A stretch of DNA of 64,000 nt from IMG/VR virus record IMGVR_UViG_3300033566_000060, positions 1 to 64,000 of that record. One strand, written 5' to 3'. The position numbers and the translations under genes were made by a program. Positions within the stretch are counted from its first letter, which is position 1, and the number at the start of each line of letters is the position of its first letter. This document shows, in pieces, positions 1-64,000 of this stretch. The DNA is from a virus. Under the pieces are notes generated by a model that was given only the letters and a program-made list of their open reading frames with translations, did no database searches and was not told where the DNA came from.

Positions 1-3000
1 GAGCGCGCACAACAAGTAAGGGAAGCCGTGAAATCTTTTGAACCTTCCAACGAATACGAAGCAGCGTTACATTACATAGCATCCGGAGGTGGTATAAACA
101 CAGATTCTGCTTCTAAAGAAACCGGAGCTTCTAAAGAAACCGGAGTTTCTAAAGGAGAGGTGAAATGGGCTACAAATTTCAAGAAAAACGAGGATTTACC
201 ATCAGTGGAAAGAGCTTCGGAAATTATTGCCGAATCATCGTCAACACCTTTGGACCAACCATCCGTCCGAGATGCTATGATTGAAATCTTATCATCACAC
301 AAAAGTATTACTGAAGTACACGATAAGATTTTAGAGGCAAGAGAAGAAACAAATAAAAAACTAAAGGACGAAGAAAATCGTATCTTTATGGGTAGCTTAT
401 CGGAGCAGGAACGTACTTTTGTGGAAAGCAAATTAGCGGAAGATGATTATTTAAGTGAATTAAACGACGACGAAAAATTAGCGTATTATGAGCAACAATA
501 TGGAACAGAACAAGAAAGGAACCAATCAGAAAATAGATTGGACGGATCCGAGCAAACTAACGGACAACCAGAGAGCGGCAATCCAAGCGTACAAGAACGT
601 GAAGGAGCGCAACCAGGCAAAACAGCAACCGAAAAAATAACCGAAGACAATCTTCCGGACATCAACAAAAAAGGAGCGTCAAAAACCATTCCTTTGTCCG
701 ATGCTGTGGAAGCGAAAGTGTCCGTTCAGGAGTTTATGGACGGGGAAAACGGCTATTCCGTACAGCTTTTCAACAACGGAGAATTGGTGGAGGACAAACA
801 CGGCGATACCGAAACAGAATTCACTTCCGATGAAACTTCCGATTTGGTAAAATTCCTTGAATCCAAGAAAAAAGGGTATGCGTTAAGCCAAAAAGGTAAA
901 ACCGGAAAACCGGAAGGAATTAAAGTGGAGGTACCCAACCAAAAAAGAAGGGTTTCCTTCAATATGTTTGGTGTGGAGATGTTCGGGGAACAGCAGGAAG
1001 ACGGTTCGATTATTGCAGATGACAATTCAAAATACTCCAAAGGAATGCAATCCAATGGTGTGATTACCGATGTAGTGGGTATCGATGAAGGTAAAAACTA
1101 TCGAAATGAGGGTGATGTAGCCACACAGGGATTTGGTGGCGGACAACGTACCGACAGTTCGCTTTCCAAAGGAGGCGGTTCGATGTCCCGTAATTACTAT
1201 AAGAATAAAGTAAAAAGAGCATGGAACCGCTTGTTTAAAAGTAATGCAGGACTAGACCACAAATCAGGGGAAACATTACGTTCATTACAACGAGACATCG
1301 ATTACCTTCAGGATTTGATGGGTACCGACTCTGGTATTTTTAAAAACGTATTGAAAGCCACGCAAAAAGCATCTAAAAACAAAGAAGACTTCAGATTGAA
1401 GTTATTGGCTTTGAACCGTTACATGCAAGGTGGTGGAGGTAATCTTGACTTCTTAGGAAAGAACGAGAAAGCACAACTATCCTACCTTAGAGACAGAATC
1501 GATTCGTTAAGCGAACAGGTAATCAATACGTTGCAGGACCAAGCAGACGGTTTACCTGATGGGGATAAAAAAACTGCGTTATTAGAATTTATCCAAAAGT
1601 TAAAAGACAATAAAGGGAAATATGTCAACCGTTCGTATCAGATATTTCATGACGAAAAATACCGTGAGGGAATGGCGATGGCATATGACAAGATGCCTAC
1701 GGAATACCGAAAGCGCTACGATACGGCAGTGAATTTCATGATGCGTGAAGAAGGGATGACCAAAGAAGAAGCACAAAGCTATATTTCCGGTTATTTGGAC
1801 GATATTATCCGAAGTAAGAACGACATATCACAAGGATTTGCCGGACGTGCCGATGCGCCGTTTTTGAAAAAAAGAAAAGATTTGCCGATAGAATTTCAGG
1901 AATTATTAGGAGTCGTTCGTGATCCTTTGGAGAATTATTTACGCACGGTGGATAAAATATCGAGATACCTTGCCTCGTTGAAGTATCAGGAGAAAATGAA
2001 AAGCCATTTGTTGGAATCCGGAATTGGTATTACCGAACCGAAACAAGGTTATACCAAACTGACAAGTGACGTAAAAGAATGGGAAGCATTGAGCGACATG
2101 TACGTTCCAGTGGAATTCAAACAAGCCATGGAAGACATGTTACCATTGGATAAGGTAAACCAATACGTTTTCAGAAAATGGATTGAGTTTGCTTCCTTGA
2201 CTAAAGTAGGTAAAACGGTATTGAATCCATCAGGGGTATTCCGTAACTTTATGTCGGGTACGTTTTTAGGACTGAATGCCGGACACTTTACGTGGACCAA
2301 CCCAAAAACGATGGGAATGGCTTTCAACCAGGCGCTCAAAACAAACACCGCAAAAAAAGGAATGGCAGGACTCCGTAAAGAACTGATTGAACAAGAGATT
2401 ATCGGTTCCGGAGCCGACTCTCAGGAGATGCTTACCTTTATGAATGACTTTTCCAACAGCATCGACAGAAAACTGTCCACAAACCCGTTGGTGCCGATAA
2501 TGAACGGAATGCAAAAGGCGTATGCTTTTGGGGATGACTTTTATAAAGTGTCCGGGTACATGATTGAGAAAAAACGTTTGATAGACACCGGAGTTTCGGA
2601 AGCAGAGGCAACACGCATGGCCGGAGAAAGAATACGAGGCGGTTATCCTACATATTCGTATCTACCGAGAGCGTTCAAGGAATTACGCCGTATTCCGTTG
2701 GTGGGAACTTTTATTTCCTTTCCTTACGAAGTGGTGCGTTCCACAAAAAACAACGCAATGTATGTGCATGAAGACTGGACTGAAGGAAGAAAGGTGATGG
2801 CGATGCAACGTGCCGCCGGAATGATGGTGGCCAACGTATTACCAACCGCATTAGCAGCGTATGTGGCAGCGGGATTGGGTGTTGATGATGAAGATGACGA
2901 TAAAATCAGGGAATTGCTTCCGGATTACCAACAGGACGCTTTGTTGATGTATTACGGTAAGGACGAAAAAGGCTATCCTAAGTTTGTGGATTTAACCGCT

Positions 3001-3930
3001 TTTGCACCATCGGAAGTAATCGTGAAGCCGTTACGTATTGTGATGGAAGAAAGAGAAGGCAGGACTGCTAAAGAAAAAATGGAAAAATCCATTATAGAAG
3101 TATTAAAACCATATTTGGGTGCCGACCTTTCGTACAAGACCGCAAATGAGTTAATGACCAACAACGATGAATTCGATAAAAAGATTTATCAGGCGGACAG
3201 TTTTTATGAGGCATTGACCAATAAAAAAGACCTGACACAGATATTGAATTACTACGCCAAGAAAGCCGGTCCCGGAGTGTATTCCAATGTCAGCGACTTT
3301 TTAAGAGCGAACGATAAGGGAAGTGAAGTGTTGGGGGATAAGTTTACGGCGTATGGGAAAGAGTACACGAATTTCGATGCTACGTTGGGATTCTTTGGGA
3401 TTCGCACCTCAACTGTAAACTACTCACAAGCGATTGTGAACAACAACAAAAGAACCACCGCTGTACTTAACGACAACAAGGAGTTTTTAAGAAAAGCAAT
3501 GAAGTCAACCACTAAAATGGCGGATGATCGCTTACAAATGAATTTCGATAGTTATGTAAAAGGAGAAGACGAAGCGTACAAAAAAGTATTGCGTGGGGTG
3601 GAAATTGGATTTAAATTCAATATCAATAAAGGGGAGATGGCAACGCTTTTTGAAAGTTCCAACTATTCCAAGAAAGACATCGCATTTTTGGTGAACGGAT
3701 TCCAACCACCTTACGATTACATCACCAAGGAAACAGCAGTAAACAAGATTACAGAAATAAGGAGCAACTACGATGCGGAAAAAGCAAAAGAGGTTGTACA
3801 GAATTACAAAAGCAATATCGAGCGATTCAACGATATGGTGGATTCAAAAAACAGAGCGTTATACGAATCCAACGGAGAGATTTATAAAAAACTGTACGGC
3901 AGATTTGGAACAAAAAACCCACTTAAATAG
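1..3930 (+). CDS. large virion-associated protein, 5'-partial (open at window edge)
   Basis: Frame 1 has no stop from base 1 to TAG 3928-3930, so the listed GTG at 28 is not the real start. More than 1300 codons. One internal hydrophobic helix (MMVANVLPTALAAYVAAGLGV). No enzyme motif recognised. It would follow the late module if the genome is circular or permuted. Confidence 0.85.
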   Translation, partial: ERAQQVREAVKSFEPSNEYEAALHYIASGGGINTDSASKETGASKETGVSKGEVKWATNFKKNEDLPSVERASEIIAESSSTPLDQPSVRDAMIEILSSHKSITEVHDKILEAREETNKKLKDEENRIFMGSLSEQERTFVESKLAEDDYLSELNDDEKLAYYEQQYGTEQERNQSENRLDGSEQTNGQPESGNPSVQEREGAQPGKTATEKITEDNLPDINKKGASKTIPLSDAVEAKVSVQEFMDGENGYSVQLFNNGELVEDKHGDTETEFTSDETSDLVKFLESKKKGYALSQKGKTGKPEGIKVEVPNQKRRVSFNMFGVEMFGEQQEDGSIIADDNSKYSKGMQSNGVITDVVGIDEGKNYRNEGDVATQGFGGGQRTDSSLSKGGGSMSRNYYKNKVKRAWNRLFKSNAGLDHKSGETLRSLQRDIDYLQDLMGTDSGIFKNVLKATQKASKNKEDFRLKLLALNRYMQGGGGNLDFLGKNEKAQLSYLRDRIDSLSEQVINTLQDQADGLPDGDKKTALLEFIQKLKDNKGKYVNRSYQIFHDEKYREGMAMAYDKMPTEYRKRYDTAVNFMMREEGMTKEEAQSYISGYLDDIIRSKNDISQGFAGRADAPFLKKRKDLPIEFQELLGVVRDPLENYLRTVDKISRYLASLKYQEKMKSHLLESGIGITEPKQGYTKLTSDVKEWEALSDMYVPVEFKQAMEDMLPLDKVNQYVFRKWIEFASLTKVGKTVLNPSGVFRNFMSGTFLGLNAGHFTWTNPKTMGMAFNQALKTNTAKKGMAGLRKELIEQEIIGSGADSQEMLTFMNDFSNSIDRKLSTNPLVPIMNGMQKAYAFGDDFYKVSGYMIEKKRLIDTGVSEAEATRMAGERIRGGYPTYSYLPRAFKELRRIPLVGTFISFPYEVVRSTKNNAMYVHEDWTEGRKVMAMQRAAGMMVANVLPTALAAYVAAGLGVDDEDDDKIRELLPDYQQDALLMYYGKDEKGYPKFVDLTAFAPSEVIVKPLRIVMEEREGRTAKEKMEKSIIEVLKPYLGADLSYKTANELMTNNDEFDKKIYQADSFYEALTNKKDLTQILNYYAKKAGPGVYSNVSDFLRANDKGSEVLGDKFTAYGKEYTNFDATLGFFGIRTSTVNYSQAIVNNNKRTTAVLNDNKEFLRKAMKSTTKMADDRLQMNFDSYVKGEDEAYKKVLRGVEIGFKFNINKGEMATLFESSNYSKKDIAFLVNGFQPPYDYITKETAVNKITEIRSNYDAEKAKEVVQNYKSNIERFNDMVDSKNRALYESNGEIYKKLYGRFGTKNPLK
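109..162 (+). repeat. 18-bp in-frame tandem repeat (two exact copies plus one diverged)
   Basis: gcttctaaagaaaccgga occurs at 109-126 and 127-144, followed by gtttctaaaggagaggtg at 145-162. It encodes ASKETG-ASKETG-VSKGEV. Confidence 0.85.
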
Positions 3931-3945
3931 TGGGTTTTTTTCTTT
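3912..3945 (+). terminator. rho-independent terminator
   Basis: Stem aaaaaacccac / gtgggtttttt with the stop codon in the loop, followed by a T-run. Confidence 0.7.
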
Positions 3946-4122
3946 TTGTTAGGCCGCCATTCTTAATGGTTGTCCTAAAGTAATAACTTTTGCATTTATT
4001 GTTTTTGTTCTCCTTATTACCTAATATTCTATTGTCAAAGCCAAGCACCCCCAAATATTATAGTTTATTATTTGTTTCCCTGACTATAAAAGGGAATAAA
4101 GCAACTTTACACGTTTTACTTG

Positions 4123-4153
4123 TGGAGGTGGAGGGAGTCGAACCCTCGTCCAG
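4123..4153 (-). other. tRNA/tmRNA 3'-end-like fragment (T-arm plus 3' acceptor strand); candidate attP core
   Basis: The minus strand reads CTGGAC-GAGGG-TTCGACT-CCCTC-CACCTCC-A. That is a canonical T-stem/loop plus a 7-nt acceptor strand. No matching 5' acceptor strand (GGAGGTG) lies upstream, so it is a fragment and not a gene. Confidence 0.45.
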
Positions 4154-4282
4154 ATAGCGTTCAATAATACGTCAACGAACAGTTCAAATATACTTTTTTT
4201 TATTAAAAAAACAAAACTTCTTTTTTTCTTTACTCACCGGTTACGATTTCCGGATCGATGACTTCGATTTCTTTTACTTGTT

Positions 4283-4951
4283 TCATAAGTGGTATTTATT
4301 AAAAACACAGTACTCTTCGTTATAAATTCCCAATTCTAGGTTTATCTCATTTCGAAGCTCGATGCGTTGGTTGATATTGAACTTTTTTTGTGACTTTTTA
4401 AGTTTGTTTTTTATTTTACGGGCCTTCATGGTAAAATCCATAAAATCTTCCTGGTTGTAATTTAAAGTTTCGGTACGGCGTAATTCAGAAATAAAATTCA
4501 TATAATCTTGTCCGTATTCTTTAATCAATCCTTCCCTTAATAATCCATCGTCGTTTTGAAAATGGTTGGACTGCGCTGACTGCCGGTGAATATTATGCAA
4601 ATTGTACCGAATGGTTTGGTTACTCCCTCTGGAATACACATGACCGGCATGGAATTGTTTGGCCATGTAATCTCTCGCTAAACATTTTTGGCCGTAATCT
4701 AAAAAGCGAATTATGGCGTTTATTTCATTTTGAAGTTCCTCTTTCCAATTGGTTATTTTTTCGCGTAGTTTTTCTTTTTCGAGACGTTTTTCTTTTTTTC
4801 TTTCTAAGTCTTTTTTAGCAATGGATTTATTGGCTATTTTGGTAGCGTAGGCAACACGGCAATCGTATTGTTGACAAACGGGTTCGGTGGTTAATCTTAC
4901 CGGAGTAAACTCTTGTCCACATTCTTTACACTTCTTTTTTATTACCTTCAT
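4283..4951 (-). CDS. ninG: NinG/Rap-like recombination endonuclease
   Basis: N-terminal Cys-rich zinc finger (CKECGQEF...CQQYDC). HAGHVYSRGSNQTIRYNLHNIHRQSAQSNHF block typical of lambda NinG-family proteins. Confidence 0.7.
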   Translation of the reverse strand: MKVIKKKCKECGQEFTPVRLTTEPVCQQYDCRVAYATKIANKSIAKKDLERKKEKRLEKEKLREKITNWKEELQNEINAIIRFLDYGQKCLARDYMAKQFHAGHVYSRGSNQTIRYNLHNIHRQSAQSNHFQNDDGLLREGLIKEYGQDYMNFISELRRTETLNYNQEDFMDFTMKARKIKNKLKKSQKKFNINQRIELRNEINLELGIYNEEYCVFNKYHL

Positions 4952-5192
4952 ACTTTACTCCTTTTTTATCCAACAACCATTTCGGACAGTTTAAATAATA
5001 GACGTTGAATATAGGACTTTCTTTTGATATTTCGGTTTCGATGGTGCATATTTTTTTCGGGAACCATTCCAAACGTGAACCACTGGAGTAGCGTCCGTTT
5101 TCGTCGAAAATCAAATCCACCAAACAGCCGTAGCTTGTTTCACTTTCCCTATTCAAAGCCACTCGCACTCTTTTTATTTCTGAATTTTCCAT
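4926..5192 (-). CDS. hypothetical protein
   Basis: 88-aa ORF immediately downstream of the last cassette hairpin. It overlaps the ninG start by 26 nt, which suggests an operon. Confidence 0.6.
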   Translation of the reverse strand: MENSEIKRVRVALNRESETSYGCLVDLIFDENGRYSSGSRLEWFPKKICTIETEISKESPIFNVYYLNCPKWLLDKKGVKYEGNKKEV

Positions 5193-5220
5193 GATTAAAT
5201 CTATTTCAAATCTATTTTTT

Positions 5221-5319
5221 TACGCAATGCGTTTTTTTGAATAGATTTTAATTAATGACTTATTTCGCAATAAGTTACAAAATATATTTTTTTTGTGCAT
5301 TGCGTATATATGCGAGTTA
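5221..5319 (-). repeat. terminal hairpin closing the minus-strand cassette array
   Basis: After the TAAC of cassette E (plus-strand 5316-5319), a 10-bp stem forms between TACGCAATGC (5221-5230) and GCATTGCGTA (5297-5306). An inner hairpin ACTTATT/AATAAGT is present. No following GTTA box. Confidence 0.6.
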
Positions 5320-5328
5320 GCAGTAATA

Positions 5329-5586
5329 CTACTCAACATTGTCTATATCTCCGTAAGTTTCTAATTCACATTTTTTGTTTAGTAAAATTAAATCTTCCAT
5401 TTTACCAACTACATGAACAGTTTTCCATTTGTTATGATAGTCTTTCATGCTTTTTAATTTTACGTTAAATTCTTTATGATATTTTTTAACGCATTCGGCA
5501 AATTTTATCGGAACATTTGAAATTAAAGTACTACTGCTAACATCGGTTTTGTTCAATGCCTTGTTTTGGTCTTTTTCTGTATTCAT
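5329..5586 (-). CDS. hypothetical protein (cassette E cargo)
   Basis: Boxed by GTTAGCAGTAGTAC (plus coords 5528-5541) and GTATTACTGCTAAC (5316-5329). The ATG lies in the loop of the upstream hairpin. There is no ATG close downstream of the 5' box; the first is 27 codons in. Confidence 0.7.
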   Translation of the reverse strand: MNTEKDQNKALNKTDVSSSTLISNVPIKFAECVKKYHKEFNVKLKSMKDYHNKWKTVHVVGKMEDLILLNKKCELETYGDIDNVE

Positions 5587-5665
5587 TCCATTTAATTTTA
5601 AGTTAGTGTTTACTTGTTGTGTTCAGTTTTAAATCAACGGCACTAAACAAAGCCGAGAACCGTTA
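5538..5665 (-). repeat. attC-like imperfect hairpin element (between cassettes D and E), 128 bp
   Basis: Minus strand reads TAAC-GGTTC-TCGG-C-TTTGTTTAGTGCC ... GGCATTGAACAAA-A-CCGA-T-GTTA. About 18-bp stem with a C:A mismatch 6 nt from GTTA. The loop contains the start codon of the next ORF. Confidence 0.8.
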
Positions 5666-5672
5666 GCGGTAA

Positions 5673-6101
5673 TTATACATCAACTTCATGTGAAAAAGAT
5701 TCGTATAAATATCTTTGTCCTAATTTCGTTAAAGTCCATTTTTTAGTAACTAATCCTAATTCCTCAACAATACATTTTGCTGTATGACCTGTATAATATC
5801 CACCTGCGCATTTCAATAATGTGCTTCTTAGTACATCGCGTTTTTCACAATCACCAAAATTTGCATTACCCCAAGCATAAATCAATTGTTCGTCTGAAAT
5901 TATTTTTTTCAACTCGCCATTATAACTACCGCTAACATTGGTTTTATGCAATTGCAAGGCTTGGTCTTTTTCTGCCGTGATTATTTCTTTTGCCTTTAAT
6001 ACATCCTCTACAAGTTTTTTACCTGTTGTGGTTAATGAATCAGTCAAATTCCAATCAAATTTGTCATGCAATAGTTTTAAAATTTCTTCGTAATCTTCCA
6101 T
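5673..6101 (-). CDS. hypothetical protein (cassette D cargo fused to a hairpin-encoded N-terminal segment)
   Basis: Boxed by GTTAGCGGTAGTTA (5923-5936) and TAATTACCGCTAAC (5662-5675). The first ~45 codons lie inside the enlarged hairpin loop. The conserved LQLHKTNVSGS segment is encoded across the right arm and the box. Confidence 0.7.
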   Translation of the reverse strand: MEDYEEILKLLHDKFDWNLTDSLTTTGKKLVEDVLKAKEIITAEKDQALQLHKTNVSGSYNGELKKIISDEQLIYAWGNANFGDCEKRDVLRSTLLKCAGGYYTGHTAKCIVEELGLVTKKWTLTKLGQRYLYESFSHEVDV

Positions 6102-6157
6102 AATTTTTGTTTTGTTAAGTGATTAATCTTTGCAACTGCATAAAGCCTTTGACGTTA
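5933..6157 (-). repeat. attC-like hairpin element, enlarged (225 bp, between cassettes C and D)
   Basis: Stem formed by plus-strand 5940-5957 and 6130-6147 (ggttttatgcaattgcaa / ttgcaactgcataaagcc) with one G:T pair and the conserved C:A mismatch. The ~170-nt loop carries 45 codons of ORF 5673..6101. Confidence 0.7.
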
Positions 6158-6526
6158 GCGGCAATACTTGACGTGCTTCCGTAAATCATTCGGCAGTTGA
6201 TAAACGGTAATCAATCTATTGTCGCAAAAGAAAAATATGTTTTCACCATAAATTCTTACGTTGTTGCAATGCTTGTAATTGAACCAAAGTTTTGTCAGGT
6301 ATCTCATTAGACTGCCTTTTGTGTCCTTATGTCTTACACCTTCCAAAAAAGCCTTTTCAGCCATTTTATCCAAAACTTTTGACTTCCAATTCAGCCTTTC
6401 TTTTGCTCTTTCGTAGGCGTGTTCCGTGATTAGTACTGCCGCTAACACAGGTTTTGCGTCAGGCGGGCATACGTTGTTATCTTCAACTTTTATTTCTTCT
6501 ATCATCTTTTGTGGTTTTATGAACAT
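6155..6526 (-). CDS. hypothetical protein (cassette C cargo)
   Basis: Boxed by GTTAGCGGCAGTAC (6433-6446) and GTATTGCCGCTAAC (6154-6167). The stop codon lies inside the 3' box. Start moved to ATG 6526 in the hairpin loop, because the track start at 6577 lies in the previous cassette's 3' box. Confidence 0.65.
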   Translation of the reverse strand: MFIKPQKMIEEIKVEDNNVCPPDAKPVLAAVLITEHAYERAKERLNWKSKVLDKMAEKAFLEGVRHKDTKGSLMRYLTKLWFNYKHCNNVRIYGENIFFFCDNRLITVYQLPNDLRKHVKYCR

Positions 6527-6570
6527 TTGTAATTCTAATTCCCGCCCGAACGCAAAGCCTCGTAACGTTA
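6443..6570 (-). repeat. attC-like imperfect hairpin element (between cassettes B and C), 128 bp
   Basis: Minus strand reads TAAC-GTTAC-GAGG-C-TTTGCGTTCGGGCGGG ... CCCGCCTGACGCAAA-A-CCTG-T-GTTA. It has the same C:A mismatch position and one bulge. Confidence 0.8.
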
Positions 6571-6579
6571 GGAGCAAGC

Positions 6580-7029
6580 TTACGAGCGACCGTCAAAAAC
6601 GACAATCATACTATCTTTGGTCCCGCTTTGTTCCTTTCCATCTTTGTTTAATGGAATGTAAAAGTTTCTGTTTTCGTCTAACTTTCCAAATTTAATTCTA
6701 CCTTTTAAAAATTCTATTTCAGTTGCGTTTGGTTTGATCCATTCGTGAAATAATTTTGTGCTTGTAGATACCGGAATAAGGAAAACACAAACTTTTCCTT
6801 TATTCATTTCTTCAACTCCTTTTTTTACAAATTCCTCTTTTAGTTTTTGGCTATAAGGCGGATTTACAAAATTTGAGTTTCCCCATTCGATTTTCAAACC
6901 ATCATTTACAATTTCATTTTCATTGTAAGGACAAGGATCAAAATCAAAATTAAAACGCTTATTTAATTCCTCATATAATTTTGGAGGTGTAGCATAATTG
7001 TCATCGTTGTTTATGTGTATTTTTTTCAT
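6580..7029 (-). CDS. phage Dam-type N6-adenine DNA methyltransferase (cassette B cargo)
   Basis: YATPPKLYEEL...FDFDPCP...W...NSNFVNPPYS pattern (NPPY motif IV) typical of small phage N6A methylases. Boxed by GTTAGGAGCTGGCT (7052-7065) and AGCTTGCTCCTAAC (6567-6580). It has its own ATG 23 nt after the 5' box. Confidence 0.75.
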   Translation of the reverse strand: MKKIHINNDDNYATPPKLYEELNKRFNFDFDPCPYNENEIVNDGLKIEWGNSNFVNPPYSQKLKEEFVKKGVEEMNKGKVCVFLIPVSTSTKLFHEWIKPNATEIEFLKGRIKFGKLDENRNFYIPLNKDGKEQSGTKDSMIVVFDGRS

Positions 7030-7061
7030 TTCAAATTTTTAGTTGATAAAAAGCCAGCTCC

Positions 7062-7187
7062 TAACATCGGTTTGAAAGCAATGGCAAAATATGTGGTTTA
7101 ATCACGTTTATCTTTCGCAAGAAATTCATTAGTAACGGAAAATTTATCTTTCCGAAATTTGCCACTGCTTCAAGCCGAGTACCGTTA
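7062..7187 (-). repeat. attC-like imperfect hairpin element (between cassettes A and B), 126 bp
   Basis: Minus strand reads TAAC-GGTAC-TCGG-C-TTGAAGCAGTGGCAAA ... TTTGCCATTGCTTTCAA-A-CCGA-T-GTTA. About 22-bp stem with the C:A mismatch and one bulged C. Confidence 0.8.
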
Positions 7188-7196
7188 GCGGTAATA

Positions 7197-7472
7197 CTAA
7201 TTTACATCATCATTCCATAAAGGATGGTCGCAATTATCACAAAAACCAACTCTTATTTCTCTATTATCTTTCTTTACGTTTATTTCCTTACAATCTGTAC
7301 ATTCATAAATTTTGAATCCAACAGGTAAAGCACTACCGCTAACACTGGTTTTATGCAATTGCAAGAGTTGTTTTAATTCAGTAAGCAACTGTTCATTTAA
7401 TTTTGTTATCGAACCGTGTTCTTTTGATAATTCAAGAGCTGTTATTTTATCTTGTACTGTTTTAAATTCCAT
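7197..7472 (-). CDS. zinc-ribbon protein (cassette A cargo fused to an N-terminal leader)
   Basis: C-terminal CxxC...CxxC (YECTDCKE...FCDNCDH). Boxed by GTTAGCGGTAGTGC (7330-7343) and GTATTACCGCTAAC (7184-7197). The leader ends in LQLHKTSVSGS, nearly identical in DNA to the cassette D leader. Confidence 0.7.
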   Translation of the reverse strand: MEFKTVQDKITALELSKEHGSITKLNEQLLTELKQLLQLHKTSVSGSALPVGFKIYECTDCKEINVKKDNREIRVGFCDNCDHPLWNDDVN

Positions 7473-7493
7473 AATTTTTGTAATGTTTAGTGA

Positions 7494-7694
7494 TTAATTT
7501 TTAATCATTACCATTGTTCCATTGATACCGTTAACGGTTTTTATTTTTCCTTCGTTGTACAATTCCTGGAGGATAGGTCGGATTTCAGCATAGCCCATTT
7601 TGAATTCCGAGATAAGGTTTACCATGTAGGTTCCGTTGCTGCCCCCAGAGTTTTCGTGCCTATCCTTGATGAAGTTTTCGATTTTGTCTTTCAT
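7494..7694 (-). CDS. hypothetical small protein
   Basis: 66-aa ORF whose start overlaps the upstream stop by 4 nt (7691-7694), which suggests an operon. Confidence 0.6.
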   Translation of the reverse strand: MKDKIENFIKDRHENSGGSNGTYMVNLISEFKMGYAEIRPILQELYNEGKIKTVNGINGTMVMIKN

Positions 7695-8056
7695 CGTAAA
7701 AAAGAGTTAGTATGGTTAATAGTCATTTGCAACAAGTTGATTTCACTTACAACAACGTTTTTTTGATGTAGTTGTTCGTTTATTTTTTCTTTCAAAATCT
7801 CAATGTCGTTCTCTACACTTTTGTAAATCCGGCGTTCCGACTCCATTTTTTTTAATGAATGGGTAACGGAAGATATGTTTCGATTTACAATTTCACTGAT
7901 ACTCTCGTGGGTATAGCCCAATAACTTCCAAAGCATGTAAATATACATCCTCCTTGCCACCACAACTTCTCCGTTTCTTAATTTAGAAAAAAGCACATCT
8001 TCCTCAATCCCGTAGTAGGCACATACGATTGATAAAATTGTTTTTGGATTATTCAT
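7691..8056 (-). CDS. DnaA C-terminal (domain IV)-like HTH protein
   Basis: VVVARRMYIYMLWKLLGYTHESISEIVNRNISSVTHSLKKME resembles the DnaA DNA-binding-domain signature (R..AM.L.R.L...S...I.......HSTV.H...K). Confidence 0.6.
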   Translation of the reverse strand: MNNPKTILSIVCAYYGIEEDVLFSKLRNGEVVVARRMYIYMLWKLLGYTHESISEIVNRNISSVTHSLKKMESERRIYKSVENDIEILKEKINEQLHQKNVVVSEINLLQMTINHTNSFLR

Positions 8057-8927
8057 TTTTTATGAATTTTTCAAAATCAGTTTTTATATCAGCATGCTTT
8101 TTAAAGAATTCCATCAAGATATTTTTTTTAGCCCTTACTTGTGCTTTATCTGTATTTCCTGATTGAATTTTATTTAGCTCTTCTTTAAAATTAAGACGAT
8201 CTTGTTTGTTTACTGATGTGCTTTTCTGTAATTCTTCCTCTACCTGAATTTTGGCTTGTTCTAACTTTTTTAAAAAGTACATTTGAATTTCAGGCTCCTC
8301 TTTGGTTGGTTTTTTAATAATGTTTCGCTCGTAGAGTTCATCGAAAATATATACAAATGGCTCTTCAATATCTTTTAATTCAAGGTATTCATTGAATTTA
8401 CGAATAATAGCATTATCCATTGTTGTTTTCTCGTCTATTAAATTAGCATCGAGAGTTACCGTTTCTTTTTTAGGAGAAATATGATGCTGAAATTTAGTTT
8501 CTTGTTTCCATTTTTTGTACTTTTTTAAAATATCAGCCACATACTCAGCATTAAAAAGCTGAAAATGCTCTGTTTTTTTATCGTACACGCCATGTCTTTC
8601 CAATTCAAAGGCTTTGTATATCTCCTCAATAGATAGTTCAGAATAGACACTAAAAATCATATTTGTAATATCTTGGGATATTTCATCGCTGTCTGCAACT
8701 TTTAATCCGGACAAAGCGCAAATTTTAGTCCATGCGATAGAAAGAAGGAATCCAATGTTGATTTCTGTTTTTCGATCACGAAGTTTTTTAAAATCATAAT
8801 CTTTTTTTAAAAAAGCAATTGGAGATAGATTGCAACTATCAACCACTTGTTGAAACTCCTGTAGCGCAATTTGCTGTTTATGCTCAATTATCGCTAATTT
8901 ATCCATTTTGTAATCGTTACTCTCCAT
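8049..8927 (-). CDS. hypothetical protein (replication module)
   Basis: 292-aa ORF overlapping both neighbours by a few nt. No motif recognised. Confidence 0.7.
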   Translation of the reverse strand: MESNDYKMDKLAIIEHKQQIALQEFQQVVDSCNLSPIAFLKKDYDFKKLRDRKTEINIGFLLSIAWTKICALSGLKVADSDEISQDITNMIFSVYSELSIEEIYKAFELERHGVYDKKTEHFQLFNAEYVADILKKYKKWKQETKFQHHISPKKETVTLDANLIDEKTTMDNAIIRKFNEYLELKDIEEPFVYIFDELYERNIIKKPTKEEPEIQMYFLKKLEQAKIQVEEELQKSTSVNKQDRLNFKEELNKIQSGNTDKAQVRAKKNILMEFFKKHADIKTDFEKFIKNE

Positions 8928-9744
8928 GATTCGGTATGTTTTGTCCTGGTATTTTTACGTTGGCGAAAGAATTGAATGTCTTTTCTGCATTAGCTATTGT
9001 CATACGTCCTAATTTTTGTTCATCCGGATCTTTTTCTTTTTGCGCGGAACTTTTTTCTTTTTGAAAATTTTTATCGTTTTTAGCCCACGTGTTTAATCTT
9101 CGTTCTAAATCCCATGTTTTTTCAAGTTCTTGTTTGAATTTTGTTTTTGATTTATTTGGTTCTGTCCAATAAGCGTAAAAATCATTAAGTAAATCTTTTC
9201 CATAAGTTTTAAAAAAAGGTTGGAGTGTGGAAGCAAATTTTAATTTGCGACTATCTAAATCTTCTTTACTTTCGTTTAATATAGTTTCCTCTACTTTACT
9301 TTGTGTGTTTACGGGTACTATAGTTTGTAGTTTACTTTGTTTCCTCACCCCTAAACTAATTAAAAGTTGTATTAAACCTTCTAAACTAATACATTTATTT
9401 TTTCTCTTAAAATATGCGTCTTGAATACTATCAACAAAATCTTGACACCAAATTATTTTATTTTCCTCCCAAAGGATAGAATCAAATTTACCTAAATCAA
9501 CTAAATCTTTAATTATAGCTAAAAGAATTTCTTTGCTTATTTTACATTTAGCACTCAAAAACATTACGGTGGTAGGTTTGGATAAATCCAAATAATGATA
9601 GTTAGCTTTTGCTAATTCTCTTAATATTTTTATAAATGTAGCAAATCCGTCATTACCATAGGTTTCTTCTATGTAATACATTTTATTTCCTTCCTCACAA
9701 AAAAAAGGAAAATAATCTACGTTATTTCTTTCAGGTCTTGCCAT
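8917..9744 (-). CDS. DUF4373/Lin1244-like replication initiation (replisome organiser-like) protein
   Basis: N-terminus VDYFPFFCEEGNKMYYIEETYGNDGFATFIKILRELA matches the DYFPH-type N-terminal domain common in phage replication proteins. Confidence 0.55.
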   Translation of the reverse strand: MARPERNNVDYFPFFCEEGNKMYYIEETYGNDGFATFIKILRELAKANYHYLDLSKPTTVMFLSAKCKISKEILLAIIKDLVDLGKFDSILWEENKIIWCQDFVDSIQDAYFKRKNKCISLEGLIQLLISLGVRKQSKLQTIVPVNTQSKVEETILNESKEDLDSRKLKFASTLQPFFKTYGKDLLNDFYAYWTEPNKSKTKFKQELEKTWDLERRLNTWAKNDKNFQKEKSSAQKEKDPDEQKLGRMTIANAEKTFNSFANVKIPGQNIPNHGE

Positions 9745-9745
9745 A

Positions 9746-10396
9746 TTAGAACTTTTTATACTTGTTGTTATAAATTTTTCTCATTTCTCCTAAAAGTTGA
9801 CTATAAGAAGTAATGTAATTCATATCAATAGCAAAAGATAATTTAGTTTGAATATCATTAAGTTCTTGAAGTTCTTCCTGAGTAGCTGTCTGGCGTAGAT
9901 TTTTACCTGTTTTATTGTAAACAATCCATTGAAGTGCTTTAGCTACTTCTTGAAATGAATATCCTTTTAGTTTTACAACTGATGTAGCAAGACTTTTATA
10001 GTTATCCCCCGCATCGTTTCTTTGCTGAATAAGTTGATCGTAAACAAATTTTATAACTGACAATTTGAATTTTGGATTTAACCACATTGAGAAGTCGATA
10101 AATAAATATGGGTGCATCCAAACTTCATCTTTTGTTTTTCCTTTAGCAGTATTCCTTCCTTTTTTAATAGATAAAGCCATATCCGAAAATCCGGATTGGG
10201 CTATTTCTTCATTTAAGGCATTTAAAAATTCTCCAGTAGCTTTTGAATTTAAGAAATCTAACATTTGTCTTTTAGTATTAGACTTATTAGAATTCCATTG
10301 CGAAAGCAATTCATTAGCATTAAAATAACCGTCTTTAGTTCGCTGTAGTACTTCAAAACTACCCATTCTACGAACCATTGTAACACTTGTTACCAT
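9746..10396 (-). CDS. KilA-N domain DNA-binding protein
   Basis: FEVLQRTKDGYFNANELLSQWN ... WMHPYLFIDFSMWLNPKFK matches the KilA-N pattern. Confidence 0.6.
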   Translation of the reverse strand: MVTSVTMVRRMGSFEVLQRTKDGYFNANELLSQWNSNKSNTKRQMLDFLNSKATGEFLNALNEEIAQSGFSDMALSIKKGRNTAKGKTKDEVWMHPYLFIDFSMWLNPKFKLSVIKFVYDQLIQQRNDAGDNYKSLATSVVKLKGYSFQEVAKALQWIVYNKTGKNLRQTATQEELQELNDIQTKLSFAIDMNYITSYSQLLGEMRKIYNNKYKKF

Positions 10397-10420
10397 TTTA
10401 GTTTTAGATTAAATTAAAAA

Positions 10421-10469
10421 CCCCTCAATCGTTTGGACTTTTTGTGAGAGCGTCCGCCCGATTAAGGGG
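10421..10469 (-). terminator. terminator-like long hairpin between SSB and KilA-N genes
   Basis: 11-bp stem cccctcaatcg / cgattaagggg (one mismatch) followed by a T-run on the minus strand. The 27-nt loop is unusually large. Confidence 0.4.
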
Positions 10470-10621
10470 TAAAATGTTTTTTATGTTTTGTATTGGCTCT
10501 CACCTCAATACGAAAACAATATTAAAGCAATTTTTCTTACCAACAAAACATAAATTAACATTTTTTTGTAATACGGAATTAGTCTAAATAACCGATAAAA
10601 TGAACCGTTGGTCGATTTTTG

Positions 10622-10993
10622 TTAAAACGGCATATCTTCGAATTCTTCTGTATTGCTTTGAGGAGCTTCAAAAGCATCGCTTGGCGCTACCGGTTCAAAT
10701 GTAGGTGCTTGTTGTTGTGGTTCTGCTCTTTCTATTCTCCACCCGCGTATTGAATTAAAATATTTGGTTTCTCCTTGTGGATTTACCCACTCCCTACCCG
10801 CAAGATTTATTGACACTTTTACTGCATCACCGACTTTGTACGGATCAACTAAATCGGCTTTGTCCCCTGCAAACTCAATCATAATGTGTTGCGGATATTG
10901 CTCTTGAGTGGTTACTACCATTTCAGATTTCACGAATGTTGCAGAAACCTGAATATTCGGATTAATTGCTTTTACTTTTCCTTCTACTTGCAT
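10622..10993 (-). CDS. single-stranded DNA-binding protein (DUF3127/OB-fold type)
   Basis: OB-like N-terminal domain, Q/P-rich linker, and acidic C-terminal tail EEFEDMPF analogous to the SSB DDDIPF tail. Confidence 0.65.
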   Translation of the reverse strand: MQVEGKVKAINPNIQVSATFVKSEMVVTTQEQYPQHIMIEFAGDKADLVDPYKVGDAVKVSINLAGREWVNPQGETKYFNSIRGWRIERAEPQQQAPTFEPVAPSDAFEAPQSNTEEFEDMPF

Positions 10994-10997
10994 ATTA

Positions 10998-11414
10998 TTA
11001 TTGTATTAAATCGGTTAAATCTACGGGTTGGAATCCTTCTGGTTTTAAAATTTTACCATCTGGGTTTCGGATTACCTTGCCTTCAACTACTTTTGTCATG
11101 TTGTTGGTATGTACGCGGTTGAATGCCTCTTCGAATACATCGCCAAAACCATGTTGATTTATCGTGCCGGCTAAAATGTACATTTTATCTACTAAGGCAT
11201 CTAAAATCTCGATTTTATCATCAGCATCACACGCTACAATGTATTCCGTGTTTTCCTCTTTCATTAAATCGTAACGAAGTCGGTTTTCCTCAAAAGTTAG
11301 ATTGGTTGGTTTTTCATTCACCGGTTGTCCGGAAGCAATTTGGAACTCTTTTACGGATTCTAAAATTTGTTTCAGTTTCATTATTTTATTTGGTTTAAGG
11401 TTATTTATTTTCAC
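10998..11414 (-). CDS. MazG-like nucleoside triphosphate pyrophosphohydrolase
   Basis: All-alpha NTP-PPase pattern R..L..EE..E......D..E..DAL.D..Y...G. The true start may be the internal MKLKQ at 11381. Confidence 0.55.
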   Translation of the reverse strand: MKINNLKPNKIMKLKQILESVKEFQIASGQPVNEKPTNLTFEENRLRYDLMKEENTEYIVACDADDKIEILDALVDKMYILAGTINQHGFGDVFEEAFNRVHTNNMTKVVEGKVIRNPDGKILKPEGFQPVDLTDLIQ

Positions 11415-11425
11415 AGTAAATTTAA

Positions 11426-12274
11426 TTATACTTTATTAAGTGTTAATGTGGAGTAATATTCTAATGCCATTGGAATTACATCGAGAATTTTTTGTTCAAA
11501 ATCGCGATCTCTTTTTATTTTATAGGTTTTTACCCTTTCTTCTTTTGTGTAGTTAGGGTTGTCGCTATAAATCAGGTTTCTTCGTAACTGATCGAAAATA
11601 GGTTTAGCTTCTGGAGTGTCTGGATCGGTTATTCCGTATCTATTTCTAAGTTTCCAAACTTCACTCTCATAAATATGTGGTGGACAATCTACCAAACAAT
11701 AATGCAGGTGGAATTCATCAGCGTCATAAAGATACATATAAACTCTTCCTTGTATTTCGTACAAGGTTGAAAAATCAGCATTCATAAAAGTTTCAGCGTC
11801 AAAGTTACATTTAATATCTTTTATGATTTTCTTTCCTTCTTCAATATGTACAATATCACATTCTCCGCTAATGTTCCCTATTGTAATTCTTTCGTCGTTT
11901 TTAAGGTAAAACTGCCCTTCCACATCACAAAGAAGATCAATTCCGTCCTCTTCTGAAAACAAACCTTTCATAACATAACGATTTTCAAGGTTTTTTAAGA
12001 ATCCTTTTTCGTTAAAACGCCAAATTTTCTCTACCTCTTTTTTAGCTGTTAGTGATAATTCAGGTTTAGCATCTCTTTTTTTAATAAGAGTTTGTAGTTC
12101 AGATGCTTTTGTGTCGGTCCATTTTACCTTATTACCGTTTTTATTGAGTCCAAATTCCATTTCGTAATTTAATTCATCAATTCTATCTATTTGAACTGGA
12201 GTTATTTTAGTATCTCTATTTTCAACTAATAAGTTTGCGAAACTTGATGCACGGAATAATATTTTTTCTGTCAT
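11426..12274 (-). CDS. PD-(D/E)XK exonuclease (YqaJ/lambda-Exo-like)
   Basis: D...E.K-type block (CDIVHIEEGKKIIKDIKC). Sits immediately downstream of a RecT-like gene, the usual Exo/annealase pairing. Confidence 0.55.
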   Translation of the reverse strand: MTEKILFRASSFANLLVENRDTKITPVQIDRIDELNYEMEFGLNKNGNKVKWTDTKASELQTLIKKRDAKPELSLTAKKEVEKIWRFNEKGFLKNLENRYVMKGLFSEEDGIDLLCDVEGQFYLKNDERITIGNISGECDIVHIEEGKKIIKDIKCNFDAETFMNADFSTLYEIQGRVYMYLYDADEFHLHYCLVDCPPHIYESEVWKLRNRYGITDPDTPEAKPIFDQLRRNLIYSDNPNYTKEERVKTYKIKRDRDFEQKILDVIPMALEYYSTLTLNKV

Positions 12275-12324
12275 GTGGTATCTTTTTAAAAGCCGGATTT
12301 TTTAGGTTCCGGCTTATTGGTTGG

Positions 12325-13239
12325 TTACTTGGTTGCTTTTTGAAGTTCTTTTTCTTTATCGGAGTACGCCGTGAATAGGTTGTAATCCTCTTCAGGAGCA
12401 ATGTACTTCCCAAACGGACACGATTGCAATTCTGCCAAAGTAGCTGAAATCTCGATGTGTTTGTAGCAGTACAAATCTACCAATTCCACATCTCCTTCTT
12501 TAATAGCTGCAGCACATCGTTGTAACATAGCTACATCGCCTGAAGTTTCGATGTGTTTTTTTACCCGCGCTTGTTCTTTTTCGTTAGAAACCTCTTTGTG
12601 GTTTGGTTTTTTAGCACCTTCAATAATTGTAATGTCAGTAACATCACCATCAGTAACTTCAATTCCTGAGATAGCACTTACTAACCAAGCTCTTCCTTTT
12701 CTAGTTGCTTTACCCACTAGCGCATCTACAGAGGTGTACGCATCCAATTTTACTGAAATAGGAATATCTTGTTCTTTGGTTTCGTTATTGATAGTCCATT
12801 TGATGTTCACATCAACAACGGCAGATTTGTTGTCTGGTTGTGGTTTCGGAACTCCGCAAACTAAAGTATATTGAAGTCCTTTCCATGTCGCCAATAACCT
12901 TCCAAGTCCTTCCTTGGTTGCGTATGTATTACCTGCGATAATATTAAATTCATTACCATAAGGTTGTAATCCCATAAGCACCGCTTCGATAAGGCAGTTT
13001 TTAACAACATCTACAGGATAACCACCGGATTTGTCTTTGTCTGTTTTAAATCCGAGTCTGTTTCCCTGTAATTGCATGATTGGGGCCATGTACTCAGGAG
13101 TAAGTAATGTTTTCAAAACTTCGATTGACTGTGCTGTTTGGTAGGCCCTTTCAAATCCCTGAAGGTTTACCTGGTTTAAAACCGATCCTACGGCTTCGTT
13201 AAGTTTTAAAGCAACTGCTGTGTTTTTGTTTTCTGACAT
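12325..13239 (-). CDS. RecT/Bet-like single-strand annealing protein
   Basis: Central block VVKNCLIEAVLMGLQPYGNEFNIIAGNTYATKEGLGRLL resembles RecT-family cores. Paired with the exonuclease. Confidence 0.5.
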   Translation of the reverse strand: MSENKNTAVALKLNEAVGSVLNQVNLQGFERAYQTAQSIEVLKTLLTPEYMAPIMQLQGNRLGFKTDKDKSGGYPVDVVKNCLIEAVLMGLQPYGNEFNIIAGNTYATKEGLGRLLATWKGLQYTLVCGVPKPQPDNKSAVVDVNIKWTINNETKEQDIPISVKLDAYTSVDALVGKATRKGRAWLVSAISGIEVTDGDVTDITIIEGAKKPNHKEVSNEKEQARVKKHIETSGDVAMLQRCAAAIKEGDVELVDLYCYKHIEISATLAELQSCPFGKYIAPEEDYNLFTAYSDKEKELQKATK

Positions 13240-13242
13240 AAA

Positions 13243-13470
13243 TTATCGTTTTAAATAGTTGTTGAAATTTTCTTTGGTGACTACTTTTTTGCCGTTGTAG
13301 TATTCGTACTCCAATATCTTGTCCTTGACATGACGCTGGATGGTTCTGAGTGAGCTTCCGGACAGTTTGGCCACCTCTTCTAAAGAGAGTTTTTCGCTGT
13401 TCTCAATTTGGCTTTTGATATTGGCAGCTACTTCCGGAGTCACGTACAATTCGATTTTCTGTAATGACAT
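13243..13470 (-). CDS. excisionase/MerR-like HTH protein
   Basis: LSLEEVAKLSGSSLRTIQRHVKDKIL helix-turn-helix. Start moved to ATG 13470, which directly abuts the upstream stop at 13472. Confidence 0.55.
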   Translation of the reverse strand: MSLQKIELYVTPEVAANIKSQIENSEKLSLEEVAKLSGSSLRTIQRHVKDKILEYEYYNGKKVVTKENFNNYLKR

Positions 13471-13471
13471 T

Positions 13472-14965
13472 TTATTGTTGTTTTGGTTCTGGTACTTTCC
13501 AAGTTTCATCCATATATTCAATGAAACCATCTAAATTAGCGTCTTCTTTTGCTTGATGGCGATACCATTTTAAAATATGTTTCCATGTTATTGGTTCAAA
13601 ATTAGGTTCTGTTGTAACTTCTTCGAAACCTACTTCCATAGTTTTAATTTCTTCCTCAACACTTTCCGAAGTGGAATAACCGTCTGCTTTTATTGTTTCG
13701 GAATCTATTGCATCATCATAAGGATCATCGCTAAGAAACCCGAATTTTTCATCTATTTCAAATGTTTTGACAGTATTAATAACATCAAGACATTCCTCTT
13801 CTTTTTCGATTCCGTGTATTGTTTCTGGTAATGGTTGTTTTTTTAATTCATCCAATCTTTTTAATTCGTCTTGAATGGATTTTACTTCAATATCAAAGTC
13901 GTTGTCGGTTCCGTGAGCAATAACATTTAGCAAACTGCAATACCCAGAATTACCAAGTCTTTGTTCGACTACGGAATACGAAATTCCTAATAACTTTAGT
14001 TTTTCGTTTCTGGAATCTATTTTTACTTTCTTCTGTTTTTCTTCAAACTCCGCTTTTTCTTTCAGGAAGTCTTCACGTTCCAAACGTTGTTTTTCATCGG
14101 ATTTCAGTTTTTCAATCCGGTCATTCAATAATTTTTGAATGTCGGCTCTTTTTTCACCGAACTCTTTTTGTAGTTCCTGACATTCCAATGCTTTTTCGTC
14201 GATAAACTGTTTTGAGATAGCATCGATGTTACCAAATTCAAGGCGGTTGATATCTAAAATCCAATTATTAAACCAGTTTGAAATGGATTCACGTATTTGA
14301 TTCACTCTTTTTATGTCGGCCAAACGTTCTGCTTCGATACGATTGTTTTCTGCTTCGGTAAGTGATTTTACTTTGTTGGCTAAAATCTCGTTTAAAAGCG
14401 ACACTTCTTTACTGAATAACAATTCAAATTCAGCAAATTGCGTTCTATCTACAGATTCTACGGTTTCAGCAAAATCACGTTGTACAGTTTCAATGTCATT
14501 AAACTTTATTTTTTCGAATGCCGACTTCCAATTGGTGCCAAACTCATTGATAGAATTTCTAATCCCTGTAACACGTTTTTCCTCCGCAATACGGGCCGCT
14601 TCTTTTTTAGCTTCCACGGCATCTTCCCAAACTGTTACCTTTTCCTGACGTACAGTTTCAGCATCTTTTACCGTTTGTATTTCGACATCGTAGGCTTCGG
14701 AAACCGTTCCTAAAATCTTGGTTTTGATTTTATCCACCACTTCTTTTTTCTCTTTCTCCAATCCGGTACGCAAGGTTTTCACCGCCGTTCGGCTTTTCTT
14801 CATTACATCATAGGTAACATTATCAACGATGTCAATAATAGGGTTGGCATCAATTACAGATTTAATCTCCGCTTTCTTGTTCTGCAGTTCCGGAAGTTGG
14901 TTGACATTGAAGTCTTCCAAATGAATCAGTTGCGCTTCTTGTTTTGCTGTTTTTTGTGGAGTCAT
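13472..14965 (-). CDS. coiled-coil protein, first gene of the leftward operon
   Basis: 497 aa, K/E-rich heptad-like sequence. No catalytic motif recognised. Confidence 0.75.
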   Translation of the reverse strand: MTPQKTAKQEAQLIHLEDFNVNQLPELQNKKAEIKSVIDANPIIDIVDNVTYDVMKKSRTAVKTLRTGLEKEKKEVVDKIKTKILGTVSEAYDVEIQTVKDAETVRQEKVTVWEDAVEAKKEAARIAEEKRVTGIRNSINEFGTNWKSAFEKIKFNDIETVQRDFAETVESVDRTQFAEFELLFSKEVSLLNEILANKVKSLTEAENNRIEAERLADIKRVNQIRESISNWFNNWILDINRLEFGNIDAISKQFIDEKALECQELQKEFGEKRADIQKLLNDRIEKLKSDEKQRLEREDFLKEKAEFEEKQKKVKIDSRNEKLKLLGISYSVVEQRLGNSGYCSLLNVIAHGTDNDFDIEVKSIQDELKRLDELKKQPLPETIHGIEKEEECLDVINTVKTFEIDEKFGFLSDDPYDDAIDSETIKADGYSTSESVEEEIKTMEVGFEEVTTEPNFEPITWKHILKWYRHQAKEDANLDGFIEYMDETWKVPEPKQQ

Positions 14966-15012
14966 ATTTTATGGTTTAATTAAACTTAGTGTCGCAAAGT
15001 AAGGGATAAAAA

Positions 15013-15039
15013 ACGACAAAAACAAAGAAAAACGACAAA
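15013..15039. promoter_or_regulatory. two direct ACGACAAA boxes
   Basis: Copies at 15013-15020 and 15032-15039. They mirror two inverted TTTGTCGTG boxes at 15214-15232. Confidence 0.45.
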
Positions 15040-15093
15040 TAGTTAGTTTGTAGAATTTTACATAGAATGAGTCTAAATTGCAGTATATCAGCA

Positions 15094-15115
15094 CCGGACA
15101 AATGTCGGACAAATA
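15094..15115 (+). promoter_or_regulatory. tandem 11-bp operator-like repeat (C/T)CGGACAAAT(G/A) x2
   Basis: ccggacaaatg followed by tcggacaaata. The same tandem pair recurs at 28767-28787. Confidence 0.5.
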
Positions 15116-15213
15116 GAGGTGTTGCAAAATAAAACCGTAGTGTTTATTGGTGTTTGCGACGATTTGTTACAATCGGGGGGAGATTGTAACGGTAAAATCG
15201 TGTTGAAAATATT

Positions 15214-15232
15214 TTTGTCGTGTTTTGTCGTG
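15214..15232. promoter_or_regulatory. two TTTGTCGTG boxes (inverted relative to 15013-15039)
   Basis: tttgtcgtg at 15214-15222 and 15224-15232, just upstream of the rightward -7 box. Confidence 0.45.
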
Positions 15233-15245
15233 TAAAAATAAAATG

Positions 15246-15253
15246 TATATTTG
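15246..15253 (+). promoter_or_regulatory. Bacteroidota-type -7 promoter box (TATATTTG)
   Basis: Matches the TAnnTTTG consensus. Positioned to drive the plus-strand cassette array. Confidence 0.5.
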
Positions 15254-15261
15254 CTAAAGAA

Positions 15262-15387
15262 TAACGGTTCGCAGCTATACGAAGGGCGGGATTTAAAAAC
15301 AAAAATTTAATATGATGCAGAAAACTTTATTTGAAAACGAGAACTTGATTGAACCACTAAAACCCGCCTTTTGTATAGGTGCTGTTA
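15262..15387 (+). repeat. attC-like imperfect hairpin element H0 (head of plus array), 126 bp
   Basis: TAAC (15262-15265) plus GGTTC spacer. Stem 15271-15290 pairs with 15363-15382 (two G:T pairs, one G:G mismatch 5 nt from GTTA). The 72-nt loop contains ATG 15312. Ends in GTTA 15384-15387. Confidence 0.8.
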
Positions 15388-16346
15388 GCCGCAGTACTTT
15401 GTTGTTCGGGGATTGCTTGATTGAAAGCGATAAAATAGAAAGTGGCTCAGTTGATTTAATATTGACCGATTTGCCTTATGGAAATATGAAGGGATTAAAT
15501 TATAAAGTATTTAATAACCCCAGTAAAGATAACGGTGGTTTGATTTGGGATAATACGATTGATGCAAATAAAATAATGCAAATAGCAAACCGAATACTTC
15601 GTAAAAATGGTAAAATGCTTTTATTTGCTCAACAACCGTTCACGACTGAATTAATAAATGCACAAATACCAAACTTACCGCATTCTTATAATTTAATTTG
15701 GGAGAAAACAGACTTTGCAAACTGCTTATTAATAAATAAGTCTTGTGCTAATTTTTATGAAGATATTTTGATATTTAGTAAGAACCACCAAAAACACGAC
15801 TTTGAAGGAATGCACCCATTAAGACATTATTTTAAAAAAGTTATGGATTTTATAGGGCTTAATAAAAAAGCGATAGTTGAAAAGATAGGACAAAAGGCAG
15901 ACCATACATTTAGAACTGATAGTACTCAATACGGATTATGCACCGAAAAAACATACTTAGAATTGATTGAAGTATTTGGTATTGATAAAATAGAAGGATT
16001 TAAAACCTTTGCAGAATTAAAGCAAATTGATACTGAATATAGAACTGACTTATTAAAGCAAATGAATAACCAATACCCAAGTACTTTTAACCTTTGGGAG
16101 GGCAACAAATACAAAAGCAACATTTTGAAATACAAAAAGGATTACAACGGCTATCATCCTACTCAAAAACCTATTTTATTGCTTGAAGATTTAATAAAGA
16201 CTTTTAGTAACGAAGGTAATTTAGTAGTTGACTTAACAATGGGTAGCGGCTCAACTGGAGTTGCTTGTAAGAACACAAATAGAAACTTTATCGGAATTGA
16301 GAAAGATGAAAATTATTATAATGTCGCTGTACGGAGGTGTTCTTAG
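15312..16346 (+). CDS. DNA methyltransferase, N4/N6 beta-class (cassette 1 cargo)
   Basis: DLILTDLPYGN (motif IV, DPPY-like) precedes the C-terminal VVDLTMGSGSTGVAC (motif I). Boxed by GTTAGCCGCAGTAC (15384-15397) and GTATTGCGGCTAAC (16346-16359). The first 24 codons lie in the hairpin. Confidence 0.8.
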   Translation: MMQKTLFENENLIEPLKPAFCIGAVSRSTLLFGDCLIESDKIESGSVDLILTDLPYGNMKGLNYKVFNNPSKDNGGLIWDNTIDANKIMQIANRILRKNGKMLLFAQQPFTTELINAQIPNLPHSYNLIWEKTDFANCLLINKSCANFYEDILIFSKNHQKHDFEGMHPLRHYFKKVMDFIGLNKKAIVEKIGQKADHTFRTDSTQYGLCTEKTYLELIEVFGIDKIEGFKTFAELKQIDTEYRTDLLKQMNNQYPSTFNLWEGNKYKSNILKYKKDYNGYHPTQKPILLLEDLIKTFSNEGNLVVDLTMGSGSTGVACKNTNRNFIGIEKDENYYNVAVRRCS

Positions 16347-16355
16347 TATTGCGGC

Positions 16356-16481
16356 TAACGTCCTGCCACTTGGCGATGTGGCAAAAAAGTACGCCCGAAT
16401 TATCGGATTATTACAAGTGCGTAAGGCACAAAACCAATTATAAATTAAGCCTGAACTTGCCATATTGCCAAATGGCTGTTA
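16356..16481 (+). repeat. attC-like imperfect hairpin element H1, 126 bp
   Basis: TAAC plus GTCCT spacer. Stem 16365-16384 pairs with 16457-16476, with C16369 opposite A16472 and two G:T pairs. 72-nt loop. Ends in GTTA 16478-16481. Confidence 0.85.
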
Positions 16482-16512
16482 TGTGAGGTTGTGGGTTTTT
16501 AAAACAGATTTT

Positions 16513-16950
16513 ATGACAATAAACATTGATTTTGATGGAACTTGTGTTACTCACGATTTCCCAAACGTAGGAAAAAGTATTGGTGCTGAAAAAGTGCTAA
16601 AAAGATTAGTAGATAATGGACATCATTTGATATTATTTACAATGCGTTCTGATAGAAAAGAGGCAAAACCTGTAATTGACCCAACAATACAAAATGTAAC
16701 AGGTAAATTCTTAACAGAAGCGGTTGAATGGTTTAATAGAAATGATATTAAACTTTACGGAATACAGAAAAATCCAACACAATTAAATTGGACTACTTCG
16801 CCAAAAAGCTATGCTGAATTAATGATTGATGATAGTGCATTAGGTTGTCCGTTAAGATTTGATGCAGAAGTTTCAGAAAGACCATTTGCTTGTTGGGAAA
16901 CAATTGAGCAGTATCTGGAGAATATGGGTTGTTTTAAAACGCAATCGTAA
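16513..16950 (+). CDS. HAD-superfamily phosphatase-like protein (cassette 2 cargo)
   Basis: N-terminal DFDGT (DxDxT) motif. Boxed by GTTATGTGAGGTTG (16478-16491) and CAATCTCACATAAC (16951-16964). Start taken at ATG 16513, downstream of the box. Confidence 0.6.
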   Translation: MTINIDFDGTCVTHDFPNVGKSIGAEKVLKRLVDNGHHLILFTMRSDRKEAKPVIDPTIQNVTGKFLTEAVEWFNRNDIKLYGIQKNPTQLNWTTSPKSYAELMIDDSALGCPLRFDAEVSERPFACWETIEQYLENMGCFKTQS

Positions 16951-16960
16951 CAATCTCACA

Positions 16961-17076
16961 TAACGTTACCTCGCTTGGCTTAGTGCCGAGTTATGAAAAC
17001 AATAATTTATAATTTAAAATAAACGTGATGAAAAACGATATAAACGAAAATAAGGCATTGAGCCAAACGAGTGTTA
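16961..17076 (+). repeat. attC-like imperfect hairpin element H2, 116 bp
   Basis: TAAC plus GTTAC spacer. Stem 16970-16987 pairs with 17054-17071, with C16974 opposite A17067. The loop holds the GTG/ATG at 17025/17028. The arms resemble those of the minus-array element at 5538-5665. Confidence 0.85.
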
Positions 17077-17360
17077 GGCGTTGTTTTGCTAATTCATTGC
17101 CTTTTTACGAATACCCAATTCCAGAAGAAAACAGAATTAAAAAATTATTTTCTGAATTTGAAATTAGAGAAATTGGTATTAAAAAAGTTACCGATAGAAT
17201 TCGTAAAGAAATGGGTGCGAAATTTAATTGCAATAGAGTTGAAGTTGATTGGATTACTTCTGAATTAAAAAAACCAACCAAAGATACTTTAAAGGCAATT
17301 GAATGGTTTGACGATTATAGATTTCCTAATAAAGTTAGACGTCTTGAAAATAACGCCTAA
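17028..17360 (+). CDS. hypothetical protein (cassette 3 cargo)
   Basis: Boxed by GTTAGGCGTTGTTT (17073-17086) and AAATAACGCCTAAC (17348-17361). The stop codon is inside the 3' box and the start is inside the H2 loop. Leader NKALSQTSV parallels NKALNKTDV of ORF 5329..5586. Confidence 0.7.
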   Translation: MKNDINENKALSQTSVRRCFANSLPFYEYPIPEENRIKKLFSEFEIREIGIKKVTDRIRKEMGAKFNCNRVEVDWITSELKKPTKDTLKAIEWFDDYRFPNKVRRLENNA

Positions 17361-17486
17361 CGTTCGAGTGCTTGCAGAAGTTAGGGAAAAGTAAGTACTA
17401 ATTTTCGATTAAAAAACTAATAATAACAAACACAAACCAAGCCATCAAGTAAAGCCTAAAACCCTAATTTTTGCAAACACTTGTTA
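17358..17486 (+). repeat. attC-like imperfect hairpin element H3, 129 bp
   Basis: Stem 17366-17386 pairs with 17462-17482 (21 bp, several G:T pairs, C17371 opposite A17477). 75-nt loop. Ends in GTTA 17483-17486. Confidence 0.85.
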
Positions 17487-17508
17487 TGTGCTGTTAATTT
17501 ATCTACAA

Positions 17509-17739
17509 ATGAAAATAGTAAAAATTGAATTAAAAGACAGTATTTTTTATGTTACCAAAAAGCCTAATCTTTTAGAAAAAATATTTGGCAAAAAAGAAAA
17601 AGTTGAAAGATATAGAACAAACAACGATGTATTTCACTATTTCAATCACGTAACTGTTTTTTACAAAGAAGATGGTTCTATTGTTTCTATTAGCAATAAA
17701 ATGTGTGATGTTCTTAATAACTACTTACGTTCTTTTTAA
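17509..17739 (+). CDS. hypothetical protein (cassette 4 cargo)
   Basis: Boxed by GTTATGTGCTGTTA (17483-17496) and TAATAGCACATAAC (17737-17750). ATG 17509 chosen because the track GTG at 17488 lies inside the box. Confidence 0.65.
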   Translation: MKIVKIELKDSIFYVTKKPNLLEKIFGKKEKVERYRTNNDVFHYFNHVTVFYKEDGSIVSISNKMCDVLNNYLRSF

Positions 17740-17746
17740 TAGCACA

Positions 17747-17874
17747 TAACGTTCCGCAACTACACGTCTGTTGCGTAAAAGAACAAAACCATCTTTCAGT
17801 TTAACACGGATTTGAAAGGTACAAAACCAAATATAAATTAATCACAATGTAGCAATAGCGTGTAATTGCTGTTA
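17747..17874 (+). repeat. attC-like imperfect hairpin element H4, 128 bp
   Basis: Stem 17756-17766 pairs with 17859-17869, with C17760 opposite A17865. The loop shares ACAAAACCAAWTATAAATTAA with H1. Confidence 0.8.
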
Positions 17875-17889
17875 TAAGCAGAACGAGTT

Positions 17890-18291
17890 ATGAAAAATAA
17901 AATTTTTGTTTTAGAAGATTTAGATTTTTATTTACCTGATAGTTTTAAAGGAATGGGTAAGCAGTACTTATTAGATTGTATTTTTAACGATAAAATACAA
18001 CGTAAATGGTCGCCAAAAATAGGGGATGTTATGATTGGATGTACTGGAAATATATTTGTTGTTTCATCAGAACACAAACTCAAAGAAGTTTTAGGCGGAA
18101 ACTTATTCTTTTTTGGTGGAGGATTATGCAATAGAGATGGTGGATGTACTCTTAATGACACATATTCATTAACTATGAATAAAAGTGGAAAATGGATTCA
18201 ATACACTAAAGGAGGTTATGAAGAAACAAGCAATCCTTATCACAGTTCGTTTTCTGATTTCAGATATATTCCTTATCCACACGAATTGTAG
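17890..18291 (+). CDS. hypothetical protein (cassette 5 cargo)
   Basis: Boxed by GTTATAAGCAGAAC (17871-17884) and GTTTTGCTTATAAC (18291-18304). It has its own ATG 6 nt after the 5' box. Confidence 0.7.
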   Translation: MKNKIFVLEDLDFYLPDSFKGMGKQYLLDCIFNDKIQRKWSPKIGDVMIGCTGNIFVVSSEHKLKEVLGGNLFFFGGGLCNRDGGCTLNDTYSLTMNKSGKWIQYTKGGYEETSNPYHSSFSDFRYIPYPHEL

Positions 18292-18300
18292 TTTTGCTTA

Positions 18301-18356
18301 TAACGGCTATATGTACAAAACCTTCTAAACCATTAATAAAATAAACACTATACGCC
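18301..18356 (+). repeat. degenerate terminal hairpin abutting the recombinase start codon
   Basis: TAAC-GGCTATATG ... CACTATACGCC-ATG. Weak stem with bulges. The loop keeps the ACAAAACC motif of H1/H4. No GTTA box follows; the recombinase ATG takes its place. Confidence 0.5.
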
Positions 18357-19157
18357 ATGAAAAACTCAAACTTTGTACAAAAATATGAGAGAGATTTAAA
18401 AGTTAAAAACTACTCTCAGAATACTATTAAAAATTATGTTGCACAGATCAATATGTTTTTGGGCTATTTCAAAGAAAAGGATAGCCCGAAACATATCTCT
18501 TCAGACGACATAAAAAACTATCTTTTAACCGCCAAGGAAGTAAATAGTCAACGGCACATGCATTCGGCAATAAAACTGTTCTACAAGTTAACGGTACATC
18601 AGCCTAAAAAGTTTCAATTTATAGAGTATTCCAGGCGCGAAAAACGTTTGCCAAAAATAATCGATAAGGATTACATTATTCAACAGATTGGTAAAATTGA
18701 AAACGTAAAGCATAAAGCGATTATAACGCTTACTTTTTCCACCGGAATGCGTGTTTCAGAAGTATGCAATTTAAAAATAGAAAACATCGACAGCAAAAGA
18801 ATGTTGATTCTCATTAAAAACGCAAAAGGGAATAAGGACCGATATGTTCCTTTATCGCAAACAACACTGGAAACATTACGCATTTACTTCTTAGAATATC
18901 ACCCAAAAGAATATTTATTCAATGGCCAATTTGATTTACAGTATTCACACCGGAGCTGTAACCAGATTGTAAAGAAGTATCTCGGCAACGAATATCATTT
19001 TCACCAATTGAGGCATTCGAACGCTACCGCACTTCTGGAAGCCGGAACCGATTTGAGATATATACAGAAACATCTTGGACATTCGAACGTAAAGACAACA
19101 GAAATATATTGCCATGTATCAACCGCTATGCTTTCAAAATTAAATTTACCAATCTAA
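18357..19157 (+). CDS. small Xer/IntI-like tyrosine recombinase
   Basis: SAM-like N-terminal domain (YSQNTIKNYVAQINMFLGYF). Catalytic set: TGMRVSEV (R), GKGNKDRYVPL (K), HQLRHS (HxxR), GHSNVKTTEIYCHV (H...Y). At 266 aa it is shorter than canonical IntI. Confidence 0.85.
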   Translation: MKNSNFVQKYERDLKVKNYSQNTIKNYVAQINMFLGYFKEKDSPKHISSDDIKNYLLTAKEVNSQRHMHSAIKLFYKLTVHQPKKFQFIEYSRREKRLPKIIDKDYIIQQIGKIENVKHKAIITLTFSTGMRVSEVCNLKIENIDSKRMLILIKNAKGNKDRYVPLSQTTLETLRIYFLEYHPKEYLFNGQFDLQYSHRSCNQIVKKYLGNEYHFHQLRHSNATALLEAGTDLRYIQKHLGHSNVKTTEIYCHVSTAMLSKLNLPI

Positions 19158-19182
19158 TCAGTAAAATTCAATTTAAGAACCT

Positions 19183-20430
19183 ATGAATATCCGATATTAC
19201 ATAAGAGGCACCAAAGAGCTAAAAAACATTTATGTGCGTTTGGTTTCCAAAGGGATTGATGTTTCGGCTCCGGTGGGTATTTTCGTGCAAGAGTTTCAAT
19301 GGGATTCCAAAAAAGAGCTTTGCGATTCCAACCAAACCAACGCCAAATTGTACCAACTCAAAGCGGTATTGTTGGGCCGATACAACCAATCGTATGCCTC
19401 CGGAGAGGCCATCGATAAAAATTGGCTTTTGGAAACAATCAAATCGGTGTTCCAAAGACCGGCGCAAGAGGTGAAATTGGTATCGAAAGCACATACTATC
19501 TACCTGAGTGATTTTTGCAGTTTTTGGTTGCAGCAACACGCAAAGTCATGGAAAGTCTCGGCTTTGGAAACCATGGGAGAAACACTAAAAAAGCAATACG
19601 AGAATTTCGTGCTAATTTTGGAGGCTTACGAAAAATCGTTGGATAGCAAGATAAAACTAAAAGAAGCGGATTCCGACTTTATTTATGGGTTTGTGGGGTA
19701 TCTATCCAAAGAACAAAAGTTCTCACGGGAAACGGTAAAAAGAAGTGTAATCCGATTGAAATTCTTTTTAAAGCGCGCGGAAGAATTGCGTTTCGAGGTG
19801 AATAAGGATTATTTGAAACCGGTGTACCTTGAAAAACAACCCGAAATCCAGGACGTGTACCATAGCGAATCCGACATCCAAAAACTGTTCGCGTTGGATT
19901 TATCAGACGACTACAAAATGGAAGCCGCCAACGATAATATGATTATGACATGTTGGTTGGGATTACGTGTATCGGATTTTATGACGCGTTTCAATTTAGA
20001 CAGCATCAAAGACGGATATGTTTCCATCAAGACGCAAAAAACCGGATCATTCGTAGTTATTCCTTTGCACCCGATGGTAAAAGCGATATTAGCAAAACGT
20101 TTTGGACAACTCCCGCCTAAACTCTCGAATACGGAGTACAATTTACTGATAAAAAAGGTAGCGGAGAAAGCAGGACTTAACGAATTGGTGTACGGAAAGA
20201 AATACAACCCGGAAACGAACCGAAAGGAAATCGGATATTACAAAAAGTACGAATTGGTAACGAGTCACACTGGCCGAAAAAGTTTCGCAACAAACCTAAA
20301 AGGCAAGGTTCCGGACGATGTTATTATCAATTGTGCTGGCTGGACCTCACCTACGATGTTGGCTCATTACGACAAGAGAAACGGTAAACAATTTGCAGAA
20401 CAACTAAACGAATACTACAACGGAAAATAA
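19183..20430 (+). CDS. int: Bacteroidota phage-type tyrosine integrase
   Basis: 415 aa with an N-terminal arm-binding-like domain. Catalytic set: LGLRVSDF (R), SHTGRKS (HxxR), AGWTSPTMLAHYDK (W...Y). Confidence 0.85.
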   Translation: MNIRYYIRGTKELKNIYVRLVSKGIDVSAPVGIFVQEFQWDSKKELCDSNQTNAKLYQLKAVLLGRYNQSYASGEAIDKNWLLETIKSVFQRPAQEVKLVSKAHTIYLSDFCSFWLQQHAKSWKVSALETMGETLKKQYENFVLILEAYEKSLDSKIKLKEADSDFIYGFVGYLSKEQKFSRETVKRSVIRLKFFLKRAEELRFEVNKDYLKPVYLEKQPEIQDVYHSESDIQKLFALDLSDDYKMEAANDNMIMTCWLGLRVSDFMTRFNLDSIKDGYVSIKTQKTGSFVVIPLHPMVKAILAKRFGQLPPKLSNTEYNLLIKKVAEKAGLNELVYGKKYNPETNRKEIGYYKKYELVTSHTGRKSFATNLKGKVPDDVIINCAGWTSPTMLAHYDKRNGKQFAEQLNEYYNGK

Positions 20431-20454
20431 ATTTTGGTTTTAAAGAAAAATAAT

Positions 20455-20462
20455 TATCTTTG
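20455..20462 (+). promoter_or_regulatory. -7 promoter box TATCTTTG
   Basis: Perfect TAnnTTTG match 25 nt after the int stop. No ORF follows it. Confidence 0.45.
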
Positions 20463-20467
20463 TCTTA

Positions 20468-20570
20468 TCAATTCGGCTCGACACCTTATTGATTTAAGGT
20501 GAAGCTGTTTTGATGAAAGACACATTAACCCCTAATAAGAATCGTCGAGCCTTCTTGTTAGGGTTTTTGT
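20468..20570 (+). ncRNA. candidate ~100-nt small RNA (promoter to intrinsic terminator, no ORF)
   Basis: Closing helix GGCTCGAC (20475-20482) / GTCGAGCC (20544-20551). Inner hairpin ACCTTA-ttgatt-TAAGGT (20483-20500). Terminator CCCTAATAAGAA / TTCTTGTTAGGG plus TTTTT (20530-20568) overlaps the 3' strand of the closing helix. Confidence 0.4.
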
Positions 20571-20911
20571 TTTTGTCGTAAATCACGTTTGCGGAAACCT
20601 TTAAACTTCTTACAAAATGAATCGTTAGATTCGGGATGCTCGACAGGAAGTACCAGACTAAAGCACAATGGTAGAGCGAAGTTTTAAGACTTTAAAGTGT
20701 GCGAAAGTTGCTAACTTAAATAAAGTAGCTTACCTATTCGGGCGATGAAACTCAACGGAAGAAAGTAATAGTTCCCAATGGATTTAAGCTGTTTTTTAGC
20801 TTATTTCTGTTGGGATAATTATACCTACTAAACAATAAAATCTAACAAAAGAAAGTAACTTTATTTATAAGTATAATGAATAAAAAAACTTTATAAATAA
20901 TAATATAATAC

Positions 20912-20945
20912 AAAAAACCACTCCGATTAAGAGTGGTTTTTTTTT
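20912..20945. terminator. bidirectional terminator between convergent blocks
   Basis: A6-CCACTC-cgattaa-GAGTGG-T10. Confidence 0.7.
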
Positions 20946-21342
20946 AATGCTGTTTCACGAACCATTGCTTCCATGCATAGGTATTTGTTGGTTCAACCAA
21001 CTTGCTGCCTTTCTTACTGTATCGCTTCGGATTTTTAAACCCTTCCGGCTTGAATACGACTTGATGTACACAATAAACAGGGAATCCTAAAATATCAACG
21101 CCGGTCTGAAACTCAACAACGCGTTCTTCGTGTTTCTCAATTTCTATTTCTGCTTTCTTTGCATTAATTTCAAGATTTTTAACAAGCGTTGCTAAGTTGT
21201 TAATCGGTTTATCCAACCACGCCTCGTACAACGAGATTTTAATCTGCTCGGCAAATTTACGTCTTTCTGGATTGCGTTTTAGTGCCTGCTCGGTTAACCT
21301 GTCAATCAGTTCTTCGTATTCAGGAGTCTTTTTTTTCTTCAT
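20944..21342 (-). CDS. hypothetical protein
   Basis: 132-aa ORF, last gene of the leftward block, ending at the bidirectional terminator. Confidence 0.7.
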   Translation of the reverse strand: MKKKKTPEYEELIDRLTEQALKRNPERRKFAEQIKISLYEAWLDKPINNLATLVKNLEINAKKAEIEIEKHEERVVEFQTGVDILGFPVYCVHQVVFKPEGFKNPKRYSKKGSKLVEPTNTYAWKQWFVKQH

Positions 21343-21547
21343 CGTTGCTTAAAATTTCAGTGACTATATTAATTTGATTTTTAGTAAGCGTTGGCGGTAG
21401 TTGTCCTGTGGACCGGTGCATAATCAATGCCATGTCGATAATCTTGCGGTTGTCTCGTTTGAGAATTAAATCCCGAAGGTAGGTTTCTTTGATGGATTGG
21501 AAGGCGTTCGTGGCTTCTATCTCTTGTGCTGATATAATGTCTGCCAT
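21320..21547 (-). CDS. hypothetical protein
   Basis: 75-aa ORF, tightly packed and co-oriented with neighbours. Confidence 0.6.
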   Translation of the reverse strand: MADIISAQEIEATNAFQSIKETYLRDLILKRDNRKIIDMALIMHRSTGQLPPTLTKNQINIVTEILSNDEEKKDS

Positions 21548-21551
21548 AGCA

Positions 21552-21767
21552 TTATTGGTTGTAAAGTTTGGATAAATCGATGTTTAGTTTTTCAAAAATA
21601 ACAAAAAGATTGTCAATTCCCATATTTATCTTACTGTTTTCCAAATGGGAGATGTCTTTTTTAAGACTTTCGTTGCCGATGCACAGCATGGAAAGTTGGC
21701 GTATGGTTAGCCCGGCTTCCTTGCGTTTTTTCTTCACCAGTTCGGCGATTTGTTCTTTATGGCTCAT
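21552..21767 (-). CDS. XRE/Cro-type HTH regulator
   Basis: KKKRKEAGLTIRQLSMLCIGNESLKKDISHLENSK fits the XRE helix-turn-helix pattern. Confidence 0.65.
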   Translation of the reverse strand: MSHKEQIAELVKKKRKEAGLTIRQLSMLCIGNESLKKDISHLENSKINMGIDNLFVIFEKLNIDLSKLYNQ

Positions 21768-22026
21768 AATAGGAGAGTATTACATAAGTTATTAATAGTG
21801 CTTTCACGGTTAATAGCACAATAAAAATGGTTTTTGCTTGCTTGTCGGTTAGTCGGTGGCCAAAACTTTTAAATTTTCGGTCCAGATTTTTTATCATTCG
21901 AATCATGCTTTTGTGGTATTGGTTGGTTAAAAACGTCATCGTTCGGATCAATTGAGAAGTAGGCTTCCGGCAATTCACCTTCTTTGGGTAACAGACCGGA
22001 TAAAAGTCGTTTATTGTGTACGTCAA
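21757..22026 (-). CDS. hypothetical protein with C-terminal transmembrane helix
   Basis: 89 aa ending in IFIVLLTVKALLITYVILSYY. Confidence 0.5.
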   Translation of the reverse strand: MTYTINDFYPVCYPKKVNCRKPTSQLIRTMTFLTNQYHKSMIRMIKNLDRKFKSFGHRLTDKQAKTIFIVLLTVKALLITYVILSYYEP

Positions 22027-22297
22027 AAGAGTGAATTGCTGTCATAACTGATTAATTTGGGTTTAAGGTTTGTATTTGCTCTTGTGTCAGCCAATTATCT
22101 TCCGTTAATGGTTTAAAAGAAAACAGCATTTCGTCATAGGACGGCATCTGCTGAAAGGTTTTAAAGTTTTTTACAGAATAGCTTTTATCTAAATCTCGTG
22201 CCTAAAATTACCTACTCGTTCGTTCCTGAAAATTAAAAATACGGAAAGTCCGACTAAAACTGTGATTATTATTCTTAAAGTTTTCATGGTTAATGTT

Positions 22298-22501
22298 TTA
22301 AAGTTGAATAATTTCTTTTATTTCAAGCATTCTACCTTCGGCTTTCTCTTTAAAAAAATCGTCTGAGAATTCTTTTGCTATATCTTCCTGAGAAGTAAAT
22401 TGCTTTGCATTACTTATTCCAGAACTGAATCCAGCATCTATTCTGTAACTCCAATAATATTGCTTTGTGTCTGCGTCTTGTATTACCCAAAATGTTTTCA
22501 T
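22298..22501 (-). CDS. hypothetical protein
   Basis: 67-aa ORF in the co-oriented block. Confidence 0.55.
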   Translation of the reverse strand: MKTFWVIQDADTKQYYWSYRIDAGFSSGISNAKQFTSQEDIAKEFSDDFFKEKAEGRMLEIKEIIQL

Positions 22502-22505
22502 CGTT

Positions 22506-22691
22506 TTACTTTTTTAGGTTAGCTATAAATTCTTCGAGTGCCAATTGCTCGGCTATGGAATCGATTTTCACAACGGCTACTTTTACGAAAGCTATTGTAT
22601 AATCTTCGTCTTCCATTTGAATAGTCATTTCGTTTTCTGAAAAATCACCTCCAACGATTGTACCGTATTGGATTGGTTTAATTTGCGCCAT
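22506..22691 (-). CDS. hypothetical protein
   Basis: 61-aa ORF with 4-nt spacing to its neighbours. Confidence 0.55.
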   Translation of the reverse strand: MAQIKPIQYGTIVGGDFSENEMTIQMEDEDYTIAFVKVAVVKIDSIAEQLALEEFIANLKK

Positions 22692-22696
22692 GGTAT

Positions 22697-23488
22697 TTAC
22701 TTTTTAATTGTTCCTTCGATTGCTTTTTTGTCGTGGTTCCAGGCATCCACCAATTGTGAAATGACGGTGCGCTGTTCGGTTCGGGTGTCTTTTAAAAACG
22801 AAACAATCTTCTCGTACTCGAAAATTAGATCCAAATCAACCTCGGATTTGAATACCAATCGAAAATCTCGCTTTAAAACCGGCCTTAAATCATTCAATAC
22901 CTGATTAACAAATGCTTTCATCTTCACCTTGTCGTAGGTATGGACTTTGATGTTTGCCGTAAACTCTCGCAGAAAGATAAGATTCACCGTATAATCCAAT
23001 AAACGAAGGAAGTGTAATTGCTTTGTTGTGTATTTACTGCCTTCTGAATTCATCTCGGCTTTTTTAAGGCATTTTGTAGCGATTGACGACACTAACTTCG
23101 GATTGTCATTCCAAGCTCTTAAAATCTCGTTCAAAAGCTCTTTCTTTGGAATCTGTAATAAAGCGATGTGCCGTGTAAACAATTCCTCCTCGGATTGTAT
23201 CGCGTCCGTCTCGTTTTGTACGTCCTCAAAACCTTCTGCCGGATTTTCCATCGTATGTCTGTCTCTTCCCACAATGGGAACCACAAAATCATTTAGGTTG
23301 TTCATGGATTTTTTTAGCGACTGCTTGAAATAGCTCGTGCTTTTGATTAAATGAAAATTATCCACCACCAACGAATAATGCGTAATGGTATTTAAAATCT
23401 GGTTCAAATTTTCCGGGCTGTATTTCATCGCTTTGTGGATTTCGTTCACCGGTTGGAAATTGGTTTTGAAAATAGTTGCTTGTTTCAT
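22697..23488 (-). CDS. hypothetical protein
   Basis: 263-aa ORF. No motif recognised. Confidence 0.7.
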   Translation of the reverse strand: MKQATIFKTNFQPVNEIHKAMKYSPENLNQILNTITHYSLVVDNFHLIKSTSYFKQSLKKSMNNLNDFVVPIVGRDRHTMENPAEGFEDVQNETDAIQSEEELFTRHIALLQIPKKELLNEILRAWNDNPKLVSSIATKCLKKAEMNSEGSKYTTKQLHFLRLLDYTVNLIFLREFTANIKVHTYDKVKMKAFVNQVLNDLRPVLKRDFRLVFKSEVDLDLIFEYEKIVSFLKDTRTEQRTVISQLVDAWNHDKKAIEGTIKK

Positions 23489-23618
23489 GTTACTTTTTTT
23501 TTCGGTGTTCTAAATAAGATTCCAATACGGTAAAAATTATTACCATGATAAACATACTGACAAAGAAAAAGATTGCGGTATGGTTTTCTATTAAAACTAA
23601 AATATGTTTCATGTTTTC

Positions 23619-24389
23619 TTATTTTATTAGTCCGTGACGGGTTAAAAATCTGGTTACGCTTGGCTCGGAAACGTTGTATAGTCTTCCGATTGCAAATTTT
23701 GAATATCCCATTTTTATTAATTGCTGAATGTTGTCTTTGTGTTTTGCTTTTATTCTCGAATTTTGCTCGGCAATATCTGCAGTGTCTCTTCCTGTAAATT
23801 TAGAATCCTGTCTTTGGTTAAGTTCCTTTTGTGTCACCTCTTCCAAGTTATCGATGTTGTAATTTTCTGCATTTTTGTCTTTGTATGTGATACAATCTAT
23901 TTCTCCGTACTCTTTTTTTGAATGGTTCCCAAAATGCAGATAAACAAGTCTTGCAATTATATATCGGTCCCGATTTCTTAACGAATATTGATAAAACACA
24001 TTACCGTATTTGTTTTTCTTTGGCTGTGGCTTTAAAAAGCGGTAAAAATTCAAAGAATACAGCCGGCCATCTGGAAACAATATGTAATTTTCATCGAAAT
24101 ACAATTTTTTACCTCCTTGTGAAAGCATCTCGGACTCCGCTTTTTCTTTTTTGGCTTTGTATTTGGCTTGAAACAATCCAACTTTTGTTATTTTTATTGG
24201 AATTGTCATGTTCTCTTTTGGAATATTCACCTTTGCAGGTTTGAAAAAATCCTCTTCGGAATACAATCGCAATCGCTTTTTGAACTCGTCCTTACCTATA
24301 GCATTCATGGCTAAAACAGGAGTTTTAAATCCGATGTACTTGGCAAACTCCAATTGCTTTTCGTAGTCGTACTTGTTTTTTTTGCTCAT
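23619..24389 (-). CDS. NUMOD4/HNH_3-like homing-endonuclease-related protein with C-terminal HTH
   Basis: YILFPDGRLYSLN...YQYSLRN...IARLVYLHFGN, then IDCITYKDKNAENYNIDNLEEVT. The latter is HNH_3-like but has Y where the first catalytic H is expected. C-terminal HTH: KMGYSKFAIGRLYNVSEPSVTRFL. Confidence 0.5.
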   Translation of the reverse strand: MSKKNKYDYEKQLEFAKYIGFKTPVLAMNAIGKDEFKKRLRLYSEEDFFKPAKVNIPKENMTIPIKITKVGLFQAKYKAKKEKAESEMLSQGGKKLYFDENYILFPDGRLYSLNFYRFLKPQPKKNKYGNVFYQYSLRNRDRYIIARLVYLHFGNHSKKEYGEIDCITYKDKNAENYNIDNLEEVTQKELNQRQDSKFTGRDTADIAEQNSRIKAKHKDNIQQLIKMGYSKFAIGRLYNVSEPSVTRFLTRHGLIK

Positions 24390-24709
24390 AGTTTTATTTC
24401 TCCTTTAATGAATAGTTTTTGTTTGTATTGTCGGTGTTCCCTTTGGGTTTCGGTGTTTGTTTCTTTGTCGTAGTAAATTTTAGATCCACCTCGCTTGGCT
24501 CGTGCTTTTTTACAGGCTTCCAATGTTTCCGGTTTGATGATGAAAATAATACTACGTTTTGATACTCCGAATTGGTCTGCTAATTTTTGGTAACTCGTAC
24601 CTTCCTCTTCTCGTAAAAATCGGATATACTCTTTGTCTTGGTCAGTAAGTTTAATACGTCTGTCGTGTTTTGTGCCTTCTATTTTTATTTTTTCGGATAG
24701 GTATGGCAT
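24386..24709 (-). CDS. HTH DNA-binding protein
   Basis: EEEGTSYQKLADQFGVSKRSIIFI, a resolvase/terminase-small-like HTH. Confidence 0.5.
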   Translation of the reverse strand: MPYLSEKIKIEGTKHDRRIKLTDQDKEYIRFLREEEGTSYQKLADQFGVSKRSIIFIIKPETLEACKKARAKRGGSKIYYDKETNTETQREHRQYKQKLFIKGEIKL

Positions 24710-24715
24710 AGCTTT

Positions 24716-24901
24716 TTAGTTTTCGTGAAATTCAAAATAAACTTTTTCTGTTTTGGTTCTTAATTGGATCAGATAACGGAAGTCTCCCCGGACAAATGTG
24801 CTTATATGGTAAGTCGGCTTTAAAATATTATCTTCTTTAAGTAATTCTTCTGCGGTAATGTACATTGGATTTTCCATAACTTTTTTATTGTTTTTAATCA
24901 A
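24716..24901 (-). CDS. hypothetical protein
   Basis: 61-aa ORF in the co-oriented block. Confidence 0.5.
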   Translation of the reverse strand: MIKNNKKVMENPMYITAEELLKEDNILKPTYHISTFVRGDFRYLIQLRTKTEKVYFEFHEN

Positions 24902-25274
24902 TTCCGAATATGCGGCACATCTCTTTGTGTTCGGCCTCGGATATTGGAAATCTGTTGTTCATAATGTGCGACATCCTGGTGCTGTTTATATAGCACATTG
25001 GGGCCAGCTCTTCCTGTGTGATACCGATAAATTGCATTTCCTCTTTTACTCGGTTTAAAAACTGCTTTTGGTTAAAATCTTTTGGAGGGAACCGGCTTTT
25101 TATTTTGGCCGGTTTTTCTTTGGATTCCACAAAAAGCATTTTTTTACGGATAACTTCCTTCTGCTTTACTACGGATTCCGGAACTGCTTTTTTATTTATA
25201 CCGCTTTCTTTGAGTACGAAAATTTCATCCACTTCCAAAAACGGTACATTAATAGCTTGGTTTTTCAAACTCAT
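24894..25274 (-). CDS. hypothetical protein with C-terminal XRE-like HTH
   Basis: QEELAPMCYINSTRMSHIMNNRFPISEAEHKEMCRIFG. Confidence 0.5.
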   Translation of the reverse strand: MSLKNQAINVPFLEVDEIFVLKESGINKKAVPESVVKQKEVIRKKMLFVESKEKPAKIKSRFPPKDFNQKQFLNRVKEEMQFIGITQEELAPMCYINSTRMSHIMNNRFPISEAEHKEMCRIFGID

Positions 25275-25396
25275 GGTTGAAACATTTTAATTTTGGGTTG
25301 GCTGTTCGTTTTTCTGGGTGCGCCTCGGATAATCGAAATTTTAAGATCATACGGATTGCTTTTTGTAGTTTGTTGACTGTCTTCATGTCTTCGGGT

Positions 25397-25636
25397 TTAA
25401 AATTGGATTCTGTTTTCTTTAATAGTCAACATTCCCATAAAAAAGCAATTCATTTCGTCATAAGTCATGAATTTGGTTAATGTTGTTATACCTCCTAACT
25501 CACTTTGTTGCGCTATTGCGTATTTTTTGCTTCTGCCGTCCGCGGTGTTTTGGATAAAAATATTTTCTTTATCTGTGAAGCAATTTTTTAAAAAGTTGTT
25601 TAACGCTTCATTTTCTCGCTCTGTATTTCGTGCCAT
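25397..25636 (-). CDS. hypothetical protein
   Basis: 79-aa ORF. Confidence 0.55.
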   Translation of the reverse strand: MARNTERENEALNNFLKNCFTDKENIFIQNTADGRSKKYAIAQQSELGGITTLTKFMTYDEMNCFFMGMLTIKENRIQF

Positions 25637-25654
25637 AACTCTACAATTTAAAAG

Positions 25655-25861
25655 TTAAAATTTCAATTCGGTTCTTTCTATTCCCGTGCCGCGCAATACA
25701 AAAATTAACGTGCTGCTTTTGTGTAATTTCACGTAATTAAGCCCTTCTTTGTTTAGTCTTTTCTGTAATTCGTTCGGGGTTAAATAGCCGTTCAAATGAT
25801 TTTCGATAAAAATTTTCGCGGTGTTTATCTTTTCTTCGGGGTTGATTTGGATTTTTCGCAT
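25655..25861 (-). CDS. hypothetical protein
   Basis: 68-aa ORF. Confidence 0.55.
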   Translation of the reverse strand: MRKIQINPEEKINTAKIFIENHLNGYLTPNELQKRLNKEGLNYVKLHKSSTLIFVLRGTGIERTELKF

Positions 25862-25964
25862 GTTTTCGGATTTGTTTTTTCGTTTAAACTCTCGGATTAA
25901 AGGGCTAAGTACAAAGCAATCAATAAAAAGATGATTTGCACAATAAATTTCTTGTTCATAGGCT

Positions 25965-26156
25965 TTAAATATTTTGTAAAAATCTCGGTTCTATATCAAA
26001 ACAAACTTGAATAATACTTTTGTTTTTGAAGACGTTTTCGCGGGTGACTACTCCCGTGTTTAAGCGCTCGTCTTTTACGCGTTGCGGGGTTCGTAACGCT
26101 TTGTTAACTATTCCCTTTACGGTCACTTTTTTCGTGTATTTTGTTGGCTCTTGCAT
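25965..26156 (-). CDS. hypothetical protein
   Basis: 63-aa basic ORF. Confidence 0.5.
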   Translation of the reverse strand: MQEPTKYTKKVTVKGIVNKALRTPQRVKDERLNTGVVTRENVFKNKSIIQVCFDIEPRFLQNI

Positions 26157-26219
26157 AACTTACAAATGTTTTTGAATCATGTTAAAATTCGTGTTCCTGA
26201 TTGCGTTTATATATCCATG

Positions 26220-26621
26220 TTACTGGTTATTTTCAGCGTAACCCGACAACATTCGGTTAACTAATTCTTTTACTTCATCTATTTTAGAAATTGGAATACG
26301 AAAAGCCGTTGTTTTTGTTGGCTCATTGTATTTTGGCTTTGCTCCAGCACTTTCACGTTTTCCACCTCTTTTTTCGTTAACTGAAAATCTTTCTACTTCT
26401 ACCCAATCAAAATCAGGATATTGTTTTTTGTTTTCATAAATAATAACGTTAGATGTCACATCATTTCTTGTGGCTTGGTCGGTGTAAAATAAAGAGTTGT
26501 ACTTTACATCTTCCAATGTCATTGCTAATGCGGTTGATACACTTCCAATTTCAGGAAGTGCTTTTGAATAACTGATTGATGCTCTGAAAATGTTTTTCGG
26601 ACTGTTTTTTGAAACTTTCAT
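26220..26621 (-). CDS. hypothetical protein
   Basis: Start moved to ATG 26621 (MKVSKNSP), just downstream of the upstream gene's stop at 26641. Confidence 0.6.
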   Translation of the reverse strand: MKVSKNSPKNIFRASISYSKALPEIGSVSTALAMTLEDVKYNSLFYTDQATRNDVTSNVIIYENKKQYPDFDWVEVERFSVNEKRGGKRESAGAKPKYNEPTKTTAFRIPISKIDEVKELVNRMLSGYAENNQ

Positions 26622-26640
26622 AAGATTTATTTTTGAATTA

Positions 26641-26913
26641 TTATTTAGACCATTTTGAACCTCTTGCTTTTGCTCTGAAAGCATCGATTTCATCTTGAGC
26701 AACTAAATGTCTTTTGTTGTTTTCAGCTTTCAATCTATCGATAACATATTCTATTTCTTCAGAAATAGTGCAAGTCATATCAAAAGTATCTTTGTACATA
26801 GTCAACACTTCTTTTAAAGTAACATATTCAAAACCATTTTCTCTCATTTTCTCTTGAGCAATTTCGATTATCTCGTTTCTGTTTTCTGATAAAAAAGTTT
26901 CTTTAGTTGTCAT
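26641..26913 (-). CDS. hypothetical protein
   Basis: Start moved to ATG 26913 (MTTKETF), downstream of a minus-strand -7 box. Confidence 0.6.
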   Translation of the reverse strand: MTTKETFLSENRNEIIEIAQEKMRENGFEYVTLKEVLTMYKDTFDMTCTISEEIEYVIDRLKAENNKRHLVAQDEIDAFRAKARGSKWSK

Positions 26914-26940
26914 AATTTCTATTTGTTTTATTTTGTTATA

Positions 26941-26948
26941 CAAATATA
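26941..26948 (-). promoter_or_regulatory. -7 promoter box (TATATTTG on minus strand)
   Basis: The plus strand reads CAAATATA, which is the reverse complement of TAnnTTTG. Confidence 0.4.
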
Positions 26949-27284
26949 CGACATCTTTTTGATTGTGCAAACTTTTTCAAAAGAAATTTTAATTTATTTT
27001 TAAATACTTGGAAAACAAAGAAAAACAACCAGTAACAACATGTATAGTAAATGTGGGTTTTAGGCTTAATTTGGAGGTAATTTTGTGTTAGAGAAATAAG
27101 TCTTGAACTGAAATGTTCCGCTTGTTTAATCCCACACTTCCCATACACGCAACCGATAAGAAAATACGCTTTCGTTTTTAAAAATTTCAATGCAGTTTTT
27201 TATATACCAGTTCCTTTCCGTTTTACTGAAAGTTTTCGGAAGTTTTGAAAGAATTTGTCTTATACTGTTCCCGTTGTGTAGTGT

Positions 27285-27515
27285 TTAATTTATTATTTCT
27301 GCAATTCTGTAAATTATACCTTTGTTTTGTGGATTTTTGATATGGTTTTGTATATCTTCTTTTACTCCTTCAATGGTTTGCAAGTACATTGTTTTTAGAG
27401 GTAATGCAAAAACCCAGTTTAAACCTTTGATTTTAAATTGCATTATATACCTTTTATCATGTTCACGTATTAAAACATCATTTTTAATTTGAACGGTTGT
27501 AAATCTCTTTTTCAT
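27285..27515 (-). CDS. hypothetical protein
   Basis: 76-aa ORF. Confidence 0.55.
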   Translation of the reverse strand: MKKRFTTVQIKNDVLIREHDKRYIMQFKIKGLNWVFALPLKTMYLQTIEGVKEDIQNHIKNPQNKGIIYRIAEIIN

Positions 27516-27534
27516 AATAATTTGATTTAAAGAT

Positions 27535-27798
27535 TTATAATTGATTTTGTTTATAATATTGATTTAATGAACTATTATAATAGTCGTTAAAATACTTTCC
27601 TTTCTGTTTACGCCCTTCAATGAAAGGATTTATTATTTGTCTATCGTTTCGGTCTATTAATTCGCCCCTAAAGATTATAAAAGAATAATACAACCCTTTA
27701 TATTTATAACAAAACCAATGTTTTGTATCATTAACATTTAATTTGTATTTTATAAGGCGTTCACCTTCACGTCTGATAATGTTATAATCTACATTCAT
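27535..27798 (-). CDS. hypothetical protein, first gene of the leftward block
   Basis: 87-aa ORF with a promoter box about 45 nt upstream. Confidence 0.6.
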   Translation of the reverse strand: MNVDYNIIRREGERLIKYKLNVNDTKHWFCYKYKGLYYSFIIFRGELIDRNDRQIINPFIEGRKQKGKYFNDYYNSSLNQYYKQNQL

Positions 27799-27841
27799 AA
27801 TAATAAGTATTAAAGATTTATATTTCGTTTATTTTGATATT

Positions 27842-27849
27842 CAAATTTA
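27842..27849 (-). promoter_or_regulatory. -7 promoter box (TAAATTTG on minus strand)
   Basis: The plus strand reads CAAATTTA. Positioned upstream of the ORF starting at 27798. Confidence 0.45.
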
Positions 27850-27853
27850 GTTT

Positions 27854-27877
27854 ATTGTTTGTTAATACGCAAACAAT
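27854..27877. promoter_or_regulatory. operator-like palindrome ATTGTTTG-N8-CAAACAAT
   Basis: Perfect 8-bp inverted repeat (27854-27861 and 27870-27877) next to the leftward promoter. Confidence 0.45.
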
Positions 27878-28208
27878 TTAAAAGAAAATCGTCATTGAAT
27901 TTTCTTATAGGTATATAGATTTTATTTATAGTGTAGTGTTTATAAGGCTTTACAAAGGTTTTTAATCCAATAACGCAATGGTAAAAAAATGAAAATAATT
28001 GTATTGCAATTGTGAAATAGTCCGTTTTGAGGTGGTTTAATGTAGTGGATTGTACAAAGTTTATACTGGAACCAATTTAAAAAGTGACTAAAAATGTACA
28101 AGAAATAGAACAACCCAATACAGGAAGAAACACCCAGAGAGCAAAAAGGATCTTTTTAAAATTGAATTCCTTCACAAATAACAACAATATTAATTTCAAA
28201 TTATACAT

Positions 28209-28228
28209 AAACTGTCCGGAAAAGGAAC
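28209..28228 (+). repeat. AAACTGTCCGGAAAAGGAAC, copy 1 of a dispersed direct repeat
   Basis: Near-identical copy at 28456-28476. Lies in a purine/A-rich non-coding tract. Confidence 0.5.
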
Positions 28229-28455
28229 AAAGAAAAGAAGCAAAAGCCCAAAGAGAACAAACCAGGAATAAAACCAAAATACTAAATCGTTCAATCTGCT
28301 TTTTACATCCTACAAAATCGAATAATTAAGTAATAACCGAATAACCTATTTAATCAATTATAAAGAGTTAATTATATTACTATTAATAAATAGTGCTAAC
28401 TACATAAAAAGACGCTTTAAACCGCAGAAAAATAAAGGAATTTGAAAAGGTATTT

Positions 28456-28476
28456 AAACTGTACAGAAAAGGAAAC
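28456..28476 (+). repeat. AAACTGTACAGAAAAGGAAAC, copy 2
   Basis: Matches 28209-28228 except for 2-3 positions. Confidence 0.5.
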
Positions 28477-28766
28477 CCCCACGAAAGAAAGTAATACAAG
28501 AGAAACAACAAAAAAAAGATAAACAACAAACAATCAATCAAACATTCAAAACAATAATACAATCGTTCACTTTTGAAGAATACTATAATTTTAACTTTCT
28601 TACAAATTTAACACGCTTTTAAGCAATGTGAAAGTAATTTGATAGGAGTGTTATATAGTTGCTAAACCTTTGTAAATAAAGCGTTTCAGACGTTTATCGA
28701 GTGCAAATATAAACCAATAAATCAACTGTACAAATATTGAAATGTTAAAGTTATATGTAAGACTTC

Positions 28767-28787
28767 CGGACAAATAACGGACAAATA
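28767..28787 (+). promoter_or_regulatory. tandem CGGACAAATA x2 (same motif as 15094-15115)
   Basis: cggacaaata at 28767-28776 and 28778-28787. Confidence 0.5.
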
Positions 28788-29074
28788 CGCAACAGAATTT
28801 AAGAAACCCAGTAATAACAAGGCTTTACAATTGGTTTTTACAATCCTACTAAGAACGTAAAACGAATAGTAGTACACTATATTAAAACGGAAAACGGCAG
28901 TTAATACACTGATATACACCTAAATAACGGTAAAATCCTAAAACATTTTGAAAGTCAATTTGAAAAGCACACCCCCCACCCAAATTTGAACGCGTTTTCG
29001 TTCTGCCAGGTCGCCACCATATACCACTATATAACCCACTTCCCTGTCATTTCTCACTTAAAAACATTAAAAAA

Positions 29075-29279
29075 TGGACACTTAAAGTAAAAAAGTGGAC
29101 ACTTAGACATTTGGTTGTCAGCAAGTTATGATTTTTATATGTAAAAAAAGTGGACAGTAGTGATAAAAAAGGTGGACACTTTGTTGAAAAAGGGCAAAAA
29201 GTGGACAAAAGTGGACAGTTGGCAATAAAAAATGGACAGTAAAAATGGACACTTTATTTGGATATATGGACAGTGTCCA
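29075..29279 (+). repeat. array of nine direct A-tract-TGGACA boxes ending in the palindrome TGGACAGTGTCCA
   Basis: TGGACA starts at 29075, 29096, 29151, 29173, 29202, 29212, 29233, 29246 and 29267. An inverted TGTCCA lies at 29274-29279. Most copies are preceded by A4-7 and followed by C/G-T. Confidence 0.85.
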
Positions 29280-29320
29280 CTATCTTTATAATTAAGTTTA
29301 ATAAATTAAAAGCTATAGTT

Positions 29321-29650
29321 ATGAAAAACGATGTAAGAGATCAGAAGATTTTGGATTTGAACAATTCTGGAAAGAGCAATAGAGAGATTGCTTTGGAGTT
29401 GAATATTAGTAAGAGTACGGTGAACAAGGTGCTGAATGATTTGTTGTTAAAAGATGAGGGTGTTTCACCAAAAGAGGTTGTTCCGATAAAGTTGGATGGT
29501 GACGAGCAGAGGTTTACGTCATTTGTGGGATATGAGAGAGTTGATGTGAATGTTTATGTTCACAAGGAGACTGGCGAGATGGTAAAGGTTGCGTATGTAA
29601 GGGCGAAGAGTCCGGATGATTTTGGGTATTTTGTGAGATTGAAGGATTAG
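29321..29650 (+). CDS. HTH DNA-binding protein, first gene of the rightward block
   Basis: NNSGKSNREIALELNISKSTVNKVLNDL helix-turn-helix. Start moved to ATG 29321 because the track start at 29258 lies inside the TGGACA array. Confidence 0.65.
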   Translation: MKNDVRDQKILDLNNSGKSNREIALELNISKSTVNKVLNDLLLKDEGVSPKEVVPIKLDGDEQRFTSFVGYERVDVNVYVHKETGEMVKVAYVRAKSPDDFGYFVRLKD

Positions 29651-29777
29651 TTTGATTGTGAAAAAAAATCGACTGCAAAGCAGTAATGTATGATATAAGC
29701 CGGCGAGAGTCGGTTTTTATTTTTATATGGATTCGATATAAATAGTCATAAATTGTAAAATTTTACATAATTAGTTG

Positions 29778-29785
29778 TATGTTTG
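29778..29785 (+). promoter_or_regulatory. -7 promoter box TATGTTTG
   Basis: TAnnTTTG match about 40 nt upstream of ATG 29824. Confidence 0.45.
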
Positions 29786-29823
29786 TAGTAGATAAAATAA
29801 AACTAACACTAAAACAATAAACT

Positions 29824-30141
29824 ATGGAATTTAAAGGAACAAAAGGGAAGTGGCACTTAATGAAAAAAGGCTTTAGAAAAAGTGAAAACAATAATTTAAT
29901 TCAAGTTTATGCCACAAACGAAGATTTAGAATTGATTTGTGAAGTTTGGAAAGATAGATTATTACACGAGAGAGAACAGAACTTTGAAGCAAATGCATTA
30001 CTAATATCAAAAGCTCCTGAGATGCTTGAACTTTTACAGAATATTAATAATGGGACTACATTCGATAAAGAGACAGGATTGATGTGGTCTCATTGGGTAG
30101 AAAAAATACAAGAACTAATCAAAGAAGCAACAGAACTATAA
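29824..30141 (+). CDS. hypothetical protein
   Basis: 105-aa ORF. Confidence 0.65.
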   Translation: MEFKGTKGKWHLMKKGFRKSENNNLIQVYATNEDLELICEVWKDRLLHEREQNFEANALLISKAPEMLELLQNINNGTTFDKETGLMWSHWVEKIQELIKEATEL

Positions 30142-30256
30142 CTAAACAACAAGAACTAAACCTAATAAACGAGCAACTCAACGACCTGATGCAAAAAGGT
30201 TGCAACGATGAAAAACTCGTAACACGTAAAAGACAACTTGAAAAACTATTGAGATT

Positions 30257-30397
30257 ATGAAAGCACTATTGATTATATGGACAGCGAGCGATGTGTTGAC
30301 CTTGCTAATGGTGATTGTGGTTGGATTATGTGTGATTGTTTCCATGGCGAGACATTACCTCACTATCCTAATTAAAAAAATATTCAGCAAAAAGTGA
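30257..30397 (+). CDS. small membrane protein (46 aa, below the ORF-track cutoff)
   Basis: Hand translation: MKALLIIWTASDVLTLLMVIVVGLCVIVSMARHYLTILIKKIFSKK. Its stop overlaps the next GTG start. Confidence 0.45.
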   Translation: MKALLIIWTASDVLTLLMVIVVGLCVIVSMARHYLTILIKKIFSKK

Positions 30398-30915
30398 AAC
30401 GAGGACCATTACGATCACGAGAAAAAAAAGAAGCGCTTGGGTTTACTTCATTTCCTAAGCTAGAAGACTTGCAAGTAGGACATTATCTTCTTGACGGTAT
30501 GCACGGAGCCAATGCCTTGGTAAAGATAACCGGGATAAGCGAGTTCGGGCGCATCTACTTTTACGGACCTACCGGAACCAGACACGAGAGAATGGCCCAC
30601 AACATGATTCAGGTGCCGTTAAGTTTCGACGTACTCACCTTACTTGGTTTTGAGAATATAAAGCTGACACCTGAAGAACAAAGGGTGTTGTCGTTCCGGT
30701 TCCGGCTGAAATTGGAACATTACGAGATTATCGTTACCATGGCAGGAAAGGCCAAGAAGTATTTCCACGGAGAAGGTACGGTTCCATCTGCGGTAAACAA
30801 ATACACCGTCTATGTAAACGGAATGGAAATAGTGGGTTGTAATCGACTGCATAAACTCCAGACTTTATACAACGGACTTACCGGAGAGAAATTACAAATA
30901 AAGACAACAGCATGA
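30394..30915 (+). CDS. hypothetical protein
   Basis: 173-aa ORF with a GTG start and a 4-nt overlap with the next gene. Confidence 0.6.
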   Translation: MKRGPLRSREKKEALGFTSFPKLEDLQVGHYLLDGMHGANALVKITGISEFGRIYFYGPTGTRHERMAHNMIQVPLSFDVLTLLGFENIKLTPEEQRVLSFRFRLKLEHYEIIVTMAGKAKKYFHGEGTVPSAVNKYTVYVNGMEIVGCNRLHKLQTLYNGLTGEKLQIKTTA

Positions 30916-31343
30916 CAAAAAACGATAACGAAGCAGCAAAGCTAATTAATTGGAACGGCGTTTCCCGACTTTTAACCGGCGGAGATTCCAATGTGGTGCG
31001 AAGCAATAACGTGAAGATGGAACATCGGGATGCCGTGGAATCGCTTTTGACCTTTGTGGACAAGTGGATAAAAGACAACGGTAAAAATAGCGGGACACTT
31101 TCAATGACTGTGCCAAAAAATGTACAGCCAGGAAAACGAAAAAAAAGAACTACCGAAAAATTCTACACCATAATTGAAGAGGTACCAGAAGGAGCCGAAG
31201 TGGTTGATCCAAATTTATGGAAAAAAGGAGAACTGTTCTACACTACGATATTCACCAGTGGAGTTGGTTTTGAATCAAGGGAATGGAAGAATATCAGTAA
31301 GGCACGAATCTATTTAAGCATCAAAAACAGAGAAAATAAGTAA
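30912..31343 (+). CDS. hypothetical protein
   Basis: 143-aa ORF with overlapping stop/start codons. Confidence 0.65.
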   Translation: MTKNDNEAAKLINWNGVSRLLTGGDSNVVRSNNVKMEHRDAVESLLTFVDKWIKDNGKNSGTLSMTVPKNVQPGKRKKRTTEKFYTIIEEVPEGAEVVDPNLWKKGELFYTTIFTSGVGFESREWKNISKARIYLSIKNRENK

Positions 31344-31711
31344 TGGAAAATTTTTTAGATTTATTAAACAAGAAAGGCTATAAGCCATACCGATTTATAA
31401 AAAATAAATTCGTTGAAAACAAAGAAACTAGTTTCTCTTCCATGACAGAAGGTGGATTGGCTATTTTTTATGTAAAAGACAACGACTTCGATAATCCTAT
31501 AATATGGGGATTACACGAATATAAAAAACCGCCAACGCTTATTCGTCCAAGACCAAAAATAATAATGAATCAACTAAACCATAAAGGAGAGCAAACAATC
31601 ATTACAGAACAAATGGATGATGCAATGAATATAGTTCTTAAAAAAGAAACGGCACAAGATATTTTTGATGCTATATTTGATGGAAGACAATTTGATTACA
31701 CAAAAGAATAG
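31343..31711 (+). CDS. hypothetical protein
   Basis: 122-aa ORF with a TAATG overlap to the upstream gene. Confidence 0.65.
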   Translation: MENFLDLLNKKGYKPYRFIKNKFVENKETSFSSMTEGGLAIFYVKDNDFDNPIIWGLHEYKKPPTLIRPRPKIIMNQLNHKGEQTIITEQMDDAMNIVLKKETAQDIFDAIFDGRQFDYTKE

Positions 31712-31758
31712 TTCGCACCAAATAGAAATTAAATTAATTTAGACTAAATATAAATAGC

Positions 31759-32316
31759 ATGGCAATAACACAAGAAACAGTACGAAAGCATTTTGAAAAC
31801 GCCAAGACGGTAAAACGATTAAGCGATGGAGTTGAAATAGAAATCAAACATCCGATTAAAATACACAAAACGGTTCCCGGAGTATTCTGTGTAGAATCTA
31901 CTAACAATGAATTGGCTTGTGTTTTTAGTAATAACGAATATGCTTTTATTGTAGCTGAATTGGATGAACTGAACCAAAAAGAAGAAACAATAGTTTTAAA
32001 TAAAGAAAAACTATTCGAAGAAAACGTCGATAAAACGCTTGCTGAAATCAAAGAATTGCTTTTGGTAAAAGGAAAGGAATACCGAAGAAACAACAATCCG
32101 TACCACAATTTTGAAAGAGGCGCTGCAATGTCCGGTGAAATTCCGGAGAAAGTATTGTACGGGTTTCAACTAAAGCACGAAGTAAGCATGTCCGACATCC
32201 GAGACGACATTGAAAAAGGAATATTACCCACAGAGAAAATGGTGGTGGAAAAATGGAATGATGCGCTTGTCTATACATTGATAGAAAAATGCATGATACT
32301 AAATCGTATAAAGTAA
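31759..32316 (+). CDS. hypothetical protein, possible DUF1599/MazG-related C-terminal domain
   Basis: KGKEYRRNNNPYHNFERGAAMSG...VLYGFQLKHEVSMSDI is weakly reminiscent of nucleotide-pyrophosphohydrolase-like helical domains. Confidence 0.6.
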   Translation: MAITQETVRKHFENAKTVKRLSDGVEIEIKHPIKIHKTVPGVFCVESTNNELACVFSNNEYAFIVAELDELNQKEETIVLNKEKLFEENVDKTLAEIKELLLVKGKEYRRNNNPYHNFERGAAMSGEIPEKVLYGFQLKHEVSMSDIRDDIEKGILPTEKMVVEKWNDALVYTLIEKCMILNRIK

Positions 32317-32349
32317 TATTTTTTGTATTTTTGGTGAAAACCACCGTGT

Positions 32350-32658
32350 ATGACAGAACAATTATTTTGCTCCGTAATTGAAAATTTAAGACAGCAGTAT
32401 GCCGAAGACAAGAAGAATGGCGAGATTATTGCCGAAGCATTTTCCTGTGAGGGATTTGCTTTATACAACACAGAGAAATTGGTAAAAGCCATTTTCGACA
32501 TGTTGCATCTTTTTTTTCCGCCGGACGCGGACGGCCATTGCGAGATAACTTTTTATTGTTTTGTGCATAATTTCGGTAAGCCATCGACGGACTCCGAAAC
32601 GGAAACACCAGAGATGCTTTACCAAAGACTAACCAAATCCAAAACAGCATGCATTTAG
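32350..32658 (+). CDS. hypothetical protein
   Basis: 102-aa ORF. Confidence 0.6.
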   Translation: MTEQLFCSVIENLRQQYAEDKKNGEIIAEAFSCEGFALYNTEKLVKAIFDMLHLFFPPDADGHCEITFYCFVHNFGKPSTDSETETPEMLYQRLTKSKTACI

Positions 32659-32900
32659 AACTTGACCTACCGGTGTACCACATGACCGAAGAACAATTGG
32701 AGAAATACGAATTGGGATTGGAAGTGGATTTAAAGGACTGCTTTTTGGTGACGTACACTTTTTATACGATTGAAAACATAAAAGCTACGGACGAGAAGAC
32801 ATGTTCCATACAATCCGGAGGCTTACCATTTGTAATCAATATGACAGCCGACAAAGTAAAAGGGCTTGTCAGGGAAAAACGACTACCTTACTTAAATTAA
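32649..32900 (+). CDS. hypothetical protein
   Basis: 83-aa ORF with a 10-nt overlap to the upstream gene. Confidence 0.6.
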   Translation: MHLELDLPVYHMTEEQLEKYELGLEVDLKDCFLVTYTFYTIENIKATDEKTCSIQSGGLPFVINMTADKVKGLVREKRLPYLN

Positions 32901-32905
32901 ATACT

Positions 32906-33769
32906 ATGGCGAAAAGAAACCCAAAAAACGGGCGTTTCTCCGGGATGAAAGACAATCCGAAAAAAGACAATGGCGAACGATTGCGAAAGTACTACGCCAA
33001 ACTGAGAGAAGAGCGCGAGGCAGCAGGGATAAAAAAACCGATAGAAAGAGTACAGTTCAACCCATTGAAGCGATACGGGAGGAAGAACACCACAAAGATG
33101 CACAATCTTTTAAAGGTGAAGCCAAACGAAACGCATGAACAGTGGATGCGCCGTACCGCAAAATACCGATTGGCCACGGAAGAGGATTTCACCCGCACCA
33201 ACAAAGGCAAAAAGCAGTACAAGATTTATTCGAGTTCACTAAAAAAAGAACACGCCGAACGTTCTAAAAAGATAATCGACTCCCGATTTATTGCCAGACC
33301 AAAACTGTTCATCCAATACCTATGGGCGCTATTCGGATATTTTGAGGTGAAATACGGATTGGAACGCAACCATTTTCAGTTCATACTCTATTTGGATTCT
33401 TTGGAGCGTCCTTTCAGTAAGGACGAGTTTCTGTCAAAATGCGATGCCTTCGGGATAAAGCACGGTTCCTTTAAGGCGTGGGTAGAGAATCATATCATTG
33501 TGGACATAGCGATAAACGCCCCGAACATCCCTACGGAAAACACCGGTATGTACCGACTGTACCATGACATCACGCAGATATGCTATTTGTTTTACGTGTA
33601 CATCTCCGGAGACAAACTGCCACCGCAGTTGAAATTGGATCACGAGAAAAAAACGTCCGTAAATACGATGCTTTTGGAGATGCATGAGGAAATGAGTTTC
33701 TTTTTACAAGGATTGAAACCACAGGAATTAACCATCCGTTTCGATGAAAACGGTAACAGAATAACGTAA
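32906..33769 (+). CDS. hypothetical basic protein
   Basis: Start moved to ATG 32906 (MAKRNPKNGRF), just after the upstream stop. K/R-rich N-terminal half. Confidence 0.65.
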   Translation: MAKRNPKNGRFSGMKDNPKKDNGERLRKYYAKLREEREAAGIKKPIERVQFNPLKRYGRKNTTKMHNLLKVKPNETHEQWMRRTAKYRLATEEDFTRTNKGKKQYKIYSSSLKKEHAERSKKIIDSRFIARPKLFIQYLWALFGYFEVKYGLERNHFQFILYLDSLERPFSKDEFLSKCDAFGIKHGSFKAWVENHIIVDIAINAPNIPTENTGMYRLYHDITQICYLFYVYISGDKLPPQLKLDHEKKTSVNTMLLEMHEEMSFFLQGLKPQELTIRFDENGNRIT

Positions 33770-33789
33770 CCAATTAAAATTCATATATT

Positions 33790-33984
33790 ATGAGCAAACC
33801 AAGTTTAGAAAAACTGATTGTAAAGGGAATTAAAAATACGATTGTCAACGGAAAAACCATGTTCTACGTATCGGCAATTAAAAAAGCCTATCCGAAATGC
33901 ACCATCCACGATGCGGACATTGTAGTAACGGAAGTGGACGACAAAGAAATTAAGGTAGTCGATTTGGCGAACATCAAATTCTAA
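33790..33984 (+). CDS. hypothetical protein
   Basis: 64-aa ORF. Confidence 0.55.
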   Translation: MSKPSLEKLIVKGIKNTIVNGKTMFYVSAIKKAYPKCTIHDADIVVTEVDDKEIKVVDLANIKF

Positions 33985-33988
33985 AGCT

Positions 33989-34321
33989 ATGGGGAGGTCT
34001 AAATTGGAAAATAAGGTTTCCATAGACCGGCATCTATTCCGTGCTATGGCCGAAAAAGCCAGGATAACCGAAAAGGCTGCCGACATTATGTTTGATGGGT
34101 TTTTAAAATACATGATTGACGCGTACATGAACGACCAACCGATTGAGATTTCACGGATTGGGGTTATCACGCCCATACCGTTGGAAGAGAAATTGGGGTG
34201 GAACATCGCCAAGTTACGAACAGATTACATCGTTACCAACCGAAACCCAAAAATACGACTGTACACTACTTTAAAAACAAAGAAGCGATGTCAATTCAAA
34301 CAGAACCAAGAGCAAAAATAA
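33989..34321 (+). CDS. hypothetical protein, weakly HU/IHF-like
   Basis: 110 aa. IEISRIGVITP...NRNPKIRLY loosely resembles the DNABII arm region. Low certainty. Confidence 0.5.
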   Translation: MGRSKLENKVSIDRHLFRAMAEKARITEKAADIMFDGFLKYMIDAYMNDQPIEISRIGVITPIPLEEKLGWNIAKLRTDYIVTNRNPKIRLYTTLKTKKRCQFKQNQEQK

Positions 34322-34602
34322 ATTGTCTGACACATTTGTTGGAACTTTTAGGACAAGGCCACCGCTTTACGATTCTGTACAACGACAACCATTGCATCGG
34401 AGTGAATGAAAGCAAGATTTTTGAATTAGGGGAAACCTTTAAAAAAGATTTGTTGGCCGGGCATTCTTTGGATGGAGGGAACAAGTACATCCCGATTGAA
34501 GAGTGCTTGTCTTGCGAGGTAATCCAAAAAGTATTCAAGCTCAACAAACGGCATTCCGAGTTTTTGGAATGTTATTTTGAGACAATAAAAAAGCCGGCAT
34601 AA
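34288..34602 (+). CDS. hypothetical protein
   Basis: Start moved to ATG 34288. Ends in the terminator loop. Confidence 0.55.
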   Translation: MSIQTEPRAKINCLTHLLELLGQGHRFTILYNDNHCIGVNESKIFELGETFKKDLLAGHSLDGGNKYIPIEECLSCEVIQKVFKLNKRHSEFLECYFETIKKPA

Positions 34603-34620
34603 CAACCGGCTTTTTATTTT
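34587..34620. terminator. bidirectional terminator
   Basis: AAAAAGCCGG-cataacaa-CCGGCTTTTT between convergent genes. Confidence 0.7.
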
Positions 34621-34922
34621 TATAATATCATGGTGACATCGTTGAAGTACACGCAGTCGTACACTTCTGAATCTACCGTAATCGGACTGGTTTTATACCC
34701 ATCGTACATGATGGTATCTCCGGGTTGTAAAATGGTATTTCCGGAATCGTCTTTCGGACATAGATTACCCAAACTCTGCACAATCCCTTTACGGAATTTT
34801 TGGTTTTTGTCCTCTGCAGAAGTCAAATCCAATCCGGATCCGGTAACTTGCTTGTTCTCGATTTGCTTTACAATCACGATGGAATTTAAAGCCTGTCCTT
34901 TGAATTTAATTTCTTGGCTCAT
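34620..34922 (-). CDS. groES: GroES-like co-chaperonin
   Basis: 100 aa. IKFKGQALNSIVIVKQ...TGSGLDL...RKGIVQSLG...LQPGDTIMYDGYK...VYF.DV..IL follows the Cpn10 pattern. Overlaps the groEL stop. Confidence 0.75.
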   Translation of the reverse strand: MSQEIKFKGQALNSIVIVKQIENKQVTGSGLDLTSAEDKNQKFRKGIVQSLGNLCPKDDSGNTILQPGDTIMYDGYKTSPITVDSEVYDCVYFNDVTMIL

Positions 34923-36462
34923 ACTTCTCTCTTTTTAAAGTGATTACATTATCCGTCATCAGGATAGTTCCGGCCACAGAAATCGCATTGGTTAAAGCGG
35001 TCTTGATGGCTTTGGCAGAATCCACAATACCGGCATCGAACATATTGATTTCCTTGAATTCTTTTACATCGTAGCCAATTGGATATTTTGGAGTTCCTTC
35101 CAATTTAATTGAAGCATTGCTTAATATTTTAAGGAAAGGAGTTCTTAACGATATTCCAGAAACATCGTCCAAATCATCAAACAACACTTTTGAACATTCC
35201 AATAAAGCAGTACCTCCACCGGCAACCACACCTTCTTCTTTTGCGGAACGAACGGCACACACCGCATCTTCCACGCGCGCCATACGTTCTTTCAATTCCG
35301 ATTCTGTGTAACCACCTACTTTTATAATCGATACGCCACCGGAAAGTTTTGAAATACGATCACGCAGGTATTTCTTTTCCATGTTGCTGTTGGTGTTTTC
35401 GATGATTTCTTTTAACTCCGAGATTTTACCTTGCACGGCATCAATGGTTTTTTCCATTGCCGGGGTGATAATGGTATCGCTTTTACCAACCACCACTTTT
35501 TCCGCTACGCCAAGGAAGTCTTCGGCACGTCCGGAAAAATCATCTCCGGAAAGCGTAGTAACCGCCTGAGTACCGCAAAGGATAGCCAAGTCATTCAACA
35601 AGTCTTTTCGTTTTCCTCCGAAAGCCGGCGGTGTAACTACAGCCACTTTCAATGCGCCTTTCAGTTTGTTCTGCAGAATAACATTCTGTACCTGAAATTC
35701 CATTTCAGAAATAATCAATAATTCCCTTTGGTTTTCGGCAGCGTATGATAAAAACGGTTCAATCTGTTTTACGGTGCGGAAGTTGATATTGGAAATCAAT
35801 ACTAATGGGAAAGTATCGAGTACGGCAGTTCTATCCGAAGATACGTTTTGGTACAGTTCGTCTACATAACCGGATTCCAAAAGTGTACCTGGAATATGAT
35901 CCAAATACGTTTCTTCGGTATCGGAACGGAAATGCGCCACCGAACCGTTTTCACCTGCTTTGATAAAAGCATCGGCCACCACTTTGGCAATGAACTCGTC
36001 GGAGTTGGCAGAGGTTTTCGCTACGTCATAAATCAGTTTGTCGGTAGTCTCGATGGACATTTTTTCAATCTCCTTGATGATAAGTTCTTTGGAACGCTCG
36101 ATGTCGTTTTTAATATCGATGGCCGGCGTACCCTGTGCCAGTTTTTCGTGAGCGTATTTGATAAACATTTGGGCTAACAAAATAGTAAGTGTAGTATTGT
36201 CTCCGGCAATGTCAACTGTTTTTTGAGAAGCCTCTTTTAAGATTTGGCAAGCGGCGTTTTCCAAAGGATCTTCCAAGTGAATCGATTCCAATACGGTGAA
36301 TCCGTCTTTTGTGGAATCAATCAGGCCACCATGCTCTTCAATCAATACGGTACGGCCTCTGTAGCCCATTGTTGAAGTAACCACGTCAGCCACTTTGTTC
36401 ACACCGTCAATCAGTGCTTTTTTCGCCTCTTCTCCGGAGGTAATGTCTTTTAAAATGTTCAT
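34906..36462 (-). CDS. groEL: GroEL-like chaperonin
   Basis: EEAKKALIDGVNKVADVVTSTMGYRGRTVLIE at the N-terminus, AGDNTTLTILLA (GDGTTT equivalent) and VAGGGTALLE. Start taken at MNILKD (36462). Confidence 0.9.
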   Translation of the reverse strand: MNILKDITSGEEAKKALIDGVNKVADVVTSTMGYRGRTVLIEEHGGLIDSTKDGFTVLESIHLEDPLENAACQILKEASQKTVDIAGDNTTLTILLAQMFIKYAHEKLAQGTPAIDIKNDIERSKELIIKEIEKMSIETTDKLIYDVAKTSANSDEFIAKVVADAFIKAGENGSVAHFRSDTEETYLDHIPGTLLESGYVDELYQNVSSDRTAVLDTFPLVLISNINFRTVKQIEPFLSYAAENQRELLIISEMEFQVQNVILQNKLKGALKVAVVTPPAFGGKRKDLLNDLAILCGTQAVTTLSGDDFSGRAEDFLGVAEKVVVGKSDTIITPAMEKTIDAVQGKISELKEIIENTNSNMEKKYLRDRISKLSGGVSIIKVGGYTESELKERMARVEDAVCAVRSAKEEGVVAGGGTALLECSKVLFDDLDDVSGISLRTPFLKILSNASIKLEGTPKYPIGYDVKEFKEINMFDAGIVDSAKAIKTALTNAISVAGTILMTDNVITLKREKYEPRN

Positions 36463-36495
36463 ATAGTAAATGTTAGTGAATTGATTAAACTGAAA

Positions 36496-36503
36496 CAAAT
36501 GTA
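36496..36503 (-). promoter_or_regulatory. -7 promoter box (TACATTTG on minus strand) for groEL-groES
   Basis: The plus strand reads CAAATGTA, about 35 nt upstream of ATG 36462. Confidence 0.45.
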
Positions 36504-36554
36504 GGAAATTGGAATTTGATAAACAATAATTACCTATCGTATAGATAAAATTTA

Positions 36555-36562
36555 TATTTTTG
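36555..36562 (+). promoter_or_regulatory. -7 promoter box TATTTTTG
   Basis: TAnnTTTG match about 43 nt upstream of ATG 36605. Confidence 0.45.
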
Positions 36563-36604
36563 TTTAAAATAATAGATTTTTTCTATAACTATAAAAAGAG
36601 AGTC

Positions 36605-37309
36605 ATGGCAAAGTTCAATATTTCCACGGAAGGGAATTCGTTAAAAATAGATTTAGTGGTGACGCTTGGTGATTTCACGCCGAGTGGTAGTACTTTTATC
36701 GCGCCTTCTATTGAAATGGTAAAAGATAAATTCAAGTTTTACGAATACGGAGTCTATAGAACAATGCTTCCTTTTTATGAAATAGGAACTATCGATGGTG
36801 TGGTGCCTTCGGATATTGCCGATGCATACGCGAAGATAAACACGCTTATAGCAGGAATAGAACATGTACTTCAGATAACGGATTATTTTATACCGCTTTC
36901 TGGTACGATAGAAAACAAACCAGTAACCGGAACCATACTGTCGGAAGACGGAAATGGATCTTCGGTAGAGGTAAAAACATCTCAAATCGTAGTAAAGTAT
37001 GAAGATGATTCACCTGAAATTGATTTTACTAATGTCAATTCAGGTAATATACAATGTAGCTCTACTGTTGGAGGGGTAACTACTTCAGGCGGCATCAGTA
37101 ATCAAGGATTGCATTCAGAAGATCCTACTAACGGGAGCAGGACCAATACATACCCATTAGCTGACGGGAGATTAGCAGTAATAGGGCATACGGCTCCGGC
37201 ATCCGCCACAGCAGCAGGAAAACAAGGGGAGATAAGAGTAACTTCAACATTTATCTATGTATGTATAGCGACTAACACATGGGTGAGGTCAGTTATTGCT
37301 ACTTGGTAG
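36605..37309 (+). CDS. virion/tail-fibre-associated protein
   Basis: Start at MAKFNIS. First gene of the fibre cluster. G/T/S-rich C-terminal half. Confidence 0.65.
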   Translation: MAKFNISTEGNSLKIDLVVTLGDFTPSGSTFIAPSIEMVKDKFKFYEYGVYRTMLPFYEIGTIDGVVPSDIADAYAKINTLIAGIEHVLQITDYFIPLSGTIENKPVTGTILSEDGNGSSVEVKTSQIVVKYEDDSPEIDFTNVNSGNIQCSSTVGGVTTSGGISNQGLHSEDPTNGSRTNTYPLADGRLAVIGHTAPASATAAGKQGEIRVTSTFIYVCIATNTWVRSVIATW

Positions 37310-37347
37310 TAAATGAATAAAAAATACCACAAACACGACATTTACCC

Positions 37348-39807
37348 ATGACTAAAATAAGAAACCAAATCGCATATAAGCCTGATACCGAAATAAGCGG
37401 TAAGGATTATTTTATTGGGAGTGATTACGACAAGCCAAACAAAGACACGGTAAATTTCCGAGTAGAAGAACTTGGGGGTTATTACAACATGACCAACGGT
37501 ATTCGTAATTTCGATTATGTTTTTTATCAGCATGCCAGTCCGTCATCAACACCTACCGATGGTTATTTTTACGCTAATGACAATGAGCAGGATCCGAATT
37601 GGATAACACACTTTATATTCTCTAAAAAAACATTAAGAGGTAAGGAAGTTTCGCAGTTTTTCCAAAGCATAACGGCTGAAAATCCTTTCACTCTTATTAT
37701 TTCTCAGAAACAACACCTAAATTCAATTTTCTTTTTCAATATCGACGAGGTTATTGATTTAGGAAACTGCTACCAATTGAATGTTTCTAAGGTGTTTTTC
37801 CATGAAAACAAGGTTTTGGAATACACAGTAAGTTACGCAACATTTAATTTAAAATCGCAAGGGGCAACCATTGATCAAGACAATATAATTCGTTTTATAA
37901 ATGTAGGATATACTCCTATAATCAACTCGCTTAACTATCAACCTATTGATGAGAATTTAATAAGTGATTACTTTGATAGTTATTTTATGAACAACTCAAT
38001 TACAATTACTGATAAGCAAATTGTAATTTTTAAAATAGCTGTAGTGGTTGAGGTTGTAAATGATAATAATGATGTTATTAATAAATACATTCAAAACAGG
38101 AAATATTATACCACAAACGGGAAAGGAGTTTACGCTCCAATGTACCCAACATTTAATGGGAAAGGATTAGAATTGGATTATACGCAACAAGCGCCAAGCG
38201 CTCCTTCTGTAGAAAGCGTATTGAGTGATGTAAATAATATTATCTTTGATTTAGGTGATATTACAGGAAACGATTATTTGGAATTTATAAATACTATACC
38301 AAATATAGAATTCCCACAAGGCTATCCTTTAATAGAAAATTCAAAAATTTATTATTTTAAATTTATTGATAACGACATAACTTATCTTTATTATTTTGAC
38401 GAATTAAATTCTGTAAATAGTTATGGTACTTATGGTGTCGATGGTGATTTTACTTTTACTATTGATGAATTGGTGTTGTTTTACCAATCGGATATTACCT
38501 ATGAACTTCCATCAATAACAAATACTTCCGACTTAATCAACGATGGCGCTGACGGAACAAGCACTTATGTGGAGGCTGATGAAATTCCGGAATTGGTGCA
38601 AGATGCAATAGGGAATATTTTAGTAAATTCTGTTGCGATAACTTTTGATTACGATGATGATGCTAATACTATTACGGCAGATGTAAACCCTAATTCTATC
38701 ACATCAAATGAACTAGCCAATAATATAAACATTTCCGAGTTTATAAATAACGCTAATTACACAACCGTTGCAGCATCACAAGCGTATGCGGATGCATTGG
38801 TTGTTTCTATTTTCAGACCTGCAGGAAGTTGGGATGCTTCAGGTAACACATTCCCAACAACTGGAACCGGAACGGCGGGAGCAATTCGACAAGGAGACAC
38901 ATACAATACAACGGTAGCGGGAACGCCTTCTGGATTTGAGAAATTGGATATAGGAGATAATTTCTATGCCTTAGTTTCAAGTCCAGGACAGACGGCTTCC
39001 AACTGGGCTAAATTTGAAGCTAACACTCAACAAGCCACCGAAAGTTTCAGAGGTACTACTAAGATAACAACACAGGCTATTGTTGAGGACAATACAACCA
39101 CAAACGACACGGATAGCGTAACAGCTAAGAAGTTTTGGTTGGGGTGGACAAAAGGATTGACATTAACCACTTTTTTTAATGCGATATTAGGTACTGTTTT
39201 AAGTGGGCTTTCTGCTTCTTCGGGTACGTTTACGAGTACTGATACTATTCTTGTGGCTTTCAATAAAATTAAATATCTTATTGATAACATCGCTTCTATT
39301 TATTCGCCTATAGCCTCACCTACGTTTACAGGAACGGTAACAACGCCAGAAATTATAGTGAGTTCCGAAACCGCGTCAAGAGTAGCTATTATAGATGGGT
39401 ATAAAAAATTAAAGTCGGCTGATACAACTACTTATCCAAATTTAACAGAACTTTCCTATTTAAAAGGAGTTAATAGTGCATTACAAACACAAATAGACAC
39501 ACCTCAGATAACTATTACTACAGGGGTATCAATAGATACAACTACATTAGTTTCAGGTCTTTCTCAAAAAGGCAGAAATGTTGTGATATCCAATGGCGCT
39601 TCAGCTATAAATTACACTTGTAACGGAACAGATGGTTTTGCAGCATCTTATGTTAAGATAGGTTCGGCAGCAGTAACTTTTGTGGCAGGTAGTGGTAGGA
39701 CATTGGTTCAAATGGATGGTACAGCAATATTAAATGGAATAGCAGGTTCAAGAGCAGCAATAGCTTCTATAGGAACAGTAGATTATTTATATATAACAAA
39801 TTACTAG
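37348..39807 (+). CDS. tail fibre/spike protein 1
   Basis: 819 aa. Its N-terminal ~45 aa are shared with ORF 45203..46087. T/S/G/N-rich beta-type sequence. Confidence 0.7.
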   Translation: MTKIRNQIAYKPDTEISGKDYFIGSDYDKPNKDTVNFRVEELGGYYNMTNGIRNFDYVFYQHASPSSTPTDGYFYANDNEQDPNWITHFIFSKKTLRGKEVSQFFQSITAENPFTLIISQKQHLNSIFFFNIDEVIDLGNCYQLNVSKVFFHENKVLEYTVSYATFNLKSQGATIDQDNIIRFINVGYTPIINSLNYQPIDENLISDYFDSYFMNNSITITDKQIVIFKIAVVVEVVNDNNDVINKYIQNRKYYTTNGKGVYAPMYPTFNGKGLELDYTQQAPSAPSVESVLSDVNNIIFDLGDITGNDYLEFINTIPNIEFPQGYPLIENSKIYYFKFIDNDITYLYYFDELNSVNSYGTYGVDGDFTFTIDELVLFYQSDITYELPSITNTSDLINDGADGTSTYVEADEIPELVQDAIGNILVNSVAITFDYDDDANTITADVNPNSITSNELANNINISEFINNANYTTVAASQAYADALVVSIFRPAGSWDASGNTFPTTGTGTAGAIRQGDTYNTTVAGTPSGFEKLDIGDNFYALVSSPGQTASNWAKFEANTQQATESFRGTTKITTQAIVEDNTTTNDTDSVTAKKFWLGWTKGLTLTTFFNAILGTVLSGLSASSGTFTSTDTILVAFNKIKYLIDNIASIYSPIASPTFTGTVTTPEIIVSSETASRVAIIDGYKKLKSADTTTYPNLTELSYLKGVNSALQTQIDTPQITITTGVSIDTTTLVSGLSQKGRNVVISNGASAINYTCNGTDGFAASYVKIGSAAVTFVAGSGRTLVQMDGTAILNGIAGSRAAIASIGTVDYLYITNY

Positions 39808-39808
39808 T

Positions 39809-41749
39809 ATGAGTTTTTTTAATCCTATGCTATATTATTCCGCAGGAGATGGAAGGCATTTTATATCTACTTGGAATACAAACAACACTTCTACAGGTTC
39901 AAGTACGAGTACTCAGGTTAAACTGCCGTTGGTTTCATCGGGAACTTATAATTTTAGAGTAGATTGGGGAGATGGGACATTTAACAATATAACAGTTTGG
40001 AATGATGCAGCAACTACCCATACTTATTCTGTTGCAGGAACTTACACTATAAAAATAACAGGAACTTGTACAGGATGGCGGTTTGCCAATATTGGGGACA
40101 GGCTTAAAATTTTATCAATTTCCAGTTGGGGGAAGTTAAAACCAATAACATCTGCATCTGGTTTATTCAGAGGTTGTGGTAATTTAACACTATCGTCAGT
40201 TACAGATATACTAGATTTATCTGCAACTACGGGGATGATAGATGCTTTTAGGGATTGTACTTCTATAACGACAATTAATAGAATTAACGAATGGAATATG
40301 TCGAATAAAATAGACATAAACTCAATGTTTCAGAATTGCGTTAATTTCAATCAATCCCTAAATTCATGGGATGTAAGTAGCGTTACAAATTTCTCGACTT
40401 TATTTAGTGGCTGTAGTGCATTTAACGGAAGCATCGGTTCTTGGAACACCATTTCAGCTACAAATATGGGGTCAATGTTCAATAGTGCAACATCTTTTAA
40501 CCAATCATTGAATTCCTGGAATGTAAGTAATTGTCTAGCCTTTACAACTATGTTTAGTGGCTGTAGTGCTTTTAATGGAAATATCACTTCATGGGTATTC
40601 AAATCAACAGGTTCTATCAACGTAAATTCAATGTTCCTTAACTGTACAAACTTTAATCAAAATATTGGTTCTTGGAATACTGGGAGGTTTACAACAATGT
40701 CATCAATGTTTCAGAATTGTACAAATTTCAATCAAAACTTGAATAGTTGGGATGTAAGCAATGTTACAAATATGGCATCTGTGTTTAGATTATGTTCATC
40801 ATTCAATAGCAATATAACTTCATGGAACACAATTAGTGCTACAACTATGACATCAATGTTTAATAGTGCCTTAGTATTTAATCAAAATATTGGTGCTTGG
40901 AATGTTACAAAAGTTACTGATATGTCAGCCATGTTCAATAATGCTGCTCTTTTTAATAATGGTGGTTCGAATTCAATAAATACTTGGATTATAAATACAA
41001 CTACAGCGGTTAGTATGCAATTAATGTTTAATTCATCGTCTTTTAACCAACCTCTAAACTTATGGAATACATCTAAAGTAAATAATATGCAGTTGATGTT
41101 TTCATCAACCCCATTTAATCAAAATATTGGTGGTTGGGATACAAGTTCAGTTACTAATATGGCTTTAATGTTTTCATCTAATAATGCATTTAATCAAAAT
41201 TTGAATTCTTGGAATGTTGGGTTGGTAACTGTAATGAATTCTATGTTTGATGGAGCAACATCATTTAATAATAATGGTTCTACATTAAATAGTTGGAACA
41301 CTTCAAATGTATTAAACATGAGTGCCATGTTCAGAAATACTCCATTCAATCAAAATATAACAAGTTGGAATGTTGGATTGGTTACAAACATGAGTCAGAT
41401 GTTTTCATCTAATAATGCATTTAATCAGAATATAGGAGGATGGAATGTTTCTTCTGTTACTAATATGAGTACTATGTTCAATGGTGCAACAGCTTTTAAT
41501 CAGAATATAGGGTCTTGGAATATCATAAATGTTACAAACTTCTCATTATTTATGAATGGTAAAACACCAGCCACCTTTTCTACGACTAATTTAGATGCTA
41601 TTTATAATGGATGGTCAGCATTACCTTCATTACAATCAGGAATATCTATTACATTTGGAACAGCTAAATATACCGCAGCATCCTCAGCAGGTAGAGTAAT
41701 ACTAACAGGCTCTCCAAATAACTGGGTCATAACAGATGGTGGAATATAA
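39809..41749 (+). CDS. BspA-type leucine-rich-repeat (DUF285-like) protein, probable receptor-binding component
   Basis: About 16-17 units of ~26 aa of the form (M)F.(N/G)(C/A)..FNQ(N/S)(I/L).SW(N/D)(V/T)S.VT.M. Start overlaps the fibre gene stop. Confidence 0.8.
   Translation: MSFFNPMLYYSAGDGRHFISTWNTNNTSTGSSTSTQVKLPLVSSGTYNFRVDWGDGTFNNITVWNDAATTHTYSVAGTYTIKITGTCTGWRFANIGDRLKILSISSWGKLKPITSASGLFRGCGNLTLSSVTDILDLSATTGMIDAFRDCTSITTINRINEWNMSNKIDINSMFQNCVNFNQSLNSWDVSSVTNFSTLFSGCSAFNGSIGSWNTISATNMGSMFNSATSFNQSLNSWNVSNCLAFTTMFSGCSAFNGNITSWVFKSTGSINVNSMFLNCTNFNQNIGSWNTGRFTTMSSMFQNCTNFNQNLNSWDVSNVTNMASVFRLCSSFNSNITSWNTISATTMTSMFNSALVFNQNIGAWNVTKVTDMSAMFNNAALFNNGGSNSINTWIINTTTAVSMQLMFNSSSFNQPLNLWNTSKVNNMQLMFSSTPFNQNIGGWDTSSVTNMALMFSSNNAFNQNLNSWNVGLVTVMNSMFDGATSFNNNGSTLNSWNTSNVLNMSAMFRNTPFNQNITSWNVGLVTNMSQMFSSNNAFNQNIGGWNVSSVTNMSTMFNGATAFNQNIGSWNIINVTNFSLFMNGKTPATFSTTNLDAIYNGWSALPSLQSGISITFGTAKYTAASSAGRVILTGSPNNWVITDGGI
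40320..41565 (+). repeat. coding tandem repeats (~78-bp units) of the LRR protein
   Basis: Recurrent ttcaatcaaaatattgg / tcttggaatgt blocks. The boundaries are approximate. Confidence 0.7.
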
Positions 41750-41760
41750 TATTTATAACT

Positions 41761-42123
41761 ATGATAACATTAAAAACAAAAACACAATTTTTAGTTCCGT
41801 TTGGAAGAATTTTTAGAGAGGAATATATATATCTAACTGTGGAAAGGTTAGAAATTGATATTAACAATATAACACATATTGGGTTTTATTATTTTATTGA
41901 TGAAAATGAACAAGTACAAAAATTAGACGATATAAAAAGAAACCCTAAATTATGGACAACGGTAGAAGTAGCAGAGTTTGGACTATTAAGCAGTTTAGAG
42001 TCTTCTGTTCACTTAAAAGATAATCTTTTACAAAGAGTAATAGAGTTTACTTTTATACAACTAGAACAAGAAGCAAATTTAAACTATGGAACAATTGCAA
42101 GTGATTGGGAACTATTAGTATAA
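41761..42123 (+). CDS. hypothetical protein
   Basis: 120-aa ORF following the LRR gene. Confidence 0.6.
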   Translation: MITLKTKTQFLVPFGRIFREEYIYLTVERLEIDINNITHIGFYYFIDENEQVQKLDDIKRNPKLWTTVEVAEFGLLSSLESSVHLKDNLLQRVIEFTFIQLEQEANLNYGTIASDWELLV

Positions 42124-42200
42124 CTTTTTTAATCTATTTGGTAAACACGCAAAAAATAAAAATAAATAAATGAATTAGCTAATTTAAAAAAATAATAAAT

Positions 42201-42320
42201 ATGAGTTTAAAAATAAGACGACTTATAGGATATTGGATAATGTTATTGCTTGGTATATTCTTGCTAGTAACACAGTGTAGAAAGTATTTCTTAAATAACT
42301 TTTTAGAATATACTTGGTAG
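42201..42320 (+). CDS. small membrane protein (39 aa, below the ORF-track cutoff)
   Basis: Hand translation: MSLKIRRLIGYWIMLLLGIFLLVTQCRKYFLNNFLEYTW. Confidence 0.4.
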   Translation: MSLKIRRLIGYWIMLLLGIFLLVTQCRKYFLNNFLEYTW

Positions 42321-42414
42321 CAACTAACCGTAGAATTTGTAATTACATGTGTTGCTATATTAATGGTCTTACGACCAACTGGACGATATTTTTATTAACG
42401 GAAATTCATAAGTT

Positions 42415-42912
42415 ATGGAAAAACGTATCACAAAACTTGAAGTCCTTTTGGCGGTGTTTCTGCTATTGCTTCCACTTATTCTAATACTTGTAAATGGAGA
42501 AATAAGACCAAGTATCAGCAACTACGCCTATGCTAAACACGAAGATTCTTTAGTGGCATTTTTAACTATTGCTGGCTGCTTATTTCTGTACAACGGAACA
42601 ATTTATGGAAAGAAGTGGTATAACATCGTTTTAGGCTGTTCGTTATTTGGAGTTGCATTAACTCCGCATCTTGACTACCCGGTATTGCATTATTCTTTTG
42701 CGGGTTTGTTTTTTCTTGGAAGTGTGGCCACAATGATAATTTTTAGTTCACCGGCACAACGCGAATTGAAAATAGTACTCGGAACCTTAATTGTTTTGGC
42801 ATTACTAAATTACTACATAACCGAAATGTACAGCCTTTTAGTTGCTGAATGGATTGGCATACTTCCAATATCTATTCACTTTATTGGCGAGAGCCTAAAA
42901 AAATTCGATTAA
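42415..42912 (+). CDS. multi-pass membrane protein
   Basis: Four to five hydrophobic helices. Confidence 0.65.
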   Translation: MEKRITKLEVLLAVFLLLLPLILILVNGEIRPSISNYAYAKHEDSLVAFLTIAGCLFLYNGTIYGKKWYNIVLGCSLFGVALTPHLDYPVLHYSFAGLFFLGSVATMIIFSSPAQRELKIVLGTLIVLALLNYYITEMYSLLVAEWIGILPISIHFIGESLKKFD

Positions 42913-43021
42913 TCGTAAATACCATAAATACCATGAAAAACGGAATATTACCACAACCAAGACCAAGAACAACTGATAAAAATACAAGTAGTAAACCAAT
43001 AAAACCAAAACCAAAGAAATA

Positions 43022-43369
43022 ATGACGCTAAAAGAACACATAAAAAGTAGATCCTATGCCGTTCCAATCATAATGGTTTGGATGTGCATGGTTTGTTTTT
43101 GGTGTTCGTATGCAGATTTTTATTTTTATGGCTTTGAGATAATCACAAAATTGATAGACGTTTCTTTTCTGTTTTGTTTTTTTATGTACGGGCATAGTGA
43201 GAATTGGGGATTTGTTGCTAAAAAGTCGTTACTGACATTAGTGATGTTTAACGGAATTAATTTGATACATCAATTGTATTTGATTGAAAATTACTACTTT
43301 TATATCCTGATGACAATCGTAACTTATTTTTCAACCCTATTAATCTACAGTATATGCAAAAGTGGATAG
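43022..43369 (+). CDS. multi-pass membrane protein
   Basis: Three to four hydrophobic helices. Confidence 0.6.
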   Translation: MTLKEHIKSRSYAVPIIMVWMCMVCFWCSYADFYFYGFEIITKLIDVSFLFCFFMYGHSENWGFVAKKSLLTLVMFNGINLIHQLYLIENYYFYILMTIVTYFSTLLIYSICKSG

Positions 43370-43644
43370 ACTTATTTTTAGCTTTAATAAAGCAAACACC
43401 GAACAACAAGGTTTTTTCCATCATGTTTCTAATCACTGTTGCATTAAGTTATACCGCCTATTACAATGTACAAAATTACAGAAGAGATATTCACGATTGC
43501 CGGGATAGACTTGACAATAACACTCGTTATTATGAGGAAAAAATTGATGCAATTCATCAGGAAAACAAAGCAGAATATAGGGAATTATTACAATACTATA
43601 AAGATTTATCAAAAGAAACCGAACGATTAAAAAAAGAAATATAG
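43354..43644 (+). CDS. single-pass membrane protein with coiled-coil tail
   Basis: N-terminal helix FSIMFLITVALSYTAYY. Confidence 0.55.
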   Translation: MQKWIDLFLALIKQTPNNKVFSIMFLITVALSYTAYYNVQNYRRDIHDCRDRLDNNTRYYEEKIDAIHQENKAEYRELLQYYKDLSKETERLKKEI

Positions 43645-43848
43645 ATGAAGACAGTAAGTTATTTTTGCGTTGTAATTGTAGGGGCATTATTCCTTTATAA
43701 TCCAAAGCCGGAATCGAAGACCGTTTCTGTAAACGCGTTTGATTTTAACCATGTACGTCAACCGGAACTACAGGAATGCGATAAATACCGACAAAAAATA
43801 GAAAGCGATTTAAAGGAAATTAAAGAAAATATTAATTCTAAAAAATGA
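43645..43848 (+). CDS. small N-terminally anchored or secreted protein
   Basis: N-terminus MKTVSYFCVVIVGALFLY. The start abuts the upstream stop. Confidence 0.55.
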   Translation: MKTVSYFCVVIVGALFLYNPKPESKTVSVNAFDFNHVRQPELQECDKYRQKIESDLKEIKENINSKK

Positions 43849-43852
43849 GTGT

Positions 43853-44035
43853 ATGAGACTATTTGAACATTTTAAGACAACCATAATTGGATTGTTTTTT
43901 ATTGGTGTGGCGTTTTTTTACGAGTGGGAAAATTGGGTGATGTTCACTTTTATCGCAATCGGTATTTTGCTTTTATTTGCAAAAGACCAGGTTCCGGAAG
44001 TCATCACGAAACTAACCGATAAATTCTTGAAATAA
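43853..44035 (+). CDS. holin candidate (two TM helices)
   Basis: 60 aa with two hydrophobic helices and a charged C-terminus. Stop overlaps the endolysin ATG. Confidence 0.5.
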   Translation: MRLFEHFKTTIIGLFFIGVAFFYEWENWVMFTFIAIGILLLFAKDQVPEVITKLTDKFLK

Positions 44036-44535
44036 TGGATCCGATTACACTCACAAGAATAAAAGAAGCGCATCCGAAAGTTCGTGAAATGCTTTTAGTA
44101 CACTACAATGAGGCGAATAATTTATTAGGCAGAAATGTACGTTTGCGTTTTGCATACGTTTACCGTTCACCAGAACTACAGCATCAATTGTTTTTACAAA
44201 GACCAAAGGTAACAAATGCCGATTCATGGCAGTCTATTCATAACTTTGGTTTAGCATTCGACATCGTATTACTATATGACAAGGATGACGATGGAAACTT
44301 TGAAACCGCATCTTGGGACATGGTAAAAGATGGTGATGGTGATAAGATTGCCGATTGGATGGAAGTCACTAATTACTTTAAATCAAAAGGTTGGACGTGG
44401 GGCGGTGATTGGAAAAAATTTAAAGACGGCCCACATTTCGAAATGAATTTTGGTTTCGATTGGAAAACTTTAAAAGCAAGAGTTGAGAAAGGTATTACCG
44501 TGACTGACAACGGAATTGTTTATCCTAAAATTTAA
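44035..44535 (+). CDS. peptidase M15 (VanY / L-Ala-D-Glu peptidase-like) endolysin
   Basis: SIHNFGLAFD (SxHxxGxAxD) and WTWGGDW...DGPHFE zinc-ligand motifs of the LAS/M15 family. Confidence 0.85.
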   Translation: MDPITLTRIKEAHPKVREMLLVHYNEANNLLGRNVRLRFAYVYRSPELQHQLFLQRPKVTNADSWQSIHNFGLAFDIVLLYDKDDDGNFETASWDMVKDGDGDKIADWMEVTNYFKSKGWTWGGDWKKFKDGPHFEMNFGFDWKTLKARVEKGITVTDNGIVYPKI

Positions 44536-44538
44536 GAC

Positions 44539-45195
44539 ATGCAAATAAACTTAACTGAAGTACGCAGAAGAGCAGGAAAGATAATTTTATACGTTGTGAT
44601 TTTAGTTTTAGTAGCAATGCTATTCCAAAAATGCAACAATGAAACATCACTGAAAACCGCTTTATCTGCATCACAGAGCCAAACGACTTATTATAAGAAT
44701 CAGTTAGGCACTGTAACGGCGACGAACCAAGTATTACAGTTAAATAAAAAACAATTGGATGACTTGGTACTATCCAAAGACGCGGAATTAAAAGCGTTGG
44801 CCGATGAATTTGCAAAAGTAAAAACTATTGTGAAATGGAAAACACTAACCAAATTTGACAGTATTTTAGTGCCGTTTGAAACAAAGGCACCTTGCACTTT
44901 CGAACGTGAAGGGGAGGTAAAAAAAGAATGGTACGGATTAGGGTATAAAGTCAATCAAGACGGACTAAACATTACCGAATTTGAAACATGGAATGAAACA
45001 ACCGTGATTACCGGAGTCAAGCGTAAATGGTTTTGGGGTAAAGAAACCATCACTACCGACATCGCTAACTCCAATCCATTCCTATACAACGAAGACATGA
45101 AAACCATTGAAACAGTGGTGCCGAAAAAATGGTACGAATCTACTTTGTTCAAAGTCGGAATCGGGATTATCGGAGGATATTTAATAGCAAAATAA
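44539..45195 (+). CDS. N-terminally membrane-anchored protein (possible spanin-like lysis accessory)
   Basis: TM helix AGKIILYVVILVLVAMLF. Sits immediately after the endolysin. The function is inferred from position only. Confidence 0.6.
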   Translation: MQINLTEVRRRAGKIILYVVILVLVAMLFQKCNNETSLKTALSASQSQTTYYKNQLGTVTATNQVLQLNKKQLDDLVLSKDAELKALADEFAKVKTIVKWKTLTKFDSILVPFETKAPCTFEREGEVKKEWYGLGYKVNQDGLNITEFETWNETTVITGVKRKWFWGKETITTDIANSNPFLYNEDMKTIETVVPKKWYESTLFKVGIGIIGGYLIAK

Positions 45196-45202
45196 AAAAG
45201 CC

Positions 45203-46087
45203 ATGACAAAAATAAAAAACATAGTAGTTTACAATTACGACAATAACATCTCAGACGACGACTTTTTAGTAGGTTCTGATGCGGACACCCAAAACAAAGA
45301 AACGAAAAGCTATGCGATGGGTGCTGTTCGCCAATTCTTGTTGTCGGGACTTTCACCAGAAGTAGGCGGGACACTCAGAATGACAGAAGTGGTTTGTGAA
45401 GATGAATTGGTATTGACTCCGGAAGCGGTTTTAAACGCTTTGGATCCATCATTAACAGTATTACAATACCATTTGGTATTTGTGAAACTGAACGGACAGC
45501 AATTCTTATTCACAAAACAAGACATTGTGGTGGGAAATGGCGAAGACTATACTGTGGTAAATGAAGATTTTATTGAGTTTCCTGTTTCAGTTGGGCCACA
45601 AGGACCGCAAGGTGAAATAGGACCAAAAGGAGACCAGGGAGACCAAGGATTACAAGGAGAGGATGGACTTCCAGGAGAAGATGGTGCCGATGGTGTTTCT
45701 GTGGTAGCATCAGGAACAACCACTACTGTTACAGGAACCGGTACAGAATTGGATCCGTATAAAGTAGAAGAAGAAAACCTTCAAAAAACAATCAGTACAT
45801 TCCCTTATACACTTACCGATGCCGATGACAAGTACACTATTTTTGTGGATAACAGCGCTTCGAATATAACAATCAATGTTCCAGGTACTTTAAAGGCGAA
45901 ATTTGCTTGTGTTTTTGTACAATTAGGGACAGGATTGGTTAGCTTTACAGGAACAGCAAGTGCGACTCTGAAATTACCTACAGGATATGTGGCTGAAATT
46001 ATCGTACAGAACGGATGGGTTTTAGTTGAAAAAAGACTCACGAGTACCGATTATCATTTGGGCGGGTATTTAGCAACAACAATGTAA
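45203..46087 (+). CDS. collagen-like tail fibre protein 2
   Basis: N-terminus MTKIKNIVVYNYDNNISDDDFLVGSDADTQNKETK is homologous to fibre 1. Gly-X-Y run GPQGPQGEIGPKGDQGDQGLQGEDGLPGEDGADG at about 45593-45694. Confidence 0.8.
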   Translation: MTKIKNIVVYNYDNNISDDDFLVGSDADTQNKETKSYAMGAVRQFLLSGLSPEVGGTLRMTEVVCEDELVLTPEAVLNALDPSLTVLQYHLVFVKLNGQQFLFTKQDIVVGNGEDYTVVNEDFIEFPVSVGPQGPQGEIGPKGDQGDQGLQGEDGLPGEDGADGVSVVASGTTTTVTGTGTELDPYKVEEENLQKTISTFPYTLTDADDKYTIFVDNSASNITINVPGTLKAKFACVFVQLGTGLVSFTGTASATLKLPTGYVAEIIVQNGWVLVEKRLTSTDYHLGGYLATTM

Positions 46088-46093
46088 CTTATC

Positions 46094-46504
46094 ATGATAC
46101 GAAAACTTAAACGATTTTATGCAGCAGGAGGCCCTTTCGGAAGCGATGTTGGCGGCGGTGGCGGTCCAGAAATTACTTTAGAAATGACTTCCTCTGCTCC
46201 ATTAGCTGGAGAAGGGACGCTTGATTTTACAGGCGGAGAAGACAGCGAAGTGATAACATTGCTATTCACTATAACCGATTATCCGGAAGAACCATTGGTT
46301 TCTTTTTCTGCCCCAGTTAGTGTTGGCAGTTTGGAAAGTCTTCATTTAACCAGAACAGGAACAGTGACATTGGATGGATCAGGCAACGCCACATCAGATT
46401 ACACGATAACGGACAATACAAGATGTACGGTTCAGATAACGGCAAGAAGCAGTGGATTGGGTATTCCGGTAAGTGATACGACGATAATTTCCACATTATT
46501 GTAA
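46094..46504 (+). CDS. hypothetical protein
   Basis: 136-aa ORF following fibre 2. Confidence 0.6.
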   Translation: MIRKLKRFYAAGGPFGSDVGGGGGPEITLEMTSSAPLAGEGTLDFTGGEDSEVITLLFTITDYPEEPLVSFSAPVSVGSLESLHLTRTGTVTLDGSGNATSDYTITDNTRCTVQITARSSGLGIPVSDTTIISTLL

Positions 46505-46553
46505 TTGGTATAAAAATAAAAGTATTTTTGTTAAATAATTTAATCCAAATAAA

Positions 46554-46805
46554 ATGCAGGAAAATAAAGTACGAAGAGTAACGGTAGATAACGGGCGTTC
46601 CAATCCGATGAACTACGTTGTGGGGGGACAACACCCGATACCACAGAAAAACAATCCGATCGAAAAAGACATTTTAGTAGTCTTGGAGATTACGGAAACG
46701 GAAGCACATTTTTTAGTGTACCTGGTTCACAAAGACAATTCGGTGCAATTGTGGAAGAAAGTGCCGAAAAACGAGTACACCACACCGGAATACTTTATTG
46801 ACTAA
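46554..46805 (+). CDS. hypothetical protein
   Basis: 83-aa ORF. Confidence 0.6.
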   Translation: MQENKVRRVTVDNGRSNPMNYVVGGQHPIPQKNNPIEKDILVVLEITETEAHFLVYLVHKDNSVQLWKKVPKNEYTTPEYFID

Positions 46806-46808
46806 GCG

Positions 46809-47372
46809 ATGAAAAGCCCAACAAGTTTTTTGATTACTCCCAGAAATTCAGAACAGTATCTCAACACAAAAAAGATTGGAGATACTAAACTGATTGTCAA
46901 CACATCCATCGAAGACCACAAAGACGTACAAAGAGTCGGAGTGGTGCAAAGTGTACCGTTGACCTATAATGGAGAGATACGAAAAGGAGACGAAGTGGTG
47001 GTGCATCACAACGTATTTCGTATCACGTACAACGACAAAGGAATTCCAATGCAGTCCTTATACCATGTGGAGAACGATTTGTTTTCCATAACCAACGATA
47101 TGATTTACATGATTATCCGGGACGGTAAAAAGATTGCTTTTGACGATAATGTTTTTATCGAGCCGGTGAATTATAATGATAAGTGGGAAGGATTCAAAGA
47201 AATGCAACATACTGGAGTCGTTCGTTTTGCGAATGAAGCACTGAAACTGTCCGGAATAAAAGAAGGCGATTTGATTGCCTACAGACGAAATTGCGAGTAC
47301 GAATTCCTATTGGATAATGAACGTTTTTACAATATGAAAAACAAGCGTATTCTCGCAAAATTAAACCCGTAA
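46809..47372 (+). CDS. hypothetical protein, weak GroES-fold resemblance
   Basis: LITP...KLIVNTS...RVGVVQSVP...GEIRKGDEVVVHHNVF resembles the Cpn10/gp31-type pattern. Speculative. Confidence 0.6.
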   Translation: MKSPTSFLITPRNSEQYLNTKKIGDTKLIVNTSIEDHKDVQRVGVVQSVPLTYNGEIRKGDEVVVHHNVFRITYNDKGIPMQSLYHVENDLFSITNDMIYMIIRDGKKIAFDDNVFIEPVNYNDKWEGFKEMQHTGVVRFANEALKLSGIKEGDLIAYRRNCEYEFLLDNERFYNMKNKRILAKLNP

Positions 47373-47391
47373 CCAATTAATTTTTTATATC

Positions 47392-47703
47392 ATGTCCAGA
47401 ATCAAAACAGTAACGCAAGCAACATCGAAAACAACCGGTGTAGAGATTAACGCAAAAAATGGCGTAATCACGACTGTAGCTTTAACGGATGCCGCCGACA
47501 CCAAATTTGAGTTTACGGTGAGTAACAACAAAATCTACCCAACGTCAAACATTCAGTTGACAGCAAAATACGCGGGTACGACAGGAGTTCCACACGTATA
47601 TCTTAAATCAAAAGACCGTTTTTCGTGCGTGATCGTAGTAGCCAATGTAGGTGTAGCTGTTTTAAACGCAGCCGTTTCCATTGAAATGAACGTAGTAGGA
47701 TAA
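47392..47703 (+). CDS. hypothetical small beta-rich protein
   Basis: 103-aa ORF followed by a terminator. Confidence 0.65.
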   Translation: MSRIKTVTQATSKTTGVEINAKNGVITTVALTDAADTKFEFTVSNNKIYPTSNIQLTAKYAGTTGVPHVYLKSKDRFSCVIVVANVGVAVLNAAVSIEMNVVG

Positions 47704-47722
47704 CCAACCCTACTCAGGATTA

Positions 47723-47752
47723 AACCGATAGAAAATTTCTATCGGTTTTTTT
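47723..47752 (+). terminator. rho-independent terminator
   Basis: AACCGATAGA-aaatt-TCTATCGGTT followed by a T-run. Confidence 0.75.
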
Positions 47753-47755
47753 TGT

Positions 47756-47763
47756 TACATTTG
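47756..47763 (+). promoter_or_regulatory. -7 promoter box TACATTTG
   Basis: TAnnTTTG match about 20 nt upstream of ATG 47784. Confidence 0.5.
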
Positions 47764-47783
47764 TTTTTATTCAATCTAATTAA

Positions 47784-50432
47784 ATGAAAGACCTTAGTAA
47801 AGACATAGAAGTAGCGATTTCCGATGCGATAAACGGAATGACTTCCGACATTAACATTCTCGACGTGGATGACGACAAGTTGGGAAAGCTGATGAAATCC
47901 CGTATCGATTCCTTTGTTTCCATAAAAGAGATGATTGTATTATGGGAGTCTTCACAGAATTCACCGAGCAACGACAAATTAAGGACGTATGTAAAACGAC
48001 TGATAAAGTCCGGTGAAAATACCATTGATATTTTACGTCAAGCCCTTAGAAGAAAAATTGAGTTCAGTGAATTGGACGCGGAGAAACACGGTACGGCTAT
48101 TGCGAGTAAACCGGTATTGTTCCGCGCCATAAACGAGATAAATTCCGGAGTGATAGAATTAAAACTCCAATTGGATTCCGATAAGATTGACTTAAAATCT
48201 CGTGAATTCCAAAGAGGTTTCCCGGAGAAATTTGCCAATCAGGAATTCTTTCCAGAGAAAGATTATTACAAAGAATGGTACAATGAAAAGGAAGACGCAA
48301 TCCTGCTTTGTCCGAAAGGAACCAAAGGAGAGATAATCGTTTTGGACAATCTCAGAATCCAATTACCGCTACCACCAAAAAATAAAAAAGAGATATTGTT
48401 CCACGATTTACCCGAAGAAGAACAGTATTGGAGAAGACCGGAGCTACCTAAAGGATTATCACCTGAAACCGAAGATATGTACACTGAGTATATCTTGGGA
48501 GAGTTCCAAAGACGTAGGGAAGGCTGTTGGTTTATGAATAACGGAAAACCTATATGGTTAACTCCTGCACACTATATGGGATTAGTACATAATCAAATGC
48601 TTGATACTGGGGGATATAAAGACTTCCGTATGGCGCAATGTTTTATGTATTATTTCACTTTAGCGTGTATCGCAGACCCAAGAAGTGTAGGAGAACTCTT
48701 TATAAAAGGCAGGAGAACTGGATTTACTGAAGAGATTATAGATTACTTTGTTAACGACTCAACCTCATTTAAGAATTCCCTTATGGGTATGACTTCAAAA
48801 ACAGGAACAGATGCTCAGGAAGCCTTTTTAAAATATTCTTATGTAGTTCAAAATTTACCATTCTTTTTTCGACCTGTAATTAAAGGGAAGATTGATGATC
48901 GAAATAAAATGGAATTCGGAAAACCTTCCGATAATACTAAGAACGCTAAAAAATTAAGAGATACAAACACAAGCGATTACCTAAATACTAAAGTGGATTG
49001 GATGAATACAACTACACTTTCTTATGACTCAAAAAGATTAAAAAGATATTTAGGTGATGAATTTTCAAAATGGGAACGTCCGTTAAACTACATTGACCAT
49101 TGGGGAAATATTAAGCCGACAATGCTGCAGGGAGGTAATGTTGTAGGAAAAGCATTTCTTGGAAGCACGATGAACCCTCTATCAAAAGGCGGGAATGAGG
49201 CAATAACATTATATTATGGTTCTGACATAACAAAAAGAAATGCCAATGGAAGAACAGCAACAGGACTGTATTCTTTTTTCTTACCGGCCCATAAAAACAT
49301 GGAAATGTTTACAGATAAATATGGAATTTGCCATGAAATTGTAGCGCCTGGAGAATTTTTCTACAACAACCAAGGAGTAAAACAGACGCAAGGTTCATTA
49401 CAGTATTTGGAAAATGAGTTTCGTTCTGCAAAGTCTATGGGAAACAAAGCCTATAACAATGCTAGGCGTTTAGATCCGATAACTATTGAAGACGCATTCC
49501 GTGACGAAATTGCTTCACAGTTATTTGATGTGGAAAAAATAAACCAACAGATAAAATACAATAGAGACTTAAATATTTCGCATAATTTAGTTCGTGGGAA
49601 TTTCGAATGGCGAGACGGAATAAAAGATACCGAGGTTATTTGGAAACCTAGTGATAAAGGACGTTTCTTATTATCTTGGCTCCCACCAAAAGACATGACA
49701 AATAAGTGGGTTACTAAAAATATTTTCGGTCAAATAACAAAATGCCCGGTTAATGAAGATATTGGAGTTTTTGGAATAGATAGCTACGATCAGACGGCTG
49801 TAGTAGATGCTAAATTAATTTCAACAGATAACGGAACCGAATATGATTTAGGTTCTAAAGGGGCGATGCATGGTGTTACCGGATTTAACATTCAAGATGC
49901 GCCAAGTAATATATTTTTCCTTGAATATGTAGCAAGACCAAAGGATGCGGACACTTTTTTTGAAGACTGTTTGATGGCGTGTATATTTTACTCAATGCCT
50001 GTATTAGTTGAAAATAACAAGAAGATGTTATTGAAACACTTCAAGGTACGTGGGTATCGAGGATTTTCAATAACCCGTTTTGATAAAGACTCCAATCGAT
50101 TATCGGTAGATGAAAAAGAATTGGGAGGAATCCCAAATAACTCACAAGATATTATCAATCAACATTGGACCGCTATTGAAACTTACATTAACAATTATGT
50201 AGGGGAATACCAATGCGATGAAGATTCAACGCCACTACGAGAAATAGGTGAGATTGGATATATGCCATTTGACAGAACACTTTCAGATTGGTTGAAATTC
50301 ACGCCGGAAAACAGAACTAAATTTGACGCTTCCATTTCCTCCGGTTTGGCGCTTATGGCTTTGAACAGAAAGAAATACAAGCATGTAGCAGAGCAGAAAA
50401 CAATAGAGCTTAAATTTAAAAGATACAGTTAA
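47784..50432 (+). CDS. terL: terminase large subunit with long N-terminal extension
   Basis: P-loop-like KGRRTGFT near residue 305, Walker-B-like YLGDEFSKW, GSTMNP coupling motif, and nuclease-type FGIDSYDQ. Directly upstream of the portal gene. Confidence 0.7.
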   Translation: MKDLSKDIEVAISDAINGMTSDINILDVDDDKLGKLMKSRIDSFVSIKEMIVLWESSQNSPSNDKLRTYVKRLIKSGENTIDILRQALRRKIEFSELDAEKHGTAIASKPVLFRAINEINSGVIELKLQLDSDKIDLKSREFQRGFPEKFANQEFFPEKDYYKEWYNEKEDAILLCPKGTKGEIIVLDNLRIQLPLPPKNKKEILFHDLPEEEQYWRRPELPKGLSPETEDMYTEYILGEFQRRREGCWFMNNGKPIWLTPAHYMGLVHNQMLDTGGYKDFRMAQCFMYYFTLACIADPRSVGELFIKGRRTGFTEEIIDYFVNDSTSFKNSLMGMTSKTGTDAQEAFLKYSYVVQNLPFFFRPVIKGKIDDRNKMEFGKPSDNTKNAKKLRDTNTSDYLNTKVDWMNTTTLSYDSKRLKRYLGDEFSKWERPLNYIDHWGNIKPTMLQGGNVVGKAFLGSTMNPLSKGGNEAITLYYGSDITKRNANGRTATGLYSFFLPAHKNMEMFTDKYGICHEIVAPGEFFYNNQGVKQTQGSLQYLENEFRSAKSMGNKAYNNARRLDPITIEDAFRDEIASQLFDVEKINQQIKYNRDLNISHNLVRGNFEWRDGIKDTEVIWKPSDKGRFLLSWLPPKDMTNKWVTKNIFGQITKCPVNEDIGVFGIDSYDQTAVVDAKLISTDNGTEYDLGSKGAMHGVTGFNIQDAPSNIFFLEYVARPKDADTFFEDCLMACIFYSMPVLVENNKKMLLKHFKVRGYRGFSITRFDKDSNRLSVDEKELGGIPNNSQDIINQHWTAIETYINNYVGEYQCDEDSTPLREIGEIGYMPFDRTLSDWLKFTPENRTKFDASISSGLALMALNRKKYKHVAEQKTIELKFKRYS

Positions 50433-50490
50433 CAAAAAATATTTATCTTTACAGATGAAAAATACCACAACCTTATAATCCGTTGACAGA

Positions 50491-52908
50491 ATGGAAAATA
50501 CCAGACCGGAAATAAAAATCAAAGGCAATCATTCGTTTCCTTCACAACTTGATTCCTACGAAGAAAAAAAACAACCAAGTTGGGGATTGAATCTTGCCAG
50601 AGCGATTGAATCACAGTGGTTTTATAAAAATAATGGTGGGCACTGCCGTTTTTACACACAAAAAGAACAGATGGCAGAACGTAGATTGTACGCCAAAGGG
50701 CTGCAGTCTATGAAAAAGTATCGTGAAAAAATGGGTACCAATGGGGATTTATCGCTATTGAACCTTTCCGATAAACCGATTACACTTATTCCTAAATTGG
50801 TGGACGTGGTATGTAACGGAATGGCTAACCGTGATTATTCCATTCGCGCCAATGCGGTAGATAAACTGTCCATCGACGAAAAGATAAGCTACCGAAGACG
50901 TATCGAAGACGATATGCTGTCCAAAGATATTATCCTAAAAGCAAAGGAAACATTAGGTAAAGACATCGGGAACATGCCGATGGACAAACTTCCGGAAACC
51001 GAAGAAGAACTGAACCTACATTTGCAGTTAGAGTACAAACCGTCGATTGAGCTTTCAAACGAATTGGCTATCGATGTGGTATTCAAGGAAAACCGCTATA
51101 CGGACACCATTGAAAAACTCGTAAAAAAAGACCTTACTATTTTAGGAGAAGCATGGGTAAAACATTACTTCAACCCGCAAAGAGGGATTGTATTAAAATA
51201 TGTTGATCCGGAATACAAAATTCATTCGTACACCGACGACATGTTTTTCAGTAATTGTTTTTACCACGGCGAAGTGGAAACTGCATTAATTAGTGATTTG
51301 TTAGTAGAACACCAATGGCTAAACACCGCAGAGAACGAAGACCTTAGAAAACAGTTGGAATACTCTGGAGACAATTGGTACAAGTACCACAATATCAAGG
51401 AAGACCAACATATCAAAGGAACTACAACGATATTGAATTTCACGTACCGTACCACTCGTACCCGTGCAAAAAAAATAAAAGATAAAAAGTCCGGTTCCAA
51501 ATCGGTAATCCCGACTACTTTTAAAACAGGGGAAGCCAAACGGGACGATTTTAAAATTGTAACCATCCAGGAAGAGATTCTTTTTGAGGGAATTTTGGTA
51601 TTGGGTACCGACATTCTTTTAAAATGGGAGGTGGCTGAGAATTTGGCACGTCCAAAATCCAACAAACAAAAAGTAGTAGACCAATACATTGGTATCGCTC
51701 CAAACAAAGAACGCGGGTACATTGACTCTTTGGTACAACGAATGATACCGGTAGAAGATAAACTAAACGTCATCGAATTAAAAGCGGAACAGATTATCCA
51801 AAAGATAACGCCTGACGGATTCCAGATTGACGTTTCCGGATTAGCCGACTTGGATTTAGGGGAAGGGAAACTTACCGCAATGGACCACCTGAACATGTTG
51901 TTACAGACCGGTTCGATATTAACCAATAGCTACACGCAAGGCGGGGATTTTAATTACGCCAAAGATGTAATCAAGGAATTCAAGACCGGCGACTCGATAG
52001 GCAAGCTGAATGCATTGTCACAACAAAGGGAAGTGTATCTGAACATGATGCGTGATGTGATTGGATTGAACAAAGCCAGTGATGCATCCTCTCCGGACAA
52101 AGACTCTTTGGTGGGGTTGCAGAAAATGGCCGCTTTAAATTCCAATACCGCCACAAGACACATTTTGGATGGAGCCAACGATATTACCTTACGATTGGCA
52201 GAGGCAATCACCTATCGCTTTGGGGATGTGATGCGTTATTCGGAACTCAAAGAAGACTATGCGCGTAAAATCGGTGCTACTGCCGTAGTGGACTTGGAAT
52301 ACGCCAGTAAATTACACCTACATGATTTCGCTATCTTTTTGGAATTGGAGCCGGACGACGAGGAAAAAGCAAAATTGGAAGCGGATTTATCAGCAGAAGT
52401 ACAAGCCGGAACCATTGGAACCGACGACAAATACAAGGTGTTGAATATCAAAAACCGTAAATACTCGTACCAATACTTAGGCATCCTGAAAGAGAAACGC
52501 GCTAAAAAACAGCAGGAAATCAAAGCACAGGAGATGAAAATGCAAACCGAATCCAATATCCAATCCGCACAAGGAGCCGAAGCTGCCAAACAGCAGACGT
52601 ACCAAATGGAAGCGATGGTGAAGCAAGAAGTTCAAAAATTGGTAAACCAAGGGCTTATCGACAAAGAAATGGCAAAAGGAGAACAAGACCGATTGACGCA
52701 GGAGTTGAAAAACCAAGGGGCAGTGGAAGCGGCCAACGCGAATTTCGGAGGTGCGATGCAAAAACAGGAATACATCGAAGAGAAGAAAGACGCACGCGTT
52801 TTAAAACAAGGTAGCATCCAATCGGAAATATCGGACCAAAAGACCAACAATAAAGCGCCGAAAGATTTTGAAGCGGAAGATTTTGGACTACAGGAGTTCC
52901 AACCATAA
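50491..52908 (+). CDS. portal protein
   Basis: 805-aa ORF between terL and scaffold/MCP with a Q/E/K-rich C-terminal tail. The call rests on position and size. Confidence 0.6.
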   Translation: MENTRPEIKIKGNHSFPSQLDSYEEKKQPSWGLNLARAIESQWFYKNNGGHCRFYTQKEQMAERRLYAKGLQSMKKYREKMGTNGDLSLLNLSDKPITLIPKLVDVVCNGMANRDYSIRANAVDKLSIDEKISYRRRIEDDMLSKDIILKAKETLGKDIGNMPMDKLPETEEELNLHLQLEYKPSIELSNELAIDVVFKENRYTDTIEKLVKKDLTILGEAWVKHYFNPQRGIVLKYVDPEYKIHSYTDDMFFSNCFYHGEVETALISDLLVEHQWLNTAENEDLRKQLEYSGDNWYKYHNIKEDQHIKGTTTILNFTYRTTRTRAKKIKDKKSGSKSVIPTTFKTGEAKRDDFKIVTIQEEILFEGILVLGTDILLKWEVAENLARPKSNKQKVVDQYIGIAPNKERGYIDSLVQRMIPVEDKLNVIELKAEQIIQKITPDGFQIDVSGLADLDLGEGKLTAMDHLNMLLQTGSILTNSYTQGGDFNYAKDVIKEFKTGDSIGKLNALSQQREVYLNMMRDVIGLNKASDASSPDKDSLVGLQKMAALNSNTATRHILDGANDITLRLAEAITYRFGDVMRYSELKEDYARKIGATAVVDLEYASKLHLHDFAIFLELEPDDEEKAKLEADLSAEVQAGTIGTDDKYKVLNIKNRKYSYQYLGILKEKRAKKQQEIKAQEMKMQTESNIQSAQGAEAAKQQTYQMEAMVKQEVQKLVNQGLIDKEMAKGEQDRLTQELKNQGAVEAANANFGGAMQKQEYIEEKKDARVLKQGSIQSEISDQKTNNKAPKDFEAEDFGLQEFQP

Positions 52909-52916
52909 CATAAAAA

Positions 52917-52945
52917 AACCGAAGCGGGAACTTCGGTTTTTTTTA
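52917..52945 (+). terminator. rho-independent terminator
   Basis: AACCGAAG-cgggaa-CTTCGGTT followed by T8. Confidence 0.75.
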
Positions 52946-53088
52946 TTTCATACAGTTATCGTACCGCGAGACGTTCTTTCCTTACCATGAAGCGATAAAT
53001 ACCGATACATGCCGGCCAACGGAACTTGTTTTTGGTAAGGCACAGGCAGAACCCGAAAAGGTACTCTCTATGTCCGTTGATGATTTTG

Positions 53089-53182
53089 TGGTGTCATTGG
53101 GATTCGAACCCAAAAGAAGGACTTATTTTCGTTTGCCTCTAACCGAATTCGGTACACCGTTTAGCCGTTCCGGCATAACACC
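53089..53182 (-). ncRNA. tRNA-like element with aberrant anticodon region
   Basis: The minus strand has acceptor GGTGTTA/TGACACC, D-arm CCG-GAACGGCTAAA-CGG, and T-arm TTGGG-TTCGAAT-CCCAA. The middle 42 nt (containing the palindrome ACCGAATTCGGT) gives no 5-bp stem with a 7-nt anticodon loop. Confidence 0.4.
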
Positions 53183-53228
53183 AATTTCAAATATAAATAA
53201 ATTTTTAAACTTCCAATACTTTTTTTTA

Positions 53229-53236
53229 TAAATTTG
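53229..53236 (+). promoter_or_regulatory. -7 promoter box TAAATTTG
   Basis: TAnnTTTG match about 33 nt upstream of ATG 53269. Confidence 0.45.
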
Positions 53237-53268
53237 TAGGGCAACGTAGCAATAAAAAAAACAAAACC

Positions 53269-53757
53269 ATGGAACAACCAAACAAAGACAAAAAAAAATT
53301 AGCACTTAGTGTAAAAGTTATCGATCCGGATAAGGTGAAATTTACGGACACCGAATTGGCACAGCACAAAAAAGTTCAGAAAGACAACAAAACCGAAGCG
53401 AAAGCCAAGGTGATTTCTGAAAAATCAGGAATGGATTTAGATACCAAAACAGGTACTATGAATCCAAGACCGTATGAAAAAAGATTGATCAAAGCCAAGG
53501 AAGGTTCTGGAAAACAATCGATGGTTGTTGATGGCGGTGGTAAGGTATTATCGAAAGCAGTACCGGGAACGCGTCAGGCAGAAGAGCAGGAACGCAATTA
53601 CAAATCCGATAGTACGATGACGGTAAACGCCAGAAAGCGAAATTCCGAACTGAACGAAATTCAAATGGACCGAGGCACCAACACCAAAGAATTTAAAAAA
53701 AGAATTCAAAAAGCGGAAGCCGAGGAAAAATACAACCAAAAAAATTACAAAAAATAA
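53269..53757 (+). CDS. hypothetical lysine-rich protein
   Basis: 162-aa K/E-rich ORF, apparently low in hydrophobic core residues. Confidence 0.6.
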   Translation: MEQPNKDKKKLALSVKVIDPDKVKFTDTELAQHKKVQKDNKTEAKAKVISEKSGMDLDTKTGTMNPRPYEKRLIKAKEGSGKQSMVVDGGGKVLSKAVPGTRQAEEQERNYKSDSTMTVNARKRNSELNEIQMDRGTNTKEFKKRIQKAEAEEKYNQKNYKK

Positions 53758-53760
53758 AAA

Positions 53761-53788
53761 AAGAGGCGTTATGCCTCTTTTTTTTTAT
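53761..53788. terminator. bidirectional terminator
   Basis: AAGAGGC-gttat-GCCTCTT flanked by A- and T-runs, between convergent ORFs. Confidence 0.75.
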
Positions 53789-54168
53789 CTCATATAACTT
53801 GCTAATATGGTACCGCTTTCACTTCGGACAAATACCGCTTGTATTTTTTCAGTAAAATCAAACTCAATATAGTATTTTGTTTTGTTTTTCTCCACTAAGA
53901 AACTTTTGTAATCATTATAGTCATTTAAAGTCTCGATGATTTTGTATTCGGAATCTTTCACTACCTCTTCCGTAACATCCACATTGGTGATGATTACGTA
54001 CTTGTTTTTAATCTTCACCGCAATTGCTCTGTCCGGAGTGGCTACCACCATATCTCCCAAACGATTGTCGTTAAGCACTACTTTTTCCACATTCATGTAG
54101 GTTCCGTCTTTTTGAGCAAACGCAGTTAAAGACACGAATAAAACGAATAACATAAATAACTTTTTCAT
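53785..54168 (-). CDS. secreted protein (signal peptide), opposite-strand moron in the late module
   Basis: MKKLFMLFVLFVSLTAFAQ signal sequence. It is the only minus-strand ORF within the 47.8-64 kb module listed here that does not lie inside a longer plus-strand ORF. Confidence 0.7.
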   Translation of the reverse strand: MKKLFMLFVLFVSLTAFAQKDGTYMNVEKVVLNDNRLGDMVVATPDRAIAVKIKNKYVIITNVDVTEEVVKDSEYKIIETLNDYNDYKSFLVEKNKTKYYIEFDFTEKIQAVFVRSESGTILASYMR

Positions 54169-54275
54169 AATAAGGGTTTGTTTATTGGTTCATAGCTAAA
54201 CTACATAAAAATTTTGATAAAAAAAGTACTATAGAAAAATAATATAGGAATAGTTGTAGCAATAGATTTTTTTTA

Positions 54276-54283
54276 TACATTTG
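54276..54283 (+). promoter_or_regulatory. -7 promoter box TACATTTG
   Basis: TAnnTTTG match about 35 nt upstream of ATG 54318. Confidence 0.5.
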
Positions 54284-54317
54284 TTTCATTATACTATTTT
54301 AATTAAATCTAAATAAG

Positions 54318-55505
54318 ATGATTGACGATACGATTGGCAAACCAGAAGGCGCTGAAGAACAGAATCAGGACTTCAGTCAGGATACGGATAACGTAGAAAC
54401 GCAAGAGCCTGTTTTTACATTCAAGACCTTTGAAGACACTGCGGATTTAAACCAGAGAGTCAACGAAGAAGAAACCGATTTCGAAGAAGAGGAAGAAGAG
54501 CAGGACGAAATCGTGGATTTGGAAGCATTAAGAAATGATCCGGATTACGAGTTTGAAGAAGAATTCGAAGAAGAGGAGGAAGAAGAAGAAATTCCAACAC
54601 CAAGCCTTGACATCGAAACTGCTTTCAACTTTTTGAAAAAAGAAAAAAATATCGATGCTGAAAGTATCGACGAGTTCATTGAAAGAATACAGAACAATAG
54701 CAAGGAAACTTCGGAAGCATTACCGGAGGACGTAGCCAAGTTCATCGAGTTCCGTAAGGAAACCGGCAACACGAGTTACGAGGATTTCCTTGCCACACAA
54801 AAGGACTGGACGCAAGAGGATAGCGAAGTGGTTTTGAAAACCTATTTAAAATCCCAGAATCCGGGACTTACTGATAAAGAAATTGATTTCAAGTTCAGAA
54901 AGAACTATAGTTACGACGAAGACTTCGACGACGAAGACGTAGTAATGGAAAAAGAGATTAACAAAAAACAGGATTTGCAGAAAGCGTATCAGGTATTGGA
55001 CGCTCAAAAGGAAAAATACAAAGTCAACAGAGGTTCTGAAAACTTTATTCCGGAAGAGTATAAAAACGCCTACAAAGCGGTGGAGCAGATGCAACAACAG
55101 AATGCATTAAACCAAGAGTTTACCCAAAAGGTACGACAGGATTTTCTAAACAAGACGGAGCAGGTTTTTTCCAAAGATTTTGAAGGTTTCAAAGTCAACG
55201 CAGACGGAAAGGAATTTGTGGTAAAAGTAAACAATCTTGACGAGGTAAAATCAAGACAGTCCGATTTGGTGAATTTTGAGAAAAAGTTCTTTGACCAAAA
55301 CAACAATTGTATCGATCCGCAAGGGTACCATAAAGCGCTGTACGCAGCCTACGATCCAGACGGATTTGCAGAACACTTTATCAATATTGGTAAAGCGATG
55401 CAAGCCGAAGAAGACGAGCGCATCTCCAAGAACATAACCATGGACACAACGCAAAAGGTACCGCAGGGGAATCCGATGGGATTAACGGTTAAAGTAGTCA
55501 AATAA
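54318..55505 (+). CDS. scaffolding protein
   Basis: Highly acidic (E/D runs), helical, and immediately upstream of the capsid gene. Confidence 0.6.
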   Translation: MIDDTIGKPEGAEEQNQDFSQDTDNVETQEPVFTFKTFEDTADLNQRVNEEETDFEEEEEEQDEIVDLEALRNDPDYEFEEEFEEEEEEEEIPTPSLDIETAFNFLKKEKNIDAESIDEFIERIQNNSKETSEALPEDVAKFIEFRKETGNTSYEDFLATQKDWTQEDSEVVLKTYLKSQNPGLTDKEIDFKFRKNYSYDEDFDDEDVVMEKEINKKQDLQKAYQVLDAQKEKYKVNRGSENFIPEEYKNAYKAVEQMQQQNALNQEFTQKVRQDFLNKTEQVFSKDFEGFKVNADGKEFVVKVNNLDEVKSRQSDLVNFEKKFFDQNNNCIDPQGYHKALYAAYDPDGFAEHFINIGKAMQAEEDERISKNITMDTTQKVPQGNPMGLTVKVVK

Positions 55506-55560
55506 TCAAGGGTTTGATTTGTTCTAAACAATTTTGACTAACAAAAACCAATTTTAAATT

Positions 55561-56889
55561 ATGGCACTAGCAGCTATTCCGGGTGTTAAATTCACCCCAA
55601 CACCAACAGCAGTACCAACACCTGCTAACTATTTGGGAAGCGATGATTTCGACTTCTTGAATCAGTACTACCCAGAGTTGTACAACCAAATCCACAACCG
55701 TTTCGGATCGCAAGATATTACCGGGATGTTAGAGTTGATGGGTAAAGAAATGCCGTTTGAATCGGACGTAATCAAATGGACAGAAGAAGGACGTTTAGAT
55801 CAATTAGCTACAGGGGTGACTCGCGCGGCCAATGTGTTCACATTAAACGACCACACATTAAGAGTAAACGAGACTATCGACGTGCGTAACGCAGACGGTT
55901 CCGTGGAAAGAGCAGGTCTTATTACCGATGTGACTACCAACACGTTTACCGCTTTGTGTGGTGATGCGGCAGGATGGACAGCATTAGGGACTACCGCATT
56001 AACTCTTTTTGGTTACGGTACGGAGTTTAAGAAACGCACTTCTGGTATGGCTTCGTCTTTAAACTCTCAGGTAGAGTACTTCAACCAATCTCCGGTAATC
56101 ATCAAAGAGGTGGTGGATGAAAGCGGTTCGAACCTAGCGCAAAGAACGTGGTTACAGATTTCGGATGCTAACGGAAACTCCGGTTTCGTATGGTACTTCA
56201 AAAACTACAAAGACACCGAAAAACGTTTCAAAAACAAAATCGAGTCAGAGCTTATCAAAGGTAAGTTATGGGCGGGTGATTTGGCAGCCGCAGGGTACCA
56301 AGGTACACAAGGTATGTTCTCTGCAGCAGCAGAAGGAAACTTGTTTGCAGGACCGGCAACTGATTTGGCAGATTTCGACGAAATCATCGAAAGAATGAAC
56401 GCTCAGGGAGGTATCTCACAAAACTATTTGTACAACACTACTGCTCAGGGATTAGCCATCGACGACTTCTTAAAACAAGAACAATTGACAGGTTTATCGT
56501 GGGGAGCATTCGACAACAACAAAGACATGGCTTTGAACCTAGAGTTTAAAGGATTCCATAGAGGTGGTTTCGAATTCTACAAATCACGTTGGAGATTCTT
56601 GGATAACCCGACAGGAGAGGGTTCTAAAGTAGGTGCTTCTAAAGTACACGCGGTAATGATTCCTTCGGGTTCAAAAGCGGTGTACGATGTAATCAAAGGA
56701 GAGTCTGCAACACAACCGATGCTTCACGTTCGTTACCGTGCTAACAACAAAACCAACCGTAAATACAAAATTACGATGACTGGGGCTGAAGCGGGTAACT
56801 CACGCGTGGACGAACTAATCACGGATTTCATGACTGAAAGAGCATTATGCGCTTTGGGTAGAAATAACATGATGCTGTTCAAGGGCTAG
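55561..56889 (+). CDS. major capsid protein
   Basis: 442-aa ORF after the scaffold gene, followed by a strong terminator. Gene order is portal-scaffold-capsid. Confidence 0.7.
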   Translation: MALAAIPGVKFTPTPTAVPTPANYLGSDDFDFLNQYYPELYNQIHNRFGSQDITGMLELMGKEMPFESDVIKWTEEGRLDQLATGVTRAANVFTLNDHTLRVNETIDVRNADGSVERAGLITDVTTNTFTALCGDAAGWTALGTTALTLFGYGTEFKKRTSGMASSLNSQVEYFNQSPVIIKEVVDESGSNLAQRTWLQISDANGNSGFVWYFKNYKDTEKRFKNKIESELIKGKLWAGDLAAAGYQGTQGMFSAAAEGNLFAGPATDLADFDEIIERMNAQGGISQNYLYNTTAQGLAIDDFLKQEQLTGLSWGAFDNNKDMALNLEFKGFHRGGFEFYKSRWRFLDNPTGEGSKVGASKVHAVMIPSGSKAVYDVIKGESATQPMLHVRYRANNKTNRKYKITMTGAEAGNSRVDELITDFMTERALCALGRNNMMLFKG

Positions 56890-56911
56890 ACAACCCAAAA
56901 AATAAATCAAA

Positions 56912-56940
56912 GGCACAATGTAACCGTTGTGCCTTTTTTT
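56912..56940 (+). terminator. rho-independent terminator
   Basis: GGCACAA-tgtaaccg-TTGTGCC followed by T7. Confidence 0.75.
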
Positions 56941-56969
56941 AAATCAAATTTTAATTTAATCTATACATT

Positions 56970-57941
56970 ATGGCAGGAGCTAACAATACGGACGAAAAAA
57001 AAGTCCAAGAAGAAACCGTTGATGCGGCAAAAAACGTAGCAGCAATTACTACAAAACCGGAAGAAACACAAGAGAAGGAACCGATGATTCCTTTATCGGA
57101 AGTGGAAAAACTGATTGAGAAGAAAATGGCAGAGCGTGAAGCGCAAGCGCCACAATCGATTCAGAAAACACCGGTTTATGATAAGAAGATGACCAATCTG
57201 GATGATATTCCGGAATTGCGCGACTTCGAATTAAAAGACCGTATCTACGTTTTAGTGGACGGCACCAAACCACCATCTTACGGAATCCGATTACGTCACA
57301 AAACGCTATCTCCGTTACAGTATTACAATTCAGAAACCAACATCAACCATTCTTTGCGTTATGCTACCAACCAAAACTCGTTCTTTATGGACAAGCAGGA
57401 GGGGGAAGCAATGACCACCCACCTATCCATTAAAAACGGAATTATGCGATTGCCAAAAGAAGAGGCGAACTTGCAGAAATTCCTTCATATCCACCCGGAT
57501 AAAAACAATCTTTGGAAAGAGTTGGACGTGACCGTAGAGAACAATAAAATGATTGCGGAAGAAGACTTGCTTTTCGAAGCACAGAAATTGGCACGAGAGG
57601 TTAAGTACACGACCTTGGAAGCGGTAGCGCGAATTATTTGTCCTGCTTATGATGATACGTGGACAGTTTCAGAAGTGAAAGCACAAGTGTATCAGGAATT
57701 GAAAAAAGATCCGGCACGCTTCACGAGAATCGCCAACGACGAGAGCATCGAAATCAAAGGAAATGTAAAGACTGCTTTAAAACGAGGAATTATCTCGTAC
57801 AAAAACTTCAAGTACATTTCGGATAAAGGGGACGTTCTTTTGGAAGTACCGAGACACGAAGATGAATTGGACGCTTTTGTAGCGTGGACAGAAACCAACA
57901 AAGGGGGAATCTTCTACCAATACATTAAAGGACAGCTATAA
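56970..57941 (+). CDS. virion structural protein (unknown role)
   Basis: 323-aa ORF in the late module. Confidence 0.65.
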   Translation: MAGANNTDEKKVQEETVDAAKNVAAITTKPEETQEKEPMIPLSEVEKLIEKKMAEREAQAPQSIQKTPVYDKKMTNLDDIPELRDFELKDRIYVLVDGTKPPSYGIRLRHKTLSPLQYYNSETNINHSLRYATNQNSFFMDKQEGEAMTTHLSIKNGIMRLPKEEANLQKFLHIHPDKNNLWKELDVTVENNKMIAEEDLLFEAQKLAREVKYTTLEAVARIICPAYDDTWTVSEVKAQVYQELKKDPARFTRIANDESIEIKGNVKTALKRGIISYKNFKYISDKGDVLLEVPRHEDELDAFVAWTETNKGGIFYQYIKGQL

Positions 57942-57962
57942 CAAGCGAGAGTTTCAATGAAA

Positions 57963-57992
57963 AAGCCGACTGTAATTAGTCGGCTTTTTATG
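57963..57992 (+). terminator. rho-independent terminator
   Basis: AAGCCGAC-tgtaattag-GTCGGCTT followed by a T-run. Confidence 0.7.
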
Positions 57993-58049
57993 TTTTACGT
58001 GACACTATAACAAAATAATATTAAAACTCAATACCTTATAGATTTTTTT

Positions 58050-58057
58050 TATCTTTG
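58050..58057 (+). promoter_or_regulatory. -7 promoter box TATCTTTG
   Basis: TAnnTTTG match overlapping the track TTG start at 58055, which argues for the ATG at 58076. Confidence 0.5.
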
Positions 58058-58075
58058 TTTTTAAATCAATGTGTT

Positions 58076-58807
58076 ATGATAAGCATCAACAGGGTTCGAA
58101 ATACCGTAATGTTCCTATTAGAAAAAGAAAATAGGGGATATATTTCGCCAACAGCATTCGATTCGTACTGCGATTTGGCACAGATAGCAATCTTTGAGGA
58201 TTTGTTTTACGAGTACAATGCGTGGCTGAATAAAGAAAACAAACGGTTGACCGGTACGGAATTTGCCAATATCCCGAAAAACTTGCGCCAACAAATTGAT
58301 GTGTTCACCAACTACACTACCAACGCTAACTTCACCTACGACACGCCGAACAATCTTTGGGCATACACCGGAAGTGATTTGTACCGACCTATGGCATTTT
58401 CTTTGGTAACAACCGCCACTGGAAAAAAAGTAGATATTGAAGAGGTGAGCAAATCGGAACTGAACATGCTGATGAACTCCGACAAGGTAGCGCCGACAAC
58501 CACTTGGCCGGCGTATATAAAATTAGGGGATGCGTTTCGTATTTTCCCTACCGTTCCCGCAGGATATTCCGTGGAGATGTTCTACATCCGAAGACCGAAA
58601 ACTCCGAAGTGGACATTTACCAATGCGGGCGGTAATCCAGTGTACAATCCGAGTGCTTCCGATTTGCAGAACATTGAATTAGAAGAAAGCCTTTATCCGA
58701 AACTTATTGTTAAGGTAATGGGCTATTGCGGGGTTTCCATACGAGAAGCCGATGTAGTGAACATAGCATCCGGAGAAGAAGCAAAAACAACAGCAAAACA
58801 AAGCTAA
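58076..58807 (+). CDS. virion structural protein (adaptor/tail-proximal candidate)
   Basis: 243 aa. Start moved to ATG 58076. Role inferred from position after the capsid genes. Confidence 0.65.
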   Translation: MISINRVRNTVMFLLEKENRGYISPTAFDSYCDLAQIAIFEDLFYEYNAWLNKENKRLTGTEFANIPKNLRQQIDVFTNYTTNANFTYDTPNNLWAYTGSDLYRPMAFSLVTTATGKKVDIEEVSKSELNMLMNSDKVAPTTTWPAYIKLGDAFRIFPTVPAGYSVEMFYIRRPKTPKWTFTNAGGNPVYNPSASDLQNIELEESLYPKLIVKVMGYCGVSIREADVVNIASGEEAKTTAKQS

Positions 58808-58810
58808 AAA

Positions 58811-59662
58811 ATGGCACAGACAAATCCTTACGACTATTATACCAACGAAGAGAATCACGGAAATTTTCAGTACGTCGATTTGGTGAACCTGGTAAACAAC
58901 TTCATGCAACAATATACCGGCGACGATAAATTGTTGGGATATACCAAAAGACATAATGTGTTGTACTGGATGAAATCGGGGATTCAACAGTTCACTTTCA
59001 GCGCTTTGAAAGAAGTAAAAGCGGTGGAATTGGAATTGGGCGATGCCTACGATATTATCATGCCACCGGATTACGTCAACTACGTGCGTATCTCATGGCT
59101 GAATACCACCACCGGAGAATTACACCCAATGGGAGAGAACAGAAATCTTACCATGGCGACTTCCTACCTACAGGATCACGAAGCAAACATCTTATTCGAC
59201 AATGATGGCTATGTATTGGAAGGCACTTCGGCTACCGAGATTATCAATAAAAACCTGCCGGGGGCCGATGGGTACCGTTGTCTTTCGATTTGCGAAGACC
59301 AACAATGGCGATTGGACACGTCCAAGAATTATAACGGCAGTTTCAATATTGAAAAGCGCACCGGAAGGATTCATTTCAGTTCCGATGTGGCAAGCAAAAT
59401 CATTGTCTTGGAATACATTTCAGACGGATTGGAATACGAGTCGGAATCCAATATTATGGTACACAAATTTGCGGAAATCGCATTGTACGATTGGGTAAAA
59501 TGGAACCTGCTTACCAATAAAGTGGGAATGCAGGATTACGAAAAACGAAGAGCGAAGAGTGATTACGATACTTCGTTCAGAAACGCAAAGATAAAACTAA
59601 TGAATATCAAGATTGCAGAAGTAATGCAACAGTTGAAATTCAGAAACAAATGGGTGAAATAA
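58811..59662 (+). CDS. virion structural protein
   Basis: 283-aa ORF, tightly linked to its neighbours. Confidence 0.65.
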   Translation: MAQTNPYDYYTNEENHGNFQYVDLVNLVNNFMQQYTGDDKLLGYTKRHNVLYWMKSGIQQFTFSALKEVKAVELELGDAYDIIMPPDYVNYVRISWLNTTTGELHPMGENRNLTMATSYLQDHEANILFDNDGYVLEGTSATEIINKNLPGADGYRCLSICEDQQWRLDTSKNYNGSFNIEKRTGRIHFSSDVASKIIVLEYISDGLEYESESNIMVHKFAEIALYDWVKWNLLTNKVGMQDYEKRRAKSDYDTSFRNAKIKLMNIKIAEVMQQLKFRNKWVK

Positions 59663-59666
59663 GTTA

Positions 59667-62600
59667 TGGCAAAAATTCAAAACAGTTTCAGCAAAGGAAT
59701 TATCGACAAAGATAATGACGAACGTTATGTAGAAAACGGAGCGTTAATCGATGCCGAGAATTTTGTCGTATCAACCACTGAAGGTTCCAATTTAGGAGTT
59801 GGTAAAAATGTACCGGGCAATGTAAAGGTGTCTAACTTCAACATTCCTGGAGGAAAAAATGTCGGCACCGGAATAAACGAAAGAAAAAACAAAGTCTATG
59901 ATTTTGTAAAAGGCACATTGCACGATTACATCATCGAGTTCGACGTGGAAACAGAAACGCACGCCATCGTATTGCAGGATGTGACGGGTGGGGTATTAAA
60001 CTTTATTGAAGGAGAGCGCATTATAAATGTAAATATTATCTCTACCGGAGAAGAGCAGGATGATTTGTTGGCGTGGTCCGGAGACAGCAACCCGCCGAGA
60101 ATCGTGAATATCGAAAGAGCAAAGACGTGGAGTTTGGGTGGCTTTACCGAAGATGAAATCTCGGTAATGAAACCATCGCCTATTTTTGCACCAAGCGTTA
60201 ACCTTACCACAAGCCTTGACGGTTTGGAGAACAACTTTTTAGAGGACAAATTCATTTGCTTTGCTTACCGATACAAATATGCAGACGGATTTTATTCTGC
60301 TCCGAGTTCATGGTCGAGAGTTGCTTTCGAACCGAGACAGTTCAGAGTGGATTTTCAAACCTACGAGAACAACGGAATGCTCAACCTTTCCAACGCAGCA
60401 GAAGTAGGATTTAATGTAGGGCCAAGAGAAGTTTTGGAAGTGGAATTGCTTTTCAGGGAAAGCAACTCTCAGACCGTATATGTAATCGATAGTTTCAATA
60501 AAGAGAAAGAAGCATGGGCTAATAACACCACGCAGACTTTTGAGTTTTCAAAAAGTAAGGTGTTCAAAGTATTGCCGGAGGATCAGTTTTTCAGAAATTT
60601 CGACAATGTGCCGTTGAGCGCTTTTGCACAGACAATGATCGGAAATAGGATTGCGTATGCCAACTACATCGAGGGGTATGATTTAGGCGTGGATATTGAT
60701 ATGCTTGTGGAATTGGTATCTACTGTTCCGTTTTTATCCGAAAACAACGGCACTCCAAACAACTATGTGGACGTTACCGATTATTCAAACGTGGTGGATT
60801 TTGAAGATGGTAATGCGGACGGAGGGACTTCGCCGGTAAACCAAATGAACTACACCACCAATGTAGTAGAAATGGACTTGACGGGTGCTACCGGTGCTGA
60901 TTTCAGTATTAAAATAACACCAAAAGCCATTTATTCATCGGTGCCATATAATATATTGGTGAAAAGTGGCGCAACTACGGTAGCTACATTCTCCGGAGTA
61001 GGCACGGAAACAAAGATTTATACCAGAACAACCGATGCAGATATATCGGTTTATGTGATTTCTACACAAGGACTTATCTATGATTGTGAGTTAAAATACC
61101 AAATAAAGAACGGGGTTATATACATTTCAAAATACATTTACCAGGCGGTTCACCAATTGTCGTTTCCGAAATCCACCGGTTACGGAGCAACGCATGTTGG
61201 AGATACGATAATCGATTCAAGTATTGAATTTGATTTGACTGGATTTTTATATGAATCCGGAAATCAGATTCGTATCAACATGGAACTACAGTCTTCGTTG
61301 GAAGGGCAGACATCGCCATCGGTAACGTTTTTTTACAATCTTACCAATAATTATACTGATTTAACTGATTTTATTACTAATTCCGACTTCAAAAACTCGT
61401 TGGAGAATGTATTCTCAGAGAGCTTTAAACTATCAGAGATAAGCAACTCCGGTACTTTTGTTTCCTACCAAGGTTTCAAAGTTACTTATGTGGGAAGTAT
61501 TTTAACGATACGCACTCCAAAAGTAGTATATGATGTGACAGAACTATCTGCAATCACCGAGAATAAAAACGAATTCTTTATCGTTACCGAAGCGGAATTA
61601 TTGTCGGTAAAAAACGGATCGTTCACCAGTTTGCACAGCAACAGAGATGTGGAGGTGTGTCAGATTTATTTGGACGAGAAAGGACGTAAGACTACCGCAT
61701 TGGTTTCGCCAAATAACAGCGTACATATCCCGGCAGAAAAAAGCAGTTTTGTAAACAAACTGAAAGTAACGTTGAATCACCAACCTCCGGCATGGGCGAA
61801 ATACTATAAGTTCGGGGTTAAACAGGTGAAGAAGCAGTATGAAACCATTTATGGCAACCAAGTTTATAAAGATGGTATTTACCGTTGGATAAAATTGGTA
61901 GGTGAAAATAAAAACAAAGTCAAAGAAGGGGATTTACTTACTGTAAAATCCGATTATTCAGGACCGTTAGAATATTTGGTGAAAGCCAAAGTATTGGAGA
62001 TAAAAGAGCAAGACAAAAACTTTATTGTCGGCAACCTATTATCGGGAGGAAATGAATTAGTAGAGGAAAGCGGGCTTTACATGAAAATAAAGCAAGGGAA
62101 TTTCGACATCAACATAGATGAAAATTCCTTTATGACATTTTCAGGTAGTGGGAAAAGAAGATACGCTTCACGATCATTTGTATCGACTTCCCCTTTATTC
62201 GGGGAGTATTCAGGAATGACTTTCACCCCGATTGAGGTTAAAGCAGGTTCGCAGATACGTTTTTATGTGAGTATCAAGGCTTTTGGCGCTATTGCTTTCA
62301 ACCACGTATTTGAGGTAATCACCTATGCTCAGGAAGATTATGCAAGAGTACAGTATTGGTGGGAAGCGGAAATCGGTGTGTTGGACGGTTGGAACAACTT
62401 CCAAGCTAACTATTTAAAAGATTGGCAGTTTGGCACTGACGGTAGTGATTTTCAGGTAAAACCTTGGAGGGACGGTACTGCATCGAGAGATATAATGACA
62501 GACATTACTTTTGACATTAATTTCTCCGGCGGGACTTTGGTTTTTGAAACCGAGCCGTTTGAGAACCTGGCAACGTCCTTTTTTGAGACTCCGGAAACTT

Positions 62601-64000
62601 TCACTATTACCGATGGTGAGCATGAAGCACCATTCCACATCTTAACGGATGCATTTGATTGTTTTTCTTTCAACAACGGCGTGGAGAGTTTCAAGATACA
62701 GGACGCTTTCATCGGAAAATCATTTTCCATCGACGCGAATCCTACGGCAGTAAACCAAGAGGGGTATAAAAAAATCAACCGTTTTGCGGACATTACCTAT
62801 TCTGGGGTATTCAACAGCGACTCCAATGTAAATAAACTCAATGAGTTCAACTTATCGTTGGCCAATTACAAAAACGACATTGAAAAAATGTACGGGCCTA
62901 TCGTAAAGATAAAAGGAGAAAACACCAACTTGGAAGTGTATCAGGAAGATAAAGACTCTTTCGTTTTTTACGGTAAGGATTTGCTTTACAACGCGGACGG
63001 CTCTTCTAATTTATCAAGAATAGAAGACGTATTGGGACAACAGAAAACCTATCCGGGAGAGTATGGGATTTCCTTTCATCCGGACAGTTTCGATAACTAT
63101 GCCTACGACAGTTACCACACCGACGTGAAAAGAGGGGTAGTATTGAAGAAAAATGACAGTAACGGGTTGTTTGAAATCTCGTCTCAGGGAATGCGCAACT
63201 ATTTCAAAAAACTGTTCCGCGACAACACGATAACACACATCAACGGGAAATACGATCAGTTTCACGACTATTACATTCTGAACATCCAATACGGAGAAGG
63301 AGAATACGTGACTTGGGTGTATTCAGACAAGAACAACGGATGGTTGGGAAGAATGAAGTTCAATCCGGAAGACATGGTACGTATCAACAATCACTTTATT
63401 TCGTTCAAAAACGGAGAAGTGTACAAGCATAACCAAGCTTCGGTGTACAATACATTCTATGGCGTGGAGAGTCCGAGTAAATTCTCTTTCAATTTCAGTC
63501 AGGATCCGAGCATTCGCAAGAATTTCAAAGCATTGGATTCGGAAGGCACCGATGCGTGGAAGATAAACGTGAACACCGATTTGGATTCCGGCTACATCAA
63601 CAAGGAGGATTTCGTAAAAAAAGAAGGGGTGTTTTATGCTTACCTCAGAAACAATAATGATACGGTGGACACCTCGCTTTTAAGTTGTCAGGGAATAGGG
63701 GAAATCACAGCTATCAATAGTCTTGTACTTACCTTCGATTCACCTATCGACAGTGTAATTTCAGTAGGAGACGTGGTACGCAATACGGACTTGGAAGTGG
63801 TAGGAACTATTGTTTCCAAAACAGAGAATACCTTAACGTTAAATGCGGTAGCTAATGTGGTGGTGGGTGATTTTGTGATGTCCACAAAAAACCAAAGTAT
63901 TGAAAACCAATCACTGTTAGGATATTACATGCAGGTCGATTGTGAGCTTTCAAAAATCACCGCTACAGAAATTTACGCAATAGGATGTGAAATTTCTGAA
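59667..64000 (+). CDS. very large virion structural protein, 3'-partial (>1444 aa, runs off the window)
   Basis: Hand translation from ATG 59667 (MAKIQNSFSKGIIDKDNDERY...) finds no stop through base 64000. It is absent from the ORF track, presumably because it has no stop in the window. Confidence 0.85.

Follow-up and report, generated by a model that had tools for sequence, protein, structure and literature searches.

The window, the whole 64 kb stretch of DNA analysed here, belongs to a flavobacterial phage, and its minus strand carries a run of five small genes, each enclosed by a pair of complementary boxes. We refer to the putative cassettes as A to E and to the run as array 1. The original prediction had placed five box pairs here, and all of their coordinates and hexamers proved correct (inverted repeats I21, I23, I15, I11 and I13). 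Pairing between the two boxes is real and longer than had been proposed, covering 15-16 nt of the form GTTA-N6-GT-N3 / N3'-AT-N6'-TAAC. Position 11 is G in every 5' box and T in every 3' box, so that the coding strand has a G·T (G·U) pair where the opposite strand has an A·C mismatch. With up to one mismatch, the motif AAAACCNNTGTTAG detected the five array 1 5' boxes as its sole sites in the window. Twelve strict box pairs, defined by at least 14 of 15 paired positions plus the GT/AT signature, were counted in the window, whereas 100 shuffles gave 0.1 on average and never more than 1.

The candidate upstream boundary of cassette A, a TAAC at 7530..7533 (minus strand), lies within the GTTAAC that ends a 66-aa ORF and is uncertain; TAACGGTATCAATGG at this boundary resembles the usual hairpin start TAACGGT (repeats D8, I20), and the covariance model, which was built from other genomes, gave no match there. 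The degenerate hairpin or leader that follows (7344..7529) is recognisable only in its 3' arm (7347-7364) and includes the ATG (7472) and a 43-codon leader of gene A. Cassette D has a 3' arm and a 5' UTR that share 85-89% identity with those of cassette A (repeats D1, D6, I9). The body of cassette A (7184..7343) extends from the 5' box GTTAGCGGTAGTGCT (7343-7329) to the 3' box AGTATTACCGCTAAC (7198-7184), and its gene (full ORF 7472-7197) is Zn-ribbon-like.

Cassette B (6567..7183) consists of a hairpin (7183-7066; covariance model match 7198-7051, 83 bits), the 5' box 7065-7051, a gene for a Dam-family methyltransferase with its own ATG past the box (ORF 7029-6580; Pfam Dam, E = 1.2e-19) and the 3' box 6581-6567. 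In cassette C (6154..6566), with hairpin 6566-6447 (match 6581-6432, 116.7 bits) and boxes 6446-6432 and 6168-6154, the ORF (~6529-6155) takes its ATG from the hairpin loop and its stop from the TAA of the 3' box, and phrog_16724 matches the post-box residues only. Cassette D (5662..6153) has a long hairpin of 217 nt (6153-5937) with arms at 6147-6125 and 5962-5940 (inverted repeats I3, I11), boxes at 5936-5922 and 5676-5662, and an ORF (6101-5673) whose residues 65-133, past the box, match phrog_18088. Cassette E (5316..5661) comprises the hairpin 5661-5542 (match 5676-5527, 103.5 bits), boxes 5541-5527 and 5330-5316 and the ORF 5586-5329. The spacers between cassettes measure 126, 128, 225 and 128 bp, counted from TAAC to GTTA inclusive, exactly as had been reported; three of the four match the covariance model at 83-117 bits, and the 225-bp spacer of cassette D matches weakly (17 bits).

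Array 1 ends in a candidate attI-like terminal site (5221..5315, minus strand) that reads TAAC|TCGCATATATACGCAATGC..., in which T and not G follows TAAC, resembling terminal sites such as TAAC|TACACCATATACGCAATATTGCG. The "terminal hairpin" proposed for 5221-5319 is weak (z-score -2.6) and its minimum-energy fold is not a single hairpin; this stretch rather resembles the conserved terminal site with which other arrays close. The Rfam search detected nothing credible in 5200-7500 at E up to 5, and an attC model was absent among the Rfam matches. A tmRNA-like gene (3949-4180) was the sole real Rfam match in the searched stretch.

A second array of five cassettes (15263..18304, plus strand; covariance model matches of 88-113 bits) was detected in the window. 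Its hairpins (15267-15383, 16360-16477, 16965-17072, 17362-17482 and 17751-17870) are accompanied by the box pairs 15384/16359, 16478/16964, 17073/17361, 17483/17750 and 17871/18304, and its first cassette encodes an N6_N4 DNA methyltransferase (15312-16346, Pfam). Array 2 ends about 50 nt ahead of the gene for a 266-aa Xer-like tyrosine recombinase (18357..19157, plus strand), our candidate cassette recombinase, with Pfam Phage_integrase and SAM-like N-terminal domains. The interval from the last TAAC to its start codon (18305..18356) is a conserved, attI-like terminal spacer. A third, solitary module (26219..27160, minus strand) has a hairpin at about 27160-27037, below the covariance model threshold, and a box pair (27036-27022 / 26233-26219) around two ORFs; it shows the terminal-type junction TAAC|ATGGATATATAAACGCAAT and has TATC in place of TAAC at its upstream boundary. 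The second array, the recombinase and the third locus were absent from the original prediction, as were the hairpin family and the Flavobacteriaceae chromosomal sites described below.

We demonstrated that the hairpin is one covarying family present in well over 100 viral contigs. An alignment of 63 diverse junction sequences gave one hairpin, with 94.9% of cells paired compared to 63.9% in shuffles. The covariation score was 0.72; shuffles gave 0.15, with 0 of 500 reaching 0.72, and slid controls gave 0.07-0.13. Compensatory changes were found in 24 of the 32 consensus pairs of the whole site and in 15 of the 16 pairs of the hairpin proper, which lay outside the selection made by the box finder. 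As in attC-type sites, TAAC and GTTA were invariant, in all 63 sequences. In 65 of 66 cases under DNA parameters, and in 56 of 66 under RNA parameters, the fold of the coding strand is more stable than that of its complement. A start codon lies within the A-rich loop in 113 of 245 cassettes, and the stop codon lies in or beside the 3' box.

The boundaries of the mobile unit were deduced by comparing similar cassettes that occur in different contexts. In 17 pairs, from six independent cassette families, the upstream hairpin was conserved together with the gene and the downstream one was not; the reverse was found in none. The motif used to fetch the loci covers the end of the hairpin together with the 5' box, which may bias the sampling of cassettes and should leave this upstream-versus-downstream comparison unbiased. 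Alignments break exactly at TAAC, extending from the TAAC before the hairpin to the cassette's own TAAC. Flavobacterium phage hemulen6-1, for example, shares with the window only the methyltransferase module 15261-16361, from TAAC to TAAC. In four viral contigs of about 95% identity, one site is empty in two (L033 and L099, ...GCTAAC|TACC...) and occupied in the others by different modules, of 1069 nt in L046 and 936 nt in L076; both inserts start with GG... straight after TAAC and end in TAAC. We thus located the breakpoints of homology and of insertions or deletions at the AAC/GTT triplet, to within the four or five bases TAAC(G) rather than to one bond. Homology and single-cassette indels are bounded by TAAC and not by G|TTA, and therefore the ~118-nt hairpin travels with the downstream gene. 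Together with the co-conservation of the upstream hairpin, this defines the unit as hairpin, 5' box, gene and 3' box, which is an integron cassette read on the folded (bottom) strand, with the gene on the same strand.

The predicted modular nature of the cassettes is borne out by these comparisons: the breakpoints of gain, loss and exchange in related genomes, which the original prediction had proposed to compare with the boxes, fall exactly on the invariant TAAC of the box. For array 1 itself the collections contain no close relative, and its mobility is therefore deduced from the family. In some cassettes the likeness is limited to the box-to-box body, namely between cassette A and Cellulophaga phage phi13:2 gp032 (82.7%, 0.82 over the body) and between a pair of loci, L011 and L096; cassettes A and D have hairpin arms and hexamer in common with different genes. 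These cases show that exchange also takes place at the 5' box or close to it, perhaps through homologous recombination.

The 266-aa recombinase is Xer-like. It scored 181 bits, below the cut-off, with NCBIfam XerA_Arch, a model named "site-specific tyrosine recombinase/integron integrase", and 139.5 bits (cut-off 265), in two stretches, with the integron integrase model TIGR02249; PRK15417 gave 91 bits against a cut-off of 435. The nearest solved structures were XerA 4A8E (1.6e-32) and IntI4 2A3V, the latter in two stretches. The additional domain specific to IntI-type integrases is absent from the protein, so the system is an integron analogue and not an integron. In an alignment with the host homologue L164 the sequence shows the Xer-type active-site motifs HQLRHS and LGHSxxxTTxxY, which we take to be catalytic by analogy with known Xer recombinases. 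Same-strand cassettes lie directly upstream of the recombinase homologue in at least 13 of 18 viral loci, which were fetched by recombinase homologues, most of them 55-92% identical. Within this identity range the spacer motif TAAC|(T/G)(A/G)CTATATGTA...AACACTAATAAA is kept, and the last TAAC is separated from the recombinase ATG by a conserved spacer of 45-80 nt. The homology of the window to contig L122 begins at the TAAC just before this spacer. At 205 internal junctions TAAC is followed by G; at 64 array ends, which have a loose motif in common, it is followed by T or A. No close homologue of the recombinase was detected in phi13:2, hemulen6-1 and many other array-bearing phages, and recombinases of just 37% identity (Ingeline) were accompanied by no clear arrays.

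The same hairpin and boxes were found in Flavobacteriaceae chromosomes, beside a recombinase 40-47% identical to the phage one. The host recombinase passes the XerA_Arch cut-off, and the TIGR02249 match of L164 is likewise in two stretches. We detected opposite gene polarity in the two settings: ORFs are sense to the folded strand in viral contigs (157, with 1 antisense) and antisense to it in host chromosomes (9, with 0 sense). The order of an ORF followed by its own attC, with the recombinogenic strand antisense, was thus found in the Flavobacteriaceae chromosomal arrays and not in the phages. The host hairpins are antisense to the genes, and therefore the conserved strand-specific structure cannot owe its conservation to mRNA.

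Taken together, these data suggest, with a probability of about 75%, that the region is a mobile gene-cassette array built on an attC-like recombination site. In the proposed module, TAAC would be followed directly by the ~118-nt imperfect hairpin, the 15-nt 5' box, the gene and the 15-nt 3' box ending in TAAC. The presence of two boxes per gene, as the original prediction held, is best explained if, in a circular form, the boxes are the two strands of a single hairpin stem. We infer from the sequences a circular intermediate in which the 3' box, the hairpin and the 5' box would make one continuous hairpin of ~150 nt. Its basal stem would have 16 bp with the invariant TAAC/GTTA and the fixed G·T pair, followed by a 4-nt bulge, and the upper part would consist of 3-4 bp, a C·A mismatch, ~15 bp and an A-rich loop of ~60 nt. 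This DNA would presumably fold as a single strand. Strand exchange, with cleavage of a bond within TAAC(G) of the folded strand, is then most probably carried out by a tyrosine recombinase and would insert a cassette at the terminal TAAC of an array or excise one. The candidate enzyme is the 266-aa protein, which may act in trans on array 1. The phage genes lie on the folded (recombinogenic bottom) strand, so the hairpin precedes its gene; in many cassettes its loop supplies the start codon together with a brief N-terminal leader, and the stop codon comes from TAAC or from the 3' box.

Other explanations were weighed against this reading. The boxes and hairpins could be mRNA structures, serving as translation-initiation platforms or endonuclease processing sites, with exchange by ordinary homologous recombination at conserved sequences. 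The strand preferred for folding in phages is that of the mRNA, and its fixed mismatches form G·U pairs; the loop start codons, the stops in or beside the 3' box and the preference of Bacteroidota translation for unstructured A-rich leaders would also suit this explanation. It is nevertheless improbable, as the strand-specific hairpin is antisense to the genes in host chromosomes, the breakpoints coincide with the 4-5 invariant bases TAAC(G) and not with the longer conserved stretch AAACCNNTGTTAGC, one terminal TAAC receives different cassettes and the linkage of the arrays to a tyrosine recombinase is tight. An additional role of the hairpins at the RNA level is quite possible. The pairing of the boxes and the invariant GTTA/TAAC core would agree with the classical integron layout of the original prediction, where a gene owns the hairpin after it and crossover takes place at G|TTA on the coding strand, and the polarity of that layout is true of the host-chromosome arrays. 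In the phages it is contradicted by the co-conservation of the upstream hairpin and by the TAAC-bounded inserts, which start with the hairpin and finish with TAAC, and the start of the downstream gene is encoded in the hairpin loop; we consider it highly implausible. The integron idea is thus partly supported, right in kind and wrong in geometry, and membership in the integrons proper does not agree with the linked Xer-like recombinase, which is devoid of the IntI insertion.

The boxes might instead be duplex Xer/dif-type sites with the hexamer as central region and with genes and hairpins as alternating modules, similar to the pdif modules of Acinetobacter plasmids, in which genes lie between inversely oriented sites and an Xer-type recombinase is thought to act. 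The inverted sites alternate in orientation with a matching hexamer per pair, the linked recombinase is Xer-like, and the few cassettes with only the box-to-box body in common would fit. However, pdif sites are duplex 28-bp XerC/XerD sites with no structured hairpin between them, while here the intervening hairpin covaries as a structure and the common module is hairpin plus gene and not gene alone, pointing to a folded site. No conserved 11-bp arms flank the hexamer in both boxes; only GTTA and G/A-T are conserved around it, the sequences flanking the 5' box are unlike those flanking the 3' box, and a fixed G/A asymmetry tells the two apart, which leaves this explanation very unlikely. Insertion exactly 3' of TAAC, an element end in TAAC and strand-specific structure would be compatible with single-strand transposition of the IS200/IS605 type by an HUH enzyme, with insertions 3' of TAAC building tandem arrays, as IS608 inserts 3' of TTAC. 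We regard this as barely credible: no HUH transposase was found among the scanned ORFs adjoining the arrays, the consistently linked enzyme is a tyrosine recombinase, and the site forms a single long hairpin whose basal stem is split, in place of two small subterminal hairpins.

The cassette arrays resemble integrons in being made of small, diverse, mostly single-gene cassettes and in an imperfect hairpin site with the invariant AAC/GTT in its outer stem and exchange at that triplet. A cassette opens with bases that are complementary to the beginning of its own site, folding favours one strand, and on that strand the array is followed by a terminal site and a tyrosine recombinase gene. The conserved terminal spacer, with two different cassettes at the same terminal TAAC in related contigs, is a candidate counterpart of attI. 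Unlike integrons, the phage system has a 266-aa recombinase closest to XerA, a basal stem of 15-16 bp instead of about 7 bp, a 4-nt bulge and a C·A mismatch in place of the usual spacer and extrahelical bases, genes on the folded strand with the site and its start codon ahead of the gene, and arrays located inside early operons.

CALINs (attC clusters without an integrase) have been reported in phage genomes, with methyltransferase cargo, and were treated as stray parts of bacterial integrons (Qi et al. 2023, PMC9892861). One of them, P12002L_attC1 of Polaribacter phage P12002L, had been called an attC site from a HattCI-only prediction and was the sole site that IntI1 did not recombine, with no verified recombinants (PMC9892861). 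This site is a short version of our hairpin between two methyltransferase genes with the same type of box pair, and is the only member of the hairpin family ever tested. That description differs from ours in having no family, own recombinase, boundary analysis or polarity (PMC9892861). With archaeal integrons and XerA-like enzymes (Ghaly et al. 2022, PMC9668308; NF040815), the likeness lies in XerA_Arch being the best NCBIfam model for the phage and host recombinases, and the difference in our hosts being bacterial (Flavobacteriia), together with their phages. CTX phage attP and similar Xer-exploiting elements also use an Xer-family enzyme on a hairpin of one DNA strand, but there whole phage genomes integrate at dif and no gene-cassette arrays are formed. 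The PeSLs of T4-type phages, reportedly described by Arbiol et al. in 2010 as "mobile regulatory cassettes", are said to combine a promoter and a stem-loop upstream of small accessory genes in plastic regions and to have been proposed to mediate shuffling through circles, the recombination being homologous. They share with our arrays the repeated stem-loops ahead of small accessory phage genes, and are reportedly without an invariant 4-nt crossover, a gene-spanning covarying stem or a dedicated recombinase. The system as a whole appears to be undescribed so far.

Cassette bodies are small (median 319 nt) and their proteins diverse (135 in 95 clusters). The largest cluster consists of N6_N4 methyltransferases, with the C5, MT-A70, D12 and Mom families present too; the known cargo is mostly DNA methyltransferases and is enriched in DNA-modification enzymes. 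The cassette family seems to let marine phages swap anti-restriction genes, and their rapid reshuffling is the likely gain. We lean slightly towards the wider proposal that flavobacterial phages have their own integron analogue, with a minimal Xer-like recombinase lacking the IntI domain, an attI-like end and cassette arrays in which an attC-like hairpin precedes the gene and doubles as translation start, with sites of opposite polarity in their hosts. If this is true, phage and host cassette pools would use one chemistry, yet genes would not be usefully expressed across the pools; the system would be a main engine of accessory-gene turnover in marine phages, especially for anti-restriction methyltransferases, and could represent a surviving intermediate stage that links Xer recombinases with integron integrases.

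The five small minus-strand genes at 5221-7472 (cassettes A-E, array 1) form a real, integron-like cassette array; judged by the integrase, it is not an integron. The box coordinates of the original prediction were all exact, and the spacers between the cassettes have the lengths stated there and are hairpins; the complementarity of the boxes was also found, over 15-16 nt, the length first given being too short. By consensus, the box close to the 5' end of the gene reads GTTA-N6-GT-N3 and the one at the stop codon N3'-AT-N6'-TAAC. All 5 pairs of array 1 have G at position 11 of the 5' box and T at the matching position of the 3' box, which pair as G·T on the coding strand and leave an A·C mismatch on the complementary one. 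Within the 64 kb window, the longer 5' motif AAAACCNNTGTTAG is confined to the five places of array 1. The strict rule detected 12 box pairs in the window versus 0.1 in shuffles. The pairs had been expected to be confined to array 1, and the same search gave further pairs elsewhere in the window, including five on the plus strand (15384-18304), unseen before, with one gene within each. Between the end of this array 2 (15263-18304) and the gene of a 266-aa tyrosine recombinase (18357-19157, plus strand) are 52 nt. The solitary third module (26219-27160, minus strand; box pair 27036/26219) is a hairpin and a perfect 15-bp box pair around two ORFs. Its upstream boundary is TATC and not TAAC, so this cassette may now be fixed in place, and downstream it has a terminal-type junction, TAAC followed by ATGGATATATAAACGCAAT.

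The window is a piece of a 69.8-kb metagenomic contig with genes resembling those of Cellulophaga and Flavobacterium phages. Array 1 is flanked by replication-type genes (DnaA_C-like, Lin1244_N, KilA-N) and NinG/Rap. No variant of array 1 was seen in relatives; the 121-aa neighbour protein was detected on three contigs (the window's own and two similar places), and the NinG homologues, 44-62% identical, have their arrays elsewhere, after NinG. Since the collections hold no close relative of array 1, breakpoints were testable only in other members of the family. In two phages with NinG 53-62% identical to that of the window, arrays of up to ten hairpins (L194 7627-12222 and L193 10392-13219, both plus strand) come after NinG, not before it, and thus the array position in the early operon is not fixed. 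Just downstream of NinG, on this apparent phage contig, ARAGORN predicted a tmRNA-like gene (3858-4214, minus strand; permuted tmRNA, tag AKVITLGQPLRMAA; Rfam tmRNA_permuted 65 bits versus the gathering score 47). A permuted tmRNA is unexpected in a flavobacterial phage; the gene is outside the array, and the tRNA/tmRNA scan found nothing besides it. The 1300-aa open frame at 28-3930 (plus strand) has no Pfam match and, at 41%, a higher GC content than the early region; the gene calls of the parent contig (L206) include it in a 2325-aa gene.

The exact-pattern scan of viral contigs detected at least 119 viral loci matching the hairpin end and 5' box. Among the matches listed, arrays by the strict rule reach nine cassettes and the hexamers are very diverse, yet always complementary; the spacer lengths in the family loci cluster at 117-120 nt. 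For folding, the own 3' box of each cassette, the upstream spacer and the 5' box were joined. The joined site folds into one long hairpin: above a basal stem of 16 bp and a 4-nt bulge that follows TAACG are 3-4 bp, a C·A mismatch and ~15 bp, and then an A-rich ~60-nt loop. RNAalifold analysis of 63 diverse sequences gave 32 pairs, with compensatory changes in 24/32; by an independent count 94.9% of the cells were paired versus 63.9% in shuffles, and the covariation score was 0.72 versus 0.15 in shuffles and 0.07-0.13 in slid controls. In the inner helix, which is outside the finder's selection, both sides changed in 15 of the 16 pairs. With DNA parameters, the coding strand folds better than the complement (65/66). 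The covariance model built from family sequences detected eight window spacers at 83-117 bits and the long C-D spacer weakly, and it also matched arrays in other phage loci and bacterial chromosomes; an Rfam scan of 3500-9000 matched the hairpins to no family at E up to 5. The folding energy is blind to hairpin ownership by the upstream or downstream gene, as all box pairs are self-complementary, and comparative data alone decide.

We compared 130 nt upstream with 130 nt downstream of cassette bodies at least 80% identical on different contigs. Conservation of the upstream 130 nt alone was seen in 17 pairs, which represent six independent families, and the reverse was found in none; in the alignments, homology starts at the TAAC before the hairpin and stops at the cassette's own TAAC. 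The hairpin had therefore been assigned to the wrong gene, the unit being the hairpin, 5' box, gene and 3' box, and the cassette polarity (17 pairs to 0; inserts start after TAAC and end in TAAC) is the reverse of that originally assumed. The proposal that indel breakpoints in related genomes fall at the boxes proved correct for TAAC. Viral contigs ~95% identical differ by single cassettes at one site, which reads GCTAAC followed by TACC or TCTC in two contigs (L033 and L099); L046 has a 1069-nt module at this GCTAAC site and L076 a different 936-nt module at the same site, both inserts starting with GG directly after TAAC and ending in TAAC. The sole DNA common to the window and Flavobacterium phage hemulen6-1 is 15261-16361, the hairpin and N6_N4 methyltransferase gene of the first array 2 cassette, 86.5% identical and bounded from TAAC to TAAC. 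The hairpin (15267-15383) seems better conserved in hemulen6-1 (L205) than much of the gene body, an impression from the alignment blocks that, if real, would suggest that the site itself is under selection. In a minority of cases the box-to-box body alone is shared (cassette A and phi13:2 gp032; L011 and L096), and cassettes A and D have hairpin arms in common with different genes, so some exchange takes place near the 5' box too. The cassette C body (6200-6427, minus strand) is 76% identical to part of Cellulophaga phage phi19:1 gp041, a longer gene annotated as HNH homing endonuclease, so that fusion of a cassette domain with other domains is evidently possible.

Of the 245 distinct phage cassettes, 113 have a reading frame that continues through the 5' box from an in-frame ATG ~50 nt upstream, in the hairpin loop, so that the conserved arm AAA ACC GAT GTT AGC is translated as K-T-x-V-S; 73 cassettes have a separate start codon past the 5' box. 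In the window, cassettes A, C, D and E have the loop ATG and cassette B its own ATG. The stop codon lies within or adjoins the 3' box (it begins one base ahead of it in 77 cassettes and is the TAA of TAAC in 51), and PHROG domain matches start just past the 5' box. The cassette bodies are short, with a median of 319 nt, and varied, the 135 encoded proteins that reach 80 aa forming 95 clusters. The biggest cargo cluster is the N6_N4 DNA methyltransferases, and C5, MT-A70, D12 and Mom-family enzymes were also detected; in the window, array 1 contributes a Dam-type methyltransferase and array 2 one of the N6_N4 type, suggesting anti-restriction genes as the main selected cargo.

Cassettes are located directly upstream of the recombinase gene, on the same strand, in at least 13 of the 18 viral loci fetched with homologues of the 266-aa recombinase, mostly 55-92% identical. 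No clear array was found upstream of the recombinase of Cellulophaga phage Ingeline (37% identical). The last TAAC is 45-80 nt before the recombinase ATG, and the spacer between them is conserved (TAAC followed by TACTATATGTA...AACACTAATAAA); the homology between the window and viral locus L122 begins at this last TAAC. TAAC is followed by G at 205 internal junctions and by T or A at 64 array ends; these ends have a loose motif in common, and the array 1 end, TAAC followed by TCGCATATATACGCAATG, fits it. Integron-integrase models match the 266-aa recombinase below cut-offs and in two stretches, indicating absence of the IntI insertion. The best model is XerA_Arch, described as 'recombinase/integron integrase', and the nearest solved structures are XerA (4A8E, 5HXY), then IntI4 (2A3V) in two stretches, then XerD. 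The sequence, aligned to the L164 recombinase, has the Xer-type active-site motifs HQLRHS and LGHS...Y, which we take to be catalytic from knowledge of Xer recombinases. Close homologues are many in metagenomes and present in some Flavobacterium genomes; annotation of the family goes no further than the generic names 'XerD' or 'tyrosine recombinase'. Directly after the 266-aa recombinase is the second tyrosine recombinase (19183-20430, plus strand, 415 aa), of the Bacteroidota phage-integrase type, which may act either in prophage integration or in cassette handling; its homologues of 37-39% identity are found near arrays in phi13:2 (gp038) and L012.

Recombinase homologues 40-47% identical were detected in Flavobacteriaceae (among them Psychroserpens, Croceitalea, Maribacter, Wocania and Flavobacterium), and the same boxes and hairpins adjoin them on the chromosomes. 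In several Flavobacteriaceae assemblies (L144, L145, L147, L149, L157, L166) the contig ends ~200-250 nt after the recombinase homologue, suggesting a repeated sequence, perhaps an array, that breaks short-read assemblies. The host ORFs are opposite to the folded strand (9 to 0), whereas ORFs on viral contigs are on the folded strand (157 to 1). The host arrays thus have the polarity of the classical integron (ORF, then its own site, with folding of the bottom strand), and their recombinase gene has the orientation known from 'inverted-integrase' integrons; the gene polarity of the phage arrays is opposite.

Integrons, with the IntI integrase as their defining feature, are regarded as platforms of bacteria and, more recently, of archaea, and phages as carriers of stray integron pieces only. 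In a classical integron, the cassette on the bottom strand, which is the one that folds, reads AA/C-hairpin-GTT...body...AA/C; along this strand come the array, the terminal site and the recombinase gene, entered at its 5' end in sense orientation. The phage module on the coding strand is exactly the classical cassette on the bottom strand, and the platform geometry on the folded strand (array, terminal site, recombinase) matches as well. The only directly relevant report that our literature search on the cassette system found, with nothing closer, is the screening of phage genomes with IntegronFinder and HattCI, giving 17 attC clusters (Qi et al. 2023, PMC9892861), without description of the family, boundaries, polarity or linked recombinase. 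P12002L_attC1 of Polaribacter phage P12002L, a HattCI-only prediction and the sole site that IntI1 did not recombine (PMC9892861), is a short member of the hairpin family, located between methyltransferase genes with boxes of the same type; the strict box finder gave no match in this phage, and the shorter related version was seen on reading the sequence. P12002L_attC2, recombined by IntI1 (PMC9892861), is the stretch after the terminal 3' box (L140 29150-29260) on the opposite strand and is not a hairpin of the phage cassette family. The orientation calls in that report may need another look.

An mRNA function cannot explain the conservation of the structure, which keeps its strand preference while the genes flip; this independence from gene orientation points to single-stranded DNA. 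Inversion switches with heterospecific sites were dropped as an explanation since inverting genes within an operon makes no sense; the consistent difference between 5' and 3' boxes at position 11 is also against them, and the hairpins would be left unexplained. In the cassette mechanism that we propose, the site would fold as a single strand, strand exchange would occur within TAAC and the Xer-like enzyme would be the catalyst, a combination strongly supported by the sequence comparisons.

Taken together, these data describe a coherent cassette system, apparently native to phages and present on well over a hundred viral contigs, which standard integron finders would miss because the integrase is without the hallmark domain and the sites are outside the attC model. 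The small recombinase and its well-defined site are a pair that could serve as a tool. In phage early operons, mosaic 'hyperplastic' regions have long been noted, and the cassette system provides a specific mechanism for them, as well as for rapid swapping of the orphan DNA methyltransferases by which host restriction is defeated. That phage and host combine one and the same site with genes of opposite polarity is relevant to the origin of integron integrases from Xer enzymes and to how cassettes acquire attC sites.

Follow-up and report, generated by a model that had tools for sequence, protein, structure and literature searches.

An integron-like cassette array, probably served by an adjacent Xer-like recombinase, in a phage genome

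The region from 15262 to 19157 on the plus strand of the window (the whole 64-kb stretch of viral DNA that was analysed) comprises, from right to left, a recombinase gene, an attI-like junction and five cassette units. Each unit follows the same formula of hairpin, GTTA-box, ORF and TAAC-box. A second array with this grammar is present on the minus strand. The features are:

15246-15253, plus strand: promoter-like box TATATTTG, read in the sequence, just 5' of H0
15262-15387, plus strand: H0, attC-like element at the distal array end (fold and covariance model R1)
15266-16359, plus strand: cassette unit 1, with H0, GTTAGCCGCAGTAC box (15384-15397), methyltransferase ORF and GTATTGCGGCTAAC box (16346-16359)
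15312-16346, plus strand: cargo of unit 1, N6/N4 DNA methyltransferase ORF (Pfam PF01555, E = 2.8e-29)
16360-16964, plus strand: cassette unit 2, with H1 (16356-16481), GTTATGTGAGGTTG box, HAD-like ORF and CAATCTCACATAAC box
16513-16950, plus strand: cargo of unit 2, HAD-type phosphatase-like ORF (NCBIfam BT0820-family HAD phosphatase, E = 1.5e-17, under the cutoff of that model)
16965-17361, plus strand: cassette unit 3, with H2 (16961-17076), GTTAGGCGTTGTTT box, 110-aa ORF and AAATAACGCCTAAC box
17028-17360, plus strand: cargo of unit 3, 110-aa ORF starting in the loop, its stop being the TAA of TAAC
17362-17750, plus strand: cassette unit 4, with H3 (17358-17486), GTTATGTGCTGTTA box, 76-aa ORF and TAATAGCACATAAC box
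17509-17739, plus strand: cargo of unit 4, 76-aa ORF
17751-18304, plus strand: cassette unit 5, with H4 (17747-17874), GTTATAAGCAGAAC box, 133-aa ORF and GTTTTGCTTATAAC box
17890-18291, plus strand: cargo of unit 5, 133-aa ORF
18301-18356, plus strand: attI-like terminal junction, the last TAAC followed by GGCTATATGTACAAAA, 52 nt to the recombinase ATG
18357-19157, plus strand: 266-aa XerA-like tyrosine recombinase, candidate cassette recombinase (Pfam PF00589 and PF13495)
19183-20430, plus strand: 415-aa second tyrosine integrase (weak Pfam matches PF00589, PF13102)
5316-7343, minus strand: second array of the same grammar without an adjoining recombinase, read in the sequence
7062-7187, 6443-6570, 5933-6157 and 5538-5665, minus strand: elements of the second array (R1: 75.9, 96.4, 43.5 and 105.8 bits)
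5316-5319, minus strand: terminal TAAC of the second array, followed by TCGCATATATACG

The TATATTTG box matches TAnnTTTG, which we take to be the Bacteroidetes -7 promoter consensus; its promoter function is untested. A sigma-70 scan was uninformative at this position.

H0 has the architecture TAAC / 5 nt / ~20-bp imperfect stem / A-rich loop / stem / 1 nt / GTTA. Its fold energy is -18.5 kcal/mol on the plus strand and -11.3 on the minus strand, it scored 90.7 bits with R1 (E = 2.4e-15), and it is 87% identical to an element of the Flavobacterium phages sniff9-1 and hemulen6-1; H1 to H4 scored 105.5, 88.6, 117.6 and 117.8 bits. The five box pairs of the earlier note are all present at the positions it gave, with 10-nt cores that are cassette-specific and perfectly complementary in each cassette, and the hairpins have the lengths it listed (126, 126, 116, 129 and 128 nt) if measured from TAAC to GTTA. 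The box at 15246-15253 and the cores GTTAGGC/GCCTAAC of cassette 3 can likewise be read in the sequence. The methyltransferase ORF of unit 1 has its ATG inside the hairpin loop. For the ORFs of units 3 and 4 no family match was obtained in Pfam or NCBIfam. It might be thought that an ORF moves together with the hairpin following it. However, breakpoints in phages demonstrate that the unit consists of a hairpin and the ORF after it, with TAAC at either end, so that each hairpin belongs to the cassette on its downstream side. The DNA similarity of unit 1 to Lillamyvirus phages agrees with these TAAC boundaries, since it begins at 15261 (87% in the initial 180 nt) and stops at 16361 (74% in the final 209 nt), the middle of the methyltransferase gene being too diverged for a match at the DNA level.

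The plus-array elements fold as long imperfect hairpins, and the folds are supported by covariation. RNAalifold found compensatory changes at 17 of 24 pairs in eight window elements and at 16 of 21 pairs in 50 elements from 16 sources. With the covariance model the nine complete window elements gave E values from 1.7e-20 to 2.3e-6 (the minus-array element 5933-6157 has a loop of ~200 nt), and the rest of the window contained no further match with E < 0.9. The two strands of the element are not equivalent: a G.T pair occupies stem column 34/128 in 44 of 50 elements, a C.A pair stem position 5 in 29 of 50, the spacers measure 5 nt and 1 nt, and the strand of the model gave the more stable fold in eight of the nine window elements. 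The spacers of attC sites are about 5/6 nt. Bulged extrahelical bases are absent from these sites.

Complementarity of the end boxes is just as characteristic. A scan of the window for GTTA+N6 followed 100-1600 nt later by the reverse complement N6'+TAAC yielded 12 box pairs, nine of them within the two arrays; only about 1.2 unique pairs were obtained from base shuffles (2.32 on average when both strands are counted). In a set of 74 cassettes the complementarity reaches 14 nt; box position 11 is a conserved G.T (68/74), whereas positions 5-10 and 12-14 covary with all four Watson-Crick pair types. Each box pairs with the other end of its own cassette and not with the adjacent box, as would be expected if crossovers occurred at one point only, located at an end of a folded site.

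The segment 18301-18356 had been described as a degenerate hairpin. This has to be corrected, since it does not fold (-2.6 kcal/mol) and represents a conserved junction common to related loci. TAAC^TACTATATGTAAAAA (the caret marks the boundary) is kept at this position in at least 14 related loci and in a prophage of F. columnare, and homology between the window and the related locus L005 begins at 18300. Junction-like sequences also end the window's minus array and the recombinase-less arrays of the sniff and hemulen phages. The junction may in addition hold the promoter of the recombinase gene.

The 266-aa recombinase had been called Xer/IntI-like, of which only the first half can be retained. 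Its nearest solved structures are XerA proteins (4a8e, 5hxy). It reached 181 bits with the NCBIfam XerA/'integron integrase' model (cutoff 220) and 139.5 with TIGR02249 (cutoff 265), the latter alignment being in two pieces, and its alignment to IntI4 (2a3v) leaves out ~48 aa of IntI4. According to both profile and structure alignments the IntI-specific insertion or additional domain (I2 helix) is absent; the protein is XerA-like and not an IntI. This insertion is held to be required for single-strand attC recombination (PMC7790495). No homologue of the 415-aa integrase was found in any related locus; it is a neighbour outside the conserved system and, we infer, probably the lysogeny integrase of the phage.

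The earlier note had named three observations that would refute a mobile array: no other genome with the grammar and different cargo, no evidence of excision or insertion, and pairing that acts only at the mRNA level. Many genomes with the grammar and other cargo were found. In 14 of 15 IMG/VR loci (those containing the start of a recombinase gene with at least 55% identity) and in the F. columnare prophage, arrays immediately precede the recombinase gene on its own strand, and none lies downstream. They contain up to 12 elements and terminate at a conserved TAAC^TACTATATGTA junction. Comparison of the Flavobacterium phages sniff9-1 and hemulen6-1 provided evidence for insertion, deletion and replacement at exact junctions. 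Blocks of these phages are 99.6-99.9% identical, yet whole cassettes differ by a one-cassette indel and two replacements, one of which reaches the terminal junction. All breakpoints are of the form TAAC^G, and the empty site reads cttttacaTAAC^GTTAaagc.

The third objection is contradicted by bacterial chromosomes. A search with R1, which was built from phage elements alone, revealed 40 elements (E <= 0.01) beside recombinases of 40-47% identity in 15 Bacteroidota genomes. In chromosomal elements 94.7% of cells were paired compared to 77.9% in shuffles, and not one of 500 shuffles attained the observed figure. Without exception the 40 elements occupy the opposite strand to the recombinase and are at its 3' side, where a palindromic conserved site GGATATAGACAATTGTCTATATCC-AATT^GTTG follows the stop codon. 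In these arrays the elements and the cargo ORFs are on opposite strands. In other words, the polarity of the element follows the recombinase-proximal end and not the direction of transcription, which argues for a function at the DNA level rather than the mRNA level.

Taken together, synteny, polymorphism and polarity support the claim of an integron-like array tied to the adjacent recombinase, and we consider it likely (probability about 0.75) that the region is a phage-borne cassette platform run by this enzyme. What the sequences show directly is the anatomy, the covariation, the synteny with the recombinase, the exact boundaries of the polymorphisms and the rule of polarity. The mechanism, including the identity of the enzyme, a folded single-stranded substrate, the bond cleaved and resolution by replication, is inferred. 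A cassette would extend from just past one TAAC to the next TAAC and thus consist of a 5-nt spacer, a ~20-bp imperfect hairpin with A-rich loop, 1 nt, GTTA+N10, the ORF and N10'+TAAC. In an excised circle its own GTTA and TAAC boxes could pair beside the hairpin, giving a two-stem folded site that would resemble attC with its R and L boxes. It is proposed that the 266-aa recombinase cleaves the folded plus strand, which in the plus array is the coding strand, at its TAAC junction and exchanges strands there. The predicted products are cassette-cassette joints, or a cassette joined to a TAAC^TACTATATGTA-like terminal site 52 nt before the start codon. Seen from the opposite strand, the recombinase is transcribed away from attI, followed by GTT-cargo-AAC-hairpin-GTT repeats as in the classical integron layout, with the cargo inverted and presumably transcribed from a far-end promoter towards the recombinase. 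Recombination at the array is itself an inference, as neither a circular cassette nor an empty/filled pair has been tied to the enzyme.

The sites could be genuine while a different, for example host-encoded, enzyme exchanges the cassettes. The 266-aa protein could also, or instead, be a lysogeny integrase or multimer resolvase: homologues in Cellulophaga and Polaribacter phages are annotated as 'integrase', and in most related phages it is the sole tyrosine recombinase within the flanks seen. Virulent Lillamyvirus phages carry long arrays without encoding any tyrosine recombinase and cassettes also turn over in recombinase-less phages, so either the enzyme must act in trans or another mechanism operates; host genomes do possess 40-47% identical recombinases with arrays of their own, whose sites are cross-detectable. 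We nevertheless regard this explanation as unlikely. In the window a separate 415-aa integrase immediately adjoins, and in the F. columnare prophage the recombinase gene resides in the middle, with phage genes on either side, and not at the prophage end. In divergent phages the last TAAC runs straight into a conserved sequence whose distance from the gene start is fixed. Moreover, more distant homologues of 34-39% identity (phages Ingeline and Freya, and loci L020 and L021) have no adjoining array, so that the presence of an array tracks the clade of this recombinase.

It is quite improbable, in our view, that hairpins and boxes are merely expression signals (for mRNA processing, stability, translation initiation or as early promoter/terminator) and the recombinase is unrelated, the cassettes being shuffled by homologous or illegitimate recombination between conserved motifs as has been proposed for the PeSL modules of T4-type phages, for which there is precedent (PMC2839356, PMC4122927). 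In favour of this view, phage-array elements are without exception oriented in sense, and most of the conserved positions that depart from Watson-Crick pairing would allow G.U on the sense strand. In addition, 35 of 86 cargo ORFs begin inside the A-rich loop, so that the hairpin may also serve cargo expression. The recombinase-less virulent phages would fit as well, as would hairpins that are common to arrays without their cargo. Several hairpins of different arrays are 82-91% identical although the genes to their left and right are not the same. Thus H1 shares 91% identity with positions 5675-5802 of locus L008, and H4 89% with 7414-7546 of sniff9-1 (L001), each with different cargo downstream. 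Such sharing requires either that exchanges also occur on the GTTA side, or that homologous recombination or gene conversion is involved. However, the chromosomal elements are antisense to their cargo and keep the G.T-rich strand and the recombinase-relative polarity in 40 of 40 cases. Nor can mRNA structure account for 14-nt box complementarity across 100-1400 nt of ORF or for polymorphism boundaries at one exact junction, and the conserved array-end site abutting the recombinase gene is left unexplained. The elements are also not terminator-like, as they have a ~70-nt loop and no T-run, and a scan listed only small local stems.

A merely divergent classical integron (IntI and attC), with sites recognised by IntI enzymes and IntegronFinder, is suggested by the GTT/AAC cores (cassette 3 in particular), the integron-like geometry and the fact that HattCI called a short family member in Polaribacter phage P12002L an attC (PMC9892861), but is hardly credible given the missing IntI insertion, the lack of bulged bases, the 5/1-nt spacers, the finding that this family-type site, P12002L_attC1, was the one phage site not recombined by IntI1 (PMC9892861) and the near absence of integrons from Bacteroidetes in IntegronFinder surveys (PMC9024848).

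The platform we favour thus resembles classical integrons (e.g. class 1 or the Vibrio cholerae chromosomal integron) without being a member of that class, as its XerA-like enzyme lacks the IntI domain and its sites lack bulged bases. Both have a tyrosine recombinase, a terminal site, mostly single-ORF cassettes and imperfect hairpins between them, in which the AAC...GTT cores are invariant and the remaining sequence is free but covaries. In both, the bases that begin a cassette can pair with the inner box of that cassette's site, the GTT/AAC core marks the boundaries, one of the two strands gives the better fold and integrase-less arrays exist; the element length of 116-129 nt is within the attC range. 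In contrast, the phage recombinase is nearer to XerA and without I2 helix, and its site has conserved G.T and C.A mismatches and an internal loop of 5x1, where the classical site has two bulged bases and an unpaired spacer that is roughly symmetric. The phage cargo is on the folding strand, often starting inside the loop, and its transcription is directed towards the recombinase, presumably from a promoter at the distal end and not from Pc. The system occurs in Bacteroidota and their phages, where integrons were reported to be nearly absent. In 'reverse' integrons of Treponema/Spirochaetota intI is co-directional with the cassettes, and the chromosomal Bacteroidota recombinase is likewise upstream and co-directional; but according to the literature those systems possess a true IntI with additional domain and canonical attC sites. 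In the Bacteroidota arrays the attI-like site comes after the recombinase gene, at its 3' end.

XerCD, which recombines the folded single-stranded attP of CTX phage and of other IMEX elements, is a Xer system without IntI insertion that uses an ssDNA hairpin substrate and single strand exchange, demonstrating that such chemistry is possible without the I2 helix. There, however, a whole phage genome integrates at dif, and neither a cassette array nor cassette-specific end boxes are involved. The pdif modules of Acinetobacter plasmids are gene modules bounded by XerC/XerD sites in varied contexts, but pdif sites are 28-bp duplexes in alternating orientation and are not known to have a hairpin, array polarity or a dedicated recombinase. 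PeSL cassettes share small early accessory genes flanked by conserved stem-loops that vary between close relatives, but are promoter-terminator motifs thought to work via homologous recombination, with no recombinase, cassette-specific complementary end boxes or single exact junction (PMC2839356, PMC4122927). CALINs, integrase-less attC clusters, have been reported in phages by Qi et al. 2023 (PMC9892861). They are comparable to the minus array and the Lillamyvirus arrays, which lack an adjoining recombinase, and the P12002L site flagged as attC1, a short member of the element family, is beside methyltransferase genes. That study treated two sites in one flavobacterial phage as ordinary integron sites; a dedicated recombinase, a terminal site, long arrays and counterparts on chromosomes were not described in it. 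The array of the present flavobacterial phage is built in the manner of the integrons known for spreading antibiotic resistance, but probably with a simpler enzyme devoid of a part thought essential for integron function.

The cargo is diverse, as is typical of accessory genes. Among 60 distinct cargo proteins 11 matched Pfam DNA methyltransferase families (seven N6/N4, three C5 and one Dam), and PHROGs suggested ~13 methyltransferases in all, about a fifth of the cargo genes. The others included one PAPS reductase and one HTH protein, most being unknown. The likely role of the arrays is to allow flavobacterial phages to swap early accessory genes, especially DNA methyltransferases protecting against host restriction; in Flavobacterium phages bearing arrays, methyltransferase content correlates with plating efficiency (PMC7077304).

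The plus array and the recombinase gene next to it form, with a probability that we put at about three in four, a platform of site-specific cassettes served by that recombinase. The features concerned are:

5316-7343, minus strand: minus array
15262-18304, plus strand: plus array of five cassettes with hairpins H0-H4; cargo 1 is an N6/N4 DNA methyltransferase, cargo 2 resembles a BT0820-type HAD phosphatase, and cargos 3-5 have no family
18301-18356: terminal junction
18357-19157, plus strand: tyrosine recombinase, 266 aa (PF00589, E = 1e-36; PF13495)
19183-20430: second integrase, 415 aa, following the recombinase

All five pairs of 5' and 3' end boxes of the plus array were found exactly where the earlier note had placed them, and the hairpin elements between successive cassettes measured 126, 126, 116, 129 and 128 nt from TAAC to GTTA, also as claimed. 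When the whole 64-kb window was scanned for GTTA+N6 followed within 100-1600 nt by the reverse complement N6'+TAAC, 12 box pairs were obtained, compared with about one in shuffled sequence, and nine of the 12 lay inside the two arrays. All elements follow a common plan: N10-TAAC, 5 nt (mostly GTTNC), an imperfect stem of about 20 bp with an A-rich loop of about 70 nt, the return arm, a single nucleotide (T) and then GTTA-N10. The TAAC(G) and (T)GTTA cores were invariant across 50 elements from 16 sources, on which a covariance model (R1) was trained. Compensatory changes were seen in 16 of 21 stem pairs in this set and in 17 of 24 in eight elements of the window. R1 recovered five plus-strand and four minus-strand elements from the window at E = 1.7e-20 to 2.3e-6, and beyond these nine array elements there was no match with E < 0.9. 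The box pairs 26219/27027, 28650/29026 and 61090/61497 were rejected as extra cassettes because they are at chance level and have no R1 match. One minus-array element (5923-6167, minus strand) has a loop of about 200 nt, which codes for the first ~50 residues of its own cargo protein; R1 still scored it at 43.5 bits.

The boxes are complementary over 14 nt, and 68 of the 74 cassettes share a conserved G.T pair at box position 11. Within the stem, 44 of 50 elements have a conserved G.T, and 29 of the 50 have a C.A at position 5. Because of these conserved mismatches the plus strand of the plus array folds better than its complement; the fold was more stable on the model strand of the element (the plus strand in this array) for eight of the nine window elements. 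Like integron sites, the elements are imperfect hairpins that keep AAC/GTT cores and conserve structure rather than sequence. In canonical attC sites, however, two bases are extrahelical and the central spacer is unpaired on either side over about 5-6 nt (PMC2727003), and the present elements have neither feature. No conserved bulges were present in the predicted folds or the alignments; instead there is an internal loop of 5 nt against 1 nt, together with the G.T and C.A mismatches. Rfam at gathering thresholds returned nothing for the elements, its only match being a permuted tmRNA.

As in integrons, the cassette start is complementary to the inner core of the cassette's own site (5/5 in the window, 74 cassettes overall), and the boundaries lie at the GTT/AAC core. 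Natural junctions were found by comparing the Flavobacterium phages sniff9-1 and hemulen6-1, which share blocks of 99.6-99.9% identity that break at element boundaries. The filled site of sniff9-1 reads ...cttttacaTAAC|gctttgcaac...(hairpin, gp014)...gagttaTAAC|GTTAaagc... and the empty site of hemulen6-1 reads ...cttttacaTAAC|GTTAaagc..., a clean difference of one cassette. There were also two replacement events between these phages, one internal and one in the last cassettes beside the terminal junction, and both were bounded by TAAC(G). The limits of similarity between the methyltransferase unit of the window and Lillamyvirus phages fall, at both ends, on these TAAC junctions too. The junctions at TAAC|G and these limits of similarity define the predicted cassette unit, on sequence evidence, as hairpin, GTTA box, ORF and TAAC box. 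This hairpin-first definition fits the position of the cargo start codons, since 35 of 86 cargo ORFs begin within the loop of the upstream hairpin (window 15312, 17028, 6101 etc.; related loci L001-L021). Such ORFs read through the 3' arm of the hairpin and the GTTA box, always in the frame GTT-ANN, and their N-termini resemble ...KTAV(S/I/T)GS. Cargo stop codons are found at fixed offsets: either TAAC itself supplies the TAA, or the stop immediately precedes the 14-nt box.

PADLOC recognised only methyltransferase models among the cargo. The box pair GTTATGTGAGGTTG / CAATCTCACATAAC was identical at window positions 16478-16964 and in three related loci (L008 2877-3270, L016 4748-5283, L019 1507-1894). 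A single cassette moving among these loci was ruled out as the explanation because the four enclosed proteins are unrelated to each other; therefore the boxes represent site types common to different cassettes, as with attC families. Hairpins were 82-91% identical between arrays while the cargo on both sides differed, which implies either exchange at the GTTA side too or homologous recombination.

The hairpin/box grammar, which the earlier note had described from this record, is present with other cargos in Lillamyvirus phages, IMG/VR loci, Flavobacterium columnare and other Bacteroidota chromosomes. In a megablast search against phage records only two pieces of the window matched, both to Baltic Sea Flavobacterium phages of the genus Lillamyvirus: the ends of the methyltransferase unit (15261-15440 at 87%, 16155-16361 at 74%) and hairpin H4 alone (17744-17877 at 89%). 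Phage sniff9-1 has about 16 such cassettes in its early region, including versions with short loops (70-90 nt), and encodes no tyrosine recombinase. Virulent phages with arrays and without a recombinase would need an enzyme acting in trans, for example from resident prophages or related enzymes of the host. The recombinase was used to scan IMG/VR, which gave 18 loci, 15 of which hold the start of a gene of at least 55% identity. In 14 of these 15 the elements are on the same strand, directly upstream of the recombinase gene, with none downstream; L008 has 12. Box sequences are highly varied in the related loci, where 11-13 of 14 positions in successive cassettes conform to the box rule. The same arrangement occurs within a prophage of the F. 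columnare chromosome. No arrays were found by the scanner or R1 beside the 34-37%-identical 'integrases' of Polaribacter phage Freya and Cellulophaga phage Ingeline. The records of the Freya isolates (for example Freya_10, 1-4200) are otherwise alike, but in them the position of the 34%-identical 'integrase' ranges from 50 to 4147, suggesting that the stretch upstream of this gene varies. The gene immediately preceding the 'integrase' is flanked by GGTGTTAGCAAC / GTTGCTAACACC, and neither the scanner nor R1 detected elements there.

The recombinase gene begins 52 nt after the last TAAC of the plus array. This terminal stretch had been taken for a degenerate hairpin, a description that has to be withdrawn: it does not fold and is instead a conserved junction. 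In related loci the last TAAC is followed by TACTATATGTAAAAA (TAAC|TACTATATGTAAAAA), 52-56 nt before the recombinase ATG; the version in the window is TAAC|GGCTATATGTACAAAA. In L005, a locus whose recombinase is 92% identical, homology to the window begins at 18300, one base before the terminal TAAC, and the arrays upstream of the junction are unrelated. Similar ends are found in Lillamyvirus arrays without a recombinase (TAAC|TACAATATTACATG) and in the minus array of the window (TAAC|TCGCATATATACG). We regard the stretch as an attI-like junction, its function as attI being inferred; it may also hold the recombinase promoter. The conserved site thus lies at the 5' end of the recombinase gene, which points away from the array, and the cargo of the plus array is on the strand opposite to that in the integron layout and transcribed towards the recombinase.

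The genome collection contained only relatives of the recombinase with 26-58% identity, at 52 genome loci. These might have been thought to be negative controls without arrays, because the scanner for exact TAAC/GTTA cores saw none, but R1 revealed a false negative. The chromosomal arrays have GTT(A/G) and (T/C)AAC as cores, which an exact-core scan misses, and are found on the opposite side of the gene. R1 found 40 elements at E ≤ 0.01 in 15 chromosomal loci, among whose genera are Psychroserpens, Xanthomarina, Winogradskyella, Wocania, Croceitalea, Maribacter, Mariniflexile, Algoriphagus, Labilibaculum and Roseivirga. Without exception these 40 elements lie past the 3' end of the recombinase gene, on the opposite strand. 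Box complementarity specific to each cassette is retained, as is the mismatch at position 11, and 94.7% of cells in the stems are paired compared with 77.9% in shuffles. A conserved palindrome, GGATATAGACAATTGTCTATATCC-AATT|GTTG, directly follows the stop codon of the chromosomal recombinases, sometimes in two copies. Chromosomal cargo includes RluA, a beta-lactamase-fold protein, thioredoxin-like proteins and T9SS proteins; the genes are co-directional with the recombinase and therefore antisense to the model strand of R1. Many draft contigs (L026-L032, L040, L049) stop 200-1000 bp past the recombinase gene, just beyond the palindromic GGATATAGACAATTGTCTATATCC site. Repeated array elements probably break the assemblies, so that chromosomal arrays are likely to be under-counted. 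The chromosomal recombinases are about 375 aa long from the first ATG (L047, 9680-10807) and carry an N-terminal extension of about 107 aa that has no family match and is absent from the 266-aa phage enzymes; the L047 protein scores above the NCBI cutoff for XerA/'integron integrase' (241.7 bits vs 220).

The strand and polarity of the asymmetric element follow the recombinase-proximal end of the array in the phage and chromosomal forms alike, whereas the direction of transcription relative to the elements is opposite in the two. The earlier note had allowed that the pairing might act only in mRNA. A purely mRNA-level role is hard to reconcile with a polarity that tracks the recombinase while transcription is reversed; a role at the DNA level fits. 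The layout of the chromosomal form is like that of an integron whose integrase is co-directional with the cassettes. Seen from the opposite strand, the phage form resembles a classical integron (divergent recombinase, attI, GTT-cargo-AAC-hairpin repeats) but with the cargo inverted.

The recombinase had been called Xer/IntI-like. That it is a Xer-like tyrosine recombinase was borne out; the IntI half of the name was not, as the domain specific to IntI is absent. The best NCBIfam model was XerA/'integron integrase' (181 bits vs a cutoff of 220), and XerA proteins are the closest solved structures. Against TIGR02249 (integron integrase) it scored 139.5 bits (cutoff 265), with the alignment in two pieces. 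In the alignment with Vibrio IntI4 (2a3v) residues 4-170 match 3-173 and residues 215-256 match 266-307, leaving about 48 IntI4 residues without counterpart. By position in this alignment these residues are the IntI-specific insertion (the additional domain, or I2 helix near patch III). The family is abundant, with >120 clusters at ≥62% identity, annotated only as XerD or tyrosine recombinase.

Other roles for the enzyme have to be considered. It could be a lysogeny integrase beside attP, but in the F. columnare chromosome there are phage genes on both sides of its gene for 10 kb, so that the gene is not at a prophage end, and the window has a separate 415-aa integrase. A dual role that includes lysogeny is not excluded. 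A dimer resolvase of the XerC, XerD or XerA type, which would act at a single 28-bp duplex site of the dif type, is not supported, since the scores (XerC 153 vs cutoff 335; XerD 147 vs 330) are below all family cutoffs and this phage-borne gene adjoins an array of many sites, not a lone dif. PeSL-type cassettes, in which a composite early promoter and an intrinsic-terminator stem-loop flank genes, are not what is seen here: sigma-70-like promoters were not in excess (17 found, 19.4 expected, in a scan that does not cover Bacteroidetes promoters), and the large hairpins, with loops of about 70 nt and no T-run, are not terminator-like. The 415-aa integrase was discarded as a component of the system because it has no homologue in any related locus.

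For the preferred reading, cassettes mobilised by the adjacent recombinase, a mechanism can be proposed that is modelled on IntI/attC and on the way XerCD acts on folded attP in the CTX phage. The model strand of the element would fold, and in an excised circle the two boxes of the unit would pair beside the hairpin to give a complete two-stem site. Recombinase subunits would then bind the box stem and the hairpin stem, and a single strand would be cut at TAAC in the 5' arm, its partner in the exchange being either another element or the terminal site; replication would then resolve the resulting junction. None of these steps has been observed; folding, binding, cleavage, exchange and resolution are all inferred. 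In IntI4 the insertion presumably contacts the bulged attC bases (2a3v structure), and we infer that sites without bulges go together with a recombinase without the insertion.

The integron-like interpretation of the earlier note is therefore upheld with corrections. Architecture and recombination footprint match integrons; what keeps the system out of the classical integrons is the missing integrase domain and the way the sites are built in detail. On a wider proposal our judgement is evenly divided: that Bacteroidota and their phages harbour a second integron lineage, in which a XerA-like enzyme without the I2/additional domain recombines folded single-stranded hairpins. In such a lineage the strand may be chosen through conserved mismatches and the asymmetric internal loop, not through bulged bases. 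It may be either the ancestral state before IntI integrons or an independent invention. With the inverted-cargo version, phages may exchange anti-restriction methyltransferases and other early genes among themselves and perhaps with host chromosomal arrays, whose sites R1 recognises too.

Integron biology rests on one enzyme family, IntI, defined by its inserted domain, by which IntegronFinder also recognises it. It is to the innovation of this domain that the ability to recombine folded single strands is attributed (PMC7790495, PMC4889954); gaining the I2 helix is described as the enabling step (PMC7790495). Archaeal integron integrases carry it too (PMC9668308), while a classification of tyrosine recombinases found the insertion not fully conserved within the 'integron-like' subgroup (PMC8138268). 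In a later survey based on IntegronFinder, Bacteroidetes had almost no integrons (PMC9024848). What is seen here is the complete architecture again, with a recombinase lacking the domain and with differently built sites, in many flavobacterial phages, a prophage of a fish pathogen and the chromosomes of many Bacteroidota genera.

Parts of the system have been touched upon before. In Polaribacter phage P12002L, TAAC-hairpin-GTTA versions of the element only 55-60 nt long lie upstream of methyltransferase and Mom-like genes (~29150-30100 and 38010-38960, minus strand). Qi et al. (PMC9892861) described two 'attC' sites beside methyltransferase genes of this phage. One of them, P12002L_attC1, is among these short members of the present family, and in that study it was the only one of six phage sites without verified IntI1 recombinants. 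A survey of 10,705 phage genomes (downloaded 2022) names no Flavobacterium phage in its main text or in one supplementary file, which bears only indirectly on whether the elements would pass the threshold of the IntegronFinder attC model. Nilsson et al. (PMC7077304) reported 15 methyltransferase genes with a patchy distribution among Lillamyvirus phages, one of which correlates with plating efficiency, and did not mention hairpins or cassettes. We found no published description of the recombinase-array system in the literature searched, which excluded most subscription journals. If the enzyme is confirmed, the route from Xer-type enzymes to integron integrases becomes directly testable, and a large unrecognised pool of mobile cassettes exists in marine and freshwater Bacteroidota. 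It would also explain swaps of methyltransferase genes, which set host range, between close phages (PMC7077304), and provide a compact 266-aa recombinase with structure-specific sites that is usable as a tool.

The window as a whole looks like the genome of a flavobacterial phage of more than 60 kb rather than host chromosome. It contains a replication module, NinG/Rap, a GroEL-like gene, a collagen-like protein and big ORFs without Pfam matches. Features outside the arrays are:

3858-4214, minus strand: permuted (two-piece type) tmRNA-like gene (ARAGORN; Rfam RF04321, 65.2 bits vs 47)
4283-4951, minus strand: phage NinG/Rap gene, directly upstream of the tmRNA-like gene
34906-36498, minus strand: GroEL-like chaperonin (phrog_5725, E = 1e-114)
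45203-46087: collagen-repeat protein

The chaperonin gene is surrounded by large ORFs without Pfam matches, the collagen-repeat protein and an HNH protein. The tag peptide of the tmRNA-like gene is AKVITLGQPLRMAA*. Since this gene lies directly downstream of NinG/Rap it appears to be phage-encoded, and a phage-encoded tmRNA is unusual in the context of Bacteroidota.

Follow-up and report, generated by a model that had tools for sequence, protein, structure and literature searches.

Ten genes with privately paired ends: a probable integron-like cassette system with a Xer-like recombinase in a virus and its relatives

The window analysed here, a stretch of 64,000 nt comprising positions 1 to 64,000 of the IMG/VR virus record IMGVR_UViG_3300033566_000060, raises the question of why genes standing in a row should each be enclosed by two boxes that pair with one another, nearly always through a hexamer of their own. 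The ten genes concerned are probably mobile, integron-like cassettes, whose boxes are the outer arms of a recombination site (equivalents of R″ and R′) and which are served by a Xer-like, non-IntI recombinase. Many bacteria of the Flavobacteria type, as well as viruses infecting them, show the same arrangement. Exact scanning identified the ten cassettes in two arrays of five, array 2 on the plus strand and array 1 on the minus strand, with the following features.

15246..15253, plus strand: candidate −7 promoter element TATATTTG, read from the sequence, 8 nt upstream of the first TAAC of array 2
15262..15387, plus strand: first att site of array 2, composed of TAAC-G, an imperfect hairpin and T-GTTA (hairpin finder, −18.5 kcal/mol)
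15384..16359, plus strand: array 2 cassette 1, 5′ box GTTAGCCGCAGTAC, 3′ box GTATTGCGGCTAAC
16356..16481, plus strand: att site, TAAC-G...T-GTTA hairpin between array 2 cassettes 1 and 2
16478..16964, plus strand: array 2 cassette, hexamer TGTGAG, HAD-type phosphatase-like ORF
16961..17076, plus strand: att site hairpin
17073..17361, plus strand: array 2 cassette, hexamer GGCGTT, ORF starting inside the loop of the preceding hairpin
17358..17486, plus strand: att site hairpin
17483..17750, plus strand: array 2 cassette, hexamer TGTGCT, with an ORF
17747..17874, plus strand: att site hairpin
17871..18304, plus strand: last cassette of array 2, hexamer TAAGCA, with an ORF
18301..18356, plus strand: terminal site TAAC-GGCTATATGTACAAAA..., without a hairpin, candidate attI-like site
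18357..19157, plus strand: Xer-like tyrosine recombinase of 266 aa, the proposed cassette recombinase (Pfam Phage_integrase and SAM_4/SAM_1)
7184..7343, minus strand: array 1 cassette A (7343-7184 in gene direction), hexamer GCGGTA
7062..7187, minus strand: att site hairpin
6567..7065, minus strand: array 1 cassette B (7065-6567), GGAGCT/GGAGCA, Dam-type DNA methyltransferase (6580-7029)
6443..6570, minus strand: att site hairpin
6154..6446, minus strand: array 1 cassette C (6446-6154), hexamer GCGGCA
5933..6157, minus strand: long att site hairpin, its loop coding for the N-terminus of ORF 5673-6101
5662..5936, minus strand: array 1 cassette D (5936-5662), hexamer GCGGTA
5538..5665, minus strand: att site hairpin
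5316..5541, minus strand: array 1 cassette E (5541-5316), hexamer GCAGTA, then TAAC-TCGCATATATAC

The candidate element upstream of array 2 fits the consensus TAnnTTTG, which we take to be the Bacteroidetes-type −7 promoter element. Cassette 15384..16359 carries an N6_N4 DNA methyltransferase (ORF 15312-16346) with its ATG in the loop of the att site 15262..15387, and the ORF of cassette A (7197-7472), which has its start further upstream, continues across the 5′ box. The TAAC-TCGCATATATAC after cassette E looks, by eye, like the terminal motif of array 2; there is no recombinase gene downstream of it.

In gene orientation all ten cassettes followed a single grammar, with GTTA-N6-G-NNN as the 5′ box and NNN-T-N6′-TAAC as the 3′ box. 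The scan rule returned 12 box pairs in the window, whereas 200 shuffled versions gave 0.27 on average and never more than 2. A sequence-only reading of this DNA had already described these boxes, and most of its account was confirmed: nine different hexamers are present among the ten cassettes, GCGGTA being common to A and D, cassette B has a single hexamer mismatch, position 11 is a G facing a T in every cassette of the window, and the pairing reaches position 14, with positions 12-14 paired except for one position in one cassette. The constancy it assigned to GTTA and TAAC holds within the window, whereas GTTG/CAAC is used as well among the relatives. The reading had noted the box pairs but not the hairpins between the cassettes, the adjoining tyrosine recombinase or two further conserved wobbles.

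The pairing was assessed in a bias-free manner on sites located by TAAC...GTTA and hairpin energy alone, with the hexamers unused. The 50 distinct cassettes collected from the window and 24 other loci contained 45 distinct hexamers. Complete Watson-Crick pairing (6/6) was seen in 68% of a cassette's own pairs, in 0.5% of non-own pairs and in none of 131 pairs across the hairpin. Paired cells made up 92% of the box alignment as compared to 64.7% after shuffling, a level of 92% being reached in none of 500 shuffles, and when the partner was slid by 1-3 columns as a control only 28-41% were paired. Box cells changed on both sides numbered 197 versus 64, and the covariation score was 0.654 versus 0.152. 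Both the difference between own and foreign pairing and the pair counts thus bear out the proposal that the hexamer pairs a cassette's own two ends. By the pair statistics the covariation holds in the further homologous loci, and the hexamers represent independent compensatory states rather than copies of one recently duplicated palindrome. The hexamer may drift by compensatory change, and would covary because it must match its own partner only. As in integrons, the inverse core of a cassette's own site was found to complement the start of that cassette.

The boxes alone are an incomplete site, to which the intervening hairpin belongs too. Cassettes are separated by an imperfect hairpin, about 60-220 nt in length, whose stems covary and whose ends always follow the pattern TAAC-G...T-GTTA, and the combination of one ORF and one imperfect-palindrome site with ...AAC and GTT... 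ends is an integron feature. Among 81 distinct sites a G was located directly 3′ of TAAC in all and a T directly 5′ of GTTA in 79, while five nucleotides were unpaired on the 5′ side of 59 sites and one on the 3′ side of 53. The mean hairpin energy was −13.9 kcal/mol, compared to −2.8 kcal/mol with shuffled arms. In the subset of sites in one common register, 15 of 16 variable stem pairs had changed on both sides (score 0.695 versus 0.167). In the consensus site, 10 bp enclosed by two T.G wobbles are followed by a bulge of 4 nt on one side, another 4 bp, a C.A mismatch and a stretch of at least 12 bp. When all 81 sites were trimmed and aligned with MAFFT without gaps, RNAalifold gave no consensus structure, because the bulge lengths differ. 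Two extra "sites" at 47701-47757 and 52906-52958 turned out to be plain terminators. A promoter in the hairpin loop of each unit was also considered and dropped, as TAnnTTTG was not enriched on the sense strand of the hairpin interiors (2 versus 2.5 expected).

Genomes of close phage relatives, compared with one another, show the mobile unit to be the hairpin, 5′ box, ORF and 3′ box, written as TAAC|G - imperfect hairpin - T-GTTA-N6-G-NNN - ORF - NNN-T-N6′-TAAC|, with the crossover inside TAAC|G. Three times independently a cassette was gained or lost among Lillamyvirus genomes; each time the retained spacer was the downstream one and the switch point was within the shared ATAACG. A crossover at the gene-proximal G|TTA, as a gene-oriented integron predicts, was considered and dropped, the downstream spacer always being retained. 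Homology between the window and phage sniff9-1 spans exactly 15261-16361, which is one unit; the interior of hairpin 15262..15387 shares 93% identity with the sniff9-1 hairpin that precedes this cassette, and the upstream flank is unrelated. Similar hairpins with the same downstream but a different upstream body were found in 7 cases and the reverse in none. Ten pairs of similar hairpins with both neighbouring bodies different count against the cassette reading, and require hairpin families or an occasional exchange at the GTTA side. Hairpin 17747..17874 is 89% identical to a hairpin of Lillamyvirus phages preceding another cassette body. A megablast search with 20500-45000 against deposited phages returned zero matches, and the window therefore has no close relative there. 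The sequence-only reading had envisaged a circle with directly abutting N6′-TAAC|GTTA-N6; since the gains and losses place the hairpin (60-220 nt) inside the unit, the boxes would instead flank the hairpin in the circle and form its basal stem.

The hairpins, of which ten similar pairs recur before different genes, could also be read as intergenic regulatory or terminator elements between which homologous or microhomology recombination shuffles genes, like the PeSL modules of T4-type phages, with the box complementarity as a by-product; the phages do encode the recombination functions NinG and exonuclease. Yet the sequence shared at breakpoints is only about 5-6 nt (ATAACG), the hairpins are diverse in sequence with their structure kept by compensatory change, no T-run follows them, and a private hexamer complementarity over 100-1000 nt is given no role, which makes this explanation very unlikely. 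The inverted repeats on either side of each gene might alternatively mark small transposon-like elements, each with its own 14-bp terminal inverted repeats and moved by a transposase or HUH enzyme. This is an extremely improbable explanation, considering that the moving unit includes a hairpin outside the 5′ repeat, that target-site duplications are absent and that the repeat sequence differs in every element. Nor did Pfam detect a transposase or HUH domain in 17 larger ORFs outside the cassettes and two recombinases, the genes flanking both arrays included.

Three wobbles are conserved, the G:T pair at position 11 among them, and together they improve the folding of one strand by about 4 kcal/mol. 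Over the 50 cassettes the 3′ box had T at this position in all and the 5′ box had G in 39, the exceptions being mostly bulged-T variants. For the predicted circle junction the box-sense strand folded better in 47 of 47 units (−23.0 versus −18.8 kcal/mol), and the junction exceeded the array-context site in stability by 7.6 kcal/mol. Hairpins in the array context favoured the sense strand by just −0.67 kcal/mol (21 of 32 sites), a small difference that counts against the cassette reading, and the notion that whole hairpins fold far better on that strand was dropped, the asymmetry being clear only with the cassette's own boxes. The G:T pair at position 11 is thereby supported as a conserved strand asymmetry, as proposed earlier.

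Its reading as a G:U pair in mRNA fared differently. By that account the two flanks of every cistron would pair within an early polycistronic mRNA into a stem that serves processing or stability, in line with the position of the wobbles on the coding strand of the phage arrays and with cassettes that seem promoterless and co-transcribed. In the bacterial relatives, however, the ORFs of 53 of 54 cassettes are opposite to the box polarity and their mRNAs would contain C.A mismatches, while the polarity of the wobbles relative to the hairpin, the crossover side and the recombinase is unchanged. The asymmetry therefore tracks the recombination site and not transcription. RNA pairing also leaves the cassette-precise gains and losses at TAAC|G unexplained, and a permissive Rfam search of 4500-19500 gave zero family matches, only chance snoRNA-like ones; we consider it highly improbable.

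The gene at 18357..19157 begins about 50 nt past the last TAAC of array 2. Its product belongs to the Xer family, with top matches to XerA, XerC and XerD that are all under their equivalog cutoffs; the best NCBIfam match is XerA_Arch, under its cutoff, and the best PDB match is XerA (4a8e). It is not an IntI-type integrase: the match to TIGR02249 is split and far under the cutoff, and the IntI-specific insertion is absent in the comparison with VchIntIA (2a3v), where 45 query residues span 93 IntI residues. Directly 5′ of the recombinase ATG, the motif TAAC-(T/G)(A/G)CTATATGTA is found in most of 18 viral loci and in Flavobacterium columnare, and homology between the window and locus L008 begins exactly at 18300. 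This terminal motif could alternatively be a phage attP core. Where viral loci have a recombinase homologue, the array is directly upstream on the same strand in 16 of 18 and on the other strand in none, and in most of them about 45-55 nt separate the last TAAC from the ATG. An F. columnare chromosome, CP197485.1, contains a phage-type array with the same layout beside the recombinase. In many Bacteroidota the recombinase stands next to chromosomal arrays in flipped orientation; in at least 20 bacterial loci the arrays abut the recombinase stop codon with flipped polarity, and one adjoins mutS. Viral and chromosomal loci, with 37-92% identity, keep the recombinase at a fixed distance and polarity relative to the last TAAC. 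No tyrosine recombinase was found near array 1 of the window or near the Lillamyvirus arrays, for which action in trans must therefore be assumed.

The arrays might also be ordinary CALINs, integron cassette arrays that lack an integrase, moved by a classical IntI in trans, with the Xer-like neighbour an unrelated enzyme such as a phage integrase or dimer resolvase. The AAC...GTT ends, the single ORF per site and the cassette start complementary to its own site are integron features, and sites of this type are also present in Polaribacter phage P12002L, for which a CALIN was reported, with one predicted attC that recombined with attI1 under IntI1 (PMC9892861). We nevertheless hold this explanation to be unlikely. 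Integrons and IntI are hardly ever reported from Bacteroidetes by IntegronFinder 2.0 (PMC9024848), the anatomy is not that of attC (a basal stem of 12-15 bp, a bulge of 4 nt on one side and a C.A mismatch), and the constant placement of the Xer-like gene beside such divergent loci speaks against an unrelated neighbour.

A mechanism for the cassette reading may be depicted as follows. The Xer-like tyrosine recombinase (18357-19157) would catalyse the exchange of strands on a single-stranded, folded substrate, and the phosphodiester bond that is cut presumably lies at TAAC|G, 5′ of the hairpin. If two consecutive sites recombined, a circle would be released, in which the cassette's own 3′ and 5′ boxes come to stand on opposite sides of the hairpin and could form a basal stem of 10 Watson-Crick pairs between two T.G wobbles, followed by about 3 pairs. 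The circle may then re-insert at another TAAC, either the terminal site beside the recombinase or another att site. The three wobbles, being C.A mismatches on the other strand, would bias folding to one strand and might be conserved because of this bias; the favoured strand would be the counterpart of the integron bottom strand and, in phages, the coding strand.

Integrons have been regarded as nearly absent from Bacteroidetes, and the IntI domain as needed for a folded attC. The broader proposition is evenly balanced in our judgement: that Bacteroidota and their phages own an integron-like system with a Xer-like recombinase that never gained the IntI domain, in which three G.T wobbles rather than extrahelical bases choose the reactive strand; that chromosomal arrays have the canonical ORF-then-site order, while in phages the cargo is flipped and the reactive strand is the coding one; that phages appear to use it for reshuffling accessory genes, anti-restriction methyltransferases among them; and that it constitutes a second origin, independent or ancestral, of folded-strand cassette capture. 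If true, the integron principle arose twice or its ancestor is revealed, and many more arrays exist that current integron finders have apparently missed. It would also explain why Flavobacteriia phages vary by modules in their early regions, a variation that includes the methyltransferase differences linked to plating efficiency by Nilsson et al. (PMC7077304). The phage-type array on the F. columnare chromosome makes the model testable in a cultivable host, and a private "address" stem with strand-selecting wobbles would be a simple, reusable design rule for engineering.

Among known systems, PeSL cassettes of T4-like phages recombine through conserved promoter-plus-stem-loop homology, which is not what was found at breakpoints sharing so few nucleotides. 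IS200/IS605-type elements have subterminal hairpins at both ends, as opposed to one hairpin per unit here, and Pfam found no HUH domain of the TnpA (HUH/Y1) kind in the larger ORFs neighbouring both arrays. The pdif modules of Acinetobacter plasmids likewise hold genes between inverted Xer-type sites. Those are 28-bp dif-like sites with conserved arms, common to neighbouring modules. The present arms are instead private and covarying and a structured hairpin belongs to the site; in place of a 28-bp site with conserved 11-bp arms, only YAACG and TGTTR are common and the arms are variable hexamers. Xer-mediated single-strand integration (CTX phage, IMEX) resembles the proposed system in a Xer-family enzyme acting on a hairpin of one strand by single-strand exchange, as is envisaged here. 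CTX phage and IMEX use the host XerCD and a chromosomal dif of fixed sequence, and whole phage genomes rather than cassette arrays are integrated. As in the inverted-integrase integrons of the Treponema denticola type, the recombinase and cassettes of the bacterial relatives are co-oriented and the array runs from the 3′ end of the recombinase gene. In Treponema the integrase gene is inverted and a true IntI is still used.

The closest published case is phage P12002L, which has four YAACG...TGTTR hairpins on the gene strand and none on the other, a pair of GTTG/CAAC boxes in which position 11 is G:T, and methyltransferase cargo too. An exact scan of P12002L for the GTTA grammar gave zero matches, the relationship being visible only by the relaxed GTTR/YAAC rule and by eye. 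Qi et al. 2023 (PMC9892861) described CALINs in lytic phages and treated the P12002L sites as ordinary attC by HattCI/Infernal; in the portion of that paper seen, the box grammar, unit boundaries and a dedicated Xer-like recombinase are apparently not described. Beyond this phage CALIN paper, no description of the system was found in the literature.

The resemblance to classical integrons includes cassettes of one ORF each, lined up in arrays whose hairpin spacers showed no sense-strand promoter motif above expectation, imperfect-palindrome sites with AAC...GTT ends kept in structure and not in sequence, and a crossover at the site edge, by which a cassette opens with bases complementary to the far arm of the site belonging to it. 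A built-in strand asymmetry and varied accessory cargo are likewise shared, and the candidate attI-like terminal site beside the recombinase gene may be a further parallel. The differences, of which those in recombinase and site anatomy count against the cassette reading, concern first the recombinase, which is Xer-like, 266 aa long and without the insertion that IntI uses for extrahelical bases. The sites, of 60-220 nt, have a basal stem of 12-15 bp between T.G wobbles with a one-sided bulge of 4 nt and a C.A mismatch, in place of the attC anatomy of a 7-bp R box, an unpaired spacer on both arms, an L box and extrahelical bases. In classical integrons the site lies downstream of the ORF and the non-coding bottom strand is folded; the ORF orientation of the window and the phages is inverted relative to the site, so that the site is upstream and the coding strand folds better, and the phage recombinase is promoter-distal in the same orientation. 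The bacterial relatives, in contrast, display the layout of classical integrons, with the ORF followed by its site and the non-coding strand the better-folding one.

An exact scan of the window detected ten copies of the box arrangement, distributed over two arrays:

15384-18304, plus strand, cassette array of five cassettes
7343 down to 5316, minus strand, cassette array of five cassettes

In gene orientation, all ten cassettes start with the 5′ box GTTA-N6-G-NNN and end with the 3′ box NNN-T-N6′-TAAC, as described in the sequence-only reading; the cassette at 15384-16359 has GTTAGCCGCAGTAC at its start and GTATTGCGGCTAAC at its end. The other details of that description also held: nine different hexamers (N6) were found, with GCGGTA occurring in two cassettes, the single mismatch is located in cassette 7065-6567, and position 11 is a G opposite a T in 10/10 cassettes. 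The window contained 12 box pairs, whereas 200 shuffles gave 0.27 on average and never more than 2. The box-pair observation is confirmed and generalises strongly to relatives.

Two further features are located near the start of array 2. A perfect hairpin, GTTACAATC-GGGGGGA-GATTGTAAC followed by a G, is found at 15166-15190, approximately 70 nt upstream of the promoter-like box of the array. It resembles a direct pairing of 5′ and 3′ boxes with nothing in between and could be an "empty" box pair or scar, or alternatively an unrelated stem-loop. About three copies of AAAAACGAC and two of its inverse, TTTTGTCGTG (15009-15039 and 15213-15233), flank the divergent intergenic region from ORF 13472-14965 (minus strand) to array 2, and these repeats probably bind a regulator.

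Each spacer in the window (57-218 nt) folds into a single imperfect hairpin, with the TAAC of the preceding cassette at one foot and the GTTA of the following cassette at the other. A site finder using only TAAC...GTTA and arm complementarity, and not the hexamers, recovered 9/9 window spacers, including 15262-15387 ahead of the first cassette. Two extra matches in the window were false positives, being ordinary terminators. In the window and related loci, 81 distinct sites shared one common architecture, with a G directly after TAAC in 81/81 and a T directly before GTTA in 79/81. Proceeding inward, unpaired nucleotides (five on the 5′ side in 59/81 sites, one on the 3′ side in 53/81) are followed by a 4-bp stem, a C·A mismatch, a stem of at least 12 bp and a variable loop. 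The mean hairpin ΔG of these 81 sites was −13.9 kcal/mol, compared to −2.8 for shuffled arms. Stem covariation was computed on the 26 sites of one common register, where 15 of the 16 variable stem pairs displayed changes on both sides and the covariation score was 0.695 versus 0.167. The mismatch C14·A43 and the wobble G5·T48 were invariant in these 26 sites, and the wobble G23·T34 was G·T in 17, its T being invariant. No Rfam family matched the hairpins.

In several cases the start of an ORF lies within a hairpin loop, and the frame continues across both the 3′ arm and the 5′ box:

5673-6101, minus strand
7197-7472, minus strand
5329-5586, minus strand
15312-16346, plus strand
17025-17360, plus strand

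A stretch of the att site is therefore coding sequence, for the recurring peptide ...ALQLHKT(N/S)VSGS..., and such a read-through ORF was present at 42/131 sites in all loci. By eye, many hairpin loops (e.g. 16440-16456 and 17826-17842) contain an A/T-rich motif of the type AAAC(A)TTAAATTAA, often just 5′ of an ATG. This motif may serve in translation initiation or in protein binding. In the hairpin interiors of all loci, the Bacteroidetes −7 motif TAnnTTTG occurred 8 times in antisense, versus 2.5 expected, and twice in sense. The antisense excess may have been left over from the bacterial orientation, where genes lie on the antisense strand.

Only hairpin-delimited cassettes were used to examine box pairing, which removed ascertainment by the hexamer. 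The 50 distinct cassettes of this kind from the window and related loci carried 45 distinct hexamers. All six hexamer positions paired in 68% of own pairs versus 0.5% of foreign pairs, and in 0/131 across a hairpin. Paired cells in the boxes amounted to 92% versus 64.7% in shuffles, and 197 box cells had changed on both sides versus 64. Box pairs at homologous loci covary, and the hexamer states are independent of one another; they are not copies of a single duplicated palindrome. The earlier idea of the hexamer as an address joining the two ends of a cassette was right in substance. The T of the 3′ box at position 11 was invariant (50/50); cassettes without the opposing G mostly had a bulged T there, and position 11 is therefore a conserved helix irregularity.

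No close relative of the window was found among deposited phages. Single window cassettes have matches in Lillamyvirus, a genus of Baltic Flavobacterium phages, and six of the Lillamyvirus genomes each contain 13-16 cassettes of the same grammar. The presence of one methyltransferase was tied to plating efficiency by the describers of these phages, and repeats or cassettes go unmentioned in their description (PMC7077304). The genomes differ by whole cassettes, and three independent differences of this kind were compared: sniff9-2 lacks one cassette, lillamy9-1 lacks two and morran9-1 has one more. In 3/3 the shorter genome had kept a spacer whose sequence is exactly that of the downstream spacer in the longer genome, and in 3/3 the switch point fell within a shared ATAACG. 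Among pairs of similar hairpins, seven shared the downstream but not the upstream body, and none the reverse. Homology between the window and sniff9-1 extends exactly from 15261 to 16361, from the TAAC-G boundary through the next TAAC, with unrelated flanks. The unit is therefore the hairpin, 5′ box, ORF and 3′ box. Judged from these sequences, the crossover is at, or just before, the G following TAAC. In ten more similar hairpin pairs the bodies differed on both sides. We interpret such pairs as members of hairpin families, much like the near-identical attC sites found within a sedentary integron, and occasional exchange on the other side of the hairpin could also explain them.

The ORF 18357-19157 starts 53 nt past the last TAAC of array 2 and encodes a 266-aa tyrosine recombinase with Phage_integrase and SAM-like N-terminal domains. 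Its best matches were XerA, XerC and XerD, all below equivalog cutoffs, and the closest solved structure was archaeal XerA (4a8e). RHR and Y motif regions were present in the alignments, and the alignment with the integron integrase VchIntIA broke at the IntI extra domain (45 residues versus 93 in IntI). Its homologues bear only generic names in public sources. At 16/18 IMG/VR loci with homologues (37-92% identity) an array was located directly upstream on the same strand, and at 0/18 on the other strand. The interval from the last TAAC to the recombinase ATG is conserved as TAAC-(T/G)(A/G)CTATATGTA..., and the same layout was found amid phage genes in a Flavobacterium columnare chromosome. 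With the closest viral relative, L008 (92% protein identity), the window has DNA in common over 18300-19069 alone (L008 9945-10713), from the terminal TAAC to within the recombinase gene. The terminal site and recombinase therefore behave as a mosaic module of their own.

No annotated tyrosine recombinase was found in Lillamyvirus, and no recombinase gene next to array 1. The last 3′ box of array 1 is followed by TAAC-TCGCATATATAC (5316-5290, minus strand), which resembles the terminal motif beside recombinase genes; the next large ORF (4283-4951) is a NinG homologue and not a recombinase. Other features of the window are:

19183-20430, directly after the Xer-like gene, second tyrosine recombinase of 415 aa with weak Phage_integrase and SAM_5 matches, probably the phage integrase proper
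3858-4214, minus strand, permuted tmRNA-like gene called by ARAGORN, tag peptide AKVITLGQPLRMAA
34906-36498, minus strand, GroEL/Cpn60-like chaperonin gene
39809-41749, protein with eight DUF285 repeats

The tmRNA-like call, which may be a false positive, extends into the end of the 1300-aa ORF 28-3930. The chaperonin and DUF285-repeat genes lie within an otherwise phage-looking genome.

Among representative bacterial genomes, recombinase homologues (26-51% identity) occurred across Bacteroidota, and at least 20 of these loci contained GTTR/YAAC-box arrays. These arrays are located past the stop codon of the recombinase gene, and their boxes have the polarity of the opposite strand. Typically 50-140 nt separate this stop codon from the last 3′ box, after which comes an inverted repeat of the form AATTGGATATAGAC-AATT-GTCTATATCC. 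In a Maribacter chromosome (L036, 6141-10816), mutS and other housekeeping genes lie immediately upstream of the recombinase and its array, a placement that indicates a sedentary form of the system on chromosomes. Bacterial cargo was mixed (superoxide dismutase, AAA ATPases, peptidase, methyltransferases). The bacterial ORFs were antisense to box polarity in 53/54 cases, whereas phage ORFs were essentially all sense. Between phages and bacteria, the G/T polarity, the TAAC-G/T-GTTA polarity and the recombinase-proximal end stay coupled while transcription flips, which speaks against the wobble acting at the RNA level. The suggested mRNA reading of the G:T pair is thus unsupported, its polarity following the hairpin and the recombinase end.

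On the box-sense strand, reading GTTA-N6-G...T-N6′-TAAC, the basal stem of a self-joined unit consists of T·G, 10 Watson-Crick pairs, G·T and approximately three more pairs, with a third G·T within the hairpin; in the opposite strand each of these wobbles becomes a C·A mismatch. The predicted circle junction folds at −23.0 kcal/mol in sense versus −18.8 in antisense, the sense strand folding better in 47/47 units. In array context, the same site is less stable than this junction by 7.6 kcal/mol. The circular palindrome N6′-TAAC-GTTA-N6 proposed earlier was not borne out, as the mobile unit contains the hairpin ahead of the 5′ box. Tyrosine recombinases cut at the boundary of binding arm and central region, on the strand running 5′ to 3′ from arm to centre. 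Given a crossover between TAAC and G, this chemistry would, in a folded-hairpin model, make the box-sense strand the reactive strand, geometrically equivalent to the bottom strand of integrons. The observations cover anatomy, boundaries, covariation and linkage; mechanistic steps beyond these are our proposal.

An integron-like cassette system with an Xer-like recombinase is, in our judgement, the likely best explanation. According to IntegronFinder 2.0, Bacteroidetes have almost no integrons (PMC9024848). The nearest published item is the description of CALINs in lytic phages, among them Polaribacter phage P12002L, one of whose predicted attC sites recombined with attI1 under IntI1 (PMC9892861). 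P12002L holds sites and one box pair of the same family as the window, and the site family has therefore already been glimpsed, but was filed as ordinary attC. The system follows the same logic as integrons, and the canonical layout of ORF followed by site is matched by the bacterial arrays. However, two defining features of integrons differ, as the IntI domain is absent and the internal anatomy of the sites is not that of attC, and in the phage arrays the ORF is inverted relative to the site.
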